Of a DNA stretch of 64,000 nt, positions 1 through 64,000 are shown piece after piece. The notes beneath the pieces were generated by a model, which worked only from the letters and a program-made list of their open reading frames with translations, was not told where the DNA came from and did no database searches. The stretch spans positions 2,858-66,857 of the forward strand of contig JBKCUA010000033.1 of the NCBI GenBank assembly GCA_046318675.1, in the 5' to 3' direction. The first letter of the stretch is position 1. The number at the start of each line of letters is the position of its first letter. The position numbers and the translations under genes were made by a program. This DNA is from Holosporales bacterium. GTDB lineage: Bacteria > Pseudomonadota > Alphaproteobacteria > JAJTHO01.

Positions 1-191
1 ACAAGCGATCATCGAGAGCCTTGGCAAAGACAGGGGTTGCCGCATGAATAAGCAACCGTTGGCCACTGGCCAAGACACGGGCAACCAGCAAAGGTAGAGC
101 GTCCTCGACAGGACGACGGCTAAGATGATAAAAGTTGACGGTGGCCATGGTTGGATTGTAGCCCTAGGTCATTAGGAACTCCAGCACCCGT

Positions 192-1733
192 ATGACCGAT
201 ACAATTTTAATCCTCGATTTTGGCAGCCAAGTAACCCAACTCATCGCTCGCCGGGTACGGGAAGCCGGCGTATATTCCGAGGTGCGCCCCTATAACGCGC
301 CGTTTTCTAAAGTATCCAATTTAAAAGGCATCATCCTATCCGGTGGCCCAGCCTCAGTGCATCAGGTTCAAAGCCCTCAATTGCCAAAATGGGTATTAGA
401 TCAAAACATTCCCATACTGGGCATTTGTTATGGCCAGCAGGCACTATGTGCCGCTTTGGGCGGAGCGGTGCAGCCTGCCATAAGCCGGGAGTTCGGCTAT
501 GCTGAACTTCTGGTACATCAATCCCATTCTTTATTTTCTGGAATATGGGAAGCCGGCGGGCGTTATCCTGTATGGATGAGCCACGGCGATGTTGTTACGG
601 CTCTCCCATCTGGTTTTATGGTTCTAGCTGGCAATAGTCATACCCCCTTTGCGGTGGTGGCCAACGATACCCGGCGGCTTTACGGTGTGCAATTTCACCC
701 AGAAGTTGCCCATACACCCGACGGCGCGCGATTCATTGATAATTTTGTGCGCCACATTTGCGGTGCCATGGGGTCGTGGACTATGTCGGCGTTCAAAGAT
801 AGCTCTGTTGCTTCACTGCGTCAGCAAGTGGGGAATGGCAATGTCATCTGTGGCCTGTCCGGGGGCGTGGATTCATCCGTAGCCGCAGTACTCCTCCATG
901 AAGCCATTGGGGAACAACTCACCTGTATTTTTGTGGATACCGGGTTGCTACGCAAAAACGAAGCAGCTCAAGTGGTCAAATTGTTCCGGGATACCTACCA
1001 TATCCCATTAGTGCACATTGATGCTGGGGAGCGGTTCCTGAACGCTTTAGCTGGGCACGATGAGCCGGAAATAAAACGTAAAATTATTGGCCGACTATTC
1101 GTGGAAATTTTCGAAGAAGAAGCAAAAAAAATTAAAGGCGCGGATTTTCTTGCCCAGGGAACCCTTTATCCTGATGTCATCGAATCTATCTCCGCCCACG
1201 GTGGTCCTTCGGTCACCATTAAATCCCACCATAATGTTGGGGGCTTGCCGGAAAAAATGCGTCTCAAGCTGGTGGAACCACTGCGGATGTTATTCAAAGA
1301 TGAAGTCCGCGCGTTAGGGCGAGCCTTAGGACTGCCAGAAGCAATGATAGAGCGTCATCCTTTCCCCGGCCCCGGCCTCGCGATTCGCATTCCCGGCGCG
1401 GTGACAGCAGAAAAAATATCGATCTTGCAAAAAGCCGACGCAGTGTACCTTGAAGAACTTCATAAAGCTGGCCTGTATCGTGAAATTTGGCAGGCGTTTG
1501 CGGTGTTGCTACCCGTCAAAACTGTTGGCGTTATGGGCGATGCCCGAACTTATGAATATGTGTTGGCCTTGCGAGCAGTGACAAGCACCGACGGGATGAC
1601 AGCAGCAGCATACCCCATGCCCCATGATGTTTTAGCTCGCATTGCCGGGCGCATTGTCAACGAAGTCCGGGGTATCAACCGCGTTGTTTACGATATAACT
1701 TCTAAGCCACCAGGAACCATCGAATGGGAATAA
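192..1733 (+). CDS. guaA: GMP synthase (glutamine-hydrolysing)
   Basis: 513-aa ORF; N-terminal class-I amidotransferase region (GICYGQQ, HPE), ATP-PPase P-loop SGGVDSSV, conserved C-terminal end ...PPGTIEWE. Confidence 0.9.
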
Positions 1734-3055
1734 TCCGCTACTTGCTATTGTTCCTAATTTTAGTTGCGCCATTTGCTCATGCGCTTGATGCACCTCGGAT
1801 TGTTGCGATAGTCAACGATGAACCGGTTTCAGGGCAAGAGCTTGCCACTCGAACACGCTTGGCACTGTTTTCTGGCGGCATTACACCAACGCCTGAAGCG
1901 ATAAAATCCTACAGTGGTCAAGTATTACAGCAGATGATCAACGAAATTCTTCAGACAGAAGAAGCTAAACGCCAAGGTATTACCGCCACAGACAAAGAGG
2001 TTGCCGAATCGATCGCTGATCTAGAAAAACAAAACCGGATAGAGCCAGGCAAACTTAAAGCCATGCTTGCAGAACGGGATATTCCATTAGCAACACTAGA
2101 AGCACAAGTACGAGCAAACATTCTTTGGGGTCGCCTGATACGACGCAATTATGGAGCACGCATTTCCGTTAGCCCTCAAGAAATTGATGAAGTACGCGAA
2201 CGCCTTAGCCGTGCAAGAGGTAAAGAAGAATTTGCCTTAAGCGAGATCGTGCTGCGAGTAGATACCACCAAACCGGACAATACCGCCGAAGTGGAAAAGC
2301 TTGCCCAACGCCTCTTCGACGACGTAGCCAACGGGGGTGATTTTGCCGCCTTGGCACGAGAATTTTCATCAGCTCCAACGGCAGCAACAGGGGGTGAACT
2401 AGGCTGGATATTAGCAGAAGAGATTAATGCAAAGCGTCTTGCGGTACTACGCAGCCTGCCGTCAGGAGCAGTAGCCAAACCCCTCAAGGAGGATGGTGCC
2501 GTAACATTGCTATGGCTACGCGGTCGACGACTACTAGGTGGGGGTGAAGGTGCACCACTGAAACATCAGGTATCGGATAAAAATGCCACGGTAGTGTTAT
2601 TTCAAACAGTTTTTGAAATACCGGCAAGTATTGGGGAGCAAGATATACTCAAACTGCGTGATAAAATGATTGACACTACAAAAAATATTCGCAGTTGCAC
2701 TGATGCTCAACGAGTATCGGCAAAAGTAGGGAATCCTTTATCTGGTGCCTTGGGGAAACTATCTTTGGGAAAGTTACCCAGATCGGTAAGGGAGGCAATA
2801 ACGCCCTTGGCCGTAGGAGAATCTACCCGGCCTTTGCTTACTAATGGGGTGCTTGCCGTGTTTACTGTTTGCGATCGCAGTGCGCCACCAGTGCAGACAG
2901 CCCAAGCCGCCGCGCCTTTCCAAATGCCCGATGACGATCAAATCCGCGAGCGGTTGCGCCAGCAAAAAATGCAACGCCACGCGGATAGTTTGCTTCGAGA
3001 AATACGCCGCGCAAGTTTTGTGGATATACGGGATAAAACAGGAACCTCAAGATAA
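1724..3055 (+). CDS. surA: periplasmic chaperone / peptidyl-prolyl isomerase SurA-like
   Basis: 443 aa; N-terminal signal peptide ([14 protein letters not shown]), SurA N-domain, parvulin-type PPIase segment ([12 protein letters not shown]...GGELGW); start overlaps guaA stop by 10 nt. Confidence 0.75.
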
Positions 3056-3096
3056 TACGATCTTGAAATTATTTGCATCCAGTTAAAAATATGCCT

Positions 3097-5373
3097 TTAA
3101 TTATGCAGCCCGCCAGAAGAGCTGCCCAAACCTAACGCCTCCTGCTCATACGGGGTGTACCGACGGTTACGAAGACGATCCCGACTATACACATTATTGT
3201 ACCAAGCATCACTGCCCAGCGTACGAAAATCAAGGCGCAACATTAACGATGTTGACGGAGCAACTTTGCCATCATCAGTGAAATCTCTGGTTATATCAAG
3301 ACCTAGAGAAAAACAGTTATCAAAATAAGTAATCCCGCCTCGTGCAAGACGATTAGCAGGAGCAGCAATATCCCGGGTATAATTACCCGATAAGAGCCAG
3401 CGATCTCTTACAAAAGTGGACAGCGTTGTAGAAAACTGCTCAATGTCTTTACCACTTGGAGATGTATTTTTTCCAAAGAAAACATAATCATTATTCATTT
3501 GAAATGATGCCCAATTCAATGTCAGGTTAGCATCATTACGTTGAATATGGCCATTATCTTTATCAAACCGAGCATGGTTTTCAAAATCAAAAAATGGCGC
3601 ATAAGAAAGAGCCAACCGACCGACATAATCTGAACGGGTGTCATTAAGCCCACTACCTGCAACAAACAAATCACTATCTTGGCGTCGAAAGCTCTGCCCC
3701 GCAAAAGTACCGATGCGCGCACCGTAAAAATTCTCAAAAATATTGTTCACACCAACATCCACGCGCTGACCACCATCAAACCGATCGCGCGCATAAATCC
3801 GATCCGCCTCAAAAAGATTGTTATCATCAAATTCAAAAGACTTGAAATCCTCATTAGGTATTTTGTCCTGTTTGCTTGGATTACGTGCTACAACAACGCC
3901 CACTATGGGTTCAATGAGATGGGTCATCCCGCTTGGTGCTTGACGAATCCATGGTTGGGAAATCTTCGCATATGCGATAGGCTCCACCCGTCCTGTGTCC
4001 CCCGATTTTGGGTTGCCTGGATCGGTGGTCAGATGGGTCTCTCCATACCAATAATAATCGCTACGCAATAACGCACCATAGGTAAAAAGAGTAGATAGCG
4101 GCAATCTTTTCTCATTCTGCCACCCCGCAGTACTGCTCATCCTGCGGGTGTCTTGACCGTTTAAACGAGTCAACGCCACTGTGTTCGTATCCAGAGAAAA
4201 TTTACCCGGAATACCACCAAGGCTTTTAAGATCGCTATACCGCAACCACGGCAACACCATTGGCACCGCCCGTTGATTTTCACCTTCTCGTAGTGTTTGA
4301 AAATTATACGCACTGGCATTGAAATAGCTATCTCGCCCAAAGCGTTCCGTTGTCAGATTCCGGGTGAGGGACGCACCACTACCATACGGCAACTGAAACC
4401 GCCGAAAGTAACTTTTATCGCTGACCCGTGCCGCATTAAAATTCCACCGCCATGCATCATTGATATCAAAATTACCTCTGGCACTATAATGCCCCTGCTC
4501 AATCATGCGGCCAGTTTGCGCACCAGCAATAAGTTCTTTAACATTAGCACCACTGGCATTAGCTGTTAGAATCCCATTGCCAAACTGGCGCTCATAATCA
4601 ACAAGACCCATTGCCCCAGCATTCGAAAAATACCTAGGCTCAATAATGGCCTGCTGTTGCTCATCAATAGCCCAATAATAAGGTGCCCCAACAATAACCC
4701 CCTGTTCTGTACGCTGGCCTAGTTTCGGCATTAAGAAACCAGATTGACGCTTGACTGTCGGATCGGAGTGAGAAAAATACGGCGCATAAAAAACTGGCAC
4801 TCCATAAATATCCAGCACAAGATCATCATAAAAAATACGCCGTGCAGCCTGATCATGAGTCACCGTACTAGCGTGAAGTTCCCAAATAGGTGCCTTGCTA
4901 TCACCCGGACAGGTTTCACATGCTGTATACGCGGCACCTTCAAGGATACTCTTATTCCCCTCCACACGCCTACCCTTTGCCGCTCGCAGACGTGACTTAT
5001 CGGCAAATCTTGCTTCTAGAGCACCGATTAGTCCTTCCTTAAGATCATCGGTAATTTCCAGACGATCGGTGGTAGTAGTCTGACCACTCTTATCCTGAAA
5101 AAACACGTTACCATCCGCAATAAGACGGCGACTATCCTGATCATATATCAACCTATCAGCGAATAACTCCATCCCATCACTCCGCCGCGCTTCTACTTTT
5201 CCTGTAGCAAGAAGGCGACGCCCCTGCTGTTCATATCGCAAGGTATCTGCGCTCACATCAATAGGAGTATCATTTTTTATCGGAGAAGATTTAGCAAGAG
5301 CCGCGCTCAGCCATCCTCCCGCCAGAATAACGACGAGCAGGCAAAACAACCAGCGGCGAGTGGCAAAAACCAT
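3097..5373 (-). CDS. lptD: LPS-assembly outer membrane protein LptD (OstA)
   Basis: 758 aa; signal peptide, OstA-like N-domain then long beta-barrel-type sequence (alternating aromatic/hydrophilic, C-terminal ...YNNVYSRDRL); divergent from surA as in lptD-surA-pdxA-ksgA neighbourhoods. Confidence 0.85.
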   Translation of the reverse strand: MVFATRRWLFCLLVVILAGGWLSAALAKSSPIKNDTPIDVSADTLRYEQQGRRLLATGKVEARRSDGMELFADRLIYDQDSRRLIADGNVFFQDKSGQTTTTDRLEITDDLKEGLIGALEARFADKSRLRAAKGRRVEGNKSILEGAAYTACETCPGDSKAPIWELHASTVTHDQAARRIFYDDLVLDIYGVPVFYAPYFSHSDPTVKRQSGFLMPKLGQRTEQGVIVGAPYYWAIDEQQQAIIEPRYFSNAGAMGLVDYERQFGNGILTANASGANVKELIAGAQTGRMIEQGHYSARGNFDINDAWRWNFNAARVSDKSYFRRFQLPYGSGASLTRNLTTERFGRDSYFNASAYNFQTLREGENQRAVPMVLPWLRYSDLKSLGGIPGKFSLDTNTVALTRLNGQDTRRMSSTAGWQNEKRLPLSTLFTYGALLRSDYYWYGETHLTTDPGNPKSGDTGRVEPIAYAKISQPWIRQAPSGMTHLIEPIVGVVVARNPSKQDKIPNEDFKSFEFDDNNLFEADRIYARDRFDGGQRVDVGVNNIFENFYGARIGTFAGQSFRRQDSDLFVAGSGLNDTRSDYVGRLALSYAPFFDFENHARFDKDNGHIQRNDANLTLNWASFQMNNDYVFFGKNTSPSGKDIEQFSTTLSTFVRDRWLLSGNYTRDIAAPANRLARGGITYFDNCFSLGLDITRDFTDDGKVAPSTSLMLRLDFRTLGSDAWYNNVYSRDRLRNRRYTPYEQEALGLGSSSGGLHN

Positions 5374-6398
5374 ACAGCAATACTAACGGGTAACCGCCCT
5401 GAGATTCCCAGTGCAGTAACAAGATCAGTAGCAAAATACAATAAAAACCCAGTCCCTAATCCACCGATAATGAGCCGTTTAATAGAAGGACGACGACTAG
5501 GCTGCAATGCCGCACTTGCCGCAATGAATATCATCACCACCAACAATAAAGGCGTTAAAATAATGCTTTGCAAGTGCACTACATGGCGACGTGCGGAAAA
5601 ACCCGCCGCCTGCATCGCCTCAATATACCCTGGCAACGACCAACTGGGGATGGTTTGTGGCGGTGAAAAACTATCTTGGAGTTGCTCTAATGTCACATCT
5701 GTTGGCAATAAAACTACCTTTAGAATCTCCGGCACTACTCCTGGACGACTGCGTACAGCATCAGCAAACCGCCAAAAAGACTCCTGCAATATTGCCTGCC
5801 TAGCATCGAGCCGCTCTACCAGAACATTATCAAGACTAACCCGCAACACCGTGACTCCTTGAAGAATACCATTCACCGGATTGGCACGCTCTGCCCGCAA
5901 CAACGAAAAGCCAATACCATCGCGTTGACGCATCCAGATTCCCCCCTTGCTAACACTGAAGGCATCCACACTGCCCCGAAAGTATTTAGCTTCCATTGCT
6001 TCGTATTGAGCTGAGCTATAAGCGGCAAAAGGATTAAGCAACATAAACCGACCAACCCCCAACGCCAATGCCACAATCAATAATGGCACCAGAAAGCGCC
6101 AAACGGAAATGCCTGCCGCCCGTACAATCGTTAGCTCTTGCGTGCGTGATAAACGATATAAAGTTGCAAGCGCAGCAATCAGCACCACAAATGGCAAGAT
6201 AACTTCCAGCATCCCTGGCAATTTTAACGCTGCCATACGCAACACAAGATACATAGAAATTCCGCTTTTACCCGCAGATCGTCGTAACAACTCCATCCCA
6301 TCGGCCAGAAAAACCAGCAAACATAGCCCTGCGGCTACCATTAAAAGAAATCTGCCAAACTGGCGCAACAAATATCGATCGAGCGCACCTACCACAAC
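5307..6398 (-). CDS. lptG: LPS export permease LptG (YjgP/YjgQ family)
   Basis: YjgP/YjgQ permease fold (LDRYLLRQF... start motif, 6 TM, periplasmic beta-jellyroll region); six-frame ORF runs to 6488 but probable GTG start overlaps lptF stop near 6392-6398. Confidence 0.7.
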   Translation of the reverse strand, partial: VVVGALDRYLLRQFGRFLLMVAAGLCLLVFLADGMELLRRSAGKSGISMYLVLRMAALKLPGMLEVILPFVVLIAALATLYRLSRTQELTIVRAAGISVWRFLVPLLIVALALGVGRFMLLNPFAAYSSAQYEAMEAKYFRGSVDAFSVSKGGIWMRQRDGIGFSLLRAERANPVNGILQGVTVLRVSLDNVLVERLDARQAILQESFWRFADAVRSRPGVVPEILKVVLLPTDVTLEQLQDSFSPPQTIPSWSLPGYIEAMQAAGFSARRHVVHLQSIILTPLLLVVMIFIAASAALQPSRRPSIKRLIIGGLGTGFLLYFATDLVTALGISGRLPVSIAVWFLPLAAGCFACSSLFWREDG

Positions 6399-7498
6399 GC
6401 CCACGTCCCCCGGCGTAAAAACGATATGCCCCACCACAAAGGCATCAATACCAATGCATATTGCAATACGGCCAAGCCCCAAGCCCACGCTGATAAACTC
6501 TCTGAAAGCAGAAGCATAGCCTGTAACGCTACTACTACCCCCGCCGCTATCATTAAGGCTCGCCCCATGCCGCGCCGATTATGCCCAGCACCACTAAGCA
6601 CGGCTAGAACCATTGCAGTCATCGCTAATGGCAACAATGGGCTTATCAAGCGGCTGTGCCCAGCTGCTCGTAATTTGCCACGCCGCCGCGGATCATTTTC
6701 CTTTGCTGCTTGGGAGAACAAATCAACGACTGTTATTTCCTGAACTTCCGCACCACGATTAACCGTTGCGGAAATCAATGAACTCAAATCCAAAATATAT
6801 TCAGAAAAATACAAGAACTGTACCCGCCCCGTCGCTGCATCGAGTTCTTGACGACTTCCGTTTTCAATGCGCAACAATGGCTTTCGATTTTCATCAATCC
6901 AAAGCCTAGCCCGACTTGCTAAAATAATCATTGGACGCTCCGGATTACGGCGATCATCAAGCATAAGACCAAGCAATTCCCCTTGTGCCCCCCGGTGAGC
7001 CGTAAACACTGTTATTCCTTCACCAATTTTATTAAAGGTACCTTCTTCAATAAACGCAGCACCGATATCGGTTCGCAGCGCAGATTCCAAATTCTTGAAA
7101 GAACTATAACTTAAAGGTAAAATAACCAAAGATAATAAATAGCATATCCCACAAACCCCGGTTGCCAACAACAACAATGGCTTCGCAATCTGCCATGGGC
7201 TACGCCCAGCAGCACTGAAAATTACCCATTCAGCATCAGCGATCAACCGATGCACCAACCACACAACAGATAATGCCAGTGCTAACGGCAAAACCAACAA
7301 AAAAAATCCCGGCAACAATAACAGCATGAGTAGAAGAAAAAGCTGCAAAGGTGCGCCGCGATTAACCACCAGATCGACCAGCCGCAATGACTGAGCCAAC
7401 AGCACAATCGCCACCAGCGTTACTGTCACCAGCAACAAGACCAAGCCCGCTTGGCGGAACAAATATTGATTCAGGCGCAACTTCGCCCTCCTAAGCAT
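6389..7498 (-). CDS. lptF: LPS export permease LptF (YjgP/YjgQ family)
   Basis: 369 aa paralogue of downstream ORF, N-terminal MLRRAKLRLNQYLFRQ typical of LptF/G; ATG (7496-7498) overlaps dnaA stop (7498-7500) by 1 nt. Confidence 0.7.
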   Translation of the reverse strand: MLRRAKLRLNQYLFRQAGLVLLLVTVTLVAIVLLAQSLRLVDLVVNRGAPLQLFLLLMLLLLPGFFLLVLPLALALSVVWLVHRLIADAEWVIFSAAGRSPWQIAKPLLLLATGVCGICYLLSLVILPLSYSSFKNLESALRTDIGAAFIEEGTFNKIGEGITVFTAHRGAQGELLGLMLDDRRNPERPMIILASRARLWIDENRKPLLRIENGSRQELDAATGRVQFLYFSEYILDLSSLISATVNRGAEVQEITVVDLFSQAAKENDPRRRGKLRAAGHSRLISPLLPLAMTAMVLAVLSGAGHNRRGMGRALMIAAGVVVALQAMLLLSESLSAWAWGLAVLQYALVLMPLWWGISFLRRGTWALW

Positions 7499-8865
7499 TA
7501 AGCCTGCTGCAACAAACGCTGCAGTAATTTTACATCATCACCAATCCCACGATCAGTATCAAGTAAACTTTCCACATTGCGAATCGCGTGCAGCACCGTG
7601 GTATGATCCCGCCCCCCAAATTTACGCCCCAAATCAGGGAGGGAATGCGTCGTCAACTGTTTGGCAAGATACATAGCCACCTGACGTGGTCGCGCCACCG
7701 TCCTCGATCGTCTTGCGGACAATAAATCCGGTACGGAAACATTATAATGATCGGCCACTTTTTTTTGAATATCGTCCACAGAGACTTTATGCAAATTAGC
7801 ACGAAGAACATCACGAAGCAATTCTTGCGTACCCTCAAGCGTCACTTCGCGGCCAATCAACATAGCATGAGCGGCAATACGATTCAACGCTCCTTCTAAT
7901 TCTCGAACATTAGAGGTAATTTTATGCGCCAAAAATTCCAATACTTGTTTCGGCATTGGAATGTTTAAAATTTCGGTACGACTTTGCAATATACCAAGCC
8001 GCAACTCGTATGTTGTCGGGTGAATATCTGCGACTAATCCCCAGCCTAGTCGGGATTTAAGTCGCGCTTCCATGCCCTCTAGATCGCTCGGGGACTTATC
8101 GGCTGAAACTATGACTTGTCTATTTTGATCAACCAAAGCATTAAATGTATGAAAGAATTCTTCTTGTGTTGATTCCTTGCCGCTAATAAATTGTACATCA
8201 TCAATCATCAACACATCGACAGATCGAAATAAATCTTTAAATGCCATCGTGTCTTTGTGCCGCAAGGACTTGATAAACTCGTACATGAATTTTTCAGCAG
8301 AAAGATACAATACCCGACGCTGTGGTTGATTTTTCGCAATATGCCAAGCAATTGCCTGCATCAGATGAGTTTTTCCAAGACCCACACCACCATAAAGAAA
8401 TAACGGATTAAAAGTCACCTCTCTAGCCTCTGCCACCCGGCGAGCAGCAGCAAAGGCCAACTCATTAGGCTTTCCCACCACAAAATTCTCAAACGTGAGC
8501 CTAGCATCTAATTGCGGTACAAGAGCATCTACGCCAACGCCCCCTGTCTTAGGAGTTTCAAGCGCAGGCGGCTGAGTATCATTGGCGGGCGCAGGGGCAT
8601 CTTCACTTTTATAAAGACTGCTACTTATAATCATTTCTACCGTTGTAACCGATGGCGCCATTCCGCGCACCAACGTACGAATACGATCCCCATAATGAGT
8701 CTCAATCCAATTGCGCATGAATTTAGTCGGCACCGATAACCGAACTTCATCTTCGGCCACACTGTCCATCAACTCTAAAGGTTGAAGCCAACTGCGGTAA
8801 GCAGCCTCACCTACCTCCCGGCGCAATTGCTGCTTGAGTCCTTGCCAGTCTAATGCGGCCATCAA
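7498..8865 (-). CDS. dnaA: chromosomal replication initiator protein DnaA
   Basis: 455 aa; AAA+ Walker A GGVGLGKTHL, Walker B VLMIDDVQF, sensor motifs, C-terminal DNA-binding domain (...VARPRQVAMYLAKQLT...). Confidence 0.92.
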   Translation of the reverse strand: MMAALDWQGLKQQLRREVGEAAYRSWLQPLELMDSVAEDEVRLSVPTKFMRNWIETHYGDRIRTLVRGMAPSVTTVEMIISSSLYKSEDAPAPANDTQPPALETPKTGGVGVDALVPQLDARLTFENFVVGKPNELAFAAARRVAEAREVTFNPLFLYGGVGLGKTHLMQAIAWHIAKNQPQRRVLYLSAEKFMYEFIKSLRHKDTMAFKDLFRSVDVLMIDDVQFISGKESTQEEFFHTFNALVDQNRQVIVSADKSPSDLEGMEARLKSRLGWGLVADIHPTTYELRLGILQSRTEILNIPMPKQVLEFLAHKITSNVRELEGALNRIAAHAMLIGREVTLEGTQELLRDVLRANLHKVSVDDIQKKVADHYNVSVPDLLSARRSRTVARPRQVAMYLAKQLTTHSLPDLGRKFGGRDHTTVLHAIRNVESLLDTDRGIGDDVKLLQRLLQQA

Positions 8866-8927
8866 AAGCCTCCCCAGATGAAAAAACAGCTGAGTTTGTG
8901 TATTATAAAGTTTTTTAAATCTAAAAA

Positions 8928-9194
8928 TTATCCAGCGATTTTCTTTAATCGCTTGGCCAGCCGGGAAACGGTACGACTGGCGGTATTGCCATGCAACACT
9001 CCCTTGGTCACGCCACGATGAATTTCTGGCTGAGCTTCCCTCAATGCTGCCGTCGCCGCTTGTACATCACCAGTATTCAGTGCCGCTTCAACTTTGCGAA
9101 TGAAGGTACGAACGCGGCTCAATCGGGCGCGATTAGCTTCCGTCCGAATAGCGGTAGTACGAATGCGTTTTTGGGCGGAAATATGCTGAGCCAT
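8928..9194 (-). CDS. rpsT: 30S ribosomal protein S20
   Basis: 88 aa, [13 protein letters not shown]... highly conserved bS20 sequence; rpsT-dnaA order typical of Alphaproteobacteria. Confidence 0.9.
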
Positions 9195-9239
9195 AAAAAT
9201 TCACCTAAACTATAGTTTACGTCGGACATGTACGCTACC

Positions 9240-9248
9240 TGTGGATAA
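9240..9248. promoter_or_regulatory. consensus DnaA box (TGTGGATAA = reverse complement of TTATCCACA) in rpsT/hupB divergent intergenic region
   Basis: perfect 9-mer read directly; lies about 45 nt upstream of rpsT start, in position to autoregulate the rpsT-dnaA transcript. Confidence 0.5.
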
Positions 9249-9486
9249 CTTAGGCGTCAAGTTCCTTTTTCATGGCTGTTCATGTCAGGCGCGCCCTAGC
9301 TTGAAAAGCCATAATAAAAAGCATTCTAGAGTGTGGCAGAAAATCATCATCATCAAAAAATATAAGAAAAAAGCCGTTTTTCAGTTGACGCAAAAATATT
9401 AATGCTTATGGATTGGCTTAAATAAGCCATTTTTAGGCCAACAAGGTCTGCAAAGCGGCGGATTCCAACCAACTGGAGAAAACCTT

Positions 9487-9765
9487 ATGAACAAAAATGA
9501 ACTCATTGGCGCGATTGCCGACCATTCCGGTCTCAGCAAGGCCGATACTACACGCGCCCTCGACGCGGCGCTAGAAATCATCAGCAAAACCCTCCGCAAA
9601 GGCGGCGACGTTCGCCTTGTCGGCTTTGGCACCTTCCTCGTTACCAAACGCCAAGCCACCGAAGGTCGTAACCCCCGCACGGGTCAAAAAATCAAGATTG
9701 CAGCCTCAACCCAGCCGAAATTCCGCGCTGGAAAAAGCCTGAAAGACCTCGTTAACAAAAAGTAA
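9487..9765 (+). CDS. hupB: DNA-binding protein HU
   Basis: 92 aa; MNKNELIGAIAD...GFGTF...RNPRTGQKIKI canonical HU/IHF fold signature. Confidence 0.88.
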   Translation: MNKNELIGAIADHSGLSKADTTRALDAALEIISKTLRKGGDVRLVGFGTFLVTKRQATEGRNPRTGQKIKIAASTQPKFRAGKSLKDLVNKK

Positions 9766-9781
9766 TCTCTAAAAATACCCT

Positions 9782-9818
9782 AAAAAACGGCTTTCGTTCT
9801 ACGCGGAGGCCGTTTTTT
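9782..9818 (+). terminator. Rho-independent terminator downstream of hupB
   Basis: aaaaaacggc ... gccgtttttt inverted repeat (6-10 bp stem) followed by T-run, 17 nt after hupB stop. Confidence 0.5.
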
Positions 9819-10046
9819 GATTGTGCAAAAAACTAACGGCCCTGGGGTTGGGCATCACCTATGAACAGCTCACCTCCGACCTGACAGGCGTCAACTATTA
9901 CAGCATCCAGACAATGCTGAAAAAAGGGGGTCAAAAAATCCGCCCGATCCTGTCTCTCGCTTTTTAAACGCGGCTTACGTACTCTCCGACGATGCTTTGC
10001 TAAAACTCAAAGCCTTCACCCTCTATGGTTCCGCTTAAACTGATGG

Positions 10047-11126
10047 GTGGTAAGTATGTCTTTCTTAATGATAGCAATATCCATTGTCTCTGCCCCTATC
10101 CCATTTTACAATAACGGGGCGATGTCCTCCGTTTTTCTCCCTCCTCTTGCCCTGACCGCCGGTGAACCCGCCGGGATTGCCGCTGAGATTACCGTGCGGG
10201 CGTGGTTGGGGCGTGATCGCTTGCCGGTGCCGTTTTATATTGTTGCGGATGCGGATCATATAAAGGAAACTGCGGCGCGACTGCGGTTAAGCGTGCCCAT
10301 TGCGCGTATTACCGACCCGCATCAGACAACAATGGTCTTTCCCAGCGCTCTACCGGTACTGCACCAGCCGTTGGCCGTCCCTGTGACCCCGGGGGTGCTT
10401 GAACCCGCCAATGCCCCCGCTGTGCTGGCAAGTTTGCAGACGGCCCTCGCGGCGGTGCAGGGCGGCACGGCAAGTGCGCTGGTCACCAATCCGATTCATA
10501 AGGGCACATTGTATGCTGCTGGGTTTTCGTATGATGGGCATACGGAGTATTTGGAGGCGCATACATACACGCCTTTGGCAGTGATGATGCTGGCCTGTCC
10601 ATCGCTGCGGGTGGTGCCATTGACGATTCATAAGTCGTTGCGTCAGGCGATTGAGCACGTTGCGCCGCACCGCATTATTGCCACGGTGCGGGTGATGGTG
10701 TCTGGCCTCCGCGAGTATTGGGGCATCGCTCGGCCCCGGATTGCGGTGGCGGGGCTTAATCCCCATGCCGGGGAGGGAGGTACCATGGGGGATGAAGAAA
10801 TACGGTGTATTGTTCCTGCGCTGGAGGCTTTGCGTGAGGAAGGGATTGATGTGCAGGGACCGTTTGCTGCCGATGGGTTGTTTCATGAGCAGGCGCGGGG
10901 GAGCTATGATGCGGCTTTATGTATGTATCATGATCAGGCGTTGATCCCTATTAAGACGCTGGATTTTTGGGGTGCGGTGAACATTACCTTGGGTCTGCCC
11001 ATTATTCGCACCTCGCCGGATCACGGCACGGCGTTGTCCTTGGCAGCGGTAGGCGGGGCGCGACCCAACAGCTTGCTCGCGGCGTTGACGCTGGCGGGGG
11101 AGCTGGCTCTAAAACGTGTTGGATAA
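10047..11126 (+). CDS. pdxA: 4-hydroxythreonine-4-phosphate dehydrogenase PdxA
   Basis: TAGEPAGIAAE N-terminal motif, NPHAGEGG, HDQALIPIK motifs; likely true start ATG 10122 (MSSVFLPP...). Confidence 0.85.
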   Translation: MVSMSFLMIAISIVSAPIPFYNNGAMSSVFLPPLALTAGEPAGIAAEITVRAWLGRDRLPVPFYIVADADHIKETAARLRLSVPIARITDPHQTTMVFPSALPVLHQPLAVPVTPGVLEPANAPAVLASLQTALAAVQGGTASALVTNPIHKGTLYAAGFSYDGHTEYLEAHTYTPLAVMMLACPSLRVVPLTIHKSLRQAIEHVAPHRIIATVRVMVSGLREYWGIARPRIAVAGLNPHAGEGGTMGDEEIRCIVPALEALREEGIDVQGPFAADGLFHEQARGSYDAALCMYHDQALIPIKTLDFWGAVNITLGLPIIRTSPDHGTALSLAAVGGARPNSLLAALTLAGELALKRVG

Positions 11127-11937
11127 TAGTGCGATTTTGGCGTTGCCGCCGCTGCGGGAGGTTATCGGTGCGGCAAAGCTCTCGGCGGATAAACGTCTGG
11201 GGCAGAATTTCCTCATGGATATCAACCTGACCCGCAAGATTGCCCGGCAGGTAGGGCAGGGTGGTATCATTCTCGAGATTGGCCCTGGGCCTGGCGGCCT
11301 TACTAGAGCCTTGTTGTTGGAGCATTGTGTCCCTGTGGTCGCGGTTGAAAAAGACCCGCGCGCCGTGGCGGCGTTACAGCCGTTGGTGCAGGCTGCCGCC
11401 GGGAGGCTGACGGTCATCGAGGGCGACGCGCTGGAGTTGGACGTGCTTGGTTTTGCGCCGCCGCCGTTGTGGGTGGCGGGAAACCTTCCTTACAATGTGG
11501 GGACAGCGATTGTCCTGCAGCTTTTTCAACAGATACATCGTGTCGCCGGGATGGCACTGATGTTTCAGCGGGAGGTAGCCGAGCGCCTCGCGGCAAAGCC
11601 CAGCACCCCCGCGTACGGCCGGCTTTCGGTGGTGGCGCAGGCTCTATGCCGGGTGGAGAAATGCTTTGATCTGCCCTCCAGTGCCTTTGTGCCGCCCCCA
11701 TCCATTGTCAGCCGGGTGGTGCGCCTCATCCCCCACGCGGATGCAGCGGTGGTGCCGCTGGAGGCGTTGGCAACCCTTACCAAGGCCGCCTTTGGCCAGC
11801 GGCGCAAGATGCTGCGCCGGAGTTTGGAGCCATTGTTGCCGCGCCTGCCGCCGCTGGAGGACGCCTTTTTGCAGCAGCGGGCGGAAGACGTGACGGTGGC
11901 ACAATACGTGGCGTTGGCGCGGAAGCTTATTATTTAA
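11116..11937 (+). CDS. rsmA: 16S rRNA (adenine1518/1519-N6)-dimethyltransferase RsmA/KsgA
   Basis: 273 aa; LGQNFLMD motif, SAM-binding EIGPGPGGLT; follows pdxA as in the conserved pdxA-ksgA pair. Confidence 0.88.
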   Translation: MLDNSAILALPPLREVIGAAKLSADKRLGQNFLMDINLTRKIARQVGQGGIILEIGPGPGGLTRALLLEHCVPVVAVEKDPRAVAALQPLVQAAAGRLTVIEGDALELDVLGFAPPPLWVAGNLPYNVGTAIVLQLFQQIHRVAGMALMFQREVAERLAAKPSTPAYGRLSVVAQALCRVEKCFDLPSSAFVPPPSIVSRVVRLIPHADAAVVPLEALATLTKAAFGQRRKMLRRSLEPLLPRLPPLEDAFLQQRAEDVTVAQYVALARKLII

Positions 11938-13870
11938 ACCCTAAAGCACTGGCGATGCCTTTCACCGCGCCTCCTACGGCATCGGAGCCAGCTTTTGCCG
12001 CCGCCGTTGATCCTGTTGCTCTGGTCGCATTGGCAGCTTGTTCCAGCATTTGTGCCGCCTGTCCGGCGACGTTGGTATCCATCCGGCCGGCATCGCTCGT
12101 GGTTTGCGGGTTGACAAAGGCATCGGCGATCTGACCTGTTGCCTTGATGAGCATATTGCTGGTTATACCAATGAAGATGAGTTGAAGCCAGACATCGGTG
12201 CCAAGGGCGTTTTTGGATGGGGTAGTGTTAATAGCGTCCACCGCGCCACTGGTCAGGCCGATAATGGCCGCCTGTATCACCAGTTCTGTGGAGCTTTGGA
12301 TCATGCCTTTGAGGGCGGTGGTGGTGATAGAACGCAGGCCAGGCAGGACAAACGCGGCAATAATCAGGGGGCTAAGCATAGCCAGCAACAGCCAGCGGAT
12401 AATTACATCGGCGGCCTGGAGCGGGAAAAGCAAATACATCTTACCGAAAAACCATAGTATTGGGGCGGCACTGAGAATCATCATAATCAAACCAACAGGA
12501 CTGGTCCATGATCCATCCCACAAGGTTTGCAGAGCCTGCATCAACACCCCGCCGATGCTGCGCTGCATGGCACCGAGGAGACAGGCAGCCGACTTGGCCA
12601 TGGCTTTTCCATCGGCACTGGCACTGTTGAGGTTGCCGCAGAATTCGGAGACAACGCCGCTCATCCCCGTACCTTCCGAGGCGGTGTTTGTTATTATCCC
12701 GGCGGTTTGCATACCCGAGACGACGATGGGCGCATACACATAATGCCAGAAATTTGCAAAACTGCCCAGGAACAAACCCACAAGGAACACGATGCCCATA
12801 CGGCTGACCACCATGTTGTTGAGGTTGTTCATCTGTGCCATGGGGGTAAAGGGGGTGTAGATGCGGGCGACGTGAAATAAACTCCACACTACGGCAAAAA
12901 TGCCCAGCAGGCCGAGCATGGCATTTTGCAGGGCTTTGAAAACCTTCTGGCCATACGTATCACTAATCTCAAGAAGTTTGGCGATCACCTCGCATCCCAT
13001 GCAAGCCTGGATTAAATCTTCGACGGCTAATGATTTTTTGAGTTTATCTATGCTTTTACCAAGTGCTTTCTGGCTGGCACTTTGGGGGTCGTTCATGCCG
13101 CTGCCGGTGGTGGTGCTGGCTTCGCCCCGCTGTTTGGTCAGATCAAGGGCGCAGGCGGCGACCCCTTGTTTTTTTAAACCGGCCAAGGTGGCGGCATCGC
13201 TTTTGGGAAGTTTTTTGATGTCCTCGCTGCTGAGAGTGTTGTTAATAAGATTATCACACGTGATCATATCCTTACAAAAATGGACGGCGGCGGCACCGAT
13301 AGGATCGCGGGCTTGCAGGAAATCCGTGGGGTTAGTAGCGCAGCCGGGCACCGCAAGGTTGACATAGCTTTCTAAGGCTTGCTGTGCGCTGGATGTTTTA
13401 TCAAAAACAGCTTTGCAGGTGGGATCAACCCGGGCATTGCGAATGGCGAAGGTGAGCTTGCTGGCGCACTCGGCGGCGTTGGCCGGGGTTGATGCCGCGG
13501 GCAACGATTTGGCATCGGCAGAAGCCCCCAATTTTTCAGCAACAACTTTTTTGACATCAGGATCGGGATCGTAGTCCTCAATGACAGGGCCGTATTGTGG
13601 GGTTTTCTGCATACCACCAGTCCCGCACTGATTGGAGCGATAATAAACATTTTTGGCTACGTCTTCAGCTTGGGTACGCAGGAGAGCGGCTTTTTTCGGG
13701 TCTGTACTCTGCAAGGCATTGATTTGAGCATTGATACTTTGCTTGATTTTATTATTACATTGTGTGAGGCCTTGCCCCTCTAACCTCCCCGGTTCGGCCA
13801 GGGCGGGCAGGGCACCCAATAGGATAAAAACAGTTAATAAAACGCGGATCATTAGCTCTTTTTCTCCCAC
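11930..13870 (-). CDS. polytopic membrane protein, VirB6/TrbL-like topology (paralogue A; Cys-rich periplasmic N-domain)
   Basis: 646 aa; signal peptide; roughly 300-aa hydrophilic Cys-rich domain; 6 predicted TM helices; hydrophilic Ala/Gly-rich C-tail; shares CxxC...YGxK.F, FW(H/R)YVY.P.VV and LSP motifs with the two upstream ORFs. Confidence 0.4.
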   Translation of the reverse strand: MGEKELMIRVLLTVFILLGALPALAEPGRLEGQGLTQCNNKIKQSINAQINALQSTDPKKAALLRTQAEDVAKNVYYRSNQCGTGGMQKTPQYGPVIEDYDPDPDVKKVVAEKLGASADAKSLPAASTPANAAECASKLTFAIRNARVDPTCKAVFDKTSSAQQALESYVNLAVPGCATNPTDFLQARDPIGAAAVHFCKDMITCDNLINNTLSSEDIKKLPKSDAATLAGLKKQGVAACALDLTKQRGEASTTTGSGMNDPQSASQKALGKSIDKLKKSLAVEDLIQACMGCEVIAKLLEISDTYGQKVFKALQNAMLGLLGIFAVVWSLFHVARIYTPFTPMAQMNNLNNMVVSRMGIVFLVGLFLGSFANFWHYVYAPIVVSGMQTAGIITNTASEGTGMSGVVSEFCGNLNSASADGKAMAKSAACLLGAMQRSIGGVLMQALQTLWDGSWTSPVGLIMMILSAAPILWFFGKMYLLFPLQAADVIIRWLLLAMLSPLIIAAFVLPGLRSITTTALKGMIQSSTELVIQAAIIGLTSGAVDAINTTPSKNALGTDVWLQLIFIGITSNMLIKATGQIADAFVNPQTTSDAGRMDTNVAGQAAQMLEQAANATRATGSTAAAKAGSDAVGGAVKGIASALGFK

Positions 13871-15189
13871 GGAATATTAAATTTTGGTTGGGGTATGTTG
13901 GGGTTTTTGAGCATCTCGGTGACGGTGGGGATACGTTGGCTGATTTGTGAACGGAGTTTTGTACCAATGGCCGCCGGATCCTGGGCAAAGGGGAGCAGGT
14001 TTTGCAGTTGTTTGCGGGTGCTATTGAAGTTGTTACCGATGCTTTTGCCAAGGCGTTCAAAAATTTGCATGGCAAACATTGGCATACGCATGGTTGCCGG
14101 GACTTGGGTGATCTGGTTACTCCAACCCGAAGTTTGCTTTAAAACGGCACCAGTAGCAATATATAATGCCAACAGACGCCAGTAATCAGGCGATAAAATA
14201 CCGTTCTGTAGGGAAAGCCCGGCAACATTGGTGGCATTACCCATATCCAGAACATTTTTAACAATCACCATAAAGACAGCAATCACCCCGCCGGTGAGCA
14301 TGATGTTAATCCCCGACGCAAACAACACCTTGACGGCCAGCGTCGTAATCTGACGGGAAATGGGAAAGATAAACGATAAGGCCAGTACAGGGCTTAAAAT
14401 CGTTATTATCGTTAAATTAATAAGAATGTCCACCACTCGGGCAATGATGAGGAGCAGCAGCGGTGCGGCCGCCGCAATCAACCCCAGCCCTGCCGTCCAG
14501 CGCAGCAGAGACTGACCCCCGCCGCCAACCGTCGCATCCATGTAGCTGACCGTTTCGTTGCCTTTCCACAGATCGTGGCCGAGCTTGATGCCCATGCCCA
14601 GGACGCGCTGCATGATTTCCACGTTGCAGAGAAATTTCTGGGTGGCGTCGCTGCTGACACTGCCGGGGGAAGAGGCGGGAGGAGTGCAGGTGGTGATTTC
14701 CTTATTGCCAACGTATCGGGCGGCGTTGTTGATATAGGCTTGGCTGACTTTACTGCCGACGCTGACGATCATGTCCTGAATGCGCCAGAACAGTTGATAG
14801 TTTTGCACAAGGCCGATGACAATCATGGTTAAGATAAGCTGTTTCACCAGACCGTTGAGCACCTTGGGGGCTTCCTGTCCGCCAAAGGGGCTGAACAGTT
14901 GCCCCGCCTGAAACAGGAACCAGAGGGCTAAAAAGATGCTCAACGGGGTGGCAATCTGCCCGGCGATGAGTTCAAAGGCGCGCTTGCCGTAATCCTGACG
15001 CACGTCGTCCATAAGCTGGAGCAGGGAACACACCCAGCAGGTGCTGTACCAGTCGTCTTTGGTCGGGATCGTCAGCTTGCCGGAGGGGGAAGAGACGGTG
15101 GCCGAATCACCAGCAGCAGCCGGAGCAGGCGTCTGCGCGGCGGCAGGCACGGCAAAAAACAAGAGTAAAAAGAGGAGGAGCGCGCGCAT
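13852..15189 (-). CDS. polytopic membrane protein, VirB6/TrbL-like topology (paralogue B)
   Basis: 445 aa; signal peptide, CWVCSLL...YGKRAF motif, 5-6 TM helices, hydrophilic C-tail; 19-nt overlap with downstream paralogue, 1-nt overlap with upstream ORF. Confidence 0.4.
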   Translation of the reverse strand: MRALLLFLLLFFAVPAAAQTPAPAAAGDSATVSSPSGKLTIPTKDDWYSTCWVCSLLQLMDDVRQDYGKRAFELIAGQIATPLSIFLALWFLFQAGQLFSPFGGQEAPKVLNGLVKQLILTMIVIGLVQNYQLFWRIQDMIVSVGSKVSQAYINNAARYVGNKEITTCTPPASSPGSVSSDATQKFLCNVEIMQRVLGMGIKLGHDLWKGNETVSYMDATVGGGGQSLLRWTAGLGLIAAAAPLLLLIIARVVDILINLTIITILSPVLALSFIFPISRQITTLAVKVLFASGINIMLTGGVIAVFMVIVKNVLDMGNATNVAGLSLQNGILSPDYWRLLALYIATGAVLKQTSGWSNQITQVPATMRMPMFAMQIFERLGKSIGNNFNSTRKQLQNLLPFAQDPAAIGTKLRSQISQRIPTVTEMLKNPNIPQPKFNIPWEKKS

Positions 15190-18100
15190 TAGTTTATTCC
15201 CATTTTTTCGAGTTTTTCTCGAACACCGTCATTCCATTCTTTTTTGGATTCTTCTTTTTTTGCGGCTCTGGCGGCAATTTCTTCTTCTTTTTTAATAATT
15301 TTGTCAGATGCCTGATCTAAATATCTCCTGGCGAAGGTGTCGTATGTTTTAATGGCAGTCTGGACATCGAGTTTTTCTTGGGTGTAGAGCTCTGCCTGTT
15401 TCTCGTTGAGGCGGAGTATTTCTGCTTTAACCTCCGTTTTTTCCCAGCTTAATTTGCTGATCTCTTTGGCAATCTGCGTCGTCATGTTGGCGGGAAGGCC
15501 AGCGGCCAGCATGGCGGTGTTCTCGCGCAGTTTTTTCTCAATGTCGTTGAGGCGGGCGTCGTTAAGGCGGATGCGGTCGCTAAGTTCTTCGTGTTTTTTG
15601 TTATACTCTTCACGGATATCGTTGCGTTTCAGGTCGCCTTTGCCTTCATAGTCTTTCTGGGCGGTTTGAAGAATAGCTTGTTTTTTATCATGGTATTCGT
15701 TGATGTTGCGTATTTTATCGTCACGCTCGCTCATCATGCGGGTAATTTCTTCTTGCCCACTGCGAAGAATAACCTGCCGCAAGGCGCGAATGTCGCCGAG
15801 TTCTTTGGCAATATCGGCGGCGGGGGTTGTAGTGTCTTTACGCAACACATCCTCGCGTTTTTTGAGATCGGCCAGCTCTTGTTTAACGGTATTTTTCATG
15901 TCCTCGATGTTCTTATCCACGTTGCTTAGTGCCTGGTGCCGCTGGGCTTCGTTAGTCATTTCGGCGTGCTTGAGATCAACCATGCGGGAAAGGTTGCCGG
16001 ACCCTCTATTGGCAAGGGTTGCGCCTATTGTGCCACCCCTAAAAAATCCTTCGGCGACGTTAGAAAGTCCGGTGGCATCGGCCATAGTTGTTACAACTGT
16101 TCTCGGTGCGGCGATAATCACTGCGCCAAGGGTAGTAGCAGTAGTTGTTAAAGCCCATTTTCCGATTTCCATTGGTGCATTTTTTATATCATCAATGATC
16201 CGGTCTCTTGTGCCTTTGGCGATTTCACCCAAAGCATTGGTAACCCGATCTGTTGTATCTTTGATGGGTTGCGGGATGGCATCACCGACTTGACCGCTAA
16301 CGGTAGCGACACGTTCACGAACATCACGCAGCAAATTATCAAAGTCTTTTTTAAGGCTTTGAAAATCTTTGTATGGTTCCCGGGTAAAATTGTTGGTGCT
16401 TAAAAAATTGTTCACCCATTCTAAGAATTTTTCAGGCATTTGCATGGTTCCGGTGACAACATATTGCCGGGCGGCTTCTAGATACTGTAGGCCTGAATAG
16501 AGCGCGTCGGATACTTTACCGATATTGCTTGCAGTGCCAGTGGCGAGCCATTGGGCGTTATGTATGGTGCCATTAACAAGCCAAGCAGCACCGCTTCCAA
16601 CGCCTTGCAGCACATTTAAGGTGACGTTAAGAATTTGGTTGTCAACGCGCATTTTGTCGAGTCCTTGTGTAATGCGTCCCCCTAAATCATTCAGGCCATT
16701 GAGTGCATTTTGGCTTAATCTTCCGAGATCATTAAGTCTATCACCCATATACCCCCCCACCGCTCCCCCCACCGCCCCGGCACCGTCTTTGAGTGCATCC
16801 ATCCCTTTTGCCACCAGCTCATTGTTGGCGAGGGCGTTCAACGCGCCTTTGCCGGCAAAGCCGCCAAGGAACCCGGCTACCCCCGCGCCGGCATTCACGA
16901 AAGGAGTGAAGGCAGCACCCATTCCCCCTAACGCCCCGCCAAATGCGCCGAAAAGAGTATCCGTTGTTGTCCTTGCTAAGACGAGGCCTTGTTTAGCTAT
17001 CCAAGGGCCAAAAATCAGCAGCCACGTCGCCGCCATGGCAAAGGTGAGGATGGGCTGTCCAGATTGGCTGCTGCCCTGACCTGAAGCAATCGTGGCGTTG
17101 GGCACGGGTTGGCCGTTGAGGTAGGGGATAGGATCAACAGGATTTCCGCTATAGGGGTTGCTTTCGTCACCACCAAGGCGTAGTTCAAAATGCAGGTGAG
17201 GTCCGGTGGAACCACCCGTGTTGCCAACGTGGGCAATAATCATGCTGACATCCACCTGCTGGCCTTTAGTAACAAAAATTTTATCAAGATGCGCGTAAGC
17301 GGTATTATATCCACCATCGGGGTGATGAATGACGACGAGGTTCCCATACCCCCCTGTACCATTATCATCGGCTTTAATGACAACCCCCGGGGCGGCCGGT
17401 GTAACAGGTGCTCCGATAGGACAGGCGAAATCCACCCCTGCATGTAATTTCATTATACCTTTTATAGGATGCTTTCGCATACCATAACGACTACCTTTAC
17501 CGCCTATGGAGCAAGTACCACCTTGAGTAACTAATTTTATGGGATAGCGCAAACTGCCGTTAAAGGAGGGGGTGCTGCCGCCTTGGGTGGGATCAACGCT
17601 GGTGGTGCTAGCTAGGGGATCGTGGCGGACGTAGCTGCTCAGGGTTTTTGTGGTCGTGGCTGGTGGTGCTGTGGGCGTGTTGCCCTGCATCGCTCCTTGC
17701 ACTGCCGTTGCCGCTGTGCTGGCCGCCCCGGCGACGGCACTGCCTGCTTTGTTCATGCCGGCCTGGACGGTTTTGACGGCTTCTTGAATCACCCCGGCGG
17801 AGAGGACGGCGACAACTGAGACAACGGATAGGGTTAATCCTGCCTCCAGCAACCCTTTAAATCCCGTGTTGGCGTAGTTGCGGGTGGCGGGAAAACAGTA
17901 ACAGCCGATCAGCGCCGGGGACAGGCATGAAATGATCACCCAGCGCATCAGGGCATCAAGGATCATCACCGCAAAGGTTATCGGCGGGGTTATGCTGACA
18001 ACAAACACAATCACGCCGATAAGGAGGTTGTTGGCATTGGCACCAGTTTGGGTGATCATGTACCATCCGGTGGCAATGCCATAGCTGAAGGCGTTTTGAA

Positions 18101-18803
18101 AGCTGTGTACCATGCATTCGAGGCGGTATTGCAGTGAGCGTTCCTCTTCGCTTAGGCCACTGATGACGGTTTTGCTGCACTTATTGCCGTCTTTGAGGGT
18201 GAAGGTATCAACGGTGTATTGGCCGTTTTGCCCTTTGGTGCCCTCGGTCAGCAGGGCGTTGGACATATTAATAGAGATATTGACCACGGGCTTGTAAATA
18301 TACCGCCAATACAAATCATACGACGTCGGAGCCAAAAGAATAATCGAGACGGTGAGCACCAGTGCGCCCTTGGTGAACAGGGTGCTGGCAATGGCGTTGG
18401 TGCGGTTGGCCGGAGCAAAGGGGAGCAGCATTTTGGCCACCTGCACCAACGTCCACAGAACAAAGGCCACGCTCAAGAATGTTGCCACGCCCGATCCGAA
18501 CATGGGCAGCAGTATTTTGCCGTACTGCATGGAGGCGGCGAACAGGCGGCTGATAATACCGCAGGAAAGACATACTCCCGAAAACCAGTTCATGGTGTCG
18601 GTAATGGCGGCAGAGGAGGAGGTCGCAGAGGATGTGCTCTTGGCGGCGGGGGGTGTTGCGGTTGGGGGTGTCGTCGTTGTGGTAGCTGTCGCCGCCGGTG
18701 GAGTACTGCCCGTCGCCATAGCGGGAGACACCCCGCAAACCAGCAGACCAAGCCCCAAAAGGAGCACACCAAAAAAACCAGAACGGGTAAAATACCTCGG
18801 CAA
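15189..18803 (-). CDS. VirB6/TrbL-like membrane domain fused to M23 (LytM) peptidase domain, Gly-rich segment and long C-terminal coiled coil
   Basis: 1204 aa, TTG start with AGGGG SD; N-terminal signal peptide + Thr/Pro-rich stretch + TM bundle homologous to paralogues A/B (VCLSCGI...YGKILLP); M23 motifs HAGVD and HLHFE (about 17110-17470); Gly-rich repeats; last roughly 260 aa heptad-rich charged coiled coil. Confidence 0.55.
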   Translation of the reverse strand: MPRYFTRSGFFGVLLLGLGLLVCGVSPAMATGSTPPAATATTTTTPPTATPPAAKSTSSATSSSAAITDTMNWFSGVCLSCGIISRLFAASMQYGKILLPMFGSGVATFLSVAFVLWTLVQVAKMLLPFAPANRTNAIASTLFTKGALVLTVSIILLAPTSYDLYWRYIYKPVVNISINMSNALLTEGTKGQNGQYTVDTFTLKDGNKCSKTVISGLSEEERSLQYRLECMVHSFQNAFSYGIATGWYMITQTGANANNLLIGVIVFVVSITPPITFAVMILDALMRWVIISCLSPALIGCYCFPATRNYANTGFKGLLEAGLTLSVVSVVAVLSAGVIQEAVKTVQAGMNKAGSAVAGAASTAATAVQGAMQGNTPTAPPATTTKTLSSYVRHDPLASTTSVDPTQGGSTPSFNGSLRYPIKLVTQGGTCSIGGKGSRYGMRKHPIKGIMKLHAGVDFACPIGAPVTPAAPGVVIKADDNGTGGYGNLVVIHHPDGGYNTAYAHLDKIFVTKGQQVDVSMIIAHVGNTGGSTGPHLHFELRLGGDESNPYSGNPVDPIPYLNGQPVPNATIASGQGSSQSGQPILTFAMAATWLLIFGPWIAKQGLVLARTTTDTLFGAFGGALGGMGAAFTPFVNAGAGVAGFLGGFAGKGALNALANNELVAKGMDALKDGAGAVGGAVGGYMGDRLNDLGRLSQNALNGLNDLGGRITQGLDKMRVDNQILNVTLNVLQGVGSGAAWLVNGTIHNAQWLATGTASNIGKVSDALYSGLQYLEAARQYVVTGTMQMPEKFLEWVNNFLSTNNFTREPYKDFQSLKKDFDNLLRDVRERVATVSGQVGDAIPQPIKDTTDRVTNALGEIAKGTRDRIIDDIKNAPMEIGKWALTTTATTLGAVIIAAPRTVVTTMADATGLSNVAEGFFRGGTIGATLANRGSGNLSRMVDLKHAEMTNEAQRHQALSNVDKNIEDMKNTVKQELADLKKREDVLRKDTTTPAADIAKELGDIRALRQVILRSGQEEITRMMSERDDKIRNINEYHDKKQAILQTAQKDYEGKGDLKRNDIREEYNKKHEELSDRIRLNDARLNDIEKKLRENTAMLAAGLPANMTTQIAKEISKLSWEKTEVKAEILRLNEKQAELYTQEKLDVQTAIKTYDTFARRYLDQASDKIIKKEEEIAARAAKKEESKKEWNDGVREKLEKMGIN

Positions 18804-18879
18804 CCAAAACCCCTGCTGTTTACACTTTATTAATATCTAGCAGGGAATTTAGAATAATGCATCAAAAAAGTGATAAGAA

Positions 18880-19731
18880 TCACTTTTTCTGGGTGATCTT
18901 TTTGTCGAGAAAGGTTAGAAGTCTTTTGCAGGCGTGCTCAAGGGTTGTGATCACTTGGCGCAGGCGGAAAAAATCATAGCCATGCACCACGGCCCAAAAT
19001 GCGCCCACCAGCCATAGAATAATAAGCAGTACAGCCGTCAGAGCATATTGATTGGGAATGGTATAAGCACCATAGTACGCTCGACTCAGCGCGTTCCAGT
19101 ACCGATCATCAAAAATATTGAATCCTTTTAAAAAAGCATAGGCACAGAAAAAAGCGGTCAGCAGCCAAACCCCCGTCCACGCGGCCACGCCCAAAAAGCT
19201 ATGAATTACAAACGTGATGGGTTTGCCCACCCGCCGCCACACTGGCGCGAGCAGGCGCGCCAAAAGCTTGAGGATAGTATGCAGCGGATGGCGGGACGGC
19301 GCGGGATCGGGACGTTGGGACAGCGGCGGCGGCACTATCGGCGCAAAAGGGGGCGGCGGCGGAGGTGGTGTCGGTGTTGGGGGGGGCGGAGGAGGCGGAG
19401 GCGCGCTGGGTTTTACCTCTGTTTTAACATCGCTTTTAGGAGCCACTTCCTTTTCCAGGCGGCGTTTTTCCAAAAAGCGCGCCAGTTGCGCCGAGGGGGA
19501 ATCGTCGTCGTTTTCTTTTGTTTCCGGCTCTTTTTCTTCTGGTTTTTTGGGTGCGGCTTTGGGGGCTGGCGGCGGGGGAGGCGGAGTTGGCTCAGGCTTT
19601 TTAGCTTGTTTTTTTTGCTCTTTTTGTTGTCCTGCGGCCTCACGTTTTTCGAGGCGTTGCTTTTCCATGCTGGCGCGCAGACGTTTGGCCAGGGGCGATT
19701 CGTCGTCAGGGGCTGGGGTGTCGTCGGCCAC
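18880..19731 (-). CDS. proline-rich membrane protein with internal duplication (hypothetical)
   Basis: 283 aa, GTG start 22 nt after lpxB stop; two repeats of [S-P-x-A-x-R-L/F...EKR.LEK...polyPro]; two C-terminal TM helices. Confidence 0.45.
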   Translation of the reverse strand: MADDTPAPDDESPLAKRLRASMEKQRLEKREAAGQQKEQKKQAKKPEPTPPPPPPAPKAAPKKPEEKEPETKENDDDSPSAQLARFLEKRRLEKEVAPKSDVKTEVKPSAPPPPPPPPTPTPPPPPPPFAPIVPPPLSQRPDPAPSRHPLHTILKLLARLLAPVWRRVGKPITFVIHSFLGVAAWTGVWLLTAFFCAYAFLKGFNIFDDRYWNALSRAYYGAYTIPNQYALTAVLLIILWLVGAFWAVVHGYDFFRLRQVITTLEHACKRLLTFLDKKITQKK

Positions 19732-19753
19732 GGGTTATCTTACCGCCGTGATT

Positions 19754-20896
19754 CTAATGCACAAGGCTTAGCAAAACCTTAGCGGCGGCGTGCCCGGCGC
19801 TGGGGCTGCCTGCAGGGGGGCGCAATTTGGCCAACGCCGGGGTAACGGCGGCAGAGAACGCCTTTTTATGGCCAAACGTCTGGGTTACGGCCTCGGCCAG
19901 GGCTTGCGGCGTGGCGGCGTCTTGCAAATATTCCGGGATAACAGCCTTGTTCTCCAAAATATTAACAAGAGAGGCAAAACGAATGGTAATCAGGCGTTTG
20001 GCAATTTGGTGGGTGAGGGGATGAACGCGGTAAGCGACCACGTGGGGCGTGCCGGCGGCGGCGAGTTCCACGCTGACCGTGCCGGAGGCGGCGAGGGCAA
20101 CATCGGCCGCACGGTACAGCGGCACCCGGTAGTGACTATCCGTTACAATCCTTACGGCAAGCCGGGACTTCCTTACGATGGCGTGGACTGTGTCGGCAAG
20201 AAACGGCACGGTCATCAGGGCAAGCTGGGTATCGGGGTGGTGCTGCTGCACGCGCCGGGCGGCGTTAAGAAATAGGGGCAACAGGCGGGTTACTTCCCCC
20301 CGGCGGCTACCGGGCAGGAGCAGCAGTAAAGGCTTTTCCTTGTTTATTGCACAATCGGAATAAATATTTTTTTGTTCTGCTGTTGCATTGTAGCGTTCGA
20401 GAATAGGATGACCCACAAAGGTGCTGGCCAGGCCGTGCTTTTCAAAAAGAGGCGGCTCAAAAGGCAGCAAACAGAGCAGGTGATCATAAATCGCCGCCAT
20501 GGTCGCCGCCCGGCCCGGCTTCCACGCCCACACCGACGGCGCGACGAGATGCACCAGCTTCCCGTGCCATTTTCCCTGCTCCCTGGCGACATGGAGACGG
20601 CGCGCCAGCCGGGCATTAAACCCTGGCGCATCAATGGTGCAAACGATATTGGGTTGCGCCTCTAGCACAGCGGCTACCGTCTCTTTCAGGCGTCGAAACA
20701 GCCGTGGTAAGCGCGGCAGCACTTCGACCAACCCCATGACCGCCAGATCGTGGAGAGGAAAGAGGGATGCTAGCCCCGCCGCTTGCATCTCTTCCCCCCC
20801 GATGCCTGAAACGGCGGTGCCCGGCGGCAGGGCCTTGATGACCGCCGCGCCCAAGGCATCGCCGGAGGGTTCGCCCGCACTGAAAAAAATCTTCAT
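19754..20896 (-). CDS. lpxB: lipid-A-disaccharide synthase
   Basis: 380 aa; MKIFFSAGEPSGDALGA N-terminus and GT-B fold characteristic of LpxB; position after lpxI. Confidence 0.85.
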   Translation of the reverse strand: MKIFFSAGEPSGDALGAAVIKALPPGTAVSGIGGEEMQAAGLASLFPLHDLAVMGLVEVLPRLPRLFRRLKETVAAVLEAQPNIVCTIDAPGFNARLARRLHVAREQGKWHGKLVHLVAPSVWAWKPGRAATMAAIYDHLLCLLPFEPPLFEKHGLASTFVGHPILERYNATAEQKNIYSDCAINKEKPLLLLLPGSRRGEVTRLLPLFLNAARRVQQHHPDTQLALMTVPFLADTVHAIVRKSRLAVRIVTDSHYRVPLYRAADVALAASGTVSVELAAAGTPHVVAYRVHPLTHQIAKRLITIRFASLVNILENKAVIPEYLQDAATPQALAEAVTQTFGHKKAFSAAVTPALAKLRPPAGSPSAGHAAAKVLLSLVH

Positions 20897-21717
20897 GAGC
20901 TAGGCACCCCGCAGAGAAATAGCCCTGCTGCATCGGCGGCGGCAATGGCTTCTTCTTGTTGCAGCAGTAAGGTTTCCCCGGCACCGCCAGCAATCCCGGC
21001 AAAACCAGCGGCGGCGGCTTTGTGCATCGTATCAAGACCCAAGGCCGGCATATCCGCCCGGCGTTCCTGACCGGGTTTGGCGGTCTTGATGAGAATCATT
21101 TGGCCTTGGTAATCAAAGCCCGCCGCCCGTTCCAGCAGCGCATCGGTGCCGCCGATGTCTTCTACTGCCAGCACACGGCCTTCCGCCACCACCACCGCTT
21201 GGCCGAGATCGAGGGGGGCTAGCTGGTGCAGGGCGGCAAGACCCACAGCGATGCTGTCCCGTTCGGCGTTGGTGGGGTGACGCCGGGTCAGGCAGCGTTG
21301 AGGCAGTAACACCCCGCCCAGAATCTCGTGGGCACCCACCACGCCAAAGCCTTCTTCTTCTAAGAAACGGATGACCGCTTTCAGTAGGCCGTCGTCGCCC
21401 CGGCTGATGCCCATGCGAGCCAGCAGGCGCAGCCCTGCCGCATCCGGCGCAAGCTGGAGCAACGGCGGGCGGCGTATCTGCCCGGCCAGGACAATGTGGG
21501 TGACCCCGGCGGCCTTGAACGCGGCCAAACTAGCCCCGACGGCCCCCAACCGGCCAATGTGGTGGGGCCGCCCGGTAAGCAGGGCTGGATCGGTTTGCTC
21601 GCTAAACCCTAGGATGTAATATGGTATGTTATGTGATTCAAAGTAGTGTATCAGCAAGACAGGCAACGCGCCGCGCCCGGCGATGAGGCCATACACCCTA
21701 GGCGGCATCGCTGGCAA
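20893..21717 (-). CDS. lpxI: UDP-2,3-diacylglucosamine diphosphatase LpxI (DUF1009)
   Basis: 274 aa between lpxA and lpxB as in alphaproteobacterial lipid A clusters; N-terminal GLIAGRGALP motif. Confidence 0.6.
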   Translation of the reverse strand: MPAMPPRVYGLIAGRGALPVLLIHYFESHNIPYYILGFSEQTDPALLTGRPHHIGRLGAVGASLAAFKAAGVTHIVLAGQIRRPPLLQLAPDAAGLRLLARMGISRGDDGLLKAVIRFLEEEGFGVVGAHEILGGVLLPQRCLTRRHPTNAERDSIAVGLAALHQLAPLDLGQAVVVAEGRVLAVEDIGGTDALLERAAGFDYQGQMILIKTAKPGQERRADMPALGLDTMHKAAAAGFAGIAGGAGETLLLQQEEAIAAADAAGLFLCGVPSS

Positions 21718-22516
21718 AGCTGGTGCTGGTGGCGGGGCGACAGAGCTGGCGGCTGCCCCTTGTGTTGAGGAAGGCGACTAAGTCTTGCACGGCGGTGCTG
21801 GGATTATTGCGTAATTTTTCCAAGGCTTCGGCCACGGTGGTGGTGTCGTTAAACAGGCCCTGCAAGGCGTGGCGCAGGGCGTGGATATCGTCCCTTGCAA
21901 AGCCGCGACGTTTGAGGCCGACGATGTTAAGACCCGCGAGGTGCGCCCGCTCGCCCATGACGGTGGCAAAGGGCAGGACATCATGCTCCACCCCGGAAAG
22001 GCCGCCGATCATGGCGTGTTTGCCAATACGGACAAATTGATGAACGGCGGCAAGGCCGCCAATAATGGCATGCTCACCCACTTCAACGTGGCCGGCGAGG
22101 GTGGCGTTGTTGGCCATAATAACGTTATCACTGACGATGCAATCGTGGGCAACGTGTACCCCGACCATGAGTAGGCAGTGATTACCAACTTTCGTCACCA
22201 ACCCCCCGCCAGCGGTTCCGGCATGGACGGTGGCGTGCTCACGAATGGTGGTGTGGTGGCCGATTTCAACACGGGAAGGCTCGCCTTTGTATTTTAAATC
22301 TTGGGGCACGAGGCCGATAGTGGCAAAGGGAAAAACCGTGCTGTGGGCAGCGATGCTGGTGGTGCCGCTGATAACTGCGTGGGAATGAATCGTGACGTGA
22401 TCGCCGAGGGTGATATTCCCCTCAAGAACGCTGTATGCACCAACGTGGACATCTTGGCCTAGAACAACGTCCTTGCCAATAATAGCGGTAGGGTGGATTA
22501 GGGGTGTGTCAGACAT
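21698..22516 (-). CDS. lpxA: acyl-ACP--UDP-GlcNAc O-acyltransferase
   Basis: 272 aa; left-handed beta-helix hexapeptide repeats, IHPTAIIG start, LpxA C-terminal helical domain. Confidence 0.88.
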   Translation of the reverse strand: MSDTPLIHPTAIIGKDVVLGQDVHVGAYSVLEGNITLGDHVTIHSHAVISGTTSIAAHSTVFPFATIGLVPQDLKYKGEPSRVEIGHHTTIREHATVHAGTAGGGLVTKVGNHCLLMVGVHVAHDCIVSDNVIMANNATLAGHVEVGEHAIIGGLAAVHQFVRIGKHAMIGGLSGVEHDVLPFATVMGERAHLAGLNIVGLKRRGFARDDIHALRHALQGLFNDTTTVAEALEKLRNNPSTAVQDLVAFLNTRGSRQLCRPATSTSFASDAA

Positions 22517-22997
22517 CCATGATCATCGCGGTAAAGATGGCTTCCGCGCAGACTTTCCCGTCCACGATAGCTTCGCCTGCAAAACGAAAGACATTGCGGC
22601 GGCCATGTTGTTTGGTGACGTGCAGTTGAATTTGATCCCCGGGGGAGACAGGCTTGCGGAATTTGGCCTCATCAATACCCATGAAATAGACAAGTTTCCC
22701 CTGCGCCTTGGTGCCAAGGGAATGGACGACAACAATCCCGGCGGTTTGGGCGAGAGCCTCAACGATAAGCACGCCGGGCATGACGGGACGTTCGGGGAAA
22801 TGCCCGGTGAAGAAATGCTCATTAATCGAGACATTTTTAAAGCCGATGGCGCGTTCGCCGACGCTGAGGATGCGAATACGCTCCAGCAACAGCATAGGGT
22901 AACGGTGGGGAATCATGGCCATGATGCCGTTGACGTCAATCTCAATAGGGGGAATCGTCAGGGCATCAGTGCCGATAGTCAGGGTGTTGTCAGTCAT
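22509..22997 (-). CDS. fabZ: 3-hydroxyacyl-ACP dehydratase FabZ
   Basis: 162 aa; hotdog fold motifs [27 protein letters not shown]. Confidence 0.9.
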
Positions 22998-24022
22998 TCC
23001 GTTGCTGTTCCTTTGCCAGCTGCTGCCCGTTTGAGGTAGGCAACCTGGCGAAAAAATTCCTTAAGGGGTTGAGCGGGGCTTCCCCCAACGCCGCCGCCGG
23101 GGGGAATGTCCCGCATGACGCCGCTGGAGGCAGCGATGCGGGCACCGTTACCAACTTTTATATGCCCGGTCAACCCGGACTGGCCGCCGATTTGGACATA
23201 TTGGCCGATTTCCGTGCTACCGGAGATACCGACTTGAGCCACCACAATAGACCCCCGGCCAATGCGAACGTTGTGGGCGATTTGCACGAGGTTATCGATC
23301 ATCACCCCGTCTTCAATGATGGTATCAGGGCCTGCGCCGCGATCGACGGTGGTGTTCGCGCCGATTTCCACGTCGTTGCCGATGATGACCCGGCCCAGCT
23401 GCGGCACTTTTACCGGGCGTTCTGGGTCAAAGGCAAAGCCGAAGCCCGGCTGGCCGATGCGGGCGCCGGGGTAGATGACGGTGCGATGGCCAATGTGGGC
23501 GTACTCAATGCTGGCGTGGGTACCAACAGTGCACTCATCGCCGAGGGTTACCCCGTCGCCCAGCACGGCATGGGGGTTGAGGCGACAGCTGCTCCCTATC
23601 TGTACGTTCTTGCCAATAACTACCCCGGCGGCGATGTGGCAGTTGGCGCCGATGCTGGCGGTGGGATCAATAATGGCGGTGGGGTGAATAAAGGCCGTTG
23701 CTGCTGGTGCGGGGTAGAAGTATTGCGCGATGCGGGCATAGGCCTTGTAAGGGTTGGGGACAACAAGGGCGACGGTGCCGGCGGGGCACAGGGGGGCTAA
23801 CGCCGCGGTCACCAAACACGCGCCGGCTTTGGTGGTGGTAAAGGCGTCTTTGTACTTGGGGTTGTCAAAAAAGCTGATGTCGCGTGCCGTTGCCGTGTGC
23901 AGCGGCGCCACGTCGTGGATCAGGCGATCCGCTGCTTCGGTGGGGAGGGGTGCGCCCACCAACGCTGCCAGCGTCGCCAGCGGGGCAGGGATCGGAGTGG
24001 TAAAAAAACGCGCATCGGCCAT
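22994..24022 (-). CDS. lpxD: UDP-3-O-acylglucosamine N-acyltransferase
   Basis: hexapeptide-repeat LpxD; six-frame ORF extends to 24118 but MADARFFT... (24022) matches LpxD N-termini. Confidence 0.85.
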
Positions 24023-24156
24023 GGTGCTGCGTGTATAGGCGAAAACGGGGCGGGGGTGCAAAGGGCAAAAGAGGGAATTGTTGTGCGGCAGCGATGGGGC
24101 ATAAAAAAACCTCCCCAAGGGGGGAGGAAAAAACGGAAGGTTTTTATTGGATGGGA

Positions 24157-24402
24157 TTAGTCTTTGTTAACAGTAGTGGAAGATTTGAAGTAGCCACTCA
24201 AAAATCCGAGAGTTACTCCTAACTGCCACATGGTTAAACCTTTGATCCCAAAAGCTGCAAGAACGCCTAAAATGAGATCGCCGAATACAATTCCAACGAT
24301 CCACCCACCGACACCACCGAAGAAGGCTCCGAGGATAGGTAGGAAAAATAGACCTCCAACAACTACAACTGCACCGCCAATTATAGTCAGTAAATTTGCC
24401 AT
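24157..24402 (-). CDS. small Gly-zipper membrane protein (GlsB/YeaQ/YmgE-like)
   Basis: 81 aa, two-three TM segments rich in GxxxG ([24 protein letters not shown]); alternative start 24420. Confidence 0.45.
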
Positions 24403-24493
24403 TAGATAGATTAGCCTCAAAACGAACGTTTACTTTTTTAGGTGATCAAGCATAGTAAAAAATTTACATGCTAAGCTAATTAAAATTAGCCTA

Positions 24494-24511
24494 ATATATA
24501 TATATATATAT
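24494..24511. repeat. (AT)9 dinucleotide microsatellite in divergent promoter region
   Basis: atatatatatatatatat read directly, about 90 nt upstream of the small membrane protein gene. Confidence 0.8.
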
Positions 24512-24567
24512 GTCAAGTATTTTATTAATATCCGCCGTCTCAAGCCCGATCTTTTCATAACCCCCGG

Positions 24568-24603
24568 CGTTATTAAAAGTTCATCGGGTATCTTTTAATA
24601 ACG
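24568..24603. promoter_or_regulatory. perfect 12-bp inverted repeat CGTTATTAAAAG-N12-CTTTTAATAACG (candidate operator or hairpin)
   Basis: read directly; in the small-membrane-protein/ndk divergent intergenic region. Confidence 0.3.
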
Positions 24604-24899
24604 GGGCGGGGGCGGTGTTTTGGTGGAAGATGTGGCTCTCGGGCAACATGGGGAGGTGGGGATAGTGCGGTGCTTGAACACAGGCACGCGCTGCCCATTG
24701 ACCCCTTCTCCCGCTTGCGGGGGAAGGTGAGGAAGGGGGTGTCTAAAATAATAAAAACCAATAATTTTTAACCCCCCTCCCCAACCCTCCCCCGCTGCGC
24801 AGGAGAGGGGGCTGCACCGAGCTTTTCAACCCCTCAAACCACCCCTTGCGTTCTCCCCCACAGCTGCGTACAAGGACAGCCAGTTTTCAAGGAACAATC

Positions 24900-25322
24900 A
24901 TGACAATTGAGCATACTCTCTCCATTCTCAAGCCCGACGTGACGCGGCGCAACCTGACCGGGAAGGTCAACGCGGTGTTTGAAGACGCCGGGCTGCGCAT
25001 TGTAGCGCAAAAACGGCTGCATCTGACGGCGGCGCAGGCCGGGGCTTTTTACGCTGCCCATAAAGAGCGCGGCTTTTTCAAGGATTTGGTGTCCTTCATG
25101 ACCTCTGGCCCGGTGGTGGTCCAGGTGCTGGAAGGCGACAACGCCGTCCAGCGCAACCGCGATTTGATGGGGGCAACCAACCCGGCCAATGCCGCGCCGG
25201 GGACGGTGCGCAAGCTGTTTGCCGAATCCATTGAGGCAAACTCGGTGCATGGTTCTGATTCCCATGAAGCGGCGGCGGCGGAGATTGCCTTTTTCTTCTC
25301 CGGTATTGAAATTCTTCCGTGA
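24900..25322 (+). CDS. ndk: nucleoside diphosphate kinase
   Basis: 140 aa from ATG 24900 (AAGGAACAATCATG RBS); NDK motifs LSILKPD, NAVHGSDS. Confidence 0.9.
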
Positions 25323-25325
25323 TCT

Positions 25326-26495
25326 ATGGCGGCGTATGATCTAGAGCGGCTGTCTATCCTTATTATTGACAGCAGTTCTTTTGCATTAGCCTTGTTATCT
25401 AGGGTTTTGCGAAGCCTTGGTGTGCGTAAGATAGTTGTGGCGAACGGCGGGGCTGAGGCGGTCAATATTCTTAAGAATGCCGGTAAAATTAATAAGCTTC
25501 AGCCTTCCGCAACGGTTCAGCAGTTCGATGTTATTTTTTGCGAATGGCGGATGTCGCCAATTAATGGGGCGATGATGGTAAAGTGGATTCGGCGGCATAA
25601 AGATTCCCCCGATCCCTTTATCCCTATTATAGTTGCTAGCGCGCTTTCAGAGGCGGACGTCGCAGCAGAAGCAAGAGACCTTGGCGCGACGGAATTCCTT
25701 GTCAAGCCATTTTCTGTGGCTTCGTTGGCGGCAAAATTGGCAGGCGTCATCGAATGGCCGAGACCTTTTGTTTATTCTAGGGATTTTTTTGGCCCTGATC
25801 GCCGACGTGCCCCTCAGATAGTTGCTTTTGAAGAGCGGCGCATGGCCACGGATAGTTCAATAATGACGTTGCACCAGCCTAAGATTCCGTCCGTTTTTAA
25901 GGAAGGCGTGATGGCCTATCGGTTTGTGTTGCCTAATCGTATCAAGACATTGGTTTCCGGATTGGGCGGAATGCAGGAGCAGGGTAGCTTTGCCGAAGAA
26001 GCTATGGAATCGGCTCATGCTGGTGTTGTTGGGATGGATGCAGATTATTCAGCGTGGGCGATGGATTTAGTGAATAAGCTGGAAAAAATTTGCCACCAAT
26101 TAGCCAAACAGCCCAAAAACTATTGGAAATATTATGCCTTGATGACCGATGTATCTCATGATTTGCGTGGGCAAGGTGGGACGTTTGGTTATCCGTTAAT
26201 TAGTGCTATTGCTAAGTCATTGTTTGAATATGCGCGGCTCAATGTTTCTCCGGACTCGGCTTTTGTAGATTTACTGCATACTCATGTACAGTGCGTTCAG
26301 AGCGTACTTAGGGATAAGGTGCGCGGCGATGGCGGGGATATAGGCAAAGGTGTTTTGGAAATGCTAGATAATGCTCGGCATCATTATGAAAATCGCACCA
26401 TTGATGGTTCTTTGAAGGCGGATGCTCAAGAACCTTTAAGCGACTCAGGCCAAGATGAGTTCTTACCTGATCTGGACGATAATTTTGAAAAATAA
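25326..26495 (+). CDS. atypical receiver domain (phospho-acceptor Asp replaced by Glu) fused to C-terminal Hpt-like domain
   Basis: 389 aa; REC fold (ILIIDSS ... FDVIFCEWRMSPINGA ... IIVAS ... LVKPF) with E at the CheY D57-equivalent; C-terminal SHDLRGQGGTFGY matches the Hpt HxxKG..G motif. Confidence 0.55.
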   Translation: MAAYDLERLSILIIDSSSFALALLSRVLRSLGVRKIVVANGGAEAVNILKNAGKINKLQPSATVQQFDVIFCEWRMSPINGAMMVKWIRRHKDSPDPFIPIIVASALSEADVAAEARDLGATEFLVKPFSVASLAAKLAGVIEWPRPFVYSRDFFGPDRRRAPQIVAFEERRMATDSSIMTLHQPKIPSVFKEGVMAYRFVLPNRIKTLVSGLGGMQEQGSFAEEAMESAHAGVVGMDADYSAWAMDLVNKLEKICHQLAKQPKNYWKYYALMTDVSHDLRGQGGTFGYPLISAIAKSLFEYARLNVSPDSAFVDLLHTHVQCVQSVLRDKVRGDGGDIGKGVLEMLDNARHHYENRTIDGSLKADAQEPLSDSGQDEFLPDLDDNFEK

Positions 26496-26521
26496 TAATT
26501 TTTTATAGCAAAGTAAATATA

Positions 26522-26557
26522 GCTGGTTGCACAATTAAAAGTATAGTTGCAACCAGC
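26522..26557. terminator. terminator-like hairpin (perfect 10-bp stem GCTGGTTGCA/TGCAACCAGC, 16-nt loop) between convergent genes
   Basis: read directly; 27 nt downstream of REC-Hpt stop, A/T-rich flank on the lptB side; no strong U-tract. Confidence 0.35.
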
Positions 26558-26674
26558 GCACGGCACAAAGTGACGCGGCCGAATGGCCGAACAAAAATAA
26601 CTTATAGCGCGCAGAAGACTTTATCAATATCTACCGATAATTACGCAACGCGCTATAGTGCCCTGCGCTCTATT

Positions 26675-27391
26675 TTAATGAAAATTCTGGCCTAAATATA
26701 CCCGGCGGACATCGGGGTGGCTAACAATGGCACTGGGCGTTCCTTGCATTAGGAGTCTTCCGTCGTGAAGAATATAACCCCGGTCAACAATTTTTAGTGT
26801 TTCCCGAACGTTATGATCGGTGATGAGAACACCAATACCTCGGCCTTTCAGATGACCGATGAGGTTACGAATGTCACCTACGGCAATGGGATCAACTCCG
26901 GCTAGAGGTTCATCCAACAAGATGTAGCGTGGGCGCAATGCCAGTGCTCGGGCAATTTCTACTCGGCGACGTTCCCCACCGGACAGAGCAATAGCAGGGG
27001 TGTCACGGACGTGGTTAATGGTGAATTCTTCGAGAAGTTCTTCAAGAAGACGTTTGCGGCGTAGTGTGTCTGGTTCTGCAAGTTCAAGCACGGCTTCAAT
27101 ATTGCCGGCAGCGGTCATGCCGCGGAAGATTGACGTTTCTTGAGGTAGATAGCCTATACCAAGGCGGGCACGGCGATAAAGGGGCAGGGGCGTTATATCA
27201 GTATCATCAAGAAAAATATGACCTACATCGGGACGAACAAGACCAGATATCATATAAAAGCATGTGGTTTTCCCAGCCCCATTGGGACCCATGAGGGCTA
27301 CCGCTTCGCCGGGGCGTACTTCTATGCTAACGTCGTGCACCACAGGGCGACGGCCGTAGGTTTTACCAAGGTGCTGAGCACGCAACGTCAT
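26675..27391 (-). CDS. lptB: LPS export ABC transporter ATP-binding protein LptB
   Basis: 238 aa; near full-length match to LptB pattern ([44 protein letters not shown]). Confidence 0.85.
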
Positions 27392-27410
27392 GGTCTTTGT
27401 GTGCCGATAC

Positions 27411-29090
27411 TTATGAATGCTGTCCAGTCAAAAGAAATGCTTTTTCATCCGATGTGAGCATGGAAGTTTCGATTAACGCTTCCTCAAAAGGAGCTTTGGT
27501 GAGCGTTTCAAACCCCAGCATCGGTCGCTCAAAACCAGTAGGTAAGGGTAAATCATCCCGCACCAGAACTAGGTTTTCAATGCGGATACCAAACGCGCCG
27601 GGTTTATAATACCCTGGTTCATTGGAGAGGATCATGCCTGGTTGTAAGGGAACTGTGTTGCGTTTAGAGATGCCTTGCGGCCCTTCATGGACAGATAGGA
27701 AGGCGCCAACACCGTGGCCAGTACCATGATCATAGTCTAGTCCTGCTTGCCATAAAAAGCGTCGCGCCAGCACATCAAGCTGTGCTCCTGTGGTTGCGGT
27801 TGGGAAGCGGGCGGTGGCTATGGCAATATGACCTTTGAGAACAAGAGTATAAGCTCTGCGAATGTCGGCAGGCGGAGTCTCATCCCATAGCCAGATAGTG
27901 CGGGTGACATCGGTAGTGCCATCTATATATTGGCCACCGGAATCAATGAGGAGAAGTTCCCCTCGGGTGATAACGCGGCTGCCCGTATCGGGTGGGCGGT
28001 AGTGAATAATAGCACCGTTGGGGCCACTGCCGATGATGCTGGGGAAGCTGGGCATAATAAAATGGTCTTGCTTGCCGCGAAAGCTATCCAGCGTACTTGC
28101 TGCCTCGGCTTCGGTTACGGGACGGCGTCGTACCTCGGAACGTAACCAGTTTAGGAATTCGCTAAGTGCTTTTCCATCCCGATGGTGTGCGGCTCGTGCA
28201 CCATTTATTTCGAAGGCATTCTTGCAGGCCTTGGGCAATAAGCAGGGGTTTTCTTTTAGTAATGCCTTCTCGCCTAAATGCTCAGCTAGCGCAGCGGAGG
28301 CGGTTTGATTGTCCAGTAGTACGGTGCCGGAAATGTCACTTAGGATGGGTAGTAAGTCTTGCAAGGGTTTCAGCTTTACACCATCGGGACAAAATCCATC
28401 ACCATTAACAAATAAAAGTACCGGATCGTTGGTGTATACAAGGGCGTAGCCACACACTAAGGGTGTAAATGGCACGTCCCTGCCACGAATATTGAGCAGC
28501 CAGCAGACACTAGCCGGATCAGAGATAAGGCAGGCAGCAGCTTGGTGTCTGGACAGGGCTTGGCGGACTAGAGCTATTTTTTCGGTGCGCGGCTGTCCTG
28601 CAATGTGTTCTGGATGTTCACTGATGCGGCTGGGAATGGGTGGGGGACGATGGAGCCAAAGGCTTTTTTCCCAGCCTACAGGTAAAGGGCACAGGGTAGC
28701 ATTAATACTAACGGCTAGTGTTTGCCAAGCTTTATATTGTTTTGGTGTCATTCGCCAGGGATCAAAACCAATGCTGTGCCTTGGCGCAGCGTTGGGAACA
28801 GTGTTAATGTTGGCGCGTACCCATTCTGTTGGGCTGGTTTGTAGAAGCGATACAATAGTTATTTTTTGTGTATCAACTTCCTGTGTTGCTTGGAGAAGGT
28901 AACGTCCGTCAACAAATAGTGCACCGGTGCCGTCTCTGCGTAGGACAAGGAACCCTGCTGAACCAGTAAAGCCAGTGATGGCTTTGATAATTTCTTCATG
29001 CGGGGGCAGGTATTCGTTCTGAAACGCATCCGTGCGTGGAAGTAGTAGAATATCCCAATGAGAGGCGATCATGGGATATTCTAACAGCAC
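27411..29090 (-). CDS. pepP: Xaa-Pro aminopeptidase (M24B family, PepP-like)
   Basis: 559 aa; creatinase-N-like domains and M24 catalytic domain with HGTGHGVG, metal ligands D/D/H/E/E pattern. Confidence 0.75.
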
Positions 29091-29563
29091 CTAATACATT
29101 TGGTACATGGTAAAAGAAATGATCATTCGCCTCTTGTCGCGCCCTAATGGTGCGACGGGTAGCCAGCGACGCATTGCCAATGCCAACCACTTTGGCAAGC
29201 CAAACTGGCGCGGCACGCAAAAAGCAATGGGATGCCCGACATCAAGCCGCTGGAGGGGCTGTTCGGCACTTCCATGGCTACGTAAAAGGCTTACCCCTGC
29301 TCTAGGCGACAACATCGGTTTTAGCAGTGTTTTTCATCTGCTCCTCCTGGTTTTCATGGTGAGTATTGGGGGTCTTTTGTTTGCTTTTTTTATTGTGAGG
29401 TTTTGAAGCTTGATGATTAATAGGTGCGATGGGTTTAGTCATTGTGATGGGAGAGGATAAAAAGGCCAGCATAACATCACCTTTGGCTGAATCACGACAA
29501 GGTATTGCTTCATCAACCTGAGGTTATCTCAAGGTTATTAATAAACTCTTAAAAAAACGGTAC

Positions 29564-31498
29564 TCAGGTTATATTTTTAAGGTGTTCTTTGTTTAGCTCA
29601 CCAATAAAGCGGGAGGGTGCCATTCCTTGCCAACTACCATAAATGCGGCGGCTATGAGCGTGGGAGATATAAGCGTGTTCTCGAGCCCGTGTCAGGCCAA
29701 CATAGGCCAGACGACGCTCTTCCTCTAGGTTTCCGTCGTCCACGGAACGCTGGCTGGGGAAGACACCTTCTTCCCACCCCGGCAGGAAAACAACTGGAAA
29801 TTCAAGGCCTTTTGCGGCATGTAAAGTCATGATGGTGACGGCTTCGGGATTATCAGCTCGGGCGGCGTCGGTAACAAGGCTGATGTGTTCTAAAAACGCG
29901 GCTAGGCTTTGAAATTCATCAATGGCTCTTGCAAGCTCTTTGAGGTTGTCAAGGCGACCTTTTGCTTCCGGGGTATCTTCGGCTTGAAGCATAGCGGTAT
30001 ACCCCGATTCCTCCAAAATATTTTTGAGCAAATCCGCCGGGGGCAGGGCACTAGCCATCTCCCGCCACCGGTTTAGGGACGCGGAAAAACCGGCTAGGGC
30101 GCGGCTGGTGCCGGGGCGCAGGCCGGGAGTGCTGGCTATAGCGGCAAGCAGACTGCATCCTTGATTGCGCGCAGTATTTTGCAGATGCTGAATAGTCGTT
30201 AGTGAAATACCCCGGCGCGGGGTATTGATGATGCGCTCAAAGGCTAGGTCATCCCGGGGCTGAAAAATCAACCTCAGGTATGCAATCGCATCTTTAATCT
30301 CGGCTCGGTCGTAGAAACGCTGTCCAGCCAAAACGCGATATGGCACAGCAATCTGGAGAAGGCGTTCTTCAAATTCCCGTGTTTGATACCCTGCCCGAAC
30401 CAGAATCGCCATATGCGCCAACGCGGTGCCGGAACGGCGTAAGTGTTCAATTTCTTCACCGATCCGCCGTGCTTCTTCACTGCCGTCGAGGGCGGAGATA
30501 AGGCGCACCTTTTCCCCACCAGTTTCTTGTGTCCACAGGGTTTTGCCAAGGCGGCCACTGTTATTGGCGATGAGGCCGGAGGCAGCCCCCAGAATATGAT
30601 GGGTGGATCGGTAATTTTGTTCCAATCGTACTACTAATGCGCCGGGAAAATCGCGCTCAAACTTGAGGATATTTTCAATCTGCGCCCCGCGCCATGAATA
30701 AATCGACTGATCGTCGTCACCGACACAGCAAATGTTGCCGTGCCCCTGCGCCAGCAAGCGAAGCCACAGGTATTGCGCTGTGTTTGTATCCTGATACTCA
30801 TCCACTAATATATAGTGAAACTGGTCTTGATACTTGCGTAGGGTATCCGGGGAGAGTTTGAATAGATGCAAACAGTTGAGGAGCAAATCGCCAAAATCCA
30901 TGGCGTTGAGAGTTTTCAGGCGTTCTTGGTAGTGCTGGTACAGGCCAATGGCTTTGCCGTTTAGTTGGTTGCGGCGTTCGCTGGTGGGCACCTCGTCCGG
31001 GGTCAGGCCGCGATCCTTCCAGCGATCAATGATGGATAGCACGAGGCGAGGCGGGGTCTGTTTGCTGTCAATGCCTTCGGCATCGAGGAGTTGTTTCATC
31101 AATCGTTGGCTATCATCGGTATCAAGAATGGTAAACTGCGGCGTAAAGCCAAGAATTTCCGCATGACGGCGCAGGAGCTTAGCGCATAGGCTGTGAAATG
31201 TACCAAGCCAGATACTCTCCGCCGCCCCGCCCACCAGATGGGTGACGCGCTCTTTCATCTCCCGCGCGGCCTTGTTGGTAAAAGTCACGGCCAGCACTTG
31301 CCACGGTTGTGCCGCCCGCTGTTTGAGGAGGGACGCCAATCGGTGGGTCAGCACTCGGGTTTTTCCCGTTCCTGCCCCGGCCAGAACCAACAGCGCGCCG
31401 TCGGCGTGCTCCACCGCTTGGCGTTGAGGATCGTTCAGGCCAGTGGTCAGGGTCGGGGTGGGGGTATCGGTATCGGGAAGGCAGACAAGGACGGACAC
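29564..31498 (-). CDS. ATP-dependent DNA helicase, UvrD/Rep family
   Basis: 644 aa; Walker A AGAGTGKT, motifs Ia-VI of SF1 helicases (TFTNKAAREM, VDEYQDTN, ...GLEF). Confidence 0.8.
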   Translation of the reverse strand: MSVLVCLPDTDTPTPTLTTGLNDPQRQAVEHADGALLVLAGAGTGKTRVLTHRLASLLKQRAAQPWQVLAVTFTNKAAREMKERVTHLVGGAAESIWLGTFHSLCAKLLRRHAEILGFTPQFTILDTDDSQRLMKQLLDAEGIDSKQTPPRLVLSIIDRWKDRGLTPDEVPTSERRNQLNGKAIGLYQHYQERLKTLNAMDFGDLLLNCLHLFKLSPDTLRKYQDQFHYILVDEYQDTNTAQYLWLRLLAQGHGNICCVGDDDQSIYSWRGAQIENILKFERDFPGALVVRLEQNYRSTHHILGAASGLIANNSGRLGKTLWTQETGGEKVRLISALDGSEEARRIGEEIEHLRRSGTALAHMAILVRAGYQTREFEERLLQIAVPYRVLAGQRFYDRAEIKDAIAYLRLIFQPRDDLAFERIINTPRRGISLTTIQHLQNTARNQGCSLLAAIASTPGLRPGTSRALAGFSASLNRWREMASALPPADLLKNILEESGYTAMLQAEDTPEAKGRLDNLKELARAIDEFQSLAAFLEHISLVTDAARADNPEAVTIMTLHAAKGLEFPVVFLPGWEEGVFPSQRSVDDGNLEEERRLAYVGLTRAREHAYISHAHSRRIYGSWQGMAPSRFIGELNKEHLKNIT

Positions 31499-31508
31499 GG
31501 GGGGATGC

Positions 31509-32324
31509 CTAACGTGTTTTTTTGCGTGAGACAGAATCTTGATAGGTCTTCTCGATAATATCTTTCGTTTTCGGGATGATTTTTTCTACTGCCGCAATGT
31601 TGCCTTCTTTTTTCAAGTCCGCGATATTTTCTTTGTTCGTTGATAGGCTGGTCATTTTACTTTTGTCTGTAAATTCAGTAGCGTAGCCGTAGGAGTATCC
31701 TTGAAGAACGTCAATAAACATCACCGTCACTTGGGTACGTCCTGTCAGGCTTTGGGTGGGAAGAGAACCTAAAGTTAACAAATTTATCAACCAAAAGCTT
31801 CTTTCTTCAATGTCGTAATCGAACCCGTATAATATTACAGCATCAAGATGCTGGCGTGCCGCTGCAAGGCGGACTTTATTGACAGCTAAGCTTGTATCAA
31901 TGTTATCTTGTCTCGGAGCGCGATTTTCGGTGGCGGCGGCAACCGCAAACGAGGCAGACAAGGGATCTAGAGGAATAAAGGTTCCATACGCAGGGCCGAC
32001 TTGTTTTGCCTGAGCTTCCCATAATGCAAGTTCTTCTGGCGGAATGGCCGTAATTTTCGCGTAGGGACCCAAGGAGTCCAAACGTACCAAGCCAATGCGG
32101 GCGGGAAAGGTCAGGGTCGGTTCAATGCTGGCGGCTTTGACCAGCATCTCGTTGAAGGTTATGGGGCGGTTACTACTGGCTTTATTGTCTGTAGCTGAGG
32201 TTTGTTTTAGCGTGCTGTATTTGGATAGGTAATCATCTCCAGAGGATTTTTGCACGCTTGTGGCGCAGGCAGACAACAGCAGCAGGCACATCAGAATGCT
32301 GAAACGGTGGTCGAAAGCGAACAT
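31509..32324 (-). CDS. hypothetical lipoprotein
   Basis: 271 aa; lipobox LLLSAC, stop 10 nt upstream of helicase start (operon); no recognised domain. Confidence 0.45.
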   Translation of the reverse strand: MFAFDHRFSILMCLLLLSACATSVQKSSGDDYLSKYSTLKQTSATDNKASSNRPITFNEMLVKAASIEPTLTFPARIGLVRLDSLGPYAKITAIPPEELALWEAQAKQVGPAYGTFIPLDPLSASFAVAAATENRAPRQDNIDTSLAVNKVRLAAARQHLDAVILYGFDYDIEERSFWLINLLTLGSLPTQSLTGRTQVTVMFIDVLQGYSYGYATEFTDKSKMTSLSTNKENIADLKKEGNIAAVEKIIPKTKDIIEKTYQDSVSRKKTR

Positions 32325-32496
32325 AGTTTTACCCTATCTTGGTGCTGTGGGTAGCAAGCCGCGGGGCTGGATGCACGGTTTTTTTTCGAGTGCTCTGTGG
32401 GTGCTGTGAAGGATTGAGGTCGTTTGCAAAAGGGGGGGGAGTTAATCCTATTTTATAAGCCTGTTCACTCTTGGCCAAAATGCTATAGAACCCCCC

Positions 32497-33366
32497 ATGA
32501 CTTGGAAAATCACCCTGCACACCACCACTGATCTTGCCCCGGCATGGGAGGAAGTTTTATCTGGCCTCGTGCCTGTGACGACCTGTTTTGCGACGGAGCC
32601 GGACGCCCCCACGTGGCGGGTGGAGGGGTACAGCGATGCGCCGATTCCCAAGGGCGAGCTGACGGCGCGGCTGGATATTGCGGCGGCGGCGATGAACGTG
32701 GCCATACCCGTGTGGGAAGTGGAGCATCTGGAGGCACGGGACTGGGTGGCGGAAAACCAGAAAGATTTCCCCCCCCTGCGTATTGGGCGGCGGTTTTTCA
32801 TCCACGGTTCCCACCACCAGGGCGGGGTTCCGGCGGGGCGTCTTGGCCTGTGCATTGATGCGGCAACGGCGTTTGGCACGGGGGAGCATCCCACCACCCG
32901 GGGCTGTATTATCTTGCTTGAGAGATTAAAGCGTCAGGGCTTCCGCCCCCGCACGGCACTTGATCTAGGGTGTGGCAGCGCGATTTTAGCTATGGCTATC
33001 ACCCGCCTGTGGCCTGAGTGCCGCGTGTTGGGCACGGATAACCACGCGCCTTCAGTACGAGTAGCGCGGGAGAATATGCGCCGCAATCGCTGTTCCTCTC
33101 GCACGACCCGCGCTGCCGTGGCTTCCGGCTTTCATCATCCTCTGTTTCGTGATTTGGGGCGGTTTGATCTGATTGTCGCCAATATTTTAGCTGCCCCCCT
33201 GTTTGCCCTTGCCCCGGATATCCGCCGCTACAGCCGTGGCTCCGTGGTGCTGTCGGGGTTGTTGGTACGGCAGGAGCGGCGGCTACACCTTGCCTACCGG
33301 GGTCGTTCTTTTACGCAGACTGCCTCACACCCCCTTACACCGTGGCAGGCACTTTTGTTGAGGTGA
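32497..33366 (+). CDS. prmA: ribosomal protein L11 methyltransferase
   Basis: 289 aa; FGTGEHPTT, DLGCGSAILAMA SAM-binding motif, PrmA architecture. Confidence 0.8.
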   Translation: MTWKITLHTTTDLAPAWEEVLSGLVPVTTCFATEPDAPTWRVEGYSDAPIPKGELTARLDIAAAAMNVAIPVWEVEHLEARDWVAENQKDFPPLRIGRRFFIHGSHHQGGVPAGRLGLCIDAATAFGTGEHPTTRGCIILLERLKRQGFRPRTALDLGCGSAILAMAITRLWPECRVLGTDNHAPSVRVARENMRRNRCSSRTTRAAVASGFHHPLFRDLGRFDLIVANILAAPLFALAPDIRRYSRGSVVLSGLLVRQERRLHLAYRGRSFTQTASHPLTPWQALLLR

Positions 33367-33375
33367 GGGGGGTGG

Positions 33376-33747
33376 TTAGCGTTCCTTAGGTTGATTTAAA
33401 AGATCCACTCGCATGACTTCACTGCGAGCAATCACCCGAGGATCGGTAGTATCGTAAGACTCGGAAGGATAGGGAACGCAGGATAATGCTACCATTTTTA
33501 GAAAATTGTTTTCATTTGAAGATTCTTCCTTTTTAGAAGTAGGGGCGGTTGAATGTGTCGCTGCGGTGCCTTGCAAAGCTGTTCCTGGCGTCTGAGTAAT
33601 GGTGGTTTGTGGTAAAGGTAAAGGTGCGAACCATATACACCCATAGATGATTGCATTAGAGGGTTTAATTTTTTGAAATTTTTCAAATAATTCTGCTTTG
33701 GTTAACTCCTTCCCCGGGGGGGGGGGATTATCAGGCTCATTCGCCAT
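33376..33747 (-). CDS. hypothetical protein with homopolymeric C11 tract in codons 7-11
   Basis: 123 aa ORF MANEPDNPPPPGKE...; no signal peptide; Ser/Thr-rich middle; no recognised domain. Confidence 0.3.
   Translation of the reverse strand: MANEPDNPPPPGKELTKAELFEKFQKIKPSNAIIYGCIWFAPLPLPQTTITQTPGTALQGTAATHSTAPTSKKEESSNENNFLKMVALSCVPYPSESYDTTDPRVIARSEVMRVDLLNQPKER
33712..33726. repeat. homopolymeric tract C4G11 (plus strand) = C11G4 on coding strand of ORF 33376-33747
   Basis: read directly; 11 identical nucleotides inside the 5' end of a CDS. Confidence 0.85.
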
Positions 33748-34133
33748 AAAGGGACTCCTCTTTTGGGTGACGTTAAAAAATATATTTAATTATGCTTTTT
33801 ATAGAACAAAGTAAAGTAAAATTTTTTACATCCCTTGACCCTCTGCGAGCTTTATTATAGAGTGACTGATATCACCTTAATCAAAGGAGCATTCCCTATG
33901 GCCGTCGTTATCACTGCTTTGCCGTGCTGGGTGGTTGCCTCCTGCTGGGGAGGAGCTCAAGGAATTTTTAACCATTCTCAATTTTTTGGATCACAGTTTA
34001 TAATTTTTGTCAAGCGAAAAATTTTTATTAAAATCAATAATTTATATGATTTTTGCAAAAGCGTTTCAAAAAGCTGTTTTTTTTCGCGGGCTTTTTTCGC
34101 TCCAAAGGGTATTTTTTTGGGGCGAATCACACA

Positions 34134-34487
34134 ATGTTGAAAAAGTCAACCCCCCATGCCTTGGGGGTAGCAGCGGAGGCTTTGGCGGCGCAGCGGTATC
34201 ATGCCGCCGGGGCAACGCTTCACAAAACCAGGTATAAGACCAAGGACGGTGAACTCGATCTTGTTTTAGAACACCAAGGAATCATTGTTTTTGTGGAGGT
34301 TAAGCGGCGCAAAACCCTTCCCGAGGGTCTGGAATCCATTACGACGCGCCAACAACAACGCCTGCGGGCTGCTGCTGCCCACTATCTTGCCGAGGTTGGT
34401 GCCCCCGATGCGTTATGTCGTTTTGATGCGGCGGTGGTCTTGCCGGATGGTTCTGTTCACCTTATACATAATGTTGATGTCACTTAA
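34134..34487 (+). CDS. yraN: UPF0102/YraN family endonuclease-like protein
   Basis: 117 aa from ATG 34134; LDLVLEHQGIIVFVEVKRR motif of YraN; precedes gshB as in many Proteobacteria. Confidence 0.7.
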   Translation: MLKKSTPHALGVAAEALAAQRYHAAGATLHKTRYKTKDGELDLVLEHQGIIVFVEVKRRKTLPEGLESITTRQQQRLRAAAAHYLAEVGAPDALCRFDAAVVLPDGSVHLIHNVDVT

Positions 34488-35436
34488 AACCAAGCCCTTG
34501 AGTGTTGTTGCCGTCATGGATCCGGTGGCCGGGATTGATCCGGAGACGGACACCACCTTTGCCCTTATGTTGGAGGCACAGCGTCGTGGCCACCGTGTGT
34601 TTTACGCTCGGCCTGATGATGTGCGCCTTGATAATAAGGGTGTTTCGGCTTGGCTGACTGATGTGACGTTGCATGACGCCAAGCCGCCCCATCATGCCGT
34701 TCTGGGGCACAGTGTTGAGAGCCGCTTTGATAGCATCGACGTGGTGCTTATTCGCCACGATCCGCCGTATGATATGCGGTATTTGACCCCGGCGTATATG
34801 CTGGAATTTTTACCGCCCCATGTTTTCTGCATCAACAACCCCCGCTCCATCCGGGATTGCCCGGAAAAAATTCTGCCGCTACGGTTTCCCGATCTAGTGC
34901 CCAGAACCTTGATTAGCCGTGATCCTAAGGCCTTGCGCGCTTTCTGGGAGGAGGAGGGTACCGCCGTGCTAAAACCCCTCTATCACCACGGCGGTGCGGG
35001 GGTTTTTGTTTTGAAGCCCGGGGACACCAATTTTAACAGCATGGTAGAGCTTCTTCAGGAGCAATACGCCGAACCGCTGATTATTCAACAATACCTGCCC
35101 GCAGTGCGTCAGGGGGATAAGCGGATTCTGCTTCTCGACGGGGAGCCGCTCGGTTGTATTGCCCGAATTCCTAAAGACAACGAAAGCCGGGCTAATCTTC
35201 ATGTGGGCGGTACGGCGGAATACCGCGGGCTTACCCCTAGGGATCATGAAATTTGCAAGGCATTAGCCCCCTTTTTGAGGGAGCGCGACCTATTCTTTGT
35301 CGGCATTGATGTGATTGGGGACTATCTAACGGAAATTAATGTTACCTCCCCAACCGTCTTACCGGAAATGGAGCAGTTGTCCGGCGATAATTTGAGGCAG
35401 CGTGTATGGCAATCTATCGAAGCCAAACGGGCATAA
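34477..35436 (+). CDS. gshB: glutathione synthetase
   Basis: near full-length similarity pattern to GshB (ATP-grasp: RHDPPYDMRY, NNPRSIRDCPEK, LPAVRQGDKRILLLDGEP, TEINVTSPT); start overlaps yraN stop. Confidence 0.88.
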   Translation: MSLKTKPLSVVAVMDPVAGIDPETDTTFALMLEAQRRGHRVFYARPDDVRLDNKGVSAWLTDVTLHDAKPPHHAVLGHSVESRFDSIDVVLIRHDPPYDMRYLTPAYMLEFLPPHVFCINNPRSIRDCPEKILPLRFPDLVPRTLISRDPKALRAFWEEEGTAVLKPLYHHGGAGVFVLKPGDTNFNSMVELLQEQYAEPLIIQQYLPAVRQGDKRILLLDGEPLGCIARIPKDNESRANLHVGGTAEYRGLTPRDHEICKALAPFLRERDLFFVGIDVIGDYLTEINVTSPTVLPEMEQLSGDNLRQRVWQSIEAKRA

Positions 35437-36497
35437 GCGCACGATCCGGCGAGATTCTTGCCCACGTCGTGGATGCCTACCTCGACACGGGGGAACCGGT
35501 GGGATCGAAGACCCTTGCCCAGCGCATGGGGTTAACCCTTTCTTCGGCCACGATTCGTAATGTGTTGATGGAATTAGAGGGGCGCGGTTTACTGTATGCG
35601 CCGCATACATCGGCGGGGCGATTACCGACGGAAGCAGGACTGCGCTATTTTGTCCACGGCTTGCTGGAATATGGTCAGGTTGCGCCGGATGCGGCGGCGG
35701 CCATTGGTGATACCTGCCGCTTGTCCGGTAAAAGTTATGAGCAAGCACTAGCTGAAGTAGGCGGGGTTTTGTCCGGTCTTGCTCATTGTGCTGGCTTTGT
35801 CTTGGCCCCCAAAGAGGATGAACCGATTCGTCAAGTTGAGTTTGTGGGTTTATCTGGGGATAAGGCTTTGGTGGTTTTGGTTTTGGAAAATGGGGTGGTG
35901 GAAAACCGTATTATTGAGACGTTGCCAGGGACAACATCGGCACAATTGCGTGAGGCCAGCTTGATTCTCAGTGATCGCTTAGTGGGCAAAACACTGGATC
36001 AAGTAGAACAGTTATTGGCACAAGAAGTTCAAGAATACCGCGATAATCTTGATGTTCTAATAGGCCGGTTGCTTCAGGCTGGCTTAGCTGTTTGGGGGGG
36101 TGATACGCCAAAGCAATCGCTTATTGTTCGTGGTCAAGCCCATTTGCTCGAAGAGGCGGCATTTGCTGGTGATACGGAAAAGGTGCGCCAATTGTTTGCT
36201 GCCCTTGAGACGCGGCAGACGTTGGCACAGTTGCTGACAGCAACGCGTGCGGCTCAGGGGGTACAAATCTTTATTGGTGCGGATAATGAGTTGTTCGGTA
36301 TTGCCGGGTGTTCTGCAATTGTTGCTCCATTTCGTAATACGACGGATAAAATTGTTGGGGCTATTGGGGTGATTGGTTCGGCGCGGCTTAATTATGCGCA
36401 CGTCATCCCCATGGTGGATTTTACCGCTAAAATGCTTACTAGACGCTTGGGTGGGAAAGAAACCGGCTCATTTAAGTCCACAGCGCAGGGTGGGTAG
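35406..36497 (+). CDS. hrcA: heat-inducible transcription repressor HrcA
   Basis: 363 aa; N-terminal winged-helix (ILAHVVDAYLDTGEPVGSKTLAQ), HrcA C-domain. Confidence 0.8.
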   Translation: MAIYRSQTGISARSGEILAHVVDAYLDTGEPVGSKTLAQRMGLTLSSATIRNVLMELEGRGLLYAPHTSAGRLPTEAGLRYFVHGLLEYGQVAPDAAAAIGDTCRLSGKSYEQALAEVGGVLSGLAHCAGFVLAPKEDEPIRQVEFVGLSGDKALVVLVLENGVVENRIIETLPGTTSAQLREASLILSDRLVGKTLDQVEQLLAQEVQEYRDNLDVLIGRLLQAGLAVWGGDTPKQSLIVRGQAHLLEEAAFAGDTEKVRQLFAALETRQTLAQLLTATRAAQGVQIFIGADNELFGIAGCSAIVAPFRNTTDKIVGAIGVIGSARLNYAHVIPMVDFTAKMLTRRLGGKETGSFKSTAQGG

Positions 36498-36580
36498 TTT
36501 TGTGTGAGAGAAAGTTTTTAGTGTGTCGTCACTCTTTTTTTACCATCCTTTTATACACATAGTCTTTACAGGGTAAAACA

Positions 36581-37222
36581 ATGTTTATTGTGCAAGCGTT
36601 ACAGGTTAGTTGTTTGAGCGGTACAATGATATCGGTGCCGTATTTTCGGCTGACTGAAAGTCAAACTTGTTTGGTGCGTGGAGCGTACAGTGAGGCTTCG
36701 TTTAGCCTATTATTAACATTAGTCGGGCTTGGGCATGTGATGGAAGGCAAGGTGAATCTTTGCGGAATAGATATTTATAAACTAAGCACATCAGCGCGTG
36801 ATAAATTCAGGGCGGTACATATGGGAGTTGTAGCGCGCCGCCGGTCGTTATTGGCGGGTCTTAGTGTCCAGAAAAACATGGCTATAGCCGCGAAGTTGGC
36901 GGGAAGAAAGCTAACGATGGAAGTAATACATGGGTTATTGGCACCATTGAATGTGAGTCATCTAGTAAATACTAAGGCCGAGGTTTTAGATTATATGCAG
37001 GCGCGGCGGGTTAGCGTTGCGAAGAGTTTAGTAAATAGTCCTAAGGTTTTATTTTTAGAAGAGCCTACTGCCGATATGTATCCCTATCATGCGGATGATT
37101 TTATGGATACGGTAAAGACATTAGCTCAAAAAAATGGTACGATTTTGGTGGTAATAAGCAACGATGCTCGATTGGAAGGGCAGTTCGAGCAGACAGTAAT
37201 AATTGAAGGAGATGCAACGTGA
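36581..37222 (+). CDS. ABC-ATPase-fold protein with all catalytic motifs degenerate (pseudo-ATPase)
   Basis: 213 aa; Walker A position reads GAYSEASFS (no Lys), signature reads YMQARRVSVAKSL, Walker B LFLEEPT (D to E), H-loop VVISND (H to N). Confidence 0.5.
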   Translation: MFIVQALQVSCLSGTMISVPYFRLTESQTCLVRGAYSEASFSLLLTLVGLGHVMEGKVNLCGIDIYKLSTSARDKFRAVHMGVVARRRSLLAGLSVQKNMAIAAKLAGRKLTMEVIHGLLAPLNVSHLVNTKAEVLDYMQARRVSVAKSLVNSPKVLFLEEPTADMYPYHADDFMDTVKTLAQKNGTILVVISNDARLEGQFEQTVIIEGDAT

Positions 37223-37794
37223 TGGTAGCCTGGATGTTTCTACGGCGGCGATTGTGTGCCGTATTGGCAAACAGTTTCTTTGCATCAGTGATGTTGGCGA
37301 CGGTGTTAGTGTTGTGGAAATGTTTGCAGCAAATTCCACCAGTTGCATTGACTGCTGTATTGGGTGAAGATGTGGAAGTATTGGCACGGACGCTGGAGAT
37401 TTTTGGGTTACCAGTGAAGATTTTCTTTGTGGTGATTGGTGTTTTTTCTTTTGTAGGATTTTTGTGTTTTTTTACCTCTTCGGTGCGGGAATATCGTCCA
37501 GAATTAGCATGGTTGCGGGTGACGGGTGTTACAAGATGGTCGTTGCTGCGGTTGCTGGTGTTGCAAGGGGTATTAGTGGCTGGTTGGGTGGTTTTGTTTG
37601 GAGTTGGTATTGGTTATGCTACATTGTTTTGGTTGCAGGATGCCCTTGTTGGACAATCGTTTGTATTCAATATGCCGCAGGTATGGGAAATTATAGTGTT
37701 TAGTGCAGTATTTGCCGCGGTGGTATTGGCGAGCTTATGGTCGGCAGTGATGGCAGCGCGTACCCCTGTGGATGATATTCTTGGTCGCTTATGA
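37219..37794 (+). CDS. minimal FtsX-like permease (4 TM)
   Basis: 191 aa; 4 TM helices, LRVTGVTRWSLLRLLVLQG resembling FtsX/LolC permease-domain motif; very short periplasmic loop; ATGA overlap with upstream and downstream genes. Confidence 0.45.
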   Translation: MMVAWMFLRRRLCAVLANSFFASVMLATVLVLWKCLQQIPPVALTAVLGEDVEVLARTLEIFGLPVKIFFVVIGVFSFVGFLCFFTSSVREYRPELAWLRVTGVTRWSLLRLLVLQGVLVAGWVVLFGVGIGYATLFWLQDALVGQSFVFNMPQVWEIIVFSAVFAAVVLASLWSAVMAARTPVDDILGRL

Positions 37795-38099
37795 TAATGT
37801 TGTATTGCCCCTGTCCGTCTAAGGCGGTGGCCCAGCAACTTGCTATTGATTTGCTTAATAAGCATCTTATTGGTTGTGCTAATATTCTGCCGATGATGGC
37901 CTCAATATATTGGTGGGAAGGGCAGATTACCGAAGAGATCGAGGTAGTATTGCTGGCAAAGACTCTGATAGCGAGGCAGGACGCGGTGCGCCAAGCAGTG
38001 GAAGCCGCTCATCCTTATACTGTGCCGTGCATTGCTTTCCTGCCTTTGGAGGGGGTCAATGAAGCGTATCAGAATTTTGTGAGGCGAAGCCTTGCTTAA
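37791..38099 (+). CDS. cutA: divalent-cation tolerance protein CutA
   Basis: 102 aa; CutA1 fold sequence (AQQLAIDLLNKHLIGCANI...IYWWEGQI...HPYTVPCIAFLPLEG). Confidence 0.8.
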   Translation: MIMLYCPCPSKAVAQQLAIDLLNKHLIGCANILPMMASIYWWEGQITEEIEVVLLAKTLIARQDAVRQAVEAAHPYTVPCIAFLPLEGVNEAYQNFVRRSLA

Positions 38100-38653
38100 A
38101 CTGCACTTATATCTTTTTCTTTTGCTACCAACAGAGCGTCAATTTCTTTAATATGAATGTCTGTTTCGTCTTGAAGATGCTTAGCCTGACGTTTTTCATC
38201 GTCTTCGGAAAGCTCTTTATTTTTTAACATTTTCTTTAATATATCCATGCCATCCCGGCGGACATTGCGAACACTGACTCGTGCGCCTTCAGCGTATTTG
38301 CCAGCAACTTTAGCCAACTCCGCACGGCGTTCTGCGGACAATTCTGGAACGGGTACCCGGATTACAGTGCCTTCCCCCATGGGATTTAGGCCAAGACCAG
38401 CATCACGGATAGCTTTTTCAACGGCTTTAGTATTTTCTTTGTCCCAGACTTGGACGCTAATAAGGCGAGCTTCGGGTGTGGAAATGGCGGCAAGTTGGTT
38501 GATCGGCATACGGCTTCCGTATACTTCTACTGTAATTGGATCAAGCATTGCAGCCGAGGCTCTTCCCGTCCGAAGTCCTTTAAATTCATTTCGTAAGGCC
38601 TCGACGGCGGCGTGCATACGGCGTTTTGAGTCTTTTGGGTCAAAAGTAGTCAT
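38096..38653 (-). CDS. frr: ribosome recycling factor
   Basis: 185 aa; canonical RRF sequence. Confidence 0.92.
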   Translation of the reverse strand: MTTFDPKDSKRRMHAAVEALRNEFKGLRTGRASAAMLDPITVEVYGSRMPINQLAAISTPEARLISVQVWDKENTKAVEKAIRDAGLGLNPMGEGTVIRVPVPELSAERRAELAKVAGKYAEGARVSVRNVRRDGMDILKKMLKNKELSEDDEKRQAKHLQDETDIHIKEIDALLVAKEKDISAV

Positions 38654-38662
38654 GTATCTTTT

Positions 38663-39409
38663 TTAAGACTTCCGTTGCCCGCCGACAAGAGTAAAGGCAC
38701 CCTCATGACGTAGCACTCGGGCTAGGTTGCCTGCCTCTAGAAGGGAAAATACTAAAATGGGGATGGCGTTATCCTTGGCTAAGGAAATGGCACTAGCATC
38801 CATGACTTTTAAATCTTTGGAAAGAACTTCTATATAATCAAGTTTTTCATACCTAGTGGCTGTTTTATCGTGTCGGGGATCAGCTGTGTAAACTCCATCA
38901 ACTTTGGTCGCTTTCAATAAAGCATCGCACCCCATTTCGACGGCGCGCAGAGCCGCGGCAGTATCCGTGGTGAAGAATGGGTTTCCAGTACCGGCGGCAA
39001 AGATGACCACCCGGCCTTTTTCCATGTGACGCATGGCGCGGCGGCGAATGTATGGTTCACACACGGCACTCATGGGAATGGCGGATTGCACCCGTGTTGA
39101 CACACCTTTGGCCTCCAGTGCGCTTTGTAGGCCGATGGCGTTCATGACAGTGGCCAACATACCCATGTAATCGGCACTTGCCCTATCCATTCCTTGTGCA
39201 GCACCCGAAATGCCGCGAAAAATATTGCCACCGCCCACCACAAGGCAAATTTGAATACCTTGTTGAACGGCGGCAATAATATCATCCGCAATGCGAGACA
39301 AAATTGTTGTATCAATGCCGTATTCTCTTTCGCCCATGAGAGCTTCTCCGGAAAGCTTTACAAGAACGCGACGGTAGTGAGCAGTAGGTGAGATCATGAT
39401 GGACACCAT
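38663..39409 (-). CDS. pyrH: UMP kinase
   Basis: 248 aa; amino-acid kinase fold, [16 protein letters not shown] motifs. Confidence 0.92.
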
Positions 39410-39458
39410 ACAACAACCGTTGTTGTAGGGTCGTCAACTGTTGATTGATGATAATTTA

Positions 39459-41141
39459 TCATTTTATTCCCAATCGCCAGCGCCAAATTACCTGTTGTAC
39501 TTTTTCCATTGTCCAATCATCTTTTCCCCAGCGTTCAGAAAATGGTAACTCATGAGAGCGGGGGCGTTGGTGTATAGGCAGGTTGGAAAAATGTACTCGC
39601 ATAGGCAACGTCACGCCTTCTCCGCAGATAATTGCTTCTTGGCGGTGAAGACTGGATAAAGCACTGAGTAATCCAATTGCAGATTCTGGGATTGCCTTAC
39701 GGATAAAAGCTTGGTCTATCTCGTTGCTCATGCGCATGGCTATTAAAGTATTGACTTGACTTAAAATTGTAGGATGAAGTAGAGCTGGTCGCTGGGTAAT
39801 AATTCCCAAGGATAAGCCGTATTTTCGTCCTTCTTGAGCAATTTGAGCCAAAAGATTCCTGGCGGGGATGAACGCCGGATCACTGTGCTCACCCATGTAT
39901 CGGTGAGCTTCTTCGCAGACTAAGAGTAGTGGGGCTGAGGTCAATCCTACGCTCCATACTGCAAAATCGAAAATTACTCGGCACAGTAGAGAAACGACTA
40001 CCCCGGATACCTCTGCTGGTACACCAGACATATCAACAATAGTCATGGGGCGTCCTTGGACGGGCAAGCGTAGCAGGCGAGCACAAATATCATCCATAGT
40101 GTCATTTACCACTAGGCCAGGAAACAAAAAGCCGAATCTAGGATCGTTTTTGAATCTGTTAATGCGTTCTAAAAGTCTTAGGTATGGTGCGGTGCCATCG
40201 GTTTTTTCTAGACTCCCCATTTGGTCATTAATGCGCCAGAGTAGATCACTAATAGCGTAGGGCAGGGGACTATCCACGGTGATAGTTTCGGTGGGAAGGG
40301 TTTCATTGTTATAACGGATGCGGGCAAATAGAATGGCATCGGATAGTATGCTGTATTCCCTATCATATGTTGGAGAGTTTGCATCAATAAAAAGTGCTTT
40401 GGCTTCTGTGCTATTGAGTAGCCAGTAGGGTAGGGAAAAATTTTCTGGACTAAGGGGTTCGGCTAAATCTTCGAACGCGCTACTGTATTCATTGTGGGGA
40501 TCGAAGATAATAATTCGACCTTGGGGGGAGGCGTTAAGAATTTGGCGCAGTAACAAAGCAACAGTACTAGATTTTCCAGTGCCAGTAGTTCCCAGAATAG
40601 CAAAATGGGTGGCCAGCATCCGGTCAACAAGAATATAAGCGGGAATGGAGGTGTCTTGCTGGAGGGTGCCAACGCGAATACTGGGCTCTGCTGGGCGGGC
40701 GTATACATGGCTAAGGTCTTCATTGTCGGCCAGTGCAACGGGTGCCCAAAGAGCCGGGTAGGCGGATAACCCTCGTTGAAAAAATGTTTTTTTTTCGCCG
40801 GATAAAGTAGTTTTGAGAATTTCACCAATAAGCGTTACGGCGGCAATGCGTGCATCCGTAAGGGAAGGTTCGGAAATATGGCTGCGAAGACTTAGGCTTG
40901 TTATGATCCCAAAGGCAATGCTGTGGTCAGTTGTAGGAACCTTAACTAGAGAACCCAGTTGGATATGGGAGAGTTCAGCGGGGGGCGGTGCTGGCTCGGT
41001 GCTTGTGATAATTTTGCGACCCGACGCGTTGATGTTTACAGTAACAGCGGCAGCCTCAGCTCTATGCTGAGGGCGGATGAGAGCAAGAATACCAGAACCC
41101 TCAACAGCAATGACATTTCCAAAAGCAGTGGATTTAAGCAT
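39459..41141 (-). CDS. HerA/FtsK-like P-loop ATPase (DUF87 / COG0433 family)
   Basis: 560 aa; Walker A GTTGTGKSSTVALLL followed by IIFDPHNEY, Walker B LLLVCEEAHRYMG, GIITQRP...LSQVNTLIAMRMSNEID typical of DUF87. Confidence 0.65.
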   Translation of the reverse strand: MLKSTAFGNVIAVEGSGILALIRPQHRAEAAAVTVNINASGRKIITSTEPAPPPAELSHIQLGSLVKVPTTDHSIAFGIITSLSLRSHISEPSLTDARIAAVTLIGEILKTTLSGEKKTFFQRGLSAYPALWAPVALADNEDLSHVYARPAEPSIRVGTLQQDTSIPAYILVDRMLATHFAILGTTGTGKSSTVALLLRQILNASPQGRIIIFDPHNEYSSAFEDLAEPLSPENFSLPYWLLNSTEAKALFIDANSPTYDREYSILSDAILFARIRYNNETLPTETITVDSPLPYAISDLLWRINDQMGSLEKTDGTAPYLRLLERINRFKNDPRFGFLFPGLVVNDTMDDICARLLRLPVQGRPMTIVDMSGVPAEVSGVVVSLLCRVIFDFAVWSVGLTSAPLLLVCEEAHRYMGEHSDPAFIPARNLLAQIAQEGRKYGLSLGIITQRPALLHPTILSQVNTLIAMRMSNEIDQAFIRKAIPESAIGLLSALSSLHRQEAIICGEGVTLPMRVHFSNLPIHQRPRSHELPFSERWGKDDWTMEKVQQVIWRWRLGIK

Positions 41142-41167
41142 GGAGCTTTTGTTGTGCCATAAACTGA

Positions 41168-41452
41168 TTAAACACCGGTATCTAAAGTGAGGGCGTGGAT
41201 TTCTTTTGCCATTTCTGATTTTAAAAGAGCATAAATGGCTTTATGTTGTTGAATTTTTGACAAACCTTCAAATTTAGGAGTGCGCAAAATAACCTTGAAG
41301 TGGCTTCCTCCATCGGGGCGCGCCCCCGCATGGCCAGCGTGTTTTCCTGAATCATCAATAACTTTAAGGATGGTTGGGGAGAATGCGGTGCGCAGCTTGT
41401 TTTCGAGATCAGAAACAGTTATCATGGGGCACGTTATACTACGGTTACGCAT
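41168..41452 (-). CDS. BolA family protein
   Basis: BolA motifs (DDSGKHAGHAG...HFKVILRTPKFEG...HKAIYALL); probable start at M10 (41425). Confidence 0.7.
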   Translation of the reverse strand: MRNRSITCPMITVSDLENKLRTAFSPTILKVIDDSGKHAGHAGARPDGGSHFKVILRTPKFEGLSKIQQHKAIYALLKSEMAKEIHALTLDTGV

Positions 41453-41474
41453 CTGTTTTCAAGGAATAGTGTAT

Positions 41475-42032
41475 ATGCGGTTAACGCGCCGACGGCGTCG
41501 TTTTGAGGCGGTTTTGAATGTGGCTTTTTATAATAAAAAAAAGCTCAAGGAGAGAGATTGCGATCACCCGGGCTGTAGTGAGGCTGGGGAACATCGTGCG
41601 CCGCGAAGTCGTAGTAGTCTTCATGAATATTATTGGTTTTGCCTGCATCATGTACAAGAATATAATCAAAAGTGGGATTACTATGCGGGGATGTCTTCGG
41701 CCAAGATTGAGGAGGATATGCGGCGTTCCGCAACGTGGGAGCGTCCATCTTGGCCGTTTGGTCGGGCATTTGATGGAACAACAGGATATCCATCAGGGTA
41801 CCGTCCGCCGCCCCCTTTGGTGAGGGAAGTGCAGCAAGCTTTGGCTGTGCTTGATTTAGAGGGACGCTGTACGTTTGCTGTTATTAAGCAACGTTATCGT
41901 ACATTGGTGAAACAACATCATCCCGATTGGGGGGCACCTGATGATACTGCGCTTAAGAAAATCACTGAAGCGTATGCAGTACTTAAGAAGTATCAGGCAT
42001 TGTTTGAGGCAGCGGCACCGGGTGTTAGTTAA
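41475..42032 (+). CDS. J-domain protein with N-terminal Cys/His zinc-finger-like region
   Basis: C-terminal J domain with HPD motif (KQHHPDWG); CDHPGC...FCLHH cluster; ORF extends to 41280 but that would overlap bolA. Confidence 0.55.
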   Translation: MRLTRRRRRFEAVLNVAFYNKKKLKERDCDHPGCSEAGEHRAPRSRSSLHEYYWFCLHHVQEYNQKWDYYAGMSSAKIEEDMRRSATWERPSWPFGRAFDGTTGYPSGYRPPPPLVREVQQALAVLDLEGRCTFAVIKQRYRTLVKQHHPDWGAPDDTALKKITEAYAVLKKYQALFEAAAPGVS

Positions 42033-42068
42033 AAATATACTTGCAAGTGTCCCCCATAAATGAGTATT

Positions 42069-42371
42069 TCACTCAGTCTCAAACAATGTATGGAGGTGTG
42101 CGAGTTCGATCATTTTTCTGACCTGGCCTTGAGCACCGAATATGATAATCTTCTTTTGGGCGGACATTGCGGTATCTTTCGCCATAATAAGCATCCCCAG
42201 TGCTGCGGAATCAATGGTGCTAAGTCCTTCAAGGTTAAGTCTTATATAATTTATATTGGACTGTTTTATGGTTTCGAGAACAGTGCGGAACTGTTTATTG
42301 TCATTGAAATTAAAATCACCTTCTAAAAAAACTTCAAAGGTTGAGTGTTGAATGTGTTGACGGATAGGCAT
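42069..42371 (-). CDS. STAS-domain protein (anti-sigma-factor-antagonist fold), last gene of che operon
   Basis: LNLEGLSTIDSAALGML resembles SpoIIAA motif; start taken at MPIRQH (42371), 10 nt after soluble-MCP stop. Confidence 0.5.
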   Translation of the reverse strand: MPIRQHIQHSTFEVFLEGDFNFNDNKQFRTVLETIKQSNINYIRLNLEGLSTIDSAALGMLIMAKDTAMSAQKKIIIFGAQGQVRKMIELAHLHTLFETE

Positions 42372-42381
42372 GGCTTTTTCC

Positions 42382-43476
42382 TTAAAAAAGTTCAATATCA
42401 TCATCGGGATTAATAGAGGTATTTTTCTTGTCATCAATAGTGAGGTGTAGGTTTTCCGGATTGATGCCATGGTGTTCGGCATAATCACGAATCGCGATCA
42501 TAAATTGTTGGCGCATTGTGCCAAGTTTAATACCGGAAATAATAGAATGCGTGGCATCGTTCAGGGCTTGCGTGTCAAGAGATGGGGTGGGGTTCGCATC
42601 AATTTTTTGCTCTGCTTGTTTCAGTAATTTTAGGCATTGTTCCAAAATAGTGCAGGCGTTATCCGCCACTTGGGTATTGCGATCTTGAAATTGCAAATCT
42701 ACAATCATAGCATGAATCGATTCGGCAATTTTTTGTGATGTGGTAATAGATACCTGCATTGCCTCAGCATTATCTTGATTTTGTTTTACTATGCCTTGCA
42801 TTAGGCGTTCCAAGCTATCTTTGGCGAGCATATTACTATTCATATCGGTGCTGGCAATCTCTTGGAGGACACTGAAACCCTCGGTGACGCTGTTGGTGAC
42901 AGCTCTAGCTCGGCCGCTCATTTCATTAGAAAGTTGTGCAATTTGTTTTGAAATGGTTTTGACTTCGGCGGCCACAACGGCAAAACCTTTTCCTGCCTGC
43001 CCGGCGCGGACGGCTTCAATCGTGGCATTAAGGGCGAGAATATTTGTTTTGTGTGTAATTGCTTGAATTGTTTTTGAAAACTTTTCAATTTCCTTAAGGT
43101 GTTCAATGGCATCGCTGAGATTGTATATAATAGAAATGGAACGTTGTGAAACCATGAGCAGTTTTTCAACGGAATCATTGACAGCCTGTAGAAATTCATC
43201 AATAAATTGCCTGAAGGGAATAAGCGTCCCGTTAACATTGACTGTACTGCTGCCTTCAAGAATCAATTTTAAATGTGAGGATTGCTGTAAAGCTGCTTGT
43301 GCTAGGGTTTTGAAGCGATCGGTAAGGTCTACTGCGGCGTGCTCTACTTTTGTTGCGTTGTCGGGTAAGGTCGTAGCAAGAATTTTGAGTGCAGCACCGT
43401 TAGCGGTGAGGAGTGATAAAACTTCTGGAGCATAAAGGTTATTGGTCATGGTTGTTTTCCGATGCTTTTGTCTCAA
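42382..43476 (-). CDS. soluble methyl-accepting chemotaxis protein (no TM segments)
   Basis: 364 aa; MCP signalling domain ([31 protein letters not shown]), no hydrophobic helices. Confidence 0.75.
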
Positions 43477-44506
43477 AGTGCTTTAGGATAGTCGTGGCAA
43501 TACTAGATAAAGGTACTTCAAGAGATGTGGCTTGGATTTTTGCTGCTGCTTGGGGCATACCGTAAACGACACAGCTCGCTGCATTCTGGCCGATAGTGTA
43601 AGCACCTTTATTGCGCATTTCCAGCAAACCCTCGGCACCATCGCGTCCCATGCCGGTCATGATGACGCCCACGGCTTTTGTTCCAGCGGCACTGGCTACT
43701 GAGCGAAATAAAACGTCAACGGATGGTTTATGACCGGAAACTTTTTCGCCATCGTCTATTTTGCAAACAAAATCTTGGCCTATTTTTTTAATTTGTAAGT
43801 GCCGTTCCCCTGGTGCCAAGTAAACACACCCTGTATTAAGGCGATCGTGGTGTGCAGCTTCTTTAACGGTTACTGTACAAAGACTATTCAACCGAGCTGC
43901 AAAGGAAGTGGTAAATTGCGCTGGCATATGCTGCACTATAACCACTGGCGGTGTATTTTTTGGCAGAGTTATAAGAACATCCCGCAATGCTTCAACTCCG
44001 CCCGTGGATGCGCCAATGGCAATAAGGCTATCTTGTGCATCAGGTGATGGATTAAAAGACAGCACGTTTTTTTCGGTGGTGTGGGTTTTTTGGCGATTGA
44101 TATTGGCGGTAGCAGCGGCTTTGATTTTGGTGATTAATTCTGTTCGAAGAGCGGCTAATGTTTCGTATGTTTGATTGTGGATGGGTTTGGCAATGGTATC
44201 AACCGCTCCAAGTTCTAGGGCGCGAATGGTCATTTCTGCACCTTTTTGAGTCAGTGATGATGCCATGACCACGGACATGGGTCGCAGGCTCATAATTTTT
44301 TCTAAAAACGATAGTCCATCCATTTTAGGCATTTCGATATCCAGTGTCAGAACATCTGGGTTGAGCTGTTTAATTTTTTCCCGTGCATCAATAGGGTCAA
44401 TGGCCGTGCCAACGACATCAATGTTTTCATCGGTATTCAGAATTTCGGTAAATATTTGCCGGATGAGAGCTGAATCATCGACGATAAGAACACGAATTTT
44501 TTTCAT
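43439..44506 (-). CDS. cheB: chemotaxis response regulator protein-glutamate methylesterase CheB
   Basis: REC domain ([16 protein letters not shown]...[14 protein letters not shown]) + methylesterase domain (GASTGG, S-H-D triad context); start at 44506. Confidence 0.85.
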
Positions 44507-44513
44507 GACCACC

Positions 44514-45095
44514 TCAAAACAGATCAATATTGCCAACAACGGGCTTGTGAAGAAGCGTGCGGCGATAGCGTTCCTCGTCCTGTAATTCTTTAGCCACCTC
44601 AACATCATTGGCAGAAGGCAGGCGGCGGAGCATCACTTTGCCCGTATGGGGGTAGTAGTGCACTTTGCGTGGTGTATCTCCTTCCATATCTTCGCAGGCA
44701 ATAGTGTAGCCTTCCTTCTTCAAAAATTGACGAATGAAAGCTGCGTTTTTGGAACCGATGCGGGTACTGTTACGCAGGACATTGCCGCCACCAAAAACTT
44801 TAACCTCAAGCCTATCTTTCCGACCACCAGCGTTCAAAATGCTATTGATAAGGGTTTCCATGGCAAAGACCCCGTAGCGGGTTGATTCGCTTATTTTATT
44901 ATCGCTTCCTTCTTCACCAGGGAGGAGAAAATGGTTCATCCCACCGACGCCGCAAAATGGGTCGCGTATGCACGCAGCAATACAAGACCCAAGAATAGTT
45001 ACCAGCATCTCTCCTGGTTGGGTACAGACATGCCATTCGCCACTGATAATTTTAATGACCTTTGAGTCCGTCACGGGGGGGCTGGTTTGGGTCAT
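44514..45095 (-). CDS. cheD: chemoreceptor glutamine deamidase CheD
   Basis: 193 aa; ILGSCIAACIRD, GGMNHFLLP motifs of CheD. Confidence 0.8.
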   Translation of the reverse strand: MTQTSPPVTDSKVIKIISGEWHVCTQPGEMLVTILGSCIAACIRDPFCGVGGMNHFLLPGEEGSDNKISESTRYGVFAMETLINSILNAGGRKDRLEVKVFGGGNVLRNSTRIGSKNAAFIRQFLKKEGYTIACEDMEGDTPRKVHYYPHTGKVMLRRLPSANDVEVAKELQDEERYRRTLLHKPVVGNIDLF

Positions 45096-45104
45096 TGTTG
45101 TGCT

Positions 45105-45929
45105 CTAGACCTTTTGATAAATGGTCCGCCCCATAAGGCGGAATTGAGAATTAGTTGGGGCAATGCTTTCAGAGTGACCGATGTATAACCAACCGCCGGG
45201 AGATAAAAGTTCGGCAATGCGGTTGAATAATTTTATCTGAGTGGGTTTGTCAAAGTAGATAACAACATTACGACAGAACACAGCATCAAATTTGCCATGC
45301 ATGGGCCATTCACCAAGAAGATTGAGATGTTTAAAGCGAATTAATCCCTGCAATGATTGACCCATTTGCAGGGTGTTGTGTTGTTCTTCTAGTAACGAGT
45401 GATAGGGAAAAGGAATATTATTTTTTTCTGCTAGCGGGTAGCGTCCAATTCGCCCTGTTTCCAATATATTGGTGTCAATATCGGTGGCAAGAATTTTTGC
45501 ATCCCATTGCTCGATCGTTGGCAGGTATTTGCGCACCACCATGGCCATAGAATATGCTTCCATTCCGGCCGAACAAGCCGCAGACCAAAGGCGCAGGTGT
45601 TTTGTTTTTTCTTTAGCAACGGCAGGGATAACAACATCACGAAGATGTTCAAAATGGTGTTGTTCCCTAAAAAAACTTGTTAGGTTGGTGGTGATGGCGT
45701 TAATGAGATTTCCTATCTCGGTATTTTCATTATCATTTTGTAAAAAATCGCAATATTCAGCAAATGATTGCATTTTGAGTGCCCGTACTCGACGGGCTAA
45801 GCGAGAATAGACCATATCTTTTTTGTGCTCTGCCAGCACAATACCCGTTAGATTGCTGACGAGTGTAGCCAGTGTTCTAAAGTCGCTTGCATCAAAAGCA
45901 AATTCTCGTTGTCGTTCGGTTTGGGACAC
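45105..45929 (-). CDS. cheR: chemotaxis protein methyltransferase CheR
   Basis: 274 aa; TSFFRE motif, SAM-binding RLWSAACSAGMEAYS, FDAVFCRNVVIYFD. Confidence 0.88.
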   Translation of the reverse strand: MSQTERQREFAFDASDFRTLATLVSNLTGIVLAEHKKDMVYSRLARRVRALKMQSFAEYCDFLQNDNENTEIGNLINAITTNLTSFFREQHHFEHLRDVVIPAVAKEKTKHLRLWSAACSAGMEAYSMAMVVRKYLPTIEQWDAKILATDIDTNILETGRIGRYPLAEKNNIPFPYHSLLEEQHNTLQMGQSLQGLIRFKHLNLLGEWPMHGKFDAVFCRNVVIYFDKPTQIKLFNRIAELLSPGGWLYIGHSESIAPTNSQFRLMGRTIYQKV

Positions 45930-45937
45930 GATACCCT

Positions 45938-46432
45938 CTACGCAACATCTTCTAGTTTATCCACCTGAGCCAAGGCGGGATCCTTGTGCAATAGGCGGCC
46001 AACGTCCATCAAAACGACCATTCGATTTTCTAGGGAAATAAGACCCGTAACGTAATCTTCAGTGCTTTGTTCGTCCCCTGTGGGGGCTGGTTTAATTTGA
46101 TCATAATTTACGTCTAGAATGTCCGAGACGGCATCCACTAATAAGCCGATATTGCGTGTTCCTACGGAAAGAATAATGACTACATGTTTGGGTGTGGCAT
46201 TGGTCAATTCACCACCCAGCCTAGTTTTAACATCGAAAATGGGAATAATAAGACCGCGCAGGTTGATAACGCCGCGTATGTATATGGGGGTGTTAGGAAG
46301 CCGTGTGGCTTCGGTCCATCCTTTGATTTCTCTAACCGCCATAATATCCACACCGTATTCTTCATTGGCGACGGTGAAGGTTAGGATTTGTTGTGGCGTT
46401 ACAGTATTTTTTGTTTCAAGGTTTTCTGTCAT
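45938..46432 (-). CDS. cheW: chemotaxis coupling protein CheW
   Basis: 164 aa; CheW-like domain (ILTFTVANEEYGVDIMAVREI..., IRGVINLRGLIIPIFDVK). Confidence 0.88.
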   Translation of the reverse strand: MTENLETKNTVTPQQILTFTVANEEYGVDIMAVREIKGWTEATRLPNTPIYIRGVINLRGLIIPIFDVKTRLGGELTNATPKHVVIILSVGTRNIGLLVDAVSDILDVNYDQIKPAPTGDEQSTEDYVTGLISLENRMVVLMDVGRLLHKDPALAQVDKLEDVA

Positions 46433-46443
46433 GTGCGGTTCCT

Positions 46444-48456
46444 TTATGCGGCTTGGGTTTGCGGCATTGCTAGACGCTGGGGGCGACCTAGACGGCGCAG
46501 GCTGTTAATATCAAGAATTAGAGAGACCCGGCCATCGCCAAGGATTGTGGCTCCGGAAATACCGGGGATTGGGTCGGCATTGGCCTCTAGGCTTTTGATG
46601 ACTACTTGTTGTTGGCCAAGCAGTTCATCAACAACGAGACCAATAGTTTCGCCACCAGCATCTACCAAAACCACTAAGTTTTTTTGTGAGTCAAGACAGA
46701 TGTTGGAAATATTGAAGATTTGGTGGAGGTAGAGAACTGGGATAAAGGCACCACGTACGTTAATAACATCGCTGTACCCATCAAGATGACGCACATCTTC
46801 AGAGCGTGGGCGCAGGCTTTCGATGATACTGGTAATAGGAATGATGTAATGTTCCATCCCAACACGTACGATCATGCCGTCTAAGATTGCTAAGGTAAGG
46901 GGCAGGGATACCGTAAAGGTTGATCCGGTACCGGGACGGTTGGTGACTTGGACTGTACCGCCAAGACCTTCAATATTACGACGTACCACATCCATGCCAA
47001 CACCGCGCCCTGAGACGTTGGATACTTGTTCGGCAGTGGAGAAACCTGGAAGGAAAATAAGCTGATCGCATTCGCTGTCGCTTAAAATTGTATCCGTGGC
47101 GATAAGCCCCTTATCTTTTGCTTTGCGCAAGACTTTTTCCCGGTTAATGCCTCCACCGTCATCGTTGACCTCAATAACAATTCGACCACCTCGATGAAAA
47201 GCAGCTAGGCTGATTGTTCCTTGAGCCGGTTTACCGGAGGCCAAGCGATCAGTTGGGCGTTCAATACCATGATCAACAGCATTGCGGATCATATGGTTTA
47301 AAGGATCGGCGAGCTGTTCGATGATAGTTTTATCAACCTCGGTATTTTCACCGCTGGTGATTAGGCGAATATCTTTCCCCAATTGTGTTGAGAGATCACG
47401 GACGATGCGTGGAATCCTGGCAAAAATAGATTTTACTGGCTGCATCCGAACGGCCATGACGGCTTCTTGGATTTCTCTTGTGTGTTGGCTGAGTTCTTCA
47501 ATGCCGCGCATGAGATCGGTGAACTGCTCATTGGGTAATAATCTCGCTTGGGCACGAAGCATGGCTTCAGTGATGACTAACTCCCCAACCATATTTATCA
47601 GGCGATCAATTTTTTCTAAATCAACACGGATAGAGGTAACCCCAGATGCGGTCGGGGTGGTTTTGTCTGATGCAGGCGAGGTAGTGGATGATTGCACAGC
47701 AACAATAGTAGGTTGTTCTGAATTTTGAACGGTCAATGTTAACGTACATTGGTCGTCAACAAATTCAAACACTTCACGGATTTTTGCTTCTGTGGCCTCG
47801 GTATGCAGCTGTATAGACCAACCAAGATAGCACTTGGTTGAATCCAAATTATCCAGAAGCGGTAAGCGGTGGGTAATGGCGTTTATTTGTGTGTCGCCTA
47901 GTGTTTTTAGCTCGCGCAGAATAAGGAGGGGTTCGTTGCCACTGAAAAACAGGGTTTCATGTGGTATGAAATCAATATTGTATAATCGTTGCTGCGAGAG
48001 TCTTTCCGGCGTTTCATCAAAAATGCCGTAGGCTGTTTCCGTGCTGGCAGACGTCCCGTTTTTGTTGCCCAGAAGTTTTTCGAGCTTGGTAAGTAGCATG
48101 CCGCCAAGCCCGGGTGGAGGGGTTTCATTGTGTTCTGCAGCCTGTACCATTTTGCTTACGACATCAACGGATTCTAAAAGTGCATCCACCACCTCAGCGG
48201 TGGCTGGGATAGTGCCGCTGCGCATCGCATCGAGCAGGGCTTCCAGTGCATGGGTAAAATGGGTGATATAGTCTAAACCAAAAGCACCAGACCCGCCTTT
48301 AATAGAATGTGCGCAACGGAAAATGGCATTGAGTTGTTCGGTATCGGCCTGATGCGCATCAAGGCCGAGCAGCCTTGTTTCCATTTCTCCTAAAAGCTCA
48401 TAGCATTCGGTGATATAGGTTGCACGGAACTGGTCGAGTGTACTCATAGCGGGCAC
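46444..48456 (-). CDS. cheA: chemotaxis histidine kinase CheA
   Basis: 670 aa; Hpt (CAHSIKGGSGAFGL), dimerisation, HATPase_c (G1/G2 boxes) and C-terminal CheW-like domain. Confidence 0.9.
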   Translation of the reverse strand: MPAMSTLDQFRATYITECYELLGEMETRLLGLDAHQADTEQLNAIFRCAHSIKGGSGAFGLDYITHFTHALEALLDAMRSGTIPATAEVVDALLESVDVVSKMVQAAEHNETPPPGLGGMLLTKLEKLLGNKNGTSASTETAYGIFDETPERLSQQRLYNIDFIPHETLFFSGNEPLLILRELKTLGDTQINAITHRLPLLDNLDSTKCYLGWSIQLHTEATEAKIREVFEFVDDQCTLTLTVQNSEQPTIVAVQSSTTSPASDKTTPTASGVTSIRVDLEKIDRLINMVGELVITEAMLRAQARLLPNEQFTDLMRGIEELSQHTREIQEAVMAVRMQPVKSIFARIPRIVRDLSTQLGKDIRLITSGENTEVDKTIIEQLADPLNHMIRNAVDHGIERPTDRLASGKPAQGTISLAAFHRGGRIVIEVNDDGGGINREKVLRKAKDKGLIATDTILSDSECDQLIFLPGFSTAEQVSNVSGRGVGMDVVRRNIEGLGGTVQVTNRPGTGSTFTVSLPLTLAILDGMIVRVGMEHYIIPITSIIESLRPRSEDVRHLDGYSDVINVRGAFIPVLYLHQIFNISNICLDSQKNLVVLVDAGGETIGLVVDELLGQQQVVIKSLEANADPIPGISGATILGDGRVSLILDINSLRRLGRPQRLAMPQTQAA

Positions 48457-48812
48457 ACTTTTTTAACAACTTCGACTAACTTTTCTGGGTCAAAAGGTTT
48501 AACGATCCATCCGGTGGCTCCGGCGGCTTTACCTTCTTCTTTTTTGCTCGTATCTCCCTCGGTGGTTAGCATGAGGATAGGGGTAAAGCGATAGGTAGGT
48601 TGTTCTCGCAATGCTTTGATGAGTTCAAACCCATTCATGTTGGGCATATTGAGATCGGCGATAATGGCATCAATTTTTTTACCGTCAAGAACGCTTAGGG
48701 CAACTTTACCGTCCTCAGCTTCGAGGATATCATAGCCCGCAGCTTTCAGGGTAAAGCTTACCATCTCTCGCATGGTTTTTGAATCATCAACGGTCAGGAT
48801 TTGTTTGGCCAT
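48444..48812 (-). CDS. cheY: chemotaxis response regulator CheY
   Basis: 122 aa; canonical REC with DD, D (ADLNMPNMNG), T, K residues. Confidence 0.9.
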   Translation of the reverse strand: MAKQILTVDDSKTMREMVSFTLKAAGYDILEAEDGKVALSVLDGKKIDAIIADLNMPNMNGFELIKALREQPTYRFTPILMLTTEGDTSKKEEGKAAGATGWIVKPFDPEKLVEVVKKVCPL

Positions 48813-48824
48813 GGGAGAGGCTCC

Positions 48825-49112
48825 TTAAGGGTTTGTAAGTAAGGACTGTAGGCCTAAATCTTTGAAAATAGACTGTACAGGCGGGGTGGTGCCGATGATG
48901 TGAAGACGGCTGTTTTTTGCCTGTAGGCTTTTTTGTAAAGAAAGAAGAACCTGTATCCCTGGGGTGGTAATATTTTCTAGCGTTTCGGCATTGAGGCTTA
49001 CTGTTGCGTTTTCATGGATTGTTAAGTCCCGAAGAAGCACTTCACAGAAACTGTTTGCTGTTTCAATGGTGAGTTGTGTGGGAAGAGTAAGCATCTTTAG
49101 AACTCCTGCCAA
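48825..49112 (-). CDS. STAS-domain protein in CheS/CheX position of alphaproteobacterial che operon
   Basis: about 90 aa between MCP and cheY; anti-sigma-antagonist-like pattern ([22 protein letters not shown]); alt start 49094. Confidence 0.5.
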
Positions 49113-51736
49113 TCTTTGTCATAGTTTTGTGCTGGGGCACTGTTCCCTGATGGCTTGCGCCCTGGGTTTTGTTTACGGACGGGGCGAGGAGGTGGAGTCG
49201 GGCGAACAACGGGGGTTTGTACCGATTGGCTCGTCTGTTGGCGGGCGGCATCCTGGCTAATTTTGAAGAAGGATACCAGCTGTTCCAGTTGGTTAGCCTG
49301 CTCCACAAGGGACTGTGCAGCGGCGGTATTTTCTTCTACTAAGGCGGCGTTTTGTTGGGTCATCTCATCCATCTGGGTGATGGCACTGTTGATCTCTTCA
49401 ATGCCGTTAGTTTGTTCTTTCGTCGCCCCGGATATTTCGGAAATGATTGTATTGACGTTGTTATTCGTGGAAACGATTTCTTTCAGGCTGGAGCCGGCTT
49501 GGTTAACCAATTCAGCACCCACGCGCACTTGTTCGTTACTTTCTTGGATGAGTTGTTTAATTTCTTTAGAAGAGGCAGCAGAACGGCCAGCCAAGGATCG
49601 CACTTCTGAGGCGACAACGGCAAAGCCTTTTCCGGCATCCCCGGCTCTGGCCGCTTCAACGGCGGCATTGAGAGCCAATAGGTTGGTTTGGAAAGCAATC
49701 TCATCAATAACCCCGATGATGTCAGAAACTTTTTTGGAGGATTGCTCAATCTGAGACATGGCCGCCACGGCTTTATCCACGACATCGCCGCCTTTTTGAG
49801 CAAGTTCTTGTGCTTTGAGGGATATTTTTGTTGCCTCATCGGTGTTTTGGGCATTTTGGCGGACGGTGCTGGTAAGCTCTTCCATCGAAGCAGCGGTTTC
49901 TTCCAAGGAGGAGGCTTGGTTTTCCGTACGCTGAGAGAGATCAGCACTTCCCGATGATATTTCGGAAGCGGCGGATCCTACCAGTTCTGATGCCTGTTTG
50001 ATGTTAACCACTGTTTCGGTAAGTTTTTCGACCGTGGTGTTGATGGCATTTTTGATGGTGGCAAACGTGCCCTTGTAGTCTTTGTTCATTTTTAAAGTGA
50101 GATCGCCGCTGGCAACGCCTTGCAGGACGTGCATGGATTCTTCCATGCCGATTTCGTTTTCAAGGCGTGTTTCCACGGTATCAGTAATTTCGTTGGCAAA
50201 TTTGACAATCTTAACGATATTGCCGTTGGGGTCGAGAATGGGGTTGTAGGATGCATTGATCCAGAATTTCCGGCCGCCTTTGGCAATGCGCTTGAACTCG
50301 GTGATCTTGGATTGCCCGGCGTTCAGGTTTGCCCAGAATTGCTGGTACTCGGGGCTATCTTTTTCTGCTGGTTCAACAAAAATACTATGATGTTTGCCTT
50401 TGATTTCATCCATAGTATACCCGGTGACGTGTAGGAAGTTTTGGTTAGCATTGCGAATATAGCCTTTGGTATCAAACTCAATAACTGCTTGTGAACGGCT
50501 AATCGCGGCAAGTTGTCCAGAGTAATCAGCGACAGTATTCTTGATGTTGTTGAGAGCCTGCGCCAGGTTGCCGAACTCATCTTTTCTCTCAAGGCCGTCA
50601 ATGATCATCTTATAATCAGCATCAGCTAGACGTTTGGCAACATCTGTTGCCTTCTGAATGGGGCGGCTAGCAAAAGTACCAACCAGGGCACCAATACCGC
50701 CTAATCCAATAACGGCAACTATCATAATCTGTTTTAGAAGAGCTTTTGTGCTAATAACATTAGCAAAAGCTTCGCTGGCAGGTTCATGAACAATGACAGT
50801 CCAACCTAAGCCAGGAAAGCCGATGGCTCCGTTGCTGGCTTCCCAGCTGACGGCAGTTTCGGTGTTGTGATCGTTACTGATGCTGCTGCCTTGGCTGTTT
50901 TTAAGGGCGTCGTTAGCAGCAGGAATGCCCATTGTGGCTAATTTTTTCTGACCTATGCTGCTACTGTCACGTCTGTAATTGCTGGTACCCTGTGCGGTGG
51001 GATCATAATTGACGAGGGCAGTGCCATTATTGTCCTGTATGGCAAAAGCAATGTTGGTTGCACCATTGCTTTTCGCTTGGTTATAGATATCGGCGACAAT
51101 GCTTTCTACAAGACCGAAATCGGCAAAGGTAACCCAGACGCCAATCATGTCTTTCTTGCTGTTGTATACGGGTGCAGAAAAAGCGATGGTGAAGCCATCC
51201 TCACGATAGGCATCAGCCACAATTTTTTCATAGGCGGGTTGTTGAACGGCGGTGCCGTCTAGGGAAGGGCTACTGAGGAAGTTTTTATTTTTTGCCTGTT
51301 GGAACCAACGGGCATCCTTAAAATTACGGTTGTAAAGACCAATGGTTTCTAGGGGGTTACCTTTGTTATCAATATTATTGACGGCAGCCACTCGACCCTC
51401 AAGATCAAGCAGCATCATGAGCTTGTAAAGCCCGTAGTTAACCATGTAGCTGTTCATGGAAGAAATCAGGGGGTTATCTGCACTGGGGCGGAACCAGTTA
51501 CGGTTATCTAGAGCGGCACCGTTGTAACCGAAGGCCTGTACATCACCATAACGCTCGAATAAGTTACGGTCGATGAGTTCACCGACAGTTCCTGCGGTGA
51601 TCCGCATATTGCTAAGACTACCATCCCGCATTTCATTAAGCTTGCCGAAAATAATAGGCATGACTGAAAGCAAGGGTAGTAACCCAAACACAAGTAATAG
51701 TGCTACGAGTTTTAGGCGAACATCGAAACGTGGCAT
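49097..51736 (-). CDS. methyl-accepting chemotaxis protein with periplasmic Cache-like domain, HAMP, cytoplasmic PAS and C-terminal DWQEF pentapeptide
   Basis: 879 aa; TM1 near N-term, roughly 280-aa periplasmic domain, TM2, PAS-like segment ([19 protein letters not shown]...), MCP signalling domain ([14 protein letters not shown]), C-terminus ...DWQEF (49100-49114). Confidence 0.85.
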
Positions 51737-51865
51737 GGCTTATCCCCATTAGTAAGTTTTTTGCTTTAATAGCAACTATGGGTTTTAATCCTTAATCCTA
51801 TAATAAAGAGTTAACGGCCGATCTTTTTCCTTAACAAGGAACAAAAGGGCTTTTACAAGAGCTGT

Positions 51866-53116
51866 ATGCAAAAAATAGCGGTAGTGGGGTCAGGAATCGC
51901 GGGAATGGCGGCGGCGCGGCTGTTGGCATCGCGGTATCTAGTAACATTGTATGAGAAAAATTCGGTTTCTGGTGGACATACCCGTACTCGCATTGTTTCG
52001 TACAATGGTCGTTCCATTCCGGTGGATACAGGCTTTATTGTTTTTAATCCGCTAAATTATCCTGAGCTTGTCGGGCTGTTTCGGTATTTGGGTGTTGTTA
52101 CACACAAAAGCAGCATGACTTTTGGTTTTACTTCCGACAATGGCGGTTTTGAGTGGGGTGCACGGGGATTGAACGCAGTGTTTGGTCAGCGGTCTAACCT
52201 GTTTCGGCCTTCATTTTACGCGATGGCATATGATGTATGGCGGTTTTTTCGACAGGCGGAGGCGATGGTTACAACTCTTCCTGAGGCTAGCCTAGGGGAG
52301 TTATTACAGGCCTTGAGTTTAGGCAATCCTGTTATTGAGCGTTTTATTTTGCCTATGGGTGCAGCTATATGGAGTTGCCCGGCGCAAAAAATGCTTGATT
52401 TCCCTGCACGAACGTTTGTGCAGTTTTTTAAAAATCATGGCTTATTGTCGTTTGGTGGTCAGCACCAATGGTACACGGTGACGGGCGGGGCACAGCAGTA
52501 TGTAGACAAGATTCTAGAACCCCTAGAGGGGCATATACGCTTGAATGCGCCGGTGGTTCGGGTGCATACGGAGGCAGATCAAGTGTTGGTACAGACAAAG
52601 GACGGCAGTGTTGAACACTATGATCAGGTAGTATTAGCCTGTCATGCTGATGAGGCGTTGGGTATGCTGGCCGATGCCACGCCGAATGAGCGTTCGGTGC
52701 TGGGCGCGTTTGGGTATCAGGAAAACCAAGCGTATTTGCATCGTGATGAGGCCGTTATGCCACGGCGTAAGGCGTGTTGGTCTAGTTGGAATTACGCCAG
52801 TAGCGCGGCAACAAGGGCAGTATCAGTGACTTACTGGATGAATGAATTACAAGGGATAGATAATGCGTATCCATTATTTGTGACGCTTAATCCTTTGATG
52901 CCGATTGCGGAAGAAAAAATATTTGATCGGCATATATTTCATCACCCGGTGTTTACCCGTGAGGCGTTGGCCGCGCAGGCGAAAATTCCCTCTATTCAAG
53001 GTCAGCGAGGTCTTTGGTTCGCCGGCGCGTATCAGCGGTATGGCTTTCATGAGGATGGTCTTCAGAGTGCCGTGCGGGTGGCTCAAGGTTTGGGAGTTTC
53101 GATTCCGTGGCATTAG
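51866..53116 (+). CDS. FAD/NAD(P)-binding amine-oxidase-like oxidoreductase (cfa-cluster associated)
   Basis: 416 aa; Rossmann dinucleotide motif VVGSGIAGMAAA; conserved partner of DUF1365 and Cfa-like methyltransferase. Confidence 0.7.
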   Translation: MQKIAVVGSGIAGMAAARLLASRYLVTLYEKNSVSGGHTRTRIVSYNGRSIPVDTGFIVFNPLNYPELVGLFRYLGVVTHKSSMTFGFTSDNGGFEWGARGLNAVFGQRSNLFRPSFYAMAYDVWRFFRQAEAMVTTLPEASLGELLQALSLGNPVIERFILPMGAAIWSCPAQKMLDFPARTFVQFFKNHGLLSFGGQHQWYTVTGGAQQYVDKILEPLEGHIRLNAPVVRVHTEADQVLVQTKDGSVEHYDQVVLACHADEALGMLADATPNERSVLGAFGYQENQAYLHRDEAVMPRRKACWSSWNYASSAATRAVSVTYWMNELQGIDNAYPLFVTLNPLMPIAEEKIFDRHIFHHPVFTREALAAQAKIPSIQGQRGLWFAGAYQRYGFHEDGLQSAVRVAQGLGVSIPWH

Positions 53117-53868
53117 AAAATGGTCTTCTGATCGCGGATGTAGTGCACCAGCGTGTAAGCCCGCAGCCTCATCGGTTGCGCTATACAGTTTATTACCTTT
53201 GCTTTCCGTTGGCTAGGATGGCCGATATGGCATGCCGATTTTTGGGGGTGAACAGGGGTAACGTAGTATCGTTCCATGAGCGTGACCACGGTTTTGGTGG
53301 CCTGCGTTGCCAAGAGTGGATTGCTAAAGTATTATGCGAGCACGAGGTAACTGCGGCGGATGGGGAGGTAATCCTGCTAACCATGCCCCGTGTTTTGGGC
53401 TATGTCTTTAATCCGGTTAGTTTTTGGTTTTGTTTGGATAAGGCTGGCGTTCCTCGGGCGGTGGTAGCAGAAGTTAATAACACCTTTGGAGAGCGGCATG
53501 CATACCTTTGCGTGCATGAGGATCAGCGGGATATGACCCAAGATGACTGGTTGGAGGCAAAAAAAATTTTTCATGTATCACCTTTTTTACAGGTAAAAGG
53601 CACTTATCGGTTTCGTTTTGCGTATAGTTTTGAAAAAATCGGTGTGTGGATTGATTATGTTGATGAGGGTAAGGTGGTGTTGCACACAGCAGTGACGGGG
53701 CGACGTCAACGCCTAGACAGCCCCAGTATAGCACGGTGTTTTTTTCGGTATCCGTTGCTGACAATGAAAATTATTTTTCTTATCCATTTGCACGCATTGC
53801 GGATGGTGGTTAAAGGCTTTCGTTATTATCGCAAGCCAGCAGCGCCGGACAGGGAGGTTAGTCGATGA
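53107..53868 (+). CDS. DUF1365 family protein
   Basis: 253 aa; characteristic DUF1365 N-terminus (H.R..P..H.F.Y..Y...D) ; overlaps neighbours by 10 and 4 nt. Confidence 0.65.
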   Translation: MALENGLLIADVVHQRVSPQPHRLRYTVYYLCFPLARMADMACRFLGVNRGNVVSFHERDHGFGGLRCQEWIAKVLCEHEVTAADGEVILLTMPRVLGYVFNPVSFWFCLDKAGVPRAVVAEVNNTFGERHAYLCVHEDQRDMTQDDWLEAKKIFHVSPFLQVKGTYRFRFAYSFEKIGVWIDYVDEGKVVLHTAVTGRRQRLDSPSIARCFFRYPLLTMKIIFLIHLHALRMVVKGFRYYRKPAAPDREVSR

Positions 53869-55034
53869 TTACGTTAAATAGTCTTGTGCAGCATCGCCTT
53901 CTTGAGGCGCTGGAAGCTGGTATCGTTAAAGGAACGCTGCATTTAACTACGCCGACAGGAGAACGGCGAACATTTCGTGGGGCGCAGCTTGGCGGGGAGG
54001 CGCAGTGGCAGATACACGATTGGTCTGTGGCTACGGCTCTGGCTAGCCGGGGCGATATTGGGCTGGGACAGACTTATACTGCTGGGCTTTGGGATACCGA
54101 TAATTTAGATGCATTATTTACGGTATTTGTAGACAATTTGGAAACGCTGGATACCCATGCCAATGGTCACGGATTAAATCGGTGGTGGTATCGGTTGGTG
54201 AATACCGTTCTGCGTCGCAATAGTCCCCAAGGCAGTAGCAAGAATATTCGCAGTCACTATGATGTGGGTAATGCTTTTTATCGCTTGTGGCTGGATGAGA
54301 GTTTGACGTATTCATCGGCCTTATATGCTGATTCTGAGACGAGTCTGGAGGCGGCACAACAGGCGAAATATCGGCGTATTCTTGGTGCTATCACACCTGA
54401 TCGGCGACGGGTGTTAGAGATAGGTTGTGGGTGGGGCGGGTTTGCGGCGGCTGCAAGTCAGGCGGGACACAGCCTGACGGGTCTGACGATTTCGCCAAGC
54501 CAATATCATGTGGCTAGTGAGCGTTTAGCAGGTAAAGCCGATATTCGCCTTGAGGATTACCGTCATGCTAGGGGGATGTTTGAGGCAATAGCATCTATTG
54601 AAATGTTTGAGGCCGTCGGGCGGCGGTATTGGCCAGTGTATTTTAATACACTGCGTCGCCGGTTAGTTTCAGGTGGGGTAGCGGTAGTGCAGACTATAAC
54701 TGTTGCTGATGCCGTGTTCGATGCGTATGCGCGGCGCAGTGATTATATTCGCCATTATGTATTTCCCGGCGGGATGTTGCCCTCGGTGGCGGCGTTTCGC
54801 GTTGGTGCAGAAAAAGCCGGGCTTATGTGCCAAGAAGTCTTTGCCTTCGGTCAAGATTATGCTCGTACCTTGCGGGAATGGCTGGCTCGGTTTGATGCGG
54901 TTTTGCCCCGGATTCGGGAAATGGGGTATGGAGAAGCCTTCATTCGTAGTTGGCGGCTGTATTTGAGTATGTGTGCCGCCTCTTTTGCGGGGCAGCGTAC
55001 AGATGTGGTACAAGTGGTGCTTCGGAATCCATGA
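53865..55034 (+). CDS. cfa: cyclopropane-fatty-acyl-phospholipid synthase family methyltransferase
   Basis: 389 aa; HYDVGNAFYRLWLDESLTYSSALY, SAM motif VLEIGCGWGG, C-terminal CFA-synthase region. Confidence 0.8.
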   Translation: MITLNSLVQHRLLEALEAGIVKGTLHLTTPTGERRTFRGAQLGGEAQWQIHDWSVATALASRGDIGLGQTYTAGLWDTDNLDALFTVFVDNLETLDTHANGHGLNRWWYRLVNTVLRRNSPQGSSKNIRSHYDVGNAFYRLWLDESLTYSSALYADSETSLEAAQQAKYRRILGAITPDRRRVLEIGCGWGGFAAAASQAGHSLTGLTISPSQYHVASERLAGKADIRLEDYRHARGMFEAIASIEMFEAVGRRYWPVYFNTLRRRLVSGGVAVVQTITVADAVFDAYARRSDYIRHYVFPGGMLPSVAAFRVGAEKAGLMCQEVFAFGQDYARTLREWLARFDAVLPRIREMGYGEAFIRSWRLYLSMCAASFAGQRTDVVQVVLRNP

Positions 55035-55110
55035 AAGTAAAGAATTTTGTTTCCTCTTTCTTTTTTAGGGCGCAGGCTGTATAAGATTTTTCGTATCTAT
55101 ATGAGGAGGA

Positions 55111-55449
55111 TTGAAAATGCCTTTGTTGGTTAGTCCTATTGATGGTACCACGCCGATGCAGCAGATTGTTCGCAATGGCATTGAGATTGACCGGTGTCCG
55201 GTTTCCGGTGGCGTTTGGCTCGATAAAGGGGAGCTGGAGAAGCTTCTTGGTGCTATGCAGGAAGCAATCCAGGAAGATCGTCAAGAATACGCCCATTATC
55301 GTCAATCTTTTGAAAAGGGTGCCCATAAGTCTCCCTCAGCTCATCCTCAAAGTCGTTCCATGTATCGTGATGATGAGTATGATGGTTATTATCGCCATAA
55401 ACACGGTAAGCCAAGTAAGTTCAGGTCACTTTTTGACTTATTTGATTGA
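55111..55449 (+). CDS. zinc-ribbon-like protein (zf-TFIIB-type fold, Cys ligands largely lost)
   Basis: 112 aa; IEIDRCPVSGGVWLDKGELEKL matches the second half-site of zf-TFIIB-type bacterial proteins but only 1 of the usual 4 Cys is retained. Confidence 0.4.
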   Translation: MKMPLLVSPIDGTTPMQQIVRNGIEIDRCPVSGGVWLDKGELEKLLGAMQEAIQEDRQEYAHYRQSFEKGAHKSPSAHPQSRSMYRDDEYDGYYRHKHGKPSKFRSLFDLFD

Positions 55450-55497
55450 GATGTTAAGCGTGGTTGAGTGTTTTTGATTGCGGAAAGATAGTAACTT

Positions 55498-57216
55498 ATG
55501 AATAATCTTGTAAGTCCTCACGGCGGTACTTTGGTGAACTTGGTGCAGCGCGGTGCCGCGACCCATCCATCAACCAAGGTAACGCTTGCCCGTCTTGCCT
55601 CGTGGACGTTGACCCCGCGACAGGTCTGTGATGTAGAGTTGCTGCTTAACGGGGGTTTTTCCCCGTTGCGTGGCTTTTTGAATGAGGCAGACTATGAGAG
55701 TGTGCTGGATAATATGCGCCTTGCCGATGGCGCAGTCTGGCCCATGCCTGTGACGCTTGATGTTAGTGAGGATTTTGCTGGTAAAATCACCGTGGGTGAA
55801 CAGATAGCCCTTCGTGACAGTGAGGGGGTCGCGTTGGCTATTCTCACTGTTGAGTCGCGTTATACTCCAAACAAAAAAAGGGAAGCAAAAAAAGTTTTTG
55901 GTGCCGATGACGCTGCGCATCCCGCGGTCTTTTATCTACACCAGCGTGCAGGATCAGTCTATCTGGGCGGCACGTTGGAAGGGCTTGAGTTGCCAACTCA
56001 TTATGATTTTAAAACCCTTCGCTTTACCCCCGCGCAATTGCGGGAGCGGTTTGTACAGCAAGGCTGGACAAAGATTGTTGCTTTCCAGACGCGCAACCCT
56101 ATGCACCGGGCGCATTATGAGCTGACCCGGCGGGCGGCGGCGGCGTGCGAGGCCAGCCTCCTGGTGCACCCGGTGGTGGGCATGACCAAGCCGGGGGACG
56201 TGGATCATTATAGCCGCGTGCGTTGTTATGAGCACGTTTGCAGCAGTTACCCCGAAGGTCTAGCGATGCTGAGCCTTCTGCCTCTGGCCATGCGGATGGG
56301 GGGGCCGCGAGAGGCGTTGTGGCACGCCATTATCCGCAAAAATTATGGCTGTAGCCATTTTATCGTGGGTCGCGATCACGCTGGTCCGGGTAAGAACAGC
56401 GCAGGGGAAGATTTTTATCATCCCTATGCCGCGCAGGAATTGGTCGCTCAGCATGAGGCCGAGCTTGGCATTAGCATGGTACCATTTAAAGAAATGGTTT
56501 ACGTGGAAAATCGTAGTGAATATGTGCCCGCAGATAAAGTGGAACCAGAGGATAGAATCCTGAATATCAGTGGGACAGAGTTCCGCCGTCGCCTGCAAAA
56601 CGATATAGAAGTACCAGAATGGTTTTCTTTTCCTTCGGTACTCAAAGAGTTGAAGCGTACCTATCCGCCAAAATTAAAACAAGGATTTTGTTTATTTTTT
56701 ACCGGACTGTCGGGTTCTGGAAAGTCTACTATTGCTAATGCGGTGCGGGTAAAGCTGCTGGAGGTTGGTGGTCGGGCGGTAACACTGCTGGATGGCGATC
56801 AAGTGCGTCAGCATCTATCCAGTGAGCTTGGTTTTTCAAAAGAACACCGGGATTTGAATATTCGTCGTATTGGCTTTGTTGCAGCGGAGGTAGCCGCCGC
56901 CGGCGGTGCAGCGATTTGTGCGCCTATTGCGCCGTACGCGGCGGTGCGCCGGGAAGTGCGGGAATTGTTTGCGTCTGGTACTGCTGGGTTCCTTGAGATT
57001 TATGTGGCAACCCCCCTTGATGTATGTGAACAGCGGGATCGCAAGGGTCTGTATGCCAAGGCACGGGCAGGAAAGCTTCCGGGTTTTACCGGCATTGATG
57101 ATCCTTATGAAGTACCAGAACATCCAGAGCTGGTGCTGGATACCGCTACCATGAGCCGGGACGAGGCGGCGCAGCGGGTGCTGGTAAAACTGCAAGCCTT
57201 GGGGTATTTGGGGTAG
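55498..57216 (+). CDS. bifunctional sulfate adenylyltransferase / adenylylsulfate kinase
   Basis: 572 aa; ATP-sulfurylase motifs (QTRNPMHRAHYEL, GRDHAGPG) then APS-kinase domain with P-loop GLSGSGKSTIANA. Confidence 0.85.
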   Translation: MNNLVSPHGGTLVNLVQRGAATHPSTKVTLARLASWTLTPRQVCDVELLLNGGFSPLRGFLNEADYESVLDNMRLADGAVWPMPVTLDVSEDFAGKITVGEQIALRDSEGVALAILTVESRYTPNKKREAKKVFGADDAAHPAVFYLHQRAGSVYLGGTLEGLELPTHYDFKTLRFTPAQLRERFVQQGWTKIVAFQTRNPMHRAHYELTRRAAAACEASLLVHPVVGMTKPGDVDHYSRVRCYEHVCSSYPEGLAMLSLLPLAMRMGGPREALWHAIIRKNYGCSHFIVGRDHAGPGKNSAGEDFYHPYAAQELVAQHEAELGISMVPFKEMVYVENRSEYVPADKVEPEDRILNISGTEFRRRLQNDIEVPEWFSFPSVLKELKRTYPPKLKQGFCLFFTGLSGSGKSTIANAVRVKLLEVGGRAVTLLDGDQVRQHLSSELGFSKEHRDLNIRRIGFVAAEVAAAGGAAICAPIAPYAAVRREVRELFASGTAGFLEIYVATPLDVCEQRDRKGLYAKARAGKLPGFTGIDDPYEVPEHPELVLDTATMSRDEAAQRVLVKLQALGYLG

Positions 57217-57219
57217 ACT

Positions 57220-57741
57220 ATGCTCAGATGGTGTTTACTGATTATTGGCTGCATTGTTTTTTCTGGCACAGCTGGAGCAAAACCTTCGGAAGTTGTTTCA
57301 GTTTTTGAGGCCGCAAAGCCAGTAGGGACTGGAGTTTTAAGGCGGCTTTTTTCAAAAATTTATCAAGCAGAGCTATGGACGGATAGCAATCCTTGGTCGT
57401 ATGAAGCCCCTTTTGCTTTAAGCCTGACGTACTATTGGTCAATTAGTGGTATTGATTTGGTGGAAAAAACCCTTGAGGAGATGCGCCGTCAGTCTCCCGA
57501 AACCGCAACCGAAGACGCCAAGTTTGAGGCATCGCTGCGGTTGGCCTTTCCCGATGTTAAAGACGGAGACAGAATAACAGCATTTTTTGATCCGCAAAAA
57601 GGTGTATCTTTTACCTATAACAGCAAGCCTACCGGCACGATTGCCTCTGTAACTTTTGCTCGGCGGTTTTTTGATATTTGGTTGTCGCAGAAGACTTCAG
57701 AGCCTGAATTAAGAGCGCAATTACTGGGTGAAAAGTTGTGA
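57220..57741 (+). CDS. secreted chalcone-isomerase-like domain protein
   Basis: 173 aa; signal peptide; pattern of CHI-like (Chalcone_3) family; 4-nt overlap with downstream MFS gene. Confidence 0.45.
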   Translation: MLRWCLLIIGCIVFSGTAGAKPSEVVSVFEAAKPVGTGVLRRLFSKIYQAELWTDSNPWSYEAPFALSLTYYWSISGIDLVEKTLEEMRRQSPETATEDAKFEASLRLAFPDVKDGDRITAFFDPQKGVSFTYNSKPTGTIASVTFARRFFDIWLSQKTSEPELRAQLLGEKL

Positions 57742-58964
57742 CGCCCTCTTTGTGGCGATACGGGATTTTAGGCTTGCCAGTGGGGTTTGTCGGCTTGCCG
57801 CTGTATGTCCATTTGCCTAAGTTTTATGCGGATACACTGCCGTTATCGCTCACCGTTTTGGGGTTGGTGCTATTTTTGACACGGGTGATTGATTGCTTGG
57901 CTGATCCGTTTTTGGGGATTTTGGCCGATGGCTGGGCGGGGCGGCGGCGGGGAATGCTGGTGGTTTCAGGCGCGGTATTGGTGGCTGGAGTCTTTGGGTT
58001 ATTTTTCCTGCCGATATTAGGGTTGGATATTAGTTTGGTATTAGTCGTGGGTGGTTTGCTTGTTTTGACATATCTGGCCTACAGCGTTTTTTCCATTGTG
58101 GTTTATACCGTTGGGGTAGCCCTGGGCGGGGATAGCAAGGCCAGTGTTCGGGTGGCTGCAGCGCGGGAGGGGATGATCATTGTTGGCGTGCTGGTGGCCT
58201 CGGCTCTGCCGCCAACGTTGACCCCGTGGTTGGGGGAGAAGGCGGCGTATCAGGCGTTTTGCTGGGTATTGCTGGTGGTGGTGGTGGTCGCATTGCTGTT
58301 GATGCGCCTACCTAAAATGGTGGCAACAGCACCGATGCCAGCACCAACAGCATGGCGTCTTGTGCTGCAGGATAGGCGGCTGCGACGCTTATTTCTTTTA
58401 TTCTTTTTGAATGCATTAGCTCCTTCCCTGACCGCAACATTGTTTTTGTTTTTTGCTAGCGATGTGCTCGACGCGGCGGCGTGGAGCGGCGCGTTTTTAG
58501 GCGCGTATTTTTTAGCCGCTGTGCTGGCCATGCCGGTGTGGGTGCGGGTGGCGGCGCGGTTTGGCAAACGACGCAGTTTGATAGCGTCGTTCAGCCTCGC
58601 CATTGCCTCTTTTATCTGGGCGTTTACCTTGGGGCAGGGGGATGCGGTTGCGTTTGGGGTCATTTGCCTGCTTTCTGGCGCGGCCTTGGGCGGGGATTTG
58701 GCGGTGTTGCCGTCGCTCTTGGCCGATGCGGTGCAGCAGCGCGGGGCGTCCCAAGCCGGCGGCCTAGAGTTTGGCATCTGGAATTTTATCAGTAAGTTCA
58801 CCTTGGCGTTGGCGGCAGGGATAGCCTTGCCGCTGTTGGAAGTCTGGGGCTACGCCCCCGGTGGCACTGGCTCGGTAGCGGCCTTATCGGCGGCCTATGC
58901 CCTTTTGCCGTGCGGGTTTAAGCTGGCGGCGTTGGTGGTGCTGGTGCGGGGGAAGACCCTGTAG
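57738..58964 (+). CDS. MFS transporter
   Basis: 408 aa; 12 predicted TM helices, MFS loop motif (GILADGWAGRRRG). Confidence 0.7.
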   Translation: MTPSLWRYGILGLPVGFVGLPLYVHLPKFYADTLPLSLTVLGLVLFLTRVIDCLADPFLGILADGWAGRRRGMLVVSGAVLVAGVFGLFFLPILGLDISLVLVVGGLLVLTYLAYSVFSIVVYTVGVALGGDSKASVRVAAAREGMIIVGVLVASALPPTLTPWLGEKAAYQAFCWVLLVVVVVALLLMRLPKMVATAPMPAPTAWRLVLQDRRLRRLFLLFFLNALAPSLTATLFLFFASDVLDAAAWSGAFLGAYFLAAVLAMPVWVRVAARFGKRRSLIASFSLAIASFIWAFTLGQGDAVAFGVICLLSGAALGGDLAVLPSLLADAVQQRGASQAGGLEFGIWNFISKFTLALAAGIALPLLEVWGYAPGGTGSVAALSAAYALLPCGFKLAALVVLVRGKTL

Positions 58965-59103
58965 GCTGCAAAAAATTTTTCTTGTATTCCGCAAAAATGT
59001 GATTTTTTCCCTTTCGGCGAGGGTGAAATGATGGTATGCAGCCATGACGGGCGACTCCTGAAGTTGGTTGGTTGAACAACGCCACTTCAGGGTCGCTTCG
59101 TCA

Positions 59104-59268
59104 TAAATCCGTTAACAATAGATTGTTTTCTTGGTGATTTTCAGGCGGCTTCGGGCCTGCGTCAAGGGGGCTTCGCCCCGCGCCGGGCGCGGCTTTCGCT
59201 GCGCTCTCGCCCTTGACCCAGTCTCACAGCCGCCTGTATCTCCTCAACCAGAAAACAATCCATTATTT
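59104..59268. repeat. nested imperfect palindrome / highly structured GC-rich element (MITE-like or sRNA)
   Basis: outer IR ATTGTTTTC/GAAAACAAT (59112-20/59241-49), inner IRs CAGGCGGCT/AGCCGCCTG (59132-40/59218-26) and GTCAAGGG/CCCTTGAC (59151-58/59200-07), internal GGGGC-TTC-GCCCC and GCGCC-G-GGCGC hairpins. Confidence 0.6.
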
Positions 59269-59461
59269 CAATCTATTACGAAGTGTTGCACTTCGTTTTG
59301 GAAACCGCCGCAGCCGTTAGGCATACTGCGTCTTAACTTTCTGATTCTCGTGAATCTTGTATTCTTTGAATCTCGTACAACAACTTGGTGTTGTTGTCAA
59401 AAACTATACCAGCGTGCGGGTTAGAGTAGGAAAGTTTACACAATAAAAAAAGGAGAAAATT

Positions 59462-59644
59462 ATGCGCCTTACTGACGCCCAACTCTACCGTCTTTTTGTT
59501 TTTGGTGATTGGGATCTGAGTATAATCGACTCCGAAGGTCGGTTGCAGGAAATTTTCGATCGGTCAAAAATCGATCCCGATCTTGCCGCCAAGATTGCCG
59601 AGATGACAGTGAGATCGAGGCTCAGAAACGTGACAATTGGGTGA
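59462..59644 (+). CDS. small hypothetical protein (60 aa)
   Basis: strong SD AAAAAGGAGAAAATTATG; followed by terminator hairpin; no recognised domain. Confidence 0.4.
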   Translation: MRLTDAQLYRLFVFGDWDLSIIDSEGRLQEIFDRSKIDPDLAAKIAEMTVRSRLRNVTIG

Positions 59645-59710
59645 CCCCCCTCCTTGAGGCAGCACCCGAAAATAGTTCAGGTTTCCAAGATTGCCTGTAG
59701 AGTAGTTTCA

Positions 59711-59743
59711 CTCCCTCCTCTCACCAAGGGGGGAGAATTTTTT
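59711..59743 (+). terminator. Rho-independent terminator (CTCCCTCC...GGGGGGAG + TTTTTT)
   Basis: read directly downstream of small ORF. Confidence 0.5.
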
Positions 59744-59946
59744 CACCCCCCACAATCCCCTTCAACATTACACAGCTTGCGTCCAATCCTCCGTCTGAAA
59801 ATCCGGGACGAGGCTGCTCAGGGTTTAAAAAAACATGTCGTTGCGCAGCAGACTAGCCTGATGCGCGAGGCTGGATGCGGCCATAAAAGATTGTAATTCT
59901 TTACAAAACAACAGTCTTTGTGTGTTATTTTCTAAAAAATCCCATG

Positions 59947-59975
59947 TTGAAATTCACGCCTTAGGCTGGTAGCAT
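59947..59975 (+). promoter_or_regulatory. sigma70-type promoter TTGAAA-N17-TAGCAT for tRNA gene
   Basis: -35/-10 hexamers with 17-bp spacer, -10 ends 19 nt before mature tRNA 5' end. Confidence 0.5.
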
Positions 59976-59994
59976 GTTCATCCGGGTACATGTC

Positions 59995-60070
59995 GGGCCT
60001 GTAGTTCAGCGGTTAGAACGTTCCGCTCATAACGGAGTTGTCCCTGGTTCAAATCCGGGCAGGCCCACCA
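59995..60070 (+). tRNA. tRNA-Met (anticodon CAT; elongator-type G1-C72 pair; tRNA-Ile2/lysidine not excluded)
   Basis: 76 nt cloverleaf: acceptor GGGCCTG/CAGGCCC, D-arm GTTC..GAAC, anticodon stem TTCCG/CGGAG loop CTCATAA, T-arm CCTGG TTCAAAT CCGGG, encoded CCA. Confidence 0.85.
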
Positions 60071-60072
60071 AT

Positions 60073-60561
60073 TTACGCAACTTCGGCGGCGGCTAGTGCC
60101 GGTGCTAGGCGCAGAATCCGGCAAATGGTAGCTGTTTCAGTAGCAGTGCGGAGCTGATCACAGGTGCCATTTTCGCGTAGCAGCCGGGTAATGCTGGCCA
60201 AGGCCTGCACGTGCTGGGCGGCGGCGTTATCCCGTGTCGTCTGGCAGGGAGATAGTAACAAGAACATTAAATCAACTGGCCTGCCGTCAATAGAATGAAA
60301 ATCAACAGGTTGTGTTAATTGCACAAAAAAACCCACCATGCGATCAAGGCCAATGAGGCGAATGTGCGGCAAGGCCACGCCCCGACCGATGCCGGTGGAA
60401 CCAAGGCGTTCCCGTTCCTTGAGCGCGTCACGAACAACCGCCGCTTGATAGCTAGTCTCCCCCGCAGCCAGCTCGGCCAGTAATGCCAACGCCGCGGTTT
60501 TATCGGCCACCGACATTCCTAAACGCACCCGATTTTGACACAAAATATCCGTAAGGGTCAT
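60073..60561 (-). CDS. ptsN: PTS IIA-like nitrogen regulatory protein PtsN
   Basis: PTS EIIA type-2 fold with active His context (GIGRGVALPHIRL); follows hpf as in the rpoN-hpf-ptsN cluster; stop 2 nt from tRNA 3' end. Confidence 0.75.
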   Translation of the reverse strand: MTLTDILCQNRVRLGMSVADKTAALALLAELAAGETSYQAAVVRDALKERERLGSTGIGRGVALPHIRLIGLDRMVGFFVQLTQPVDFHSIDGRPVDLMFLLLSPCQTTRDNAAAQHVQALASITRLLRENGTCDQLRTATETATICRILRLAPALAAAEVA

Positions 60562-60648
60562 AAAAATCTTTTTCCTCACATGGGCTAATAAGAAAACCCA
60601 AACACAGCCTACCAAAAAAATGTTTGTTAGGCTGTGCGCCCGCGCAAT

Positions 60649-61239
60649 TCAAGAAACTTTATTTTGGGGCTCAATCCACCCGACATTCCCATCAGGACGG
60701 CGGAAAACAACATTCAAATTGTTTGTTTTAGCATTTTTAAATATATAAACGGGGCGTCCACTAAGGTCTAAGAGCATGACCGCATCTTTTACGGATATTG
60801 TTTTGATATCGCTGCTCATTTCGGCGATGACCAAGGGTGTCTGCTCGTTGTCTTTTTCGGCTCCTTCTTCATCTGTTTGAGCGGAGACGACGTATTCTCG
60901 TGCTACTGTATGTTTTTCTATAGCATCAAGGGCGTTCAAATGATGATCTGTTAGGCGGCGTTTGTAACGACGCAGCTGCTTCACCAATTTTGCTGCTGCC
61001 CCGTCAAAAGAAGCGTAAGGATCATCAGATTCGTATTCGGCCTGAATTGTCAACGCCGTTTTTGTGCCGGGGTTAACACTAATATGAGTGTGAAAGCGAT
61101 AACCTTGATGATCGACCACCACAGTGGCGTCCGTGATCCGGTTCAGGTATTTGGTTGCTGCGTGCTGCAACGTTTCCTGAATGTGGGAGGTGAGGCTGGC
61201 ACCAATGTTCATATGACGACCAGAAATATTTATTTTCAT
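60649..61239 (-). CDS. hpf: ribosome hibernation promoting factor (long form)
   Basis: 196 aa; MKINISGRHMNIG...YLNRI N-domain plus C-terminal dimerisation extension. Confidence 0.8.
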   Translation of the reverse strand: MKINISGRHMNIGASLTSHIQETLQHAATKYLNRITDATVVVDHQGYRFHTHISVNPGTKTALTIQAEYESDDPYASFDGAAAKLVKQLRRYKRRLTDHHLNALDAIEKHTVAREYVVSAQTDEEGAEKDNEQTPLVIAEMSSDIKTISVKDAVMLLDLSGRPVYIFKNAKTNNLNVVFRRPDGNVGWIEPQNKVS

Positions 61240-61419
61240 AAGATTTTCCTATTCTATAGGACTCAACTATAGCGCGTTTTCTGTAGTATAAAAGAGCAAA
61301 AATGTGGCGTCAATTTGCTTGACTAGCCTAAGCAACAGGTATAATTCGCCAACCTAAAAGAAATAATCAATTTTTTCTGGTTATAAAATATACTGAGCAA
61401 ATTTTGAAGGTTGCGTATC

Positions 61420-61506
61420 ATGCTTGAATATGTTCTTGGCGGTTTAAGTGGCATTGTTGCCCTCGCTTATCTTATTTATGCGTTGTTATTGCCAGAGGAG
61501 TTTTAG
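61420..61506 (+). CDS. kdpF: potassium-transporting ATPase subunit KdpF
   Basis: 28 aa single-TM peptide MLEYVLGGLSGIVALAYLIYALLLPEEF, 3 nt upstream of kdpA; not in supplied ORF track. Confidence 0.7.
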   Translation: MLEYVLGGLSGIVALAYLIYALLLPEEF

Positions 61507-61509
61507 GCT

Positions 61510-63159
61510 ATGGCTGGAATAAACTGGATATATATTGGCATTGTAGTGACGTTGTTGACTCTTCTTGCGCCATTGCTGGGGGTATACATTAAAAATGTTT
61601 TTAGTGGACAAGGTTTTTTAGCTCCGGTTGAGCGTCTTCTCTTTAAGATGGCCGGTATTAAGGCCAATGCTGGGCAGCATTGGTGGCAATATACTCTGAA
61701 TATGTTGCTATTTAATATGCTTGGTTTTTTTGTTTTATATGGCATTTTGCGATTTCAGGGTATTTTGCCTTTTAATCCACAAAATTTTGCTGGGATGGAT
61801 CCTATTTTGGCATTTAATTGCGCGGTGAGCTTTATTACCAACACTAATTGGCAGGCGTACAACGGTGAAGCTACCTTAAGTTACTTTAGCCAAGCCGTTG
61901 GTCTTGGTGTGCAGAACTTTTTGTCTGCAGCTACAGGAGTTTCGTTGCTCTTTGCTATTATCAGGGGAGTCACTGCACGACAGGTAAAAAATTTAGGTAA
62001 CTACTGGGTTGATATGATGCGCAGTACCCTCTATATTTTTCTTCCGCTTGCAGTTGTTTCTAGCCTAGCATTTATTGCTCAAGGGGTTCCGCAAAATACT
62101 AATTCCTATATAATTGCTCAGACAATTGAAAAGCAAGAGCAAATTATCCCGCAAGGTCTTGTGGCTTCCCAGCTTGCTATTAAGCAGTTAGGCACCAATG
62201 GTGGTGGATTTTTTGGAAGTAATTCCTCGCATCCTTTTGAAAATCCAACACCTATAAGTAATATGCTGCAATTTTTTTTCATTTTGCTCATTCCTGCGGC
62301 ATTATGTTTTGCTTATGGTCATATGGTGGCGGATAAACGTCAGGGGTGGACACTTTATAGTGTCATGTTGGGTTTGTGGTTGACGGGCACTATCATTGCT
62401 TTATGCGCGGAAGGCAATAATCTGGAAGGAAAAGAAACTCGTTTTGGAATTACCGAAAGCGTGGTTTGGGCCACAGCTACGACAGCGGCATCTAATGGCT
62501 CTGTTAATGCTATGCACGATAGCCTGACGCCTATTGCTGGTCTGGTAACCATGGTGAATATGCAATCAGGTGGAGTAATTTTTGGTGGTGCAGGTAGCGG
62601 TCTGTACGGAATGTTATCTTTTGTTATTCTGACCGTGTTTTTGGCCGGGTTAATGGTTGGACGTACGCCGGAATTTCTCGGAAAAAAAATTGAGGCACGT
62701 GAAGTTAAATTGGTGGTATTCACCATGCTTATTATGCCTTTTGGAGTGCTTATCGGTGGGGCTTTGGCTCTGTTGACGGGGGGCGCACAAAGCTCGCTGT
62801 TGGCCAGCGGACCTCATGGTCTTTCAGAATTATTGTATGCTTATACTTCGGCTACAGCCAATAATGGTTCTGCTTTCGGCGGCTTTATGGCTAATACTCC
62901 ATTTCATAATATTGCTCTTGGGGTGTGTATGCTGCTTGGTCGCTTTGGGTATGTGGTGCCATTAATGGCGTTGGCTGGTAGTTTGGCGGAGAAAAAGATT
63001 ATCCCTGCTACGACAGGGACATTTCCCACGCATGGTGTGTTATTTGGTGTATTACTTACTGGAATAATTATTATTATTGGTGGCCTGACATTCTTTCCCG
63101 TGCTGACTTTGGGGCCATTGGCCGAACATTTTAGTATGTTGGCCGGTCGGAAATTTTAG
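61510..63159 (+). CDS. kdpA: potassium-transporting ATPase subunit KdpA
   Basis: 549 aa; canonical KdpA N-terminus ([10 protein letters not shown]...) and selectivity-filter-like GGG motifs (TNGGGFFG). Confidence 0.9.
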
Positions 63160-63172
63160 GGGATATTTTGTC

Positions 63173-64000
63173 ATGAGCGTTCACTCAAAAGTAATTATTA
63201 TCAATAAAAATATTGTTTTTCAGTCACTTAAAGATAGCTTTATAAAATTAAATCCCCTGTTTCTTTATAAAAATCCGATTATTTTTCTAGTTGAGGTTGC
63301 GGCTTTTTTATGCACGGTCTCGGCATTTTTTCACGGTGATTCCTTATACTGGCAGCTATCGGCGTGGTTGTGGCTTACTGTTCTTTTTGCCACTTTCGCA
63401 GAGAGTTTGGCGGAAGGTCGTGGTAAGGCTCAGGCATACAGCTTGCGTTCCGCCCGTAGCGATACCAGTGCGAAACTTCTTAAAAACCAGTTTTCTCGTG
63501 ATTATCAAATCACCACTGCTGTACAGCTCCAAGTTGGTAGTATTGTTCTTGTTGAGGCTGGGGATATGATTCCTGGTGATGGTGAAATTATTCAGGGGAT
63601 TGCTACCGTTGATGAATCAGCGATAACTGGCGAATCTGCTCCGGTTATCCGGGAAAGTGGAGGGGATCGATCGGCTGTTACTGGTGGAACTAGGGTGGTT
63701 TCTGATTCTATTGTTGTGCGCATTACAGCTAAGCAGGGGGAGTCTTTTCTTGATCGGATGATCGCCATGGTTGAGGGAGCTAAACGGCAAAAAACCCCTA
63801 ATGAAGTTGCCCTGCATATCCTTTTGATGGGGATGAGTATCATCTTTTTACTGGTGGTGTTAACATTGTTGCCGTGGGCTTCCTACAGTCACACTATTAT
63901 CCCAGTACCATATTTGGTGGCCTTGTTGATTACTTTGCTGCCGACTACGATTAGTGGTTTATTGTCTGCTATTGGTATCGCCGGCATGGAGCGGTTATTA
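63173..64000 (+). CDS. kdpB: potassium-transporting ATPase subunit KdpB (5' partial, runs off window)
   Basis: open frame from ATG 63173 to window end; translation [28 protein letters not shown]... matches the KdpB N-terminus. Confidence 0.8.

Follow-up and report, generated by a model that had tools for sequence, protein, structure and literature searches.

The locus examined here raises the question of what a chromosomal set of VirB6-like membrane proteins might do at the end of a lipid A operon. Among the components of T4SS, VirB6 is one of the most poorly understood and, to our knowledge, is known only within complete secretion machines. The window is the whole stretch of DNA that was analysed, 64,000 nucleotides of a 131-kb contig from a Holosporales MAG. 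An earlier note on this DNA had given coordinates and junctions for a four-gene module, all of which check out on the ORF list, and the identities that it gave to lpxD, fabZ, lpxA, lpxI, lpxB, pdxA and rsmA are borne out by NCBIfam. The M23 hydrolase domain, the exchange of the cassette that contains it and the large VirB6 clade described below were absent from that note, and together they have changed the view of the most likely role of the module.

Organization of the locus

The module consists of four genes, designated ORFs X, a, b and c, in the following arrangement.

19754..24118, (-), lpxD-fabZ-lpxA-lpxI-lpxB, the context upstream of the module, from NCBIfam equivalog matches
19754-20896, (-), lpxB
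18880..19731, (-), ORF X, 283 aa, GTG start, from the ORF list
18804..18889, (-), X-a junction with two hairpins, from RNA folding and conservation
about 18864-18889, (-), hairpin 1, which overlaps the stop codon of ORF X
about 18804-18852, (-), hairpin 2
15189..18803, (-), ORF a, 1204 aa, TTG start
13852..15189, (-), ORF b, 445 aa
11930..13870, (-), ORF c, 646 aa
11116-11937, convergent to ORF c, rsmA

ORF X begins 22 nt after the lpxB stop and is separated by 76 nt from ORF a, the stop of which is overlapped by the start of ORF b by 1 nt. The 19-nt overlap of ORFs b and c given in the earlier note holds if ORF c starts at GTG, but the orthologue in the related locus L001 is called from MIRVLL, equivalent to the ATG at 13852, and this start would leave a 1-nt overlap like that between a and b. 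As had been claimed, rsmA converges on the last gene with overlapping stop codons, the overlap being 8 nt. Genes lptD/F/G, lptB and surA are also found in the neighborhood of the module.

The hairpin previously noted in the 76-nt gap is present, and is one of two. Hairpin 1 resembles a terminator, its 11-bp stem being followed by a run of U residues, and the putative Shine-Dalgarno sequence upstream of ORF a falls within the 3' arm of hairpin 2. The predicted fold has a minimum free energy of -30.2 kcal/mol (z -3.2; 0 of 200 shuffled sequences were equally stable), and both stems are kept in the close relatives L001, L004 and L011, while in L003 only part of hairpin 1 is recognizable. The co-transcription of the module with the lipid A genes that the earlier note inferred is not supported here, and the conserved terminator-like hairpin lies between X and a.

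The N-terminal part of ORF X (NCBI entry MFN7902556.1, hypothetical) carries a conserved ESPLAKRLRAS motif; the protein also contains extended Pro-rich tracts, and two to three hydrophobic helices make up its C-terminal domain (HxxLGVAAWTGV ... LWLVG..WA..HGYDFFRLR). Its orthologues, which were aligned, lie between lpxB and ORF a in loci L001-L005 and L011. It has no match in Pfam, NCBIfam or PHROG, and its candidacy as a VirB3 was rejected at an hhalign probability of 0.4%.

VirB6-like proteins and the hydrolase cassette

In T4SS, the stalk rests on a pentameric inner-membrane base formed by VirB6/TrwI. ORFs a, b and c share 21-25% identity, and the paralogy that had been claimed for them is confirmed by BLASTP at values of 1e-9 or better, far beyond chance (b versus a, 3e-13; c versus a, 4e-21; c versus b, 1e-9). 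The CxxC, YG(K/Q), FW.Y.Y.P and LSP motifs listed in the earlier note are present in all three, and alignment shows them to be invariant across the orthologues. By sequence and by predicted fold, all three are homologues of the VirB6/TrbL family, an assignment already made in that note and upheld here by Pfam (for a and b), a family profile and a fold comparison. Against the Pfam TrbL/VirB6 model (PF04610; gathering cut-off, 25.9 bits), ORF a scores 44.5 bits (2e-11), its core alone 48.8 bits (9.5e-13) and ORF b 29.4 bits (8.6e-7); ORF c has no direct match to this model and is linked to VirB6 through its paralogy to a. The family HMM matches ORF b at 6.9e-96 and covers residues 77-368 of ORF a. 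Canonical Agrobacterium VirB6, used as a tblastn query, matches the core of ORF a (3e-6), and the profile of the clade described below matches the same protein with an hhalign probability of 93.5% (E 2.3e-7) and by HMM at 1.4e-6. An AlphaFold model of ORF c, made from an alignment of 123 family sequences, served for the fold comparison and has the VirB6 fold seen in TrwI of plasmid R388 (reference structures PDB 7O3V, 8RT9 and 8RTD). The family profile matched TrwI alone in a search of PDB sequences, with an E value (0.13) that is not significant by itself, and the same search with a narrow profile returned nothing. The model of ORF b, from a 10-sequence alignment, had a pLDDT of 45.6 and was left out of the fold search.

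ORF b (MFN7902554.1, hypothetical) comprises a signal peptide, a CWVC motif, a VirB6-like core and a short tail. ORF c has a signal peptide and a Cys-rich helical periplasmic N-domain of ~255 residues that precedes its core. ORF a, annotated by NCBI as a "peptidoglycan DD-metalloendopeptidase family protein" (MFN7902555.1; orthologues P0001-P0007), is more elaborate and comprises, in order, a signal peptide, a periplasmic CxxC segment, a VirB6/TrbL core, a peptidoglycan-hydrolase cassette, one more TM helix and a Gly-rich, mosaic, coiled-coil tail of ~600 residues. The regions discussed below are as follows.

17688..18596, (-), VirB6-like core of ORF a, about residues 70-372, from alignment, family HMM and tblastn
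17050..17678, (-), exchangeable cassette of ORF a, residues 376-584, with no nucleotide similarity to locus L011
17154-17447, (-), Peptidase_M23 domain of ORF a, residues 453-550 (Pfam PF01551, 101.7 bits, E 2.6e-29)
16027..16735, (-), second swapped block, in the tail of ORF a, residues 690-925, a blastn gap between the window and L011
about 12101-13024, (-), VirB6-fold core of ORF c, residues 283-590

The core of ORF a contains the motifs CxxC, YGK, PF.P, YWRYIYKPVV, D..MRW, LSP and FPATR together with two loop cysteines. A topology with a periplasmic N terminus and large loop, five TM helices and a cytoplasmic C terminus is predicted, and fits the hydropathy, the helices in the model of c and the positive-inside rule, all of which place the cassette in the last periplasmic loop; by hydropathy and the c model, it fills the whole loop between TM helices 4 and 5. 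The translation retains the zinc ligands of an M23 enzyme, HxxxD (HAGVD) and HxH (HLH), and NCBIfam gives MepM/ShyA-like matches for the domain. In the sister strain represented by L011, which is 96-98.6% identical in DNA across the region and 96.5-97.2% identical in the flanks of the cassette, an NlpC/P60 domain takes the place of M23, and the gene neighbors in the two strains are identical. The sequences show that ORF a carries an intact M23 endopeptidase and that strains otherwise nearly identical exchange it as a cassette. The second swapped block occurs in two allelic types that assort independently of the species backbone (P0001-P0005).

Conservation of the module and its clade

The order lpxB-X-a-b-c is kept in six related loci (L001, L002, L003, L004, L005 and L011), down to 37-48% identity, all six have the upstream lpxD-fabZ-lpxA-lpxI-lpxB genes in unchanged order, and the a-b-c trio is conserved in five; in L003, b is fused to a c-type protein in a single ORF of 844 residues. 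Distant relatives, on a handful of contigs, have an a-b pair beside gpmI/purL or fliP, without lpx genes. The linkage to lpx genes is specific to one lineage. It is a narrow one, with two loci in a scan of contigs from 185,579 species genomes, and two scans of metagenome contigs gave no relative. The module is also present on a 1.87-Mb contig (ERZ25039505 contig_11935). Module proteins are 66-81% identical, as compared with 84-93% for the products of flanking housekeeping genes.

The three proteins belong to a large chromosomal VirB6 clade, which comprises at least 1019 clusters at 50% identity, nearly all made up of unnamed metagenomic proteins. The clade was seen by exhaustive HMMER search, whereas a word-indexed protein search gave only the close lineage. 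It is marked by a CWxC motif and, in addition, by a pair of conserved loop cysteines, and 38 of 70 members match Pfam TrbL. Other members carry M23, NlpC/P60, YkuD, VgrG3-like_C or Tlde1 domains; where mapped, the hydrolase domains are in the TM4-TM5 loop or in a periplasmic N-terminal extension and not at a C-terminal end. One member that lacks a fused hydrolase is encoded next to an SLT gene. Plasmid searches by tblastn with the core of ORF a and two clade members as queries gave marginal or no matches; the two clade members gave none in 72,556 plasmids.

The reported absence of VirB3/4/8-11/D4 within 64 kb is confirmed and extends 10 kb to each side: no other T4SS gene is present in the ~84 kb covered, and VirB1-5 and VirB7-11/D4 are missing from the window, its 10-kb flanks and loci L001-L013. 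A HerA/DUF87 ATPase at 39459-41141 was considered as a hidden VirB4 and rejected, its similarity being only at the level of the P-loop. The earlier statement that this is not a described arrangement agrees with the literature, in which no description of one was found. A review of the Holosporales names T6SS, which its members commonly carry, and not T4SS, as the conserved secretion system of the order (PMC11909080).

Proposed role and relationship to known systems

The trio, together with X, may represent an undescribed envelope device downstream of the lipid A genes. The reading that we favor, with a probability of roughly 0.45, is that a, b and c form a hetero-oligomeric VirB6-type inner-membrane platform that has its own wall-opening enzyme and lies outside a canonical T4SS operon. 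The three proteins would co-assemble as one ring or platform, as suggested by the tight a/b and b/c overlaps, the retention of the trio in five loci, the b-c fusion in L003 and the distant a-b pairs, and disulfides may brace their periplasmic segments. The hydrolase, predicted to lie in the final periplasmic loop of a, would cut the sacculus locally, like a built-in VirB1, and so let the N-domain of c and other periplasmic parts cross the wall; its role as part of the machine is suggested by the intact M23 motifs, the filling of the TM4-TM5 loop by the cassette, the placement of hydrolases across the clade and the neighboring SLT gene. The long tail of a could be a cytoplasmic docking arm, but its mosaic character is more easily explained if it is exposed, which counts against this view. 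The device is most likely a T4SS-independent or loosely T4SS-linked envelope structure; its position outside a virB operon is indicated by the lack of T4SS genes in ~84 kb and in the related loci, the lack of plasmid matches for two clade members and the prominence of T6SS in the order (PMC11909080). We propose that in this lineage the module has joined the lipid A operon as a passenger and relies on it for expression. That no ATPase or outer-membrane partner for the platform was identified counts against this reading.

The same VirB6 fold and family membership would be expected if the module supplied the membrane portion of a dispersed, rvh-like T4SS, with VirB4, VirB8-11 and VirD4 encoded elsewhere, the paralogues equivalent to the VirB6 array of Rickettsiales and the hydrolase replacing VirB1. 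In Rickettsia, VirB6 is represented by five tandem paralogues that are enlarged and very divergent, and the T4SS is distributed over five islets (PMC2653234). T4SS machines need a wall-cutting enzyme, which M23 or NlpC/P60 could supply. However, the Rickettsiales array is always accompanied by virB3-virB4 (PMC2653234), neither of which occurs in any independent context here, and with no plasmid matches for the clade members compared and no T4SS among the conserved systems of Holosporales (PMC11909080), we consider this explanation rather unlikely. The swapping of a cassette between strains that are 96-98.6% identical, the mosaic tail of ORF a, the overlap of the domain repertoire with T6SS antibacterial effectors and the frequency of T6SS in Holosporales (PMC11909080) would also suit a polymorphic toxin-like system, in which variable peptidoglycan-degrading domains are weapons against neighbors and the VirB6-like core is their carrier or translocon. 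Polymorphic toxins have a C-terminal variable domain and an adjacent immunity gene, whereas the domain here is internal or N-terminal and TM-flanked in a polytopic protein with a signal peptide, with no releasable C-terminal tip, and the partner proteins b and c do not vary but are conserved. No small immunity-like gene co-varies with the cassette, the neighbors being the same in the M23 and NlpC/P60 strains, and a toxin-immunity function therefore ranks as improbable.

A housekeeping function in envelope biogenesis, in which the VirB6-like proteins would share regulation with the lpx genes and serve lipid A/LPS assembly as a conduit for lipid or LPS-related material, appears very doubtful. 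It would account for the start of X only 22 nt past lpxB, the conserved gene order in six loci and the nearby lptD/F/G, lptB and surA, but the distant a-b pairs are not beside lpx genes, a terminator-like hairpin separates X from a, and the module evolves faster than its flanks and is confined to a narrow lineage.

Extending the platform reading to the whole CWxC clade is more tentative. The clade might represent a T4SS-independent envelope apparatus, a hetero-oligomeric VirB6-fold platform with an interchangeable peptidoglycan-cutting module, which uncultured and probably host-associated Alphaproteobacteria would have adapted from an ancestral secretion system to serve a new function. If the clade is chromosomal, ATPase-free and disulfide-braced, with swappable hydrolases, the VirB6 platform would be usable alone or in an unrecognized machine, and the Holosporales, whose host-interaction machinery is poorly known, would have a new candidate envelope structure. 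Its genes are now annotated as "hypothetical" or "DD-metalloendopeptidase", so that the family is invisible to surveys of secretion systems.

As compared with TrwI/VirB6, the module is chromosomal, is not surrounded by VirB2-5 or VirB7-11/D4 genes, has three divergent paralogues in place of one gene and includes a peptidoglycan hydrolase inserted in a loop and a tail of ~600 residues; relative to canonical Agrobacterium VirB6 it adds a signal peptide, a CWxC segment and two conserved loop cysteines. TraG of the F plasmid, encoded in a full conjugation operon, also combines a polytopic VirB6-like N-terminal part with a large extra domain, which is not known to be a peptidoglycan hydrolase. VirB1 is an SLT domain, and the Gram-positive T4SS hydrolases of the PrgK/TcpG type carry M23/LytM, CHAP or NlpC/P60 domains. 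As in these systems, a dedicated wall-cutting enzyme would accompany a trans-envelope machine, with M23 and NlpC/P60 interchangeable, but in the module the enzyme is built into a VirB6 paralogue and swapped as a cassette within one species. The likeness to tandem, enlarged Rickettsiales paralogues drawn in the earlier note stands, since the array (1204, 445 and 646 residues) is comparable with RvhB6a-e of Rickettsia, which are 674-1154 residues long and in tandem in a T4SS spread over five islets (PMC2653234). Both groups comprise highly divergent paralogues of about 450-1200 residues with variable flanks and occur in host-associated alphaproteobacterial lineages with a scattered gene layout. 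In contrast, the Rickettsiales arrays directly follow rvhB3-rvhB4 in islet A (PMC2653234), whereas the module follows lpxB and X in a member of an order with T6SS, not T4SS, as its conserved system (PMC11909080), and no hydrolase fusion is reported in rvh, where VirB1 is a separate lytic transglycosylase.

Gene layout and VirB6 identity of the module

The ORFs, strands, and junctions proposed in the earlier note agree with the ORF list and with translation, and its naming of the lpx genes, pdxA, and rsmA was confirmed, the identities of lpxD, fabZ, lpxA, lpxI, lpxB, pdxA, and rsmA all being backed by NCBIfam. The four ORFs that follow lpxB, here called the module, are arranged as listed.

ORFs of the module and the preceding gene (window coordinates)
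ends at 19754, lpxB
18880-19731, minus strand, ORF X, 283 aa, start 22 nt after the lpxB stop
15189-18803, minus strand, ORF a, 1204 aa, preceded by a 76-nt gap after X
13852-15189, minus strand, ORF b, 445 aa, 1-nt overlap with ORF a
11930-13870, minus strand, ORF c, 646 aa, end reaching 8 nt into the convergent rsmA

The overlap between b and c is also 1 nt if c begins at the ATG at 13852, the start called for the orthologue in the related locus L001. The gap between X and a contains the hairpin that had been described and a second one (MFE -30.2 kcal/mol, z -3.2); both are kept in close relatives and, in part, in locus L003, and the sequence of hairpin 1 looks like that of an intrinsic terminator. 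The proteins themselves are deposited in NCBI as MFN7902554-6, encoded on a 130,997-bp contig of a Holosporales MAG and labeled "hypothetical" or "peptidoglycan DD-metalloendopeptidase family protein."

As claimed, the three large proteins of the module are paralogous (BLASTP E values of 3e-13, 4e-21, and 1e-9), and the motifs reported for them are genuine and invariant among aligned orthologues. Their VirB6 identity is affirmed. Against the Pfam TrbL profile (cut-off 25.9 bits), a scores 44.5-48.8 bits and b 29.4 bits; the family profile aligns over 217 columns with a VirB6 from a canonical Agrobacterium virB operon (probability 93.5%, E 2.3e-7), and a local HMM also matches this Agrobacterium protein (1.4e-6). 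With 123 family sequences as input, AlphaFold gave a model of c in which pLDDT is 91-97 over the core. Residues 458-498 of c, which are two helices by hydropathy, form one long helix in this model, so that five membrane passes would remain. Hydropathy and the helices of the model together predict a periplasmic N terminus, five passes, a big periplasmic loop, and a cytoplasmic C terminus, a prediction consistent with the topology of Agrobacterium VirB6.

The peptidoglycan hydrolase cassette of ORF a

Not noticed in the earlier note is an M23 peptidoglycan endopeptidase domain in ORF a (residues 453-550, E 2.6e-29), in which the HxxxD and HxH motifs are intact. With five passes, the M23 cassette would occupy the final periplasmic loop, which joins helices 4 and 5; in a-type proteins the family HMM finds the last helix again, weakly, C-terminal to the cassette. 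The window and locus L011 belong to one species (96-98.6% nucleotide identity across 21 kb), and within the module the two differ in two blocks, both confined to gene a.

Blocks of gene a exchanged between the window and L011
17050-17678, minus strand, residues 376-584, the entire loop including M23; an unrelated NlpC/P60 block in L011
16027-16735, minus strand, residues 690-925, tail; another allele in L011

In two independent assemblies (a-orthologues P0003 and P0005; locus L002 10001-13459), the M23 domain is split, the HxxxD half preceding the VirB6 core and the HxH half following helix 4; both sites are predicted to be periplasmic. Pfam domains found across 70 members of the larger family containing a, b, and c (the CWxC clade) include M23 (7), YkuD (2), VgrG3-like_C (1), and Tlde1 (1). 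Mapped hydrolase-type domains are situated in the loop or a periplasmic N-terminal extension, never at a free C terminus, and one member without a fused enzyme is adjoined by an SLT transglycosylase gene. The tails of a (15192-17006) and of its relatives P0002, P0005, and P0070 are Gly-rich and then helical. Weak, sub-threshold matches of a-type tails to perilipin, apolipophorin-III, and coiled-coil families hint that these helices may be amphipathic and membrane-binding.

Conservation and genomic setting

Six loci of related MAGs share the order lpxB-X-a-b-c, and their a proteins have 37-78% identity to that of the window. Only two loci were found among 185,579 species genomes searched, so the lineage is narrow. 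Identities of module proteins and housekeeping neighbors are 66-81% and 84-93%, respectively, relative to L001, and 41-48% and 58-64% relative to L003; by these comparisons the module proteins diverge faster than their neighbors, yet are clearly maintained. In L003 (7061-9595), the b-type and c-type proteins are fused into a single 844-aa ORF that has a signal-peptide-like segment in its interior, a hint that b and c act together.

When 1.84 billion representatives were searched exhaustively with HMMER, 1019 clusters matched at E ≤ 1e-3, and 52 of them reached E ≤ 1e-30. The clade pattern is CWxC ... PFGP ... W.Y..P ... C ... C....Q ... D...R ... LSP..AA..FP.TR, with four cysteine positions kept in at least 90% of members. 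Nearly all members are without a name in cluster look-ups, and the two tested had no plasmid relatives.

Several features of the surroundings were also recorded. The cumulative GC skew is lowest near 8-10 kb, next to dnaA, and 7498-10047 is probably the replication origin; an origin there would place the module just 2-10 kb away from it.

Features near the putative origin
7498-8865, minus strand, dnaA
8928-9765, small ORFs of 88-93 aa; L011 equivalents called ribosomal protein S20 and HU-like DNA-binding protein

A 541-548-aa ORF of unassigned function lies upstream of lpxD in L011 (2116-3741) and L001, and at the corresponding position L004 has a 544-aa ORF, comparable in size; the window lacks this ORF, with about 420 nt of unrelated sequence instead (24071-24494). 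A complete chemotaxis cluster (42382-51736; MCPs, cheB, cheD, cheR, cheW, and cheA) and a G+C content of about 50% suggest that this member of the Holosporales is less reduced and may be motile.

Possible roles and comparison with known T4SS

The claim that the 64 kb hold no other T4SS genes was upheld by negative Pfam and NCBIfam scans of the entire window. T4SS partner genes are also absent from the gene lists 10 kb past each window end, and in a tblastn search with a canonical VirB1-B11 set only VirB6-like genes of the window and related loci were matched. X was considered as VirB3 and rejected. A 560-aa HerA/DUF87-type ATPase is encoded between pyrH and a DnaJ-domain gene (39459-41141, minus strand); it has a weak TrwB_AAD_bind match, resembles VirB4 at the P-loop level only, and from its sequence is probably unrelated to the module.

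In the reading that we favor, with a probability of about 0.45, a, b, and c would assemble as one VirB6-type hetero-oligomeric platform in the inner membrane. Its own hydrolase would open the cell wall locally, in the way that VirB1 serves T4SS, and the platform would work outside a canonical virB operon. A polymorphic peptidoglycan-toxin system is improbable; the neighboring genes are the same in the window and L011, so no immunity-like gene moves with the cassette. A housekeeping role linked to lipid A or LPS is also quite unlikely. For the distant a-type proteins P0039 and P0040, encoded amid unrelated housekeeping genes, one beside fliP and the other beside gpmI/purL on a 1.87-Mb contig, a b-type gene comes next, and neither lpx nor T4SS genes occur within 10 kb of these pairs; the a-b pair thus appears to be the conserved unit and the lpx linkage to be particular to the Holosporales lineage studied here.

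A more serious, if still doubtful, alternative is that the module supplies the membrane component of an rvh-like T4SS with dispersed genes. The conserved Holosporales secretion system is, according to a recent review, the T6SS and not a T4SS (PMC11909080). A literature search found no description of VirB6-hydrolase fusions or of orphan VirB6 arrays, in line with the earlier view that the arrangement is not a described one; the platform proposed here would be categorically new only if the module is shown to be independent of a T4SS. A parallel is Rickettsia, which has tandem, enlarged VirB6 paralogues and a T4SS scattered in islets (PMC2653234). However, whereas the module is without such neighbors in every context examined here, the Rickettsia array is never parted from virB3-virB4 (PMC2653234).

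What the first reader, a model, noticed from the sequence alone, without database searches (positions are those of the whole stretch)
15189..18803. 1204-aa chimeric protein: VirB6-like membrane core + catalytically intact M23 peptidoglycan peptidase + Gly-rich segment + roughly 260-aa coiled coil
Seen: the M23/LytM signature is complete. HAGVD is at about 17430-17460 and HLHFE at about 17195-17215, with the usual Gly-rich beta-core between them. This domain sits after the VirB6-like TM bundle and an S/T/P-rich linker. It is followed by a TM helix, a Gly-rich repeat region (GAFGGALGGMGAAF...GGFAGKGA...GGAVGGYMG), another hydrophobic segment, and a heptad-rich highly charged C-terminus (KNIEDMKNTVKQELADLKKREDVLRKD...) over roughly 15189-15980. 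Established: M23 domains cleave peptidoglycan cross-links. T4SSs normally recruit a separate lytic transglycosylase (VirB1). Extended VirB6 proteins (F-plasmid TraG, RvhB6) carry C-terminal effector or contact domains. Inference: a VirB6-type channel subunit carrying its own cell-wall hydrolase would be a built-in PG-remodelling function. The alternative is a phage tape-measure-like lysin. Tape-measure proteins also combine M23 domains, Gly-rich stretches, TM segments and coiled coils.
Basis: partly seen in the sequence, partly recalled or inferred. Interest (0 to 1): 0.8.

Follow-up and report, generated by a model that had tools for sequence, protein, structure and literature searches.

The report
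VirB6-like membrane protein carrying cell-wall hydrolase
A 1204-residue inner-membrane protein of an uncultured Holosporales-like alphaproteobacterium has the fold of the type IV secretion subunit VirB6 with an intact M23 cell-wall peptidase inserted in a loop that probably faces the periplasm; this combination was not found in the literature searched, and it may give a first functional handle on the poorly understood 'extended VirB6' proteins.

Summary

- The M23 domain is inserted inside the VirB6-like module, between helix 7 and a conserved eighth hydrophobic helix, rather than following it.
- The gene is the first of three tandem VirB6-like paralogs (1204, 445, 646 aa).
- The cluster is chromosomal and syntenic, lying between lpxB and ksgA.
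- No other T4SS gene and no phage gene lies in the 64-kb window.
- The tape-measure alternative is rejected.

Relatives show the hydrolase is an exchangeable module:
- A strain about 97% identical in the flanks carries a probable NlpC/P60 domain at the same place.
- Distant members carry M23 before the module, M23 split around it, or a YkuD domain.
- This argues for a hydrolase tethered on the same side as both ends of the module.

Most likely function: a VirB6-type periplasmic assembly with its own wall-cutting enzyme, a VirB1 analogue. Whether it serves a T4SS encoded elsewhere or works alone is unresolved. I rate it a new variant of a known kind, interest about 0.6.

The parts
15189..18803 (-). 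Whole ORF, 1204 aa, TTG start: extended VirB6-like protein with an embedded M23 peptidase
   Evidence: ORF. Pfam M23 and TrbL both above their gathering scores. The TTG start and N-terminus are shared with relatives.
18714..18803 (-). Sec-type signal peptide, aa 1-30 (n-region R3/R7, hydrophobic core FFGVLLLGLGLLVCGV, AMA-TG cleavage motif)
   Evidence: Hydropathy peak at aa 10-28. The motif is read directly from the sequence. Cleavage is inferred.
18600..18713 (-). S/T/P/A-rich flexible linker, aa 31-68
   Evidence: 68% S/T/P. pLDDT below 50.
17769..18599 (-). VirB6-like module, helices 1-7 (aa 69-345), with CxxC at aa 78-81 and conserved Cys209/Cys230
17514..17768 (-). Ala/Ser/Thr/Pro-rich linker, aa 346-430, start of the insertion
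   Evidence: Composition. Low pLDDT. Absent from the paralogs at this point of the family HMM.
17109..17513 (-). M23/LytM metallopeptidase domain, aa 431-565. HxxxD (H454, D458) at 17430-17444. HxH (H536, H538) at 17184-17198.
   Evidence: Pfam 101.7 bits. NCBIfam ShyA/MepM-type matches. PDB Csd1 1.9e-25 with motifs aligned. Foldseek ShyA, Csd1, DipM and LytM. Motif coordinates.
16995..17051 (-). Eighth hydrophobic helix of the module (aa 585-603), followed by K604/R610. Probable membrane re-entry toward the cytoplasm.
   Evidence: Hydropathy. It aligns to family HMM positions 380-398, which are contiguous with helix 7 in the 445-aa and 646-aa paralogs. Orientation is inferred from the positive-inside rule.
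16734..16994 (-). Gly/Ala-rich segment with small-xxx-small motifs, aa 604-690. Partly conserved in the family.
   Evidence: 25% Gly and motif positions. It aligns to HMM positions 399-457, which are also present in the 646-aa paralog tail.
16065..16733 (-). Helical middle region, aa 691-913, low-confidence model. Includes a second strain-variable cassette (16028-16734).
   Evidence: AF2 helices with pLDDT below 50. It does not align to L007 although the flanks are about 97% identical, and part of it matches L002 at 87%.
15192..16064 (-). Highly charged long-helix C-terminal region, aa 914-1204
   Evidence: 38.5% D/E/K/R. AF2 predicts four long helices, pLDDT up to 93. No PDB or Pfam match. 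Found only in the close relatives.
17051..17677 (-). Hydrolase cassette as delimited by comparison with the nearest strain (aa about 376-584)
   Evidence: blastn of window against L007 gives 97.2% identity up to 17678 and 96.5% from 17050 downward, with no alignment between. L007 encodes a probable NlpC/P60 domain there.
13852..15189 (-). Second VirB6-like paralog, 445 aa. Its start abuts the stop of the 1204-aa gene.
   Evidence: Pfam TrbL 29.4 bits against a cut-off of 25.9. BLASTP to the 1204-aa protein E=4e-10. Family HMM 4.8e-88.
11930..13870 (-). Third VirB6-like paralog, 646 aa: Cys-rich exported N-terminal half plus a VirB6-like module. Overlaps the 445-aa gene by 19 nt.
   Evidence: BLASTP to the 1204-aa protein E=1e-22. 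Family HMM 4.1e-89. Sequence.
18880..19731 (-). Conserved 283-aa partner: acidic and Pro-rich N-terminus with C-terminal hydrophobic helices. No known family.
   Evidence: No Pfam, NCBIfam or PHROG match. Present directly upstream in all Holosporales-like relatives.

Best explanation
The gene encodes an 'extended VirB6' inner-membrane protein whose periplasm-facing part carries its own peptidoglycan endopeptidase.

Shown:
- The protein has a Sec-type signal sequence.
- It has a module with the VirB6 (TrwI) fold. By analogy with R388 TrwI, helices 1 and 2 are the membrane anchors and helices 3-7 form the periplasmic stalk base.
- A flexible Ala/Ser/Thr/Pro linker and an M23 domain with all metal and catalytic residues are inserted between helix 7 and a conserved eighth hydrophobic helix.
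- A lineage-specific, roughly 600-residue helical and charged tail follows.
- It is the first of three tandem VirB6-like paralogs in a syntenic chromosomal cluster.

Inferred:
- The paralogs assemble into a TrwI-like oligomer rising from the inner membrane.
- The tethered hydrolase cuts peptide cross-links in the nearby sacculus, so the structure can pass or be anchored. This is the job that VirB1 lytic transglycosylases do for Gram-negative T4SSs and that membrane-anchored LytM/CHAP/SLT proteins such as PrgK do for Gram-positive ones.
- The eighth helix returns the chain to the cytoplasm, where the charged tail would sit.

Why the activity is what matters: relatives carry M23, a probable NlpC/P60 domain or a YkuD domain. 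They carry it before, after or split around the module. So selection appears to act on a wall-acting enzyme tethered to this module, not on a fixed geometry.

Open: whether the assembly belongs to a T4SS whose other genes are elsewhere in the genome.
For: Domain identity:
- Pfam M23 and TrbL are both above threshold.
- M23 motifs align to Csd1, NMB0315 and ShyA.
- The AF2 module model has pLDDT 88.5.
- TrwI/VirB6 takes the top five places of 350,542 chains in Foldseek.
- The helix pattern matches the published description of seven long helices, with a1, a2 and a5-a7 hydrophobic and only a1 and a2 in the membrane (PMC9259494).

Insertion:
- Family HMM positions flanking the M23 domain are contiguous in both paralogs.

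Paralogs and synteny:
- Paralogy is shown.
- Synteny is conserved in seven related loci.

Exchangeable hydrolase:
- The nearest strain is about 97% identical in the flanks but has a probable NlpC/P60 domain in place of M23.
- M23 lies before the module in P0016 and P0157, and is split around it in P0003, P0005 and P0020.
- P0063 has a YkuD/Tlde1 domain.
- More distant members P0025-P0029 also carry M23 after the module.

Periplasmic placement (supporting, not proof):
- The signal peptide, the near-invariant CxxC and the conserved Cys pair fit an exported location.

T4SS link:
- One distant lineage has VirB11-like and VirB10-like genes about 7 kb from its VirB6-like array.
- Reviews state that T4SS hydrolases of Gram-positive systems are membrane-anchored and can contain LytM and CHAP domains, and that the roles of extended VirB6 domains are unknown (PMC12857230).
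Against: - No VirB4, VirB8-11 or VirD4 gene is in the 64-kb window.
- None is within +/-10 kb in 8 of the 9 lineages sampled.
- Direct sequence comparison with TrwI fails: hhalign probability 1.1%, and there is no PDB sequence hit.
- Structural scores are moderate: Foldseek E=0.015-0.07, TM 0.43/0.50.
- Enzyme activity, oligomeric state and topology are all predicted, not measured.
- The classical 5-TM, N-out/C-in VirB6 topology, applied naively to the hydropathy peaks, would put the M23 domain in the cytoplasm.
- The split-M23 allele cannot be shown to be functional. The two available copies are nearly identical, and the N-half shows 5 non-synonymous against 2 synonymous changes.
Confidence: 0.55

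Rival explanations
1. A T4SS-independent envelope device. The tandem VirB6-like paralogs form a stand-alone inner-membrane and periplasmic assembly with its own wall hydrolase. It would act, for example, in local wall remodelling, envelope tethering or export of some other cargo, and would have been recruited away from type IV secretion.
For: - Arrays of 2-5 paralogs sit among housekeeping genes in the window and in L001-L011, L013 and L014, with no T4SS ATPase or core gene nearby.
- In the window lineage the cluster is co-directional with, and 22 nt downstream of, the lipid A operon lpxD-fabZ-lpxA-lpxI-lpxB. Synteny is conserved down to 35% protein identity.
- The family is large and comes almost entirely from unnamed alphaproteobacterial MAGs: 868 cluster representatives at E<=1e-3.
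Against: - Only +/-10 kb was visible around each relative. Rickettsiales scatter their T4SS genes over several islands and also keep VirB6 genes in tandem arrays (PMC2653234).
- L016 does have VirB10-like and VirB11-like genes nearby.
- No function of a VirB6-fold protein outside T4SSs was found in the papers read here.
Confidence: 0.28
2. An antibacterial, polymorphic effector. The hydrolase cassette is a toxin that attacks the wall of competitor cells, and is swapped between strains as in polymorphic toxin systems.
For: - The cassette is exchanged between strains that are about 97% identical in the flanks.
- The alternative domains (M23, probable NlpC/P60, YkuD/Tlde1-like) are the kinds used by wall-targeting effectors.
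- A second variable cassette and a mosaic pattern among alleles suggest diversifying recombination.
Against: - The hydrolase lies in the middle of the protein, between hydrophobic helices of a conserved membrane module, not at a releasable C-terminus.
- No candidate immunity gene co-varies. Apart from the two variable cassettes inside the ORF itself, the window from 10000 to 24071 aligns to L007 at 96.5-97.7% identity.
- The hydrolase type and the middle-region variant assort independently.
- No delivery apparatus is visible nearby.
Confidence: 0.1
3. A phage tail tape-measure-like lysin or prophage remnant.
For: Some PHROG tape-measure families match (phrog_10030 at 1.6e-21, phrog_4070, phrog_23188). 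One Foldseek hit is a cyanophage pre-ejectosome protein.
Against: - All PHROG matches cover only aa about 359-586, mostly 430-586, which is the M23 domain and its adjoining linker. The three neighbours have none.
- The cyanophage hit has TM scores of 0.09 and 0.12.
- The flanks are lpx, ksgA, pdxA and dnaA, with no phage genes.
- Synteny is vertical across relatives.
- The rest of the protein has the VirB6 fold.
Confidence: 0.02

Closest known systems
VirB6/TrbL family, structurally TrwI of plasmid R388 (PDB 7o3v, 8rt9)
   Same: - The Pfam TrbL match is above threshold.
- TrwI is the top structural match by two methods.
- Both have long helices with a1, a2 and a5-a7 hydrophobic (PMC9259494).
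   Different: - No detectable pairwise sequence similarity to TrwI.
- About 3.5 times longer.
- Carries an enzyme inserted before the last hydrophobic helix.
- Not next to VirB2-5 or VirB7-11 genes.
- Has a family-wide CxxC motif and a Cys pair. I did not check whether TrwI shares these.
Extended VirB6 proteins of Rickettsiales (RvhB6a-e; Anaplasma and Ehrlichia VirB6-1 to -4)
   Same: - Several VirB6 genes in tandem.
- Sizes of 670-1150 aa or more.
- The TrbL domain is flanked by large, highly variable regions of unknown function.
- Alphaproteobacterial hosts (PMC2653234; PMC12857230).
   Different: - Rickettsial arrays follow rvhB3-rvhB4 and belong to a documented T4SS. Here no such genes are adjacent.
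- No peptidoglycan hydrolase domain is described for RvhB6 in the papers I read.
- Relatives are labelled Holosporales, not Rickettsiales.
- Direct homology to RvhB6 sequences was not tested.
T4SS-associated peptidoglycan hydrolases: VirB1 (SLT) in Gram-negatives; PrgK, TraG(pIP501) and CwlT in Gram-positives
   Same: - The proposed role is the same: local opening of the wall for an envelope-spanning machine.
- Gram-positive examples are membrane-anchored and combine LytM, SLT and CHAP (NlpC/P60-like) domains (PMC12857230). These are the domain types seen in this family's cassettes.
   Different: - Those proteins are separate subunits with one membrane anchor, not VirB6 fusions.
- VirB1 is a lytic transglycosylase, not a peptidase.
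- This organism is diderm, as its lpx and lpt genes show.
Housekeeping M23 DD-endopeptidases (ShyA/MepM, Csd1, NMB0315, DipM)
   Same: These are the closest sequence and structure relatives of the catalytic domain. The HxxxD and HxH motifs are conserved.
   Different: - All NCBIfam matches are far below the equivalog cut-offs, for example 79 bits against 700 for ShyA.
- Those enzymes are soluble or lipid-anchored periplasmic proteins with LysM or coiled-coil partners, not insertions in a polytopic VirB6-fold protein.

Membership tests
TrbL/VirB6 (PF04610) | Match to the family profile above the curated threshold | tested here: met
   44.5 bits against a cut-off of 25.9, E=2e-11, aa 149-360. 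The 445-aa paralog scores 29.4 bits. Of 38 further long family members, 21 also match.
TrbL/VirB6 (PF04610) | VirB6 fold as in the solved TrwI structure | tested here: met
TrbL/VirB6 (PF04610) | Direct sequence similarity to a structurally characterised VirB6 | tested here: not met
   hhalign of the module alignment against TrwI gives probability 1.1%. A profile search of PDB sequences finds no VirB6.
TrbL/VirB6 as a T4SS subunit | Encoded with the other T4SS components (VirB4 and so on) | tested here: not met
   None in the 64-kb window. None within +/-10 kb of eight related lineages. Only L016 has VirB10-like and VirB11-like genes nearby. The rest of the genome could not be searched.
TrbL/VirB6 as a T4SS subunit | Pentameric stalk base binding VirB5 and VirB2 | not testable with these tools
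   No multimer prediction was available. No VirB5 or VirB2 homologue was identified.
Peptidase M23 (PF01551) | Profile match above threshold and M23 fold | tested here: met
   101.7 bits against a cut-off of 28.7. Foldseek finds ShyA, Csd1, DipM, LytM and lysostaphin at E=1e-10 to 1e-7. Domain pLDDT is 75-92.
Peptidase M23 (PF01551) | Intact HxxxD and HxH zinc and catalytic motifs (as opposed to degenerate LytM activators such as EnvC and NlpD) | tested here: met
   H454, D458, H536 and H538 are present and align with those of Csd1 and NMB0315.
Peptidase M23 (PF01551) | Peptidoglycan endopeptidase activity | not testable with these tools
   Needs zymography or muropeptide analysis.
Rickettsiales rvh-type RvhB6 | Multicopy tandem extended VirB6 genes downstream of rvhB3-rvhB4, in Rickettsiales | tested here: inconclusive
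   Tandem multicopy and extended flanks are met. Adjacency to virB3 and virB4 is not met. Relatives are named Holosporales. No RvhB6 sequence was available for direct comparison.
Phage tail tape-measure protein | Similarity to tape-measure families outside a lysin domain, and tail genes adjacent | tested here: not met
   PHROG matches are confined to the M23 region and its adjoining linker. The neighbours have no PHROG match. The flanks are housekeeping genes.
Polymorphic toxin / interbacterial effector | Variable toxin domain at a releasable end, with an adjacent co-varying immunity gene | tested here: not met
   Variability is met. However, the domain is internal to a membrane module. Outside the two cassettes within the ORF, the window from 10000 to 24071 aligns to L007 at 96.5-97.7% identity, so no neighbouring gene co-varies with the cassette.

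The most novel reading that the evidence does not exclude
The tandem VirB6-like arrays are widespread in uncultured alphaproteobacteria and often carry M23, probable NlpC/P60 or YkuD wall-acting domains. They may be a previously unrecognised envelope machine that works without the rest of a type IV secretion system: a VirB6-fold periplasmic tower that cuts its own way through the sacculus. On this reading the window protein would be its hydrolase-bearing subunit.
Probability: 0.25. Interest if true: 0.8.

Novelty: new variant of a known kind. Interest (0 to 1): 0.6.

Why it matters
A 2025 review states that the contribution of the extra domains of extended VirB6 proteins 'is not yet known' (PMC12857230). 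Here one such domain has a recognisable, assayable enzyme activity, which makes that question testable.

The placement of the hydrolase works as a natural topology reporter. In different family members it lies before the module, after helix 7, or split around the module. A single M23 fold split around the module requires both ends of helices 1-7 to lie on the same side of the membrane. Because the N-terminal half follows a signal peptide, that side should be the periplasm. This agrees with the R388 cryo-EM picture (two membrane helices, the rest periplasmic) and not with the older five-pass, C-terminus-in model.

The work also uncovers a sizeable family: 868 cluster representatives, usually in tandem arrays of 2-5 genes, in poorly known Holosporales-like and other alphaproteobacterial MAGs. 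At least 12 cluster representatives carry fused wall-acting domains. If these arrays turn out to be independent of T4SSs, they would be a new use of the VirB6 fold. If they are T4SS parts, they show a Gram-negative system replacing VirB1 with a subunit-tethered peptidase.

Tried and rejected
- The word-indexed protein search with a profile of the VirB6 modules returned only 2 proteins. The C-terminal 600 aa returned only 1. The exhaustive HMMER search was needed to see the family.
- A profile search of PDB sequences with the module and hhalign against the single TrwI sequence gave nothing. Homology rests on Pfam and on fold.
- Foldseek with the full-length model returned only M23 hits. This made a second, module-only model necessary.
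- The AFDB50 library was unavailable.
- The first structure job failed because the protein exceeds 1200 aa. The signal peptide was trimmed for the rerun.
- tblastn of the module against plasmids gave one marginal, uninformative hit.
- dN/dS on the split-M23 allele was uninformative. L002 and L006 are identical over the module and the C-half.
- The promoter and terminator scan gave terminator-like sites at chance level (20 found against 18.5 expected). The operon structure therefore stays inferred from spacing only.
- The weak NCBIfam hit of the 646-aa paralog to a Mycoplasma pilin-like conjugal protein (E=0.023) falls on helix 1 of the module. I dismissed it as hydrophobic-helix similarity.
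- The Perilipin and ApoLp-III hits are below threshold and reflect amphipathic helices.
- The 283-aa upstream protein has no counterpart outside the Holosporales-like group. The similarly sized first genes of L015 and L016 are unrelated.
- Literature searches for VirB6 with M23 or LytM found no report of such a fusion. Searches for T4SS descriptions in Holosporales found nothing useful.


Full report
**1. The observation**

The ORF 15189..18803 on the minus strand is real: 1204 aa with a TTG start that its relatives share.
- Pfam finds Peptidase_M23 at aa 453-550 (E=2.6e-29, 101.7 bits, cut-off 28.7).
- Pfam finds TrbL/VirB6 at aa 149-360 (E=2e-11, 44.5 bits, cut-off 25.9).
- HAGVD is at 17430-17444 and HLHFE at 17184-17198.
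- Both motifs align with the zinc and catalytic residues of solved M23 enzymes: Csd1 at 1.9e-25, NMB0315 and ShyA.
- The linker, the hydrophobic helix after the M23 domain, the Gly-rich segment and the charged helical C-terminus are all present.
- The only caveat concerns the 'coiled coil'. AF2 predicts four long helices, but a global heptad signal is not significant (466 of 2000 shuffles reach it).

**2. Is the membrane part really VirB6-like?**

Sequence evidence alone is moderate.
- Pfam matches are above threshold in this protein, in the next gene and in many relatives.
- There is no direct similarity to the solved TrwI.

I therefore collected the family with an exhaustive HMMER search. 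It found 868 cluster representatives at E<=1e-3 and 50 at E<=1e-30. I used 129 of these sequences to model aa 60-375.
- The model is confident: pLDDT 88.5, pTM 0.79.
- Foldseek against 350,542 PDB chains returns TrwI/VirB6 of R388 as ranks 1-5. The best is 7o3v_F with TM 0.43/0.50 over 261 columns.
- The helix pattern fits the published TrwI description: two hydrophobic helices, two amphipathic ones, then hydrophobic ones (PMC9259494).

I accept the VirB6 fold.

**3. Anatomy, refined**

Mapping a family HMM onto the three window paralogs shows where the M23 domain sits.
- HMM positions 330-356 (helix 7) and 380-415 (an eighth hydrophobic helix) are almost contiguous in the 445-aa and 646-aa proteins.
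- In the 1204-aa protein they are separated by about 240 residues.
- So the linker plus M23 domain (aa about 344-586) is an insertion inside the conserved module, not an appendage after it.
- Part of the Gly-rich stretch is also a family feature.

The order along the protein is:
- a signal peptide with an AMA/TG motif;
- an S/T/P linker;
- a short helix, then CxxC at the start of the long helix 1;
- helices 1-2, with a short Arg-containing loop between them;
- helices 3-7, with a conserved Cys pair;
- the linker, the M23 domain and a second linker;
- helix 8, followed by Lys and Arg;
- the Gly-rich segment;
- a variable helical middle region;
- the charged long helices.

The most coherent topology puts the N-terminus, helices 3-7 and the M23 domain in the periplasm, and the tail in the cytoplasm. 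This is inferred from the signal peptide, the conserved cysteines, the positive-inside rule and the TrwI structure.

**4. Surroundings**

The two downstream genes are VirB6-like paralogs.
- The 445-aa protein matches at E=4e-10.
- The 646-aa protein matches at E=1e-22 and has a Cys-rich exported N-terminal half.
- Stops and starts abut or overlap.

A 283-aa Pro-rich membrane protein of no known family lies upstream. The whole cluster follows lpxD-fabZ-lpxA-lpxI-lpxB on the same strand, and ksgA and pdxA converge on it.

The rest of the window is housekeeping: dnaA, lptFG, lptD, surA, guaA, uvrD, hrcA, gshB, pyrH, frr, a che operon and sulfate assimilation genes. There are no phage genes and no other T4SS genes.

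**5. Relatives**

Only seven full-length close relatives exist in 5.8 billion clusters. Where they are named, the name is Holosporales MAG. Only two of 185,579 GTDB species genomes carry a relative.

Synteny is conserved in all of them, including one at 35% identity in which paralogs 2 and 3 are fused.

The hydrolase differs among alleles.
- Intact M23: the window, P0001, P0004 and P0007.
- A different domain at the same place: P0002 and P0006.
  - NCBI calls it a C40 peptidase.
  - Pfam NlpC/P60 scores 20.7 and 21.3 bits, just under the cut-off of 23.
  - The PDB match to 7cfl is 5e-4.
  - The Cys and His motifs are recognisable.
- M23 split around the module: P0003, P0005 and P0020.
  - Residues 8-66 of the domain lie before the VirB6-like module and residues 71-134 after it.

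The strain with the C40 cassette (L007) compares with the window as follows.
- It is 97.2-97.7% identical in DNA across 10000-16027 and 17678-24071.
- It is 96.5% identical across 16735-17050.
- It does not align at 17051-17677 (the hydrolase cassette) or at 16028-16734 (a second cassette, aa about 690-925).

The hydrolase type and the middle-region variant assort independently among alleles, so the gene is a recombination mosaic.

**6. The wider family**
- More distant members P0025-P0029 also carry M23 after the module.
- P0016 and P0157 carry it before the module.
- P0063 has an N-terminal YkuD/Tlde1-like domain.
- P0088 has an M23 domain after the module and a DnaJ domain near its C-terminus.
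- Every sampled locus has 2-5 tandem VirB6-like genes.
- Five further lineages sit among housekeeping genes with no T4SS component within 10 kb.
- One lineage (L016) has a VirB11-like ATPase (T2SSE, 77 bits) and a TrbI/VirB10-domain protein about 7 kb from its four-gene array.
- Names attached to family members are only 'Alphaproteobacteria', 'Pseudomonadota' or 'Holosporales bacterium'.

**7. Mechanism**

Shown: a VirB6-fold module with an intact M23 domain inserted in a loop that, by several independent arguments, should face the periplasm. It has two paralogs alongside and is vertically inherited.

Inferred: the paralogs form a TrwI-like oligomer. The tethered endopeptidase cleaves cross-links locally, so that the periplasmic structure can traverse or be fixed in the sacculus.
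- This is the role of VirB1 in Gram-negative T4SSs.
- It is also the role of membrane-anchored LytM, CHAP and SLT proteins in Gram-positive ones (PMC12857230).
- Interchangeable enzyme types and positions argue that a tethered wall-acting enzyme, rather than a particular fold or geometry, is what is maintained.

The main uncertainty is whether a T4SS exists elsewhere in these genomes.
- Rickettsiales provide a precedent for scattered T4SS genes and for tandem, extended and variable VirB6 genes (PMC2653234).
- However, their arrays follow virB3-virB4, which is not the case here.

**8. Rivals**
- A T4SS-independent machine is a serious alternative (about 0.28).
- An interbacterial effector reading is suggested by the cassette swapping. 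It is weakened by the internal position of the domain and by the absence of any co-varying immunity gene (about 0.1).
- The tape-measure reading is rejected. PHROG hits are confined to the M23 region and its adjoining linker, there are no phage neighbours, and the rest of the protein has the VirB6 fold.

**9. Novelty and score**

I found no report of a VirB6-hydrolase fusion in the searchable literature. That literature is incomplete. NCBI and JGI merely label these proteins 'DD-metalloendopeptidase family' or MepM/NlpD.

Both components and the general idea of T4SS-associated wall hydrolases are known, so I file this as a new variant of a known kind.

It is interesting for three reasons:
- it gives a testable function to an extended VirB6 domain;
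- it provides comparative evidence on VirB6 topology;
- it exposes a sizeable, unstudied family of chromosomal VirB6-like arrays.

It is limited because everything functional is inferred and the organisms are uncultured. Interest 0.6.

Noticed in passing
window 17051-17677 versus L007 10180-10777: The nearest strain is about 97% identical in DNA on both sides. It carries a probable NlpC/P60 (C40) domain exactly where the window has M23, so a wall-hydrolase cassette has been swapped inside an otherwise conserved gene.
   Followed up: yes
L002 9752-13459 (P0003), L006 2143-5871 (P0005), P0020: In these alleles the M23 domain is split. Its N-terminal half, with HxxxD, lies between the signal peptide and the VirB6-like module. 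Its C-terminal half, with HxH, lies after the module. The break falls at the same domain position in both halves. Whether the halves reassemble is untested, and the two full copies are too similar for a selection test.
   Followed up: partly
window 16028-16734 (aa about 690-925): A second segment of the gene does not align to the nearest strain but matches a more distant allele (L002) at 87%. The gene is a recombination mosaic with at least two independently assorting variable cassettes.
   Followed up: partly
window 18880-19731 (-): A 283-aa protein with an acidic, Pro-rich N-terminus and C-terminal hydrophobic helices lies directly upstream in every Holosporales-like relative. It has no family match and no counterpart in more distant lineages. 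It sits only 22 nt downstream of lpxB on the same strand.
   Followed up: partly
L016 1838-10200 and 16801-20200; L015 2097-11399: Distant family members form arrays of four or five VirB6-like genes ending in an M23-first fusion, followed by an HTH regulator and unknown genes. In L016 a VirB11-like ATPase and a 1535-aa TrbI/VirB10-domain protein lie about 7 kb away. This is the only T4SS link seen in any locus.
   Followed up: partly
P0063 (L010 10001-14152); P0088: Other members of the VirB6-like family carry different fused domains. P0063 has an N-terminal YkuD/Tlde1-like L,D-transpeptidase domain. P0088 has a DnaJ domain near its C-terminus.
   Followed up: no
window 18561-18572 (aa 78-81) and family-wide: A CxxC motif just before helix 1 is nearly invariant across 129 family members, and two further cysteines in the helix 3-4 region are conserved. 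This suggests disulfides or metal binding on the exported side. I did not check whether canonical VirB6 proteins share it.
   Followed up: partly
L003 7061-9595: In the most distant syntenic relative, the second and third paralogs are fused into one 844-aa protein with two complete VirB6-like modules.
   Followed up: yes
window 39459-41141 (-): A 560-aa HerA-like DUF87 ATPase has a weak match to the T4SS coupling-protein P-loop region (TrwB_AAD_bind, 28.4 bits over about 50 residues). It is probably an unrelated HerA/FtsK-superfamily protein, but it is the only ATPase of that superfamily in the window.
   Followed up: no
window 42382-51736 (-): A complete chemotaxis operon (MCP, CheB, CheD, CheR, CheW, CheA, CheY, PAS-MCP) is present. 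Glutathione, sulfate-assimilation and lipid A/LPS transport genes lie elsewhere in the window, and GC is about 50%. The organism does not look like a strongly reduced endosymbiont despite the Holosporales label of its relatives.
   Followed up: no

Follow-up and report, generated by a model that had tools for sequence, protein, structure and literature searches.

A protein of 389 residues encoded in a 64,000-nucleotide stretch of DNA from a Holosporales bacterium (GCA_046318675.1, contig JBKCUA010000033.1; hereafter the window) has the features of a CheY/Cle-type receiver, a Cle-related Arg-rich linker and a CheA-P1-type histidine phosphotransfer (Hpt) domain, and its receiver carries Glu where the phospho-acceptor Asp would stand. 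We put at about 60% the probability that this pseudo-receiver acts as a phosphorylation-independent regulatory or docking domain, that H278 of the Hpt domain is the sole phospho-site, and that input arrives through the linker and an Arg in helix alpha4.

Organization of the receiver-Hpt fusion protein

The first-pass annotation of the window had described the open reading frame as a receiver-Hpt fusion, and we found the frame present and both domains supported (Table 1); with the linker, the protein has three modules. An AlphaFold model of the full-length protein was of good overall quality (pLDDT 85.7; pTM 0.83), and when searched as a whole with Foldseek it returned matches to the receiver alone. 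The 'F-x-L-P-N-R-I-K' element in the connector also forms the N-terminus of stand-alone Hpt relatives (roughly 170 aa), and the C-terminal tail is absent from other family members and evolves fast (dN 0.89).

Table 1. Features of the fusion gene and its surroundings, numbered along the 64,000-nucleotide window.
Feature	Position	Strand	Basis or remark
Whole gene: pseudo-receiver / half-ARR linker / Hpt protein, 389 aa	25326..26495	+	ORF, full-length homologues
CheY-like receiver domain, aa 1-143	25326..25754	+	Pfam PF00072, CheY alignments, Foldseek, dN/dS
Acidic-pair codons D15 (GAC), S16 (AGC)	25368..25373	+	S16 replaces second metal-binding Asp
E73 (GAA), phospho-acceptor position	25542..25544	+	Aligns with CheY D57
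S105, conserved Ser/Thr switch residue (CheY T87)	25638..25640	+	Ser in 179/182
R117, Arg in predicted helix alpha4	25674..25676	+	182/182; positional equivalent of Cle alpha4 Arg
K127, conserved receiver Lys (CheY K109)	25704..25706	+	Kept in 181/182
Arg-rich linker, aa 144-176	25755..25853	+	Profile A3 vs PDB, hhalign, predicted strands
Connector, aa 177-222, two beta-strands and 'F-x-L-P-N-R-I-K' element	25854..25991	+	Predicted secondary structure
CheA-P1-type Hpt domain, aa 223-360, five helices	25992..26405	+	Profile, fold, transitive evidence
H278 (CAT), candidate phospho-His, second helix	26157..26159	+	Aligned to CheA phospho-His
Acidic disordered C-terminal tail, aa 361-389	26406..26492	+	pLDDT < 50; clade-specific
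ndk, 3 nt upstream of start codon	24900..25322	+	Pfam NDK E=1e-52
True CheA of the organism	46447-48456	-	

The receiver has lost its phospho-acceptor

The Pfam Response_reg profile (PF00072) matched residues 11-138 clearly (E=3.7e-16; 59.7 bits, cut-off 30.2) in a search that the first-pass annotation had proposed. In the AlphaFold model the receiver consists of five strand-helix units in a (beta-alpha)5 fold, and Foldseek aligned it with CheY and the Sln1 receiver at target-normalised TM values of 0.85-0.92. Alignment with CheY structures by phmmer placed D15-S16 on D12-D13 of CheY, E73 on D57, S105 on T87 and K127 on K109, with the acceptor segment 'vifcEwrm' opposite 'fvisDwnm' of CheY. 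The end of strand beta3 therefore carries Glu73 in place of the acceptor Asp, and of the two acidic metal-binding residues that follow beta1 only D15 is kept, S16 standing for the second, whereas the switch residues S105 and K127 and the aromatic F124 are retained. These are the residues that had been singled out earlier (Glu at the D57 position, a D-S pair, a retained Ser/Thr and Lys), and the earlier view that the receiver is not phosphorylatable at the canonical Asp holds, with E73 replacing the acceptor. The canonical residues (DD/D/T/K) are present in the CheY and CheB proteins that the window also encodes.

A domain that is recognized as a receiver by profile and is missing key catalytic residues corresponds to the published definition of a pseudo-receiver (PMC12632262). 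Since the acceptor Asp has become Glu and the neighbouring metal-binding Asp is unconstrained (see below), the domain is a true pseudo-receiver, predicted no longer to accept phosphate. About 2% of receivers do not have the Asp, and Glu is its commonest replacement (PMC12632262). As in other Asp-to-Glu pseudo-receivers, such as plant PRRs, fungal Rim15p and many bacterial ALRs (PMC12632262), the receiver fold is kept with Glu at the acceptor position; unlike in those proteins, the output is an Hpt domain and the loss is very recent, being found in two species. The ShkA-ShpA-TacA pathway of Caulobacter similarly has a pseudo-receiver and c-di-GMP controlling access in an Hpt-using phosphorelay, but ShkA is a hybrid kinase that binds c-di-GMP at the alpha4-beta5-alpha5 face of its pseudo-receiver and whose Hpt (ShpA) is a separate protein (PMC12632262), while the window protein has no kinase domain.

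The replacement is fixed in two sister species under purifying selection

Across the family the acceptor position is Asp in 178 proteins and Glu in 4 (n = 182). The nearest relatives (42-52% identity) all have Asp, and the Glu is confined to one nested clade made up of two sister Holosporales species, where E73 is fixed in 20/20 distinct variants from many independent assemblies and is encoded by GAA at each of three sequenced loci. A comparison with orthologues had been proposed earlier as the check on the Asp-to-Glu change; it shows the change to be clade-wide and not family-wide. Because the loss is so recent and restricted to two species, one can still see both which state preceded it and in what order the site has decayed.

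Position 16 is Asp in 177 of the 182 relatives. Within the clade, it is Ser in all 8 variants of the window species, and in the sister species it is Asp in 7 variants and Gly in 5; the codons are AGC in the window and GGC and GAC at loci L001 and L081, which differ by 3 nucleotides in all, one of them at position 16. This pattern shows that position 16 has been released from constraint and is drifting.

Comparison of the window species with its sister species gave a dN/dS of 0.064 over the whole gene (receiver, 0.023-0.027; linker, 0.14; Hpt domain, 0.084); these values are approximate because dS is saturated (1.1-2.0). Conservation is strongest in the receiver. S105, R117, K127, D158, R159, R160, R172 and H278 are fixed across the clade variants, H278 being retained in 20/20. 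These rates show that the gene is functional and under strong purifying selection, and together with the fixation of the Glu they point to a receiver that does without Asp phosphorylation and yet still functions.

The C-terminal domain is a divergent CheA-P1-type Hpt

The Pfam Hpt profile (PF01627) did not match the window protein even at E<=10 and gave weak, sub-threshold matches in 29/49 relatives (best E=2.5e-4); a plain sequence search of the C-terminal half against the PDB returned no match. A profile of the domain (A2) run against the PDB did find CheA P1 (E=0.002) and a P1-derived design (3.8e-5), with the His aligned. In the AlphaFold model of the domain (pLDDT 88.8) five helices form a bundle with H278 in helix 2, and its best Foldseek matches were CheA P1 (TM 0.71-0.74), followed by HptB, RcsD, AHP1 and Ypd1. 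The motif around the His reads S-H278-D-L-R-G-Q-G-G-T-F-G-Y, in which H-D-L-R-G has Arg for Lys. The domain has 1,519 representatives at E<=1e-10, among them a hybrid histidine kinase with the domain at its C-terminus. Stand-alone relatives annotated as Hpt pass the Pfam gathering score (37.4, 30.1 and 29.6 bits), and hhalign matched the A2 profile to them with 100% probability (E=3.7e-50). The Hpt assignment made at first pass thus failed in the direct Pfam search and stood in the relatives' profile, in Foldseek and in the transitive hhalign comparison. Taken together, these lines of evidence establish that the domain is a genuine but divergent Hpt of CheA P1 type.

CheA P1 (1I5N, 2LD6, 8C5V, 3KYJ) is the best structural and profile match at a sequence identity of 13-21%, and shares with the window domain the five-helix bundle, the His on the second helix and the motif H-x-x-[KR]-G-x-G-x-T-F-G-[YF]. 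Unlike CheA, the window protein has no P2-P5 kinase modules (the P1-like domain occurs alone, with no P3, P4 or P5, and the protein is not a CheA kinase), has Arg for Lys in the motif, is fused to a receiver, and has an additional invariant H320 and a G-D-G-G loop. The P1 of Rhodobacter sphaeroides CheA3 is phosphorylated in trans (PDB structures including 3KYJ). A recent origin of the domain as a copy of the organism's own CheA P1 was rejected because hhalign, although aligning the His, gave a probability of only 7%. Stand-alone alphaproteobacterial Hpt proteins (about 160-180 aa) and the C-terminal Hpt domains of hybrid kinases represent the same domain, including an N-terminal 'L-P-N-x-L-K-x-K' element, but have neither the receiver nor the Arg-rich linker. 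Caulobacter HmrX has been described as P1-like, with the same top Foldseek matches and its His at residue 81 (PMC11481889), and, compared by description, it possibly belongs with these Hpt relatives; no Caulobacter entries appeared in the homology search of the domain.

The linker resembles one half of the Cle c-di-GMP-binding peptide

The linker, which the first-pass annotation had overlooked, follows the pattern 'W-P-R146-PFVYSRDF-F-G-P-D158-R-R-R ... E-R171-R172'. When its profile (A3) was run against the whole PDB, the sole match was 6SFT, the CleD peptide (E=1.4e-4), and hhalign aligned the two with 92% probability. The predicted strands of the linker (148-150 and 155-157) coincide with the NMR strands of CleD at an offset of +4, and the first arginine-rich (ARR) half is matched residue by residue at equal spacing (R146, V149, Y/F154, G156, P157, D158, R159, R160 and R161). 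R172, 14-15 residues past the Asp, is also invariant. The invariant R117 lies inside a predicted helix (110-119), and its distance from the acceptor position is 44 residues, as against 44 in CleA and 43 in CleD (offsets derived from the residue numbering given in the literature). A PilZ-like reading of the linker was discarded, because no motifs match and its strands are short and no more than four in number.

As in Cle proteins, a CheY-like receiver is thus followed by P-R-x7-[YF]-x-G-P-D-R-R-R with identical spacing, and the helix alpha4 Arg and the beta-hairpin occur at the same places. Unlike Cle proteins, the window protein has the first tandem-ARR half only, the sequence Y-x-G-P-R-[KR]-R-x-x-D being replaced by [ED]-R-R at another spacing; it has a 215-residue connector plus Hpt in place of the short Cle tail; and most members of its family keep the full phosphorylation site. 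The motif [YF]xGP[DE][RK]R occurs as a single copy in 163/182 proteins and in two copies in none, the strict DRR-x11-[RK]RxxD motif is present in 3/182 proteins and absent from the window protein, and the second half of the Cle motif is divergent across the family. The linker accordingly lacks a tandem ARR but has its first half, the flanking N-terminal Arg and the beta-hairpin, and is homologous to the corresponding half of the arginine-rich peptide with which Caulobacter Cle proteins bind c-di-GMP. Binding of c-di-GMP by CleD requires Y163, G165, R167-R169 and D172, and is weakened by single-residue deletions in the loop. Regular-expression searches alone were used to look for GGDEF or EAL genes in the 64-kb window, and none was seen. 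The Caulobacter "c-di-GMP effector" described in a preprint of 2026 is a GGDEF/EAL protein and has no bearing on this linker.

The Hpt histidine is lost repeatedly across the family

The position of H278 is occupied by His in 161 family members, Leu in 20 and Arg in 1 (n = 182). The His is thus lost in 21/182 fusions (about 12%), as well as in 13/84 stand-alone relatives (about 15%), nearly always to Leu, and the losses fall in about ten separate clusters. Despite this, R281, G282, F287-Y289, H320 and the G-D-G-G loop are invariant. The Asp has been lost once in the family and the His many times, with the Arg-rich linker and the surface motif of the Hpt domain unchanged, and no sampled protein lacks both Asp and His (n = 182). 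Loss of the His in fusions and stand-alone relatives alike means that phosphotransfer may not be the core function of the domain, and H278 may be unused in the window protein. Since the Hpt His itself is missing from about 12% of the family, the earlier picture of the protein as a simple relay node is weakened.

Genomic neighbourhood

The fusion gene lies directly downstream of ndk, as noted at first pass, an arrangement that proved specific to the clade (loci L001 and L081 among the 81 examined). With ndk adjacent in just two close Holosporales loci, a functional link to ndk as a feature of the family was rejected, while in the window the two genes are probably co-transcribed; a scan for promoters and terminators around the gene gave no signal above chance. 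A complete che cluster encoding CheA, CheY and CheB lies 16-25 kb away in the window. Among the 81 loci, no cognate kinase or partner was found linked to the gene, and the recurrent neighbours (named by eye) were carboxylate-amine ligase-like, N-formylglutamate amidohydrolase-like, GapR/DUF2312-like and ABC/Mla-type genes. Six apparent "upstream response regulators" turned out to be spurious antisense ORFs.

Discussion

Since most family members have both Asp and His intact, the ancestor was probably a phosphorelay step in which receiver and Hpt were fused. In the window's lineage, the acceptor Asp changed to Glu, and the adjacent metal-binding Asp has lost its constraint since then. The receiver probably now serves as a phosphorylation-independent domain for regulation or docking, fixed in a single conformation, leaving H278 as the presumed sole phospho-site, which would exchange phosphate in trans with receivers or a kinase; CheA, CheY and CheB, 16-25 kb away, are the candidate partners visible in the window. 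Any input that still reaches the receiver side would most plausibly enter by the Arg-rich linker and the Arg of helix alpha4, in the form of a putative ligand.

Several other explanations bear on the same observations. Glu73 could be phosphomimetic, as the first-pass annotation proposed, locking the receiver in the active state and leaving the Hpt constitutively 'on' or constitutively released. Glu, the commonest pseudo-receiver replacement, partly activates many response regulators (PMC12632262), the residues that a phosphomimetic Glu73 would engage (S105, K127 and F124) are retained, and the very strong purifying selection on the receiver would fit; but the idea has been disproved in some pseudo-receivers (PMC12632262), and we regard it as unlikely here. 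In the closest characterized relatives, the Cle proteins, activation occurs without phosphorylation and does not depend on the acceptor residue: native CleD carries Glu at this position, and both CleD E70A and CleA D67A are fully functional (PMC5677366), indicating that an acidic residue is not what activates them. This biology provides the precedent for a different possibility, which we hold tentatively and as slightly less improbable than the phosphomimetic one, that the protein is gated by c-di-GMP or another nucleotide: the linker and R117 would bind the messenger, replacing phosphorylation and controlling the Hpt, and the Asp-to-Glu change would have been tolerated because phosphorylation was already secondary. 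The match of the first ARR half-site, with the CleD-c-di-GMP peptide as its only PDB match, the agreement of the strands, the alpha4 Arg invariant at the Cle position and the invariance of R172 all favour it. Yet there is a single ARR copy; the second Cle half, which CleD needs in order to bind c-di-GMP, is not conserved; the strict motif is confined to a few members and missing from the window protein; and most of the family has its phosphorylation site intact, in contrast to a domain driven by ligand alone; nor did the regular-expression search of the window reveal a GGDEF or EAL gene.

Alternatively, the Hpt-like domain could be a docking or pseudo-Hpt module that binds partner receivers or its own, with H278 unused, which seems to us about as doubtful as a phosphomimetic Glu73. 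The frequency at which the His is lost in fusions and stand-alone relatives, against a baseline of 0.9% for Hpt domains, speaks for this, as do the surface residues that stay invariant (R281, G282, F287-Y289, H320 and the G-D-G-G loop); yet H278 is fixed in every clade variant, no sampled protein is without both Asp and His, and in a hybrid kinase the domain sits where an Hpt is canonically found. Groups with reduced genomes, such as Holosporales, often lose signalling genes, and the gene might be decaying, or be a sequencing or assembly artefact. This is extremely improbable: a dN/dS of about 0.06, a reading frame intact in two species and 20 concordant variants from independent assemblies refute it.

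All of the parts of this protein (receiver, Hpt, Cle-type Arg-rich peptide and Glu pseudo-receiver) are known, and it is their combination that appears undescribed; the protein is real and still under selection, a variant on familiar signalling components and no new kind of system. The alphaproteobacterial family itself is uncharacterized, its members carrying no database label beyond "response regulator" or "CheY-like", since the Hpt domain escapes Pfam. That either phospho-site can be dispensed with while the linker and the Hpt surface remain invariant suggests a function beyond simple phosphate relay. The hypothesis raised is one of c-di-GMP input into an Hpt module: the Cle-type linker and alpha4 Arg would bind c-di-GMP or a related nucleotide and so gate the P1-type Hpt, the Holosporales receiver having become phosphorylation-independent. 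This full form of the hypothesis is speculative and more doubtful than any of the readings above except decay or artefact; if true, it would represent an unrecognized junction of second-messenger and phosphorelay signalling, in which exchange of phosphate between the Hpt His and chemotaxis-type partners would depend solely on the ligand. For the Holosporales clade, the protein represents a natural experiment caught early, with the acceptor Asp gone, the metal-binding Asp polymorphic within one species and the rest strongly constrained, and it reveals in what sequence the active site of a receiver decays and that the domain stays useful afterwards.

Receiver active site and divergent Hpt domain

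The plus-strand ORF 25326..26495 encodes 389 residues. The first-pass annotation had described its product as a receiver with Glu at the position of CheY D57, a D-S acidic pair and conserved Ser and Lys, followed by an Hpt-type motif, with ndk adjacent; every one of these elements was found in the sequence. The sole Pfam domain detected was Response_reg (residues 11-138, E=3.7e-16), bearing out the receiver assignment. A phmmer search against the PDB returned CheY structures, with D15-S16 aligned to CheY D12-D13, E73 to D57, S105 to T87, and K127 to K109. Elsewhere in the window, the genes for a canonical CheY and CheB preserve DD/D/T/K; the active-site substitutions are therefore specific to the receiver-Hpt gene. 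Compared with CheY, the receiver also has ~13 extra residues inserted between helix alpha2 and strand beta3; this insertion occurs throughout the family and is modelled at lower confidence (pLDDT ~75).

The C-terminal half contains the motif S-H278-D-L-R-G-Q-G-G-T-F-G-Y, in which H278 is the candidate phospho-His. Although Pfam Hpt did not match the window protein even at E<=10, it gave weak matches in 29/49 aligned relatives (best 2.5e-4). The C-terminal half-protein itself had no sequence match in the PDB. A profile built from this domain (A2) matched almost only CheA P1 domains in the PDB (T. maritima 2LD6, E=0.002; a P1-derived design, 3.8e-5), with H278 falling on the phospho-His. AlphaFold modelled the domain as five helices (pLDDT 88.8) with the His on helix 2, and the top Foldseek matches of this model were CheA P1 (TM 0.71-0.74, probability 1.00), followed by HptB, RcsD, AHP1, Ypd1, and ArcB. 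An exhaustive HMM search yielded 1,519 representatives of the domain at E<=1e-10, the best 150 of which include 84 stand-alone proteins (140-215 aa) and 22 receiver fusions. The domain also occurs in one hybrid histidine kinase, where it sits at the very C-terminal end behind two receivers. Several stand-alone members exceed the Pfam Hpt gathering score of 24.6 bits (37.4, 30.1, and 29.6 bits), and Hpt is the annotation given to most of their homologues. Alignment of the fusion domain with the stand-alone proteins that pass Pfam Hpt gave an hhalign probability of 100% (E=3.7e-50, 141 columns). Thus, profile, fold, and homologue routes uphold the Hpt claim, and this consistent, strong indirect evidence indicates that the C-terminal half is a divergent, P1-like Hpt domain.

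The stand-alone P1-like Hpt proteins form a large subfamily of ~160-180 aa (proteins P0130-P0268) with common motifs: an N-terminal L-P-N-x-L-K-x-K, H-[DE]-[LM]-[KR]-G-Q-G-x-T-F-G-Y-P-L, A-H-[IV]-D, and G-D-G-G. Caulobacter HmrX (PMC11481889) may be a member. The hybrid kinase (P0174), of 1,259 aa, ends in the same domain.

Loss of the acceptor in one clade

The family comprises more than 600 full-length homologues (~355 aa), mostly from Rhodospirillales and related Alphaproteobacteria, which databases name only "response regulator" or "CheY-like". Over 182 non-redundant members, the acceptor position is Asp in 178 and Glu in 4, position 16 is Asp in 177, and Ser105 and Lys127 are kept in 179 and 181, respectively. 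The four Glu73 sequences form one tight clade, from two Holosporales species known from MAGs, and their closest relatives (42-52% identity) all carry Asp. Glu73 was present in 20/20 distinct variants recovered as cluster members from many samples of these two sister species. The Asp-to-Glu change is thus fixed in the window clade but not family-wide, and it is a recent, lineage-specific loss inside a family that normally keeps Asp.

Position 16, the second metal-binding position, is Ser in 8/8 window-species variants, and Asp in 7 and Gly in 5 variants of the sister species (codons AGC, GGC, and GAC). It is among just nine polymorphic sites in the sister species, where it is the sole radical change in the receiver; two loci there differ by only three nucleotides, one of which produces D16G. 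Strong purifying selection acts on the gene (dN/dS 0.064 overall; receiver 0.025, linker 0.14, Hpt domain 0.084); the values are approximate because dS is saturated. We read these sequences as loss of the acceptor before a decay of the metal site that is still under way, in a receiver whose fold would still be needed. An acidic, predicted disordered C-terminal tail, found in the Holosporales clade only, evolves fast (dN 0.89) and is unequal in length between the two species.

Loss of the Hpt histidine

H278 is fixed in the window clade. Across the family it is replaced, nearly always by Leu, in 21/182 fusions and in 13/84 (~15%) stand-alone relatives, against a reported baseline of 0.9% His loss in Hpt domains (PMC12632262). 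The replacements spread over about ten separate clusters, and one His-less pair is 82-83% identical to its His-bearing sister. R281, G282, F287-Y289, H320, and the G-D-G-G loop are invariant. None of the 182 sampled fusion proteins has lost both Asp and His. Several Rhodospirillales genomes have two paralogues at separate loci, one His-bearing and one with Leu (e.g., family loci L047, L048, L049, L050, L054, L057, and L042 versus L030, L061, L032, L033, L065, and L051).

A Cle-like arginine-rich linker

The linker (aa 144-176) ranks among the most conserved residues of the family (n=182: R146 181, G156 181, P157 182, R159 181, R161 180, R172 182). Caulobacter CleD has a c-di-GMP-binding arginine-rich region, KPREWVEAVAYVGPDRRR... 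(PMC7382256), which the linker pattern P-R-x7-[YF]-x-G-P-D-R-R-R matches. Exactly one of 177,635 PDB sequences matched the linker profile, namely the peptide of CleD in complex with c-di-GMP (6SFT, E=1.4e-4; hhalign probability 92%), and the AlphaFold linker strands (148-150 and 155-157) coincide with the peptide NMR strands after a +4 register shift. Cle proteins share an Arg in helix alpha4, and R117, in the predicted alpha4, is likewise invariant in the family; the offsets from the acceptor to R117 (44) and to the first Arg of DRR (86) both equal those of CleA by published residue numbers. Cle proteins are activated by c-di-GMP rather than phosphorylation, and the acceptor of CleD is naturally Glu, its E70A variant being functional (PMC5677366).

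The match to CleD is partial, with a single [YF]xGP[DE][RK]R copy in the linker. Of the second half of the motif, essential for binding in CleD (PMC7382256), only [ED]-R-R172 is left, at a modal spacing of 14 instead of 15, and the window protein lacks the strict DRR-x11-[RK]RxxD motif. The protein is therefore Cle-related rather than a Cle protein. By analogy, the linker might bind c-di-GMP, which would offer the protein an alternative input.

Genomic context

The adjacency to ndk holds in the window but is confined to close relatives and is no family feature; no signalling neighbour is conserved across the family loci. Upstream, on the minus strand, lie lpxB, lpxI, lpxA, fabZ, and lpxD, and downstream lptB, an M24 aminopeptidase gene, and uvrD. 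A complete che cluster encodes the only candidate partners visible within the window. Elsewhere, the stretch adjoining dnaA is probably the replication origin, since cumulative GC skew is lowest at ~8-10 kb.

Features of the window
Feature	Position	Strand	Remarks
dnaA	7501-8865	-	Pfam DnaA_N, Bac_DnaA, Bac_DnaA_C
dnaA-adjacent stretch	8866-10046		~1.2 kb, no convincing ORF
DnaA box	9240-9248		only perfect box in the window
Raised GC	10001-12000		0.59-0.62 locally; ~0.45-0.50 in most of the window
ORF, 646 aa	11933-13870		no Pfam match; next after the TrbL/VirB6-like pair
TrbL/VirB6-like genes	13855-18803	-	two, adjoining; one of 1,204 aa, fused to M23 peptidase domain
Raised GC	20001-24000		0.59-0.62 locally; lpxI/lpxA/fabZ/lpxD
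ndk	24900-25322	+	Pfam NDK E=1e-52; upstream of receiver-Hpt ORF with a 3-nt gap
Receiver-Hpt ORF	25326-26495	+	389 aa
Receiver insertion	25476-25526	+	aa 51-67
C-terminal tail	26406-26492	+	aa 361-389
che cluster	42385-51736	-
Second MCP, soluble	42385-43476	-	che cluster
CheB	43442-44608	-	che cluster; canonical active site
CheR	45108-45929	-	che cluster
CheW	45941-46432	-	che cluster
CheA	46447-48456	-	che cluster
CheY	48447-48812	-	che cluster; canonical active site
STAS protein	48828-49112	-	che cluster
PAS/HAMP-MCP	49100-51736	-	che cluster

Proposed mechanism

The product of ORF 25326..26495 joins a pseudo-receiver to a genuine Hpt domain, as had been proposed. The accompanying idea of a simple relay is weakened, since frequent loss of the His in the family argues against it, and the description of Glu73 as "phosphomimetic" is unproven. 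Beyond the domain identities, the site loss, and the pattern of selection, we infer with moderate confidence that the most likely mechanism is one in which the receiver, independently of phosphorylation, would regulate or present the Hpt domain, whose His would be the only remaining phospho-site.

Follow-up and report, generated by a model that had tools for sequence, protein, structure and literature searches.

The window analysed here is a 64,000-nucleotide stretch from an uncultured Holosporales bacterium (GCA_046318675.1, contig JBKCUA010000033.1). Between hrcA and cutA it carries two short genes, one for a 213-aa protein with the layout of an ABC ATPase (36581-37222) and the other for a 191-aa FtsX-like membrane protein (37219-37794). 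Both open reading frames are intact, as the first-pass annotation of this DNA had reported, and public databases label the two products as ordinary ABC transporter subunits. The features referred to below are given with their positions in the window; L001 and L011 are orthologous loci.

35406..36497, plus strand: hrcA, the upstream neighbour (Pfam HrcA, 180 bits), probably a separate transcription unit
36522..36580, plus strand: conserved non-coding block 5' of the ABC-like start, a putative promoter, 5' UTR and ribosome-binding site (AGGG)
36581..37222, plus strand: ABC-like gene, 213 aa from an ATG start, ABC fold with a pseudo nucleotide-binding domain
36680..36706, plus strand: Walker A relic, GAYSEASFS (G34-S42) in place of GxSGxGK[ST]
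36836..36838, plus strand: Q-loop position, R86 in place of Gln (His in the related protein P0001, Gln in L001 and L011)
36986..37000, plus strand: ABC signature relic, LDYMQ (L136-Q140) in place of LSxGQ (LDYAQ in L001 and L011)
37046..37063, plus strand: Walker B relic, VLFLEE, with Asp changed to E160 (Gln in L001 and L011) and the catalytic Glu, E161, kept
37160..37162, plus strand: H-loop position, N194 in place of His (SND in all orthologues)
37219..37794, plus strand: FtsX-like gene, 191 aa, membrane protein of the FtsX-domain type, four transmembrane helices predicted, periplasmic domain absent
37318..37407, plus strand: short non-cytoplasmic loop between helices 1 and 2 (residues 34-63), at the position of the MacB periplasmic core domain
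37480..37554, plus strand: cytoplasmic loop between helices 2 and 3 (VREYRPELAWLRVTGVTRWSLLRL), equivalent of the MacB-type major coupling helix
37791..38099, plus strand: cutA (CutA1 family, PF03091; Pfam 101.1 bits against a cut-off of 22.4)
26675-27391, minus strand: LptB, with canonical motifs including TDH

The ABC-like protein matched the Pfam family ABC_tran (PF00005) with 33.7 bits against a cut-off of 25, and its AlphaFold2 model (pLDDT 92.9) had YbbA, LolD, the MacB ATPase domain and FtsE as its best Foldseek matches, with TM-scores of 0.80-0.85. We read the motifs off alignments with LolD, YbbA and 24 canonical relatives, which show losses at seven sites and bear out the earlier description of an ABC layout in which the motifs are dead. 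In Walker A a Ser stands in place of the lysine and two glycines have disappeared, and the signature has lost both its Ser and its Gly, leaving neither a canonical P-loop nor an LSGGQ. The signature had been given as YMQAR; the site is degenerate as described, but it had been read two residues late, and the actual residues are LDYMQ. The D-loop LD is changed to M166-Y167, and the aromatic residue of the A-loop to C11. The best-conserved part of the protein is residues 18-60, that is, the Walker A relic and the next helix, which are 95-100% identical among orthologues. The former catalytic positions differ from one close relative to another, with R/H/Q at the Q-loop, E/Q in Walker B and M/A in the signature. 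LptB, the sole other ABC ATPase within the window, is canonical, so the motif loss is not general to this genome. Judged from its sequence, the ABC-like protein would be unable to bind nucleotide, and the pair could probably not work as an ATP-driven machine.

The FtsX-like protein matched the Pfam FtsX domain (PF02687) with 39.6 bits against a cut-off of 25.5 over residues 68-180, which covers helices 2-4, and its hydropathy plot has hydrophobic segments at about 11-37, 54-90, 107-139 and 152-182. Both termini seem to be cytoplasmic because there is an RRR cluster at the N-terminus and the loop between helices 2 and 3 is basic. AlphaFold2, with an input alignment of two near-identical sequences, modelled four long helices with low confidence; at a pLDDT of 53 this model was unusable. 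Searches of solved structures with the protein, either as a single sequence or as a three-sequence profile, gave no meaningful match, and a word-indexed homologue search found only one sequence, 99% identical.

Where its relatives have a MacB periplasmic domain of ~280 residues, the FtsX-like protein has about 25-30 residues. It had no Pfam match to MacB_PCD, and the large periplasmic domain of type VII systems (~100-280 aa) is absent. A profile of four full-length relative permeases matched it at profile positions 6-41 (weakly, helix 1) and 320-447 (helices 2-4), and thus ~278 profile positions are replaced by ~26 residues. The loop between helices 2 and 3 aligns to the segment 'kerkydlailrslGaskvkl' of the same profile and is the best-conserved segment between lineages (80-85% identical). 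Going by MacB-family structures, this loop would be the docking site of the ABC-like protein (PMC5985334), and the homology and the conservation together suggest that the pair assembles into a complex.

The annotation had linked the two genes to each other and to cutA by ATGA overlaps. This stands for the junction of the FtsX-like gene with cutA, where ATGA lies at 37791-37794 and the same overlap and gene order recur in L001 and L011, but not for the junction of the pair itself, which in the window reads GTGATG, compatible either with a start at GTG, overlapping by 4 nt, or with one at the ATG of 37222, overlapping by 1 nt; in L001 it is ATGA. The overlapping start and stop codons suggest that the pair is co-transcribed with cutA. 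Upstream of the ABC-like start, the block of ~60 nt at 36522-36580 is nearly invariant across the window, L001 and L011, and the remaining spacer to hrcA differs in both sequence and length (83 nt versus 318 nt). A promoter consensus scan of the block found none, and no Rfam family matched it. A weak terminator-like hairpin lies at 36476-36495, near the end of hrcA. The neighbours of the pair are hrcA, cutA, frr and pyrH; none of the neighbours is a Fur/Zur-type regulator, a DUF3299 gene or another zinc-starvation gene, and searches for RNA elements and defence systems around the pair gave nothing significant. At 0.44-0.46, the pair's GC content is slightly under the window mean of 0.50 and close to that of frr and the gene of the neighbouring DUF87 ATPase, and we saw no clear signal of horizontal transfer.

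More than 30 database sequences, drawn from two Holosporales lineages, have the pair intact, at protein identities of 77% and 60%. The sequence clusters have 25 and 7 members, which come from many assemblies and are mostly full length; on one metagenome contig the ABC-like gene is split into fragments of 78 aa and 114 aa. A scan of the genome collection for more distant Holosporales, made with the neighbouring DUF87 ATPase, returned one locus, L011. The order hrcA, ABC-like, FtsX-like, cutA is common to both lineages, and the lengths of 213 and 191 aa are identical between them. The conservation of the degenerate residues in orthologues and the synteny of the four genes had both been put forward as checks, and both came out in favour of the earlier reading: the order is conserved in the second lineage, and in the 77%-identical orthologue of the ABC-like protein (GAYGEASFS, LDYAQ, FLQEPT, SND) the degenerate residues are either kept or have drifted further. 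A sequencing or assembly artefact was rejected, as the same degenerate sequence occurs in more than 30 entries from many samples and two lineages while LptB is canonical.

Both genes are kept under purifying selection. Compared with L001, dN/dS was 0.09 for the ABC-like gene, 0.22 for the FtsX-like gene, 0.09 for cutA and 0.03-0.05 for frr and pyrH, values to be read with the saturation of dS between the lineages (1.1-1.6) in mind; uncorrected pN/pS was 0.21 for the ABC-like and 0.36 for the FtsX-like gene. Because dN/dS is as low as 0.09 and 0.22, the ABC-like product is best regarded, as the annotation had proposed, as a non-catalytic protein of long standing and not as a recent pseudogene; the values speak against an assembly error too.

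In a search of 1.84 billion representative proteins, the single-domain matches at E <1e-30 to the ABC-like protein were from this clade only, and next came canonical ~210-aa ATPases with 85-126 bits. In phmmer comparisons, canonical relatives of this length scored 92-101 bits and LolD and YbbA 55-59 bits. The canonical relatives adjoin permeases of 401-473 aa that have both MacB_PCD and FtsX domains, and the genes near them include a Fur-family regulator, cobW, DksA-like, MerC and DUF3299 genes. Their DUF3299 protein matches PDB 4hsp, which is PA4066, and the Vibrio zrg operon also has a DUF3299 gene. PA4064/PA4065 and Vibrio zrg are split ABC systems of the MacB type under Zur regulation, and their DUF3299 partner is PA4066 or ZrgE. 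By the ranking of scores and the gene context of the relatives, on which the assignment is made, the closest active relatives of the ABC-like protein are the ~210-aa ATPases of split MacB-type systems with the PA4064-PA4066/Zrg layout, and the pair appears to be a two-gene remnant of such a zinc-starvation-type MacB-like ABC system.

As in PA4064/PA4065 and the Vibrio zrg pair, a separate ATPase of ~210 aa is followed by a four-helix FtsX-domain permease, and the local features DKFR and QxQRV are shared between this subfamily and the window protein. However, the canonical members have all the catalytic motifs and a MacB periplasmic core in the permease, and the window pair has neither; they adjoin Fur-family, cobW, DksA-like or DUF3299 genes, whereas hrcA and cutA flank the window pair. 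PA4064/65 has been reported as a cobalt-pyochelin exporter (PMC11481552). In the seven loci of canonical relatives that we examined, cutA was absent from all, so a link to CutA would be lineage-specific and is speculative. LolD and YbbA were the best solved-structure matches both by sequence and by fold, but the ABC-like protein falls far below the cut-offs of their models (77.4 bits against 307.75 for LolD, NCBIfam TIGR02211, and 60 against 336 for YbbA); unlike in the window pair, the periplasmic domains of LolC, LolE and YbbP are large and the ATPases that go with them catalytically competent. A literature search turned up no described fully motif-dead bacterial ABC ATPase and no FtsX protein without a periplasmic domain, which is absence of evidence only.

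That the catalytic motifs of an ABC protein can be substituted in nature while the protein itself is retained is familiar from heterodimeric exporters and CFTR. In these, one of the two composite sites is degenerate and still binds ATP, and the other is active. The window subunit differs in that its Walker A side and its signature side are both destroyed, so a homodimer would be left without an intact site. A second motif-dead member of the same family of ~210-aa ATPases, P0099, was found with its permease P0298 at locus L012 in GCA_965188255.1, with the motifs TGANGIAL, LDAAQ, LEDPT and SND. It is 29% identical to the window protein and shares with it the signature change of Ser to Asp, the Walker B change of Asp to Glu and the H-loop change of His to Asn; unlike in the window protein, the Q-loop still has its Gln and the D-loop its Asp, and its partner permease, at 378 aa, still has the MacB periplasmic domain. 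A single shared degeneration gained no support: in a neighbour-joining tree with the motif columns masked, P0099 grouped with the window clade in 2 of 100 bootstraps, and for this reason its motif loss was probably an independent event. Permease scores did not settle whether the two share ancestry.

We suggest, as the account that fits best and is reasonably but by no means safely likely, that the core of a split MacB-type system has become an ATP-independent membrane complex under selection. The cytoplasmic and membrane core would have survived from a type VII ABC system whose parent subfamily is usually encoded in operons of the zinc-starvation (Zur/Fur) type, of which PA4064/PA4065 and Zrg are examples. 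Within a single lineage of Holosporales the ATPase subunit has lost all residues for binding and hydrolysing ATP, and the permease its entire periplasmic domain, on this account by a clean in-frame deletion. Most likely the conserved coupling helix of the four-helix subunit still provides the docking site for the pseudo-ATPase, and the result would be a small membrane complex that is independent of ATP and neither pumps a substrate nor transmits force. Such a complex may serve as a scaffold, an anchor or a regulatory module, possibly together with the translationally coupled CutA. The narrower proposal that the pseudo-ATPase and its four-helix partner anchor or regulate trimeric CutA, in line with a repeated non-catalytic recruitment of ATPases of which P0099 would be another case, is a doubtful one, though we would not discard it.

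The account given above competes with the view that the genes are slowly decaying remnants whose function is lost and which have simply not yet acquired stop codons. Holosporales are host-dwelling and prone to gene decay, which speaks for such a history, as do the drift at the former catalytic positions in close relatives, the contig with the split ABC-like frame, a protein evolution about three times faster than that of frr, pyrH or hrcA, and a within-lineage pN/pS of ~0.5-0.6, although the latter comes from few changes, put at 1-5 substitutions and at 3-8 changes, too few to inform. Decay is nevertheless improbable, in our judgement: the lengths of 213 and 191 aa have stayed unchanged at a saturated pS of ~0.6 while pN reached only 0.14 and 0.21, the pair has the same dN/dS as cutA and the gene of the DUF87 ATPase, the upstream block is conserved along with the overlaps of start and stop codons, and the conservation is patterned, with the coupling helix and the former P-loop region almost invariant. 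About equally improbable is a working nucleotide-dependent engine, whether by non-canonical binding or through a composite site formed with a canonical subunit encoded elsewhere. E161, the catalytic Glu, survives along with the EPT motif, the orthologue has Gly at the fourth Walker A position and Gln at the Q-loop, and the strong conservation of the former P-loop region could point to a new site for a ligand; a single degenerate site is a familiar condition among ABC systems. Transporters with just one functional ATPase domain are still translocation-competent (PMC5985334). Against this, Walker A has lost its lysine and two glycines and holds the bulky residues Tyr, Glu and Phe in its loop, the motifs of the A-loop, H-loop and D-loop are lost as well, and with the signature Ser and Gly also missing both halves of any composite site are damaged, so that even a heterodimer would have no intact site. 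Moreover, the type VII ATPase subunits are homodimeric in all matched solved systems, and within the window LptB is the only other ABC ATPase.

A regulator of the FtsEX type, in which the pair would control an M23 peptidase of the cell wall, had been called conceivable, but unsupported, in the first-pass annotation and is in our view hardly credible. The type VII fold is present, a separate ATPase with a four-helix FtsX-domain partner is also the arrangement in FtsEX, FtsE matched the model at a TM-score of 0.85, and there is an M23 domain in the window. However, the FtsE model (NCBIfam TIGR02673) gave 67.6 bits against a cut-off of 264.85, and the closest active relatives lie in another subfamily of type VII. 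The periplasmic domain of FtsX binds EnvC, PcsB or RipC, and the window protein, unlike FtsX, has no such domain with which to receive an EnvC-like adaptor or a hydrolase. The M23 domain is part of a TrbL/VirB6 fusion protein of 1204 aa, encoded ~18 kb away on the opposite strand in a type IV secretion cluster, and is not an EnvC-like partner. There is likewise no ATPase to power activation, and the mechanotransmission suggested earlier is unsupported, since the pair lacks both a source of energy and an output domain in the periplasm.

The clade is narrow and uncultured, and this limits how far the finding reaches. If the CutA link were true, it would provide an experimental handle on CutA in the form of a defined membrane partner, and a relic of a zinc/cobalt-starvation transporter would be tied to divalent-cation homeostasis. 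For metabolic reconstructions of Holosporales, counting the pair as transport capacity would be wrong. Homodimeric ABC ATPase subunits are among the most motif-constrained proteins known, and the pair is a natural experiment in what an ABC fold and a MacB-type four-helix bundle can do without ATP.

The ABC-like and FtsX-like genes stand between hrcA and cutA, and the locus is laid out as follows:

35406-36497, plus strand, hrcA, followed by an 83-nt spacer
36581-37222, plus strand, ABC-like ORF, 213 aa (Pfam ABC_tran, 33.7 bits, cut-off 25)
37219-37794, plus strand, FtsX-like ORF, 191 aa (Pfam FtsX, 39.6 bits, cut-off 25.5, residues 68-180)
37791-38099, plus strand, cutA (Pfam CutA1, 101 bits)
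minus strand, convergent toward the hrcA-cutA side: frr, pyrH and a DUF87/HerA-like ATPase gene

The first-pass annotation had placed ATGA overlaps at both junctions of the pair. The FtsX-like/cutA junction is such an overlap, but the ABC-like/FtsX-like junction of the window reads GTGATG, so that the FtsX-like ORF may start at GTG, overlapping by 4 nt, or at ATG, overlapping by 1 nt; ATGA is found there in L001, a locus of a second Holosporales lineage. The convergent cutA and frr overlap by 4 nt at their stop codons (window 38096-38099), likewise in L001 and L011, another second-lineage locus, so that no space is left for a terminator between the two transcription units.

The motifs of the ABC-like protein were read residue by residue in alignments to LolD and YbbA and in a 26-sequence alignment that included the nearest canonical relatives. 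As the first reading had claimed, the catalytic motifs are dead: the substitutions fall at positions that are kept and nearly invariant in 24 of 24 canonical relatives.

Motifs of canonical ABC ATPases and of the ABC-like protein
A-loop: canonical, aromatic residue; ABC-like, C11
Walker A: canonical, GxSGxGK[ST]; ABC-like, GAYSEASFS
Q-loop: canonical, Gln; ABC-like, R86
Signature: canonical, LSxGQ; ABC-like, LDYMQ
Walker B: canonical, Asp; ABC-like, E160 (catalytic E161 retained)
D-loop: canonical, LD; ABC-like, MY
H-loop: canonical, His; ABC-like, N194

LptB, encoded on the minus strand of the window (26675-27391), served as an internal control; it scored 352 bits (cut-off 240), and its motifs are canonical (22 residues, letters not shown, and TDH). 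The AlphaFold2 model of the ABC-like protein (pLDDT 92.9, 67-sequence alignment) has YbbA, LolD, the MacB ATPase domain, FtsE, HrtA and BceA, all type VII ATPases, as its best structural neighbours, with TM-scores of 0.80-0.85. The ABC fold is thus predicted to be retained, and because the alignment behind the model consists mostly of canonical relatives, the model mainly reports compatibility of sequence and fold.

A word-indexed search returned ABC-like matches at 98% and 77% identity, the latter annotated from a metagenome-assembled Holosporales genome. Clustering at 90% identity places them among 7 and 25 sequences (NCBI, JGI, ENA and Logan assemblies); most members have 213 aa, and the shorter ones come mostly from short contigs. 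The sole disrupted copy among about 30 is on a 6.2-kb JGI contig (P0002 cluster), where the gene is split into products of 78 and 114 aa (P0283 and P0284), either because one population truly carries a frameshift or through an assembly error. The order (gshB, hrcA), ABC-like, FtsX-like, cutA, then frr, pyrH, DUF87, bolA and dnaJ is common to L001, L011 and the three loci of the window's own lineage (L002-L004), and the second lineage preserves the degenerate state (GAYGEASFS, LDYAQ[A/E]RR, F[L/V]QEPT, ADMYPY, SND). Nei-Gojobori dN/dS between the window and L001 was 0.09 for the ABC-like gene, 0.22 for the FtsX-like gene, 0.09 for cutA, 0.08 for DUF87, 0.05 for pyrH and 0.03 for frr, at a dS that is saturated (1.1-1.9); uncorrected, pS was ~0.6 against a pN of 0.14 (ABC-like) and 0.21 (FtsX-like). 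Within-lineage comparisons, with 1-5 substitutions per class, were uninformative. An artefact or a fresh pseudogene was rejected, as the pair occurs in two lineages in the same order, with the degenerate state kept and pN far below pS. The proposal of a long-lived pseudo-ATPase is therefore well supported by motif loss, second-lineage orthologues, synteny and a dN/dS of 0.09. Conservation along the ABC-like protein is patterned: identity reaches 95-100% over residues 18-60, which surround the former P-loop, and the former catalytic positions drift (Q-loop R/H/Q, Walker B E/Q, signature M/A).

The FtsX-like protein has four long helices, both by hydropathy and by low-confidence AlphaFold2 secondary structure. 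We compared it with a profile of four full-length permeases from the nearest canonical systems (401-473 aa, MacB_PCD and FtsX domains). Profile positions 6-41 (helix 1) matched weakly and 320-447 (helices 2-4) clearly, and the ~278 positions of the periplasmic domain are reduced to ~26 residues. Since the flanking genes leave no space for remnants of this domain, the deletion is clean and in frame. The best conserved segment of the protein is the cytoplasmic loop that joins helix 2 to helix 3, RPELAWLRV-G-TRWSLLRL, the counterpart of the MacB coupling helix.

NCBIfam matches to the ABC-like protein were all sub-threshold (LolD, 77 against 308; FtsE, 68 against 265; also DevA, YbbA and MacB). 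When 1.84 billion representative proteins were searched with a profile, only the ABC-like clade and one unrelated two-domain protein fell below E = 1e-30, followed closely packed by canonical ATPases (~210 aa) scoring 85-126 bits; in phmmer, the latter reached 92-101 bits to the window protein, against 59 for YbbA and 55 for LolD. In six of the seven canonical relatives whose neighbourhoods we examined, the gene right after the ATPase encodes a permease (401-473 aa, MacB_PCD and FtsX domains); the contig of the seventh, L010, ends before the downstream gene is complete. A DUF3299 protein usually follows, and a Fur-family regulator, cobW, a DksA-like gene or MerC lies near. These DUF3299 proteins match PDB entry 4hsp, which is PA4066 (PMC8561739); the Vibrio zrg operon combines a DUF3299 gene with an ABC ATPase and a permease (PMC9817125), and PA4064/PA4065 has been modelled as a Zur-controlled split MacB-type exporter (PMC11481552). 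Score ranking and the gene context of the relatives point to the PA4064/Zrg type as the probable parent subfamily.

One further protein among the 275 retrieved, P0099 (222 aa; GCA_965188255.1, contig CBCZDA010000014.1, locus L012), was found on screening to lack all three main motifs. It reads TGANGIAL, LDAAQ, LEDPT and SND, retains the Q-loop Gln and the D-loop Asp, and shares 29% identity with the window protein; its partner permease (378 aa) still has the MacB periplasmic domain. With motif columns masked, P0099 did not group with the window clade (2 of 100 bootstraps), and permease scores did not discriminate on this kinship. P0099 probably represents an independent motif loss within the same subfamily. 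Its pair (8001-9802) lies downstream of an AsnC-type regulator, and L012 also holds a canonical pair (230-aa ATPase, 838-aa FtsX-domain permease).

Directly 5' of the ABC-like gene, a non-coding block of ~60 nt (36522-36580) hardly varies between two lineages that differ at ~26% of coding nucleotides, while the rest of the hrcA-to-ABC-like spacer is unconserved in sequence and length (83 nt against 318 nt). This suggests that the pair may have its own promoter or leader, apart from hrcA. Consensus scans and Rfam gave no match to the block.

An FtsEX-type mechanotransmission, possibly linked to an M23 peptidase, had been put forward for the pair. The likeness to FtsEX does not go beyond the fold, as the FtsE score indicates. 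With the P-loop lysine and glycines, signature, H-loop and A-loop lost, neither half of the composite site survives, so that a homodimer would have no competent site; nor, with no periplasmic domain, is there anything for the stroke of the described MacB-type mechanism (PMC5985334) to act on. Mechanotransmission is thus not supported. The M23 link also fell away, for the domain is part of a type IV secretion component and not of an EnvC-like adaptor:

15189-18803, minus strand, TrbL/VirB6-M23 fusion, 1204 aa (TrbL/VirB6, residues 149-360; Peptidase_M23, residues 453-550)
13852-15189, minus strand, second VirB6-like ORF, adjoining the fusion ORF

Such a fusion is unusual and may provide built-in peptidoglycan cutting.

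The window has a GC content of ~50%. Four regions (42-51, 19.7-24, 51.8-57.2 and 61.5-63.2 kb) carry chemotaxis genes, lpxD/A/I/B, a cyclopropane-fatty-acid synthase cluster, a bifunctional ATP sulfurylase/APS kinase, an MFS transporter and kdpA; a chemoreceptor with PAS/HAMP lies at 49097-51736 and CheA at 46444-48456. Holosporales are generally described as obligately host-associated, and for such a group this range of functions is unexpected.

Because both genes are under selection, the coupling helix is kept and start and stop codons overlap, the two proteins would still form a membrane complex, made together with CutA. Such a complex, retained without engine or output domain, would on our proposal act as a scaffold or regulatory module that needs no ATP. 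It is suggestive that a pair with a probable origin in a metal-starvation transporter adjoins a gene named for 'divalent cation tolerance', but cutA was absent from all seven canonical loci examined.

The operon type of a 210-aa ATPase, a 400-470 aa MacB_PCD/FtsX permease and a DUF3299 gene, with Fur-family, cobW, DksA-like or MerC genes close by, was also seen in Bacteroidota (Pedobacter, Flavobacteriales), Balneolaceae and further metagenome contigs (L005, L006, L007, L008, L013 and L014). The literature searched gave no description of it outside Pseudomonas and Vibrio, and no precedent for the motif-dead window pair, which is not proof of absence. These loci suggest that the PA4064-PA4066/Zrg module is common in zinc-starvation responses far beyond Pseudomonas and Vibrio. 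The window pair, limited to a narrow uncultured Holosporales clade, is a type VII ABC system without engine and without output domain, and is annotated in databases as an ordinary ABC transporter.
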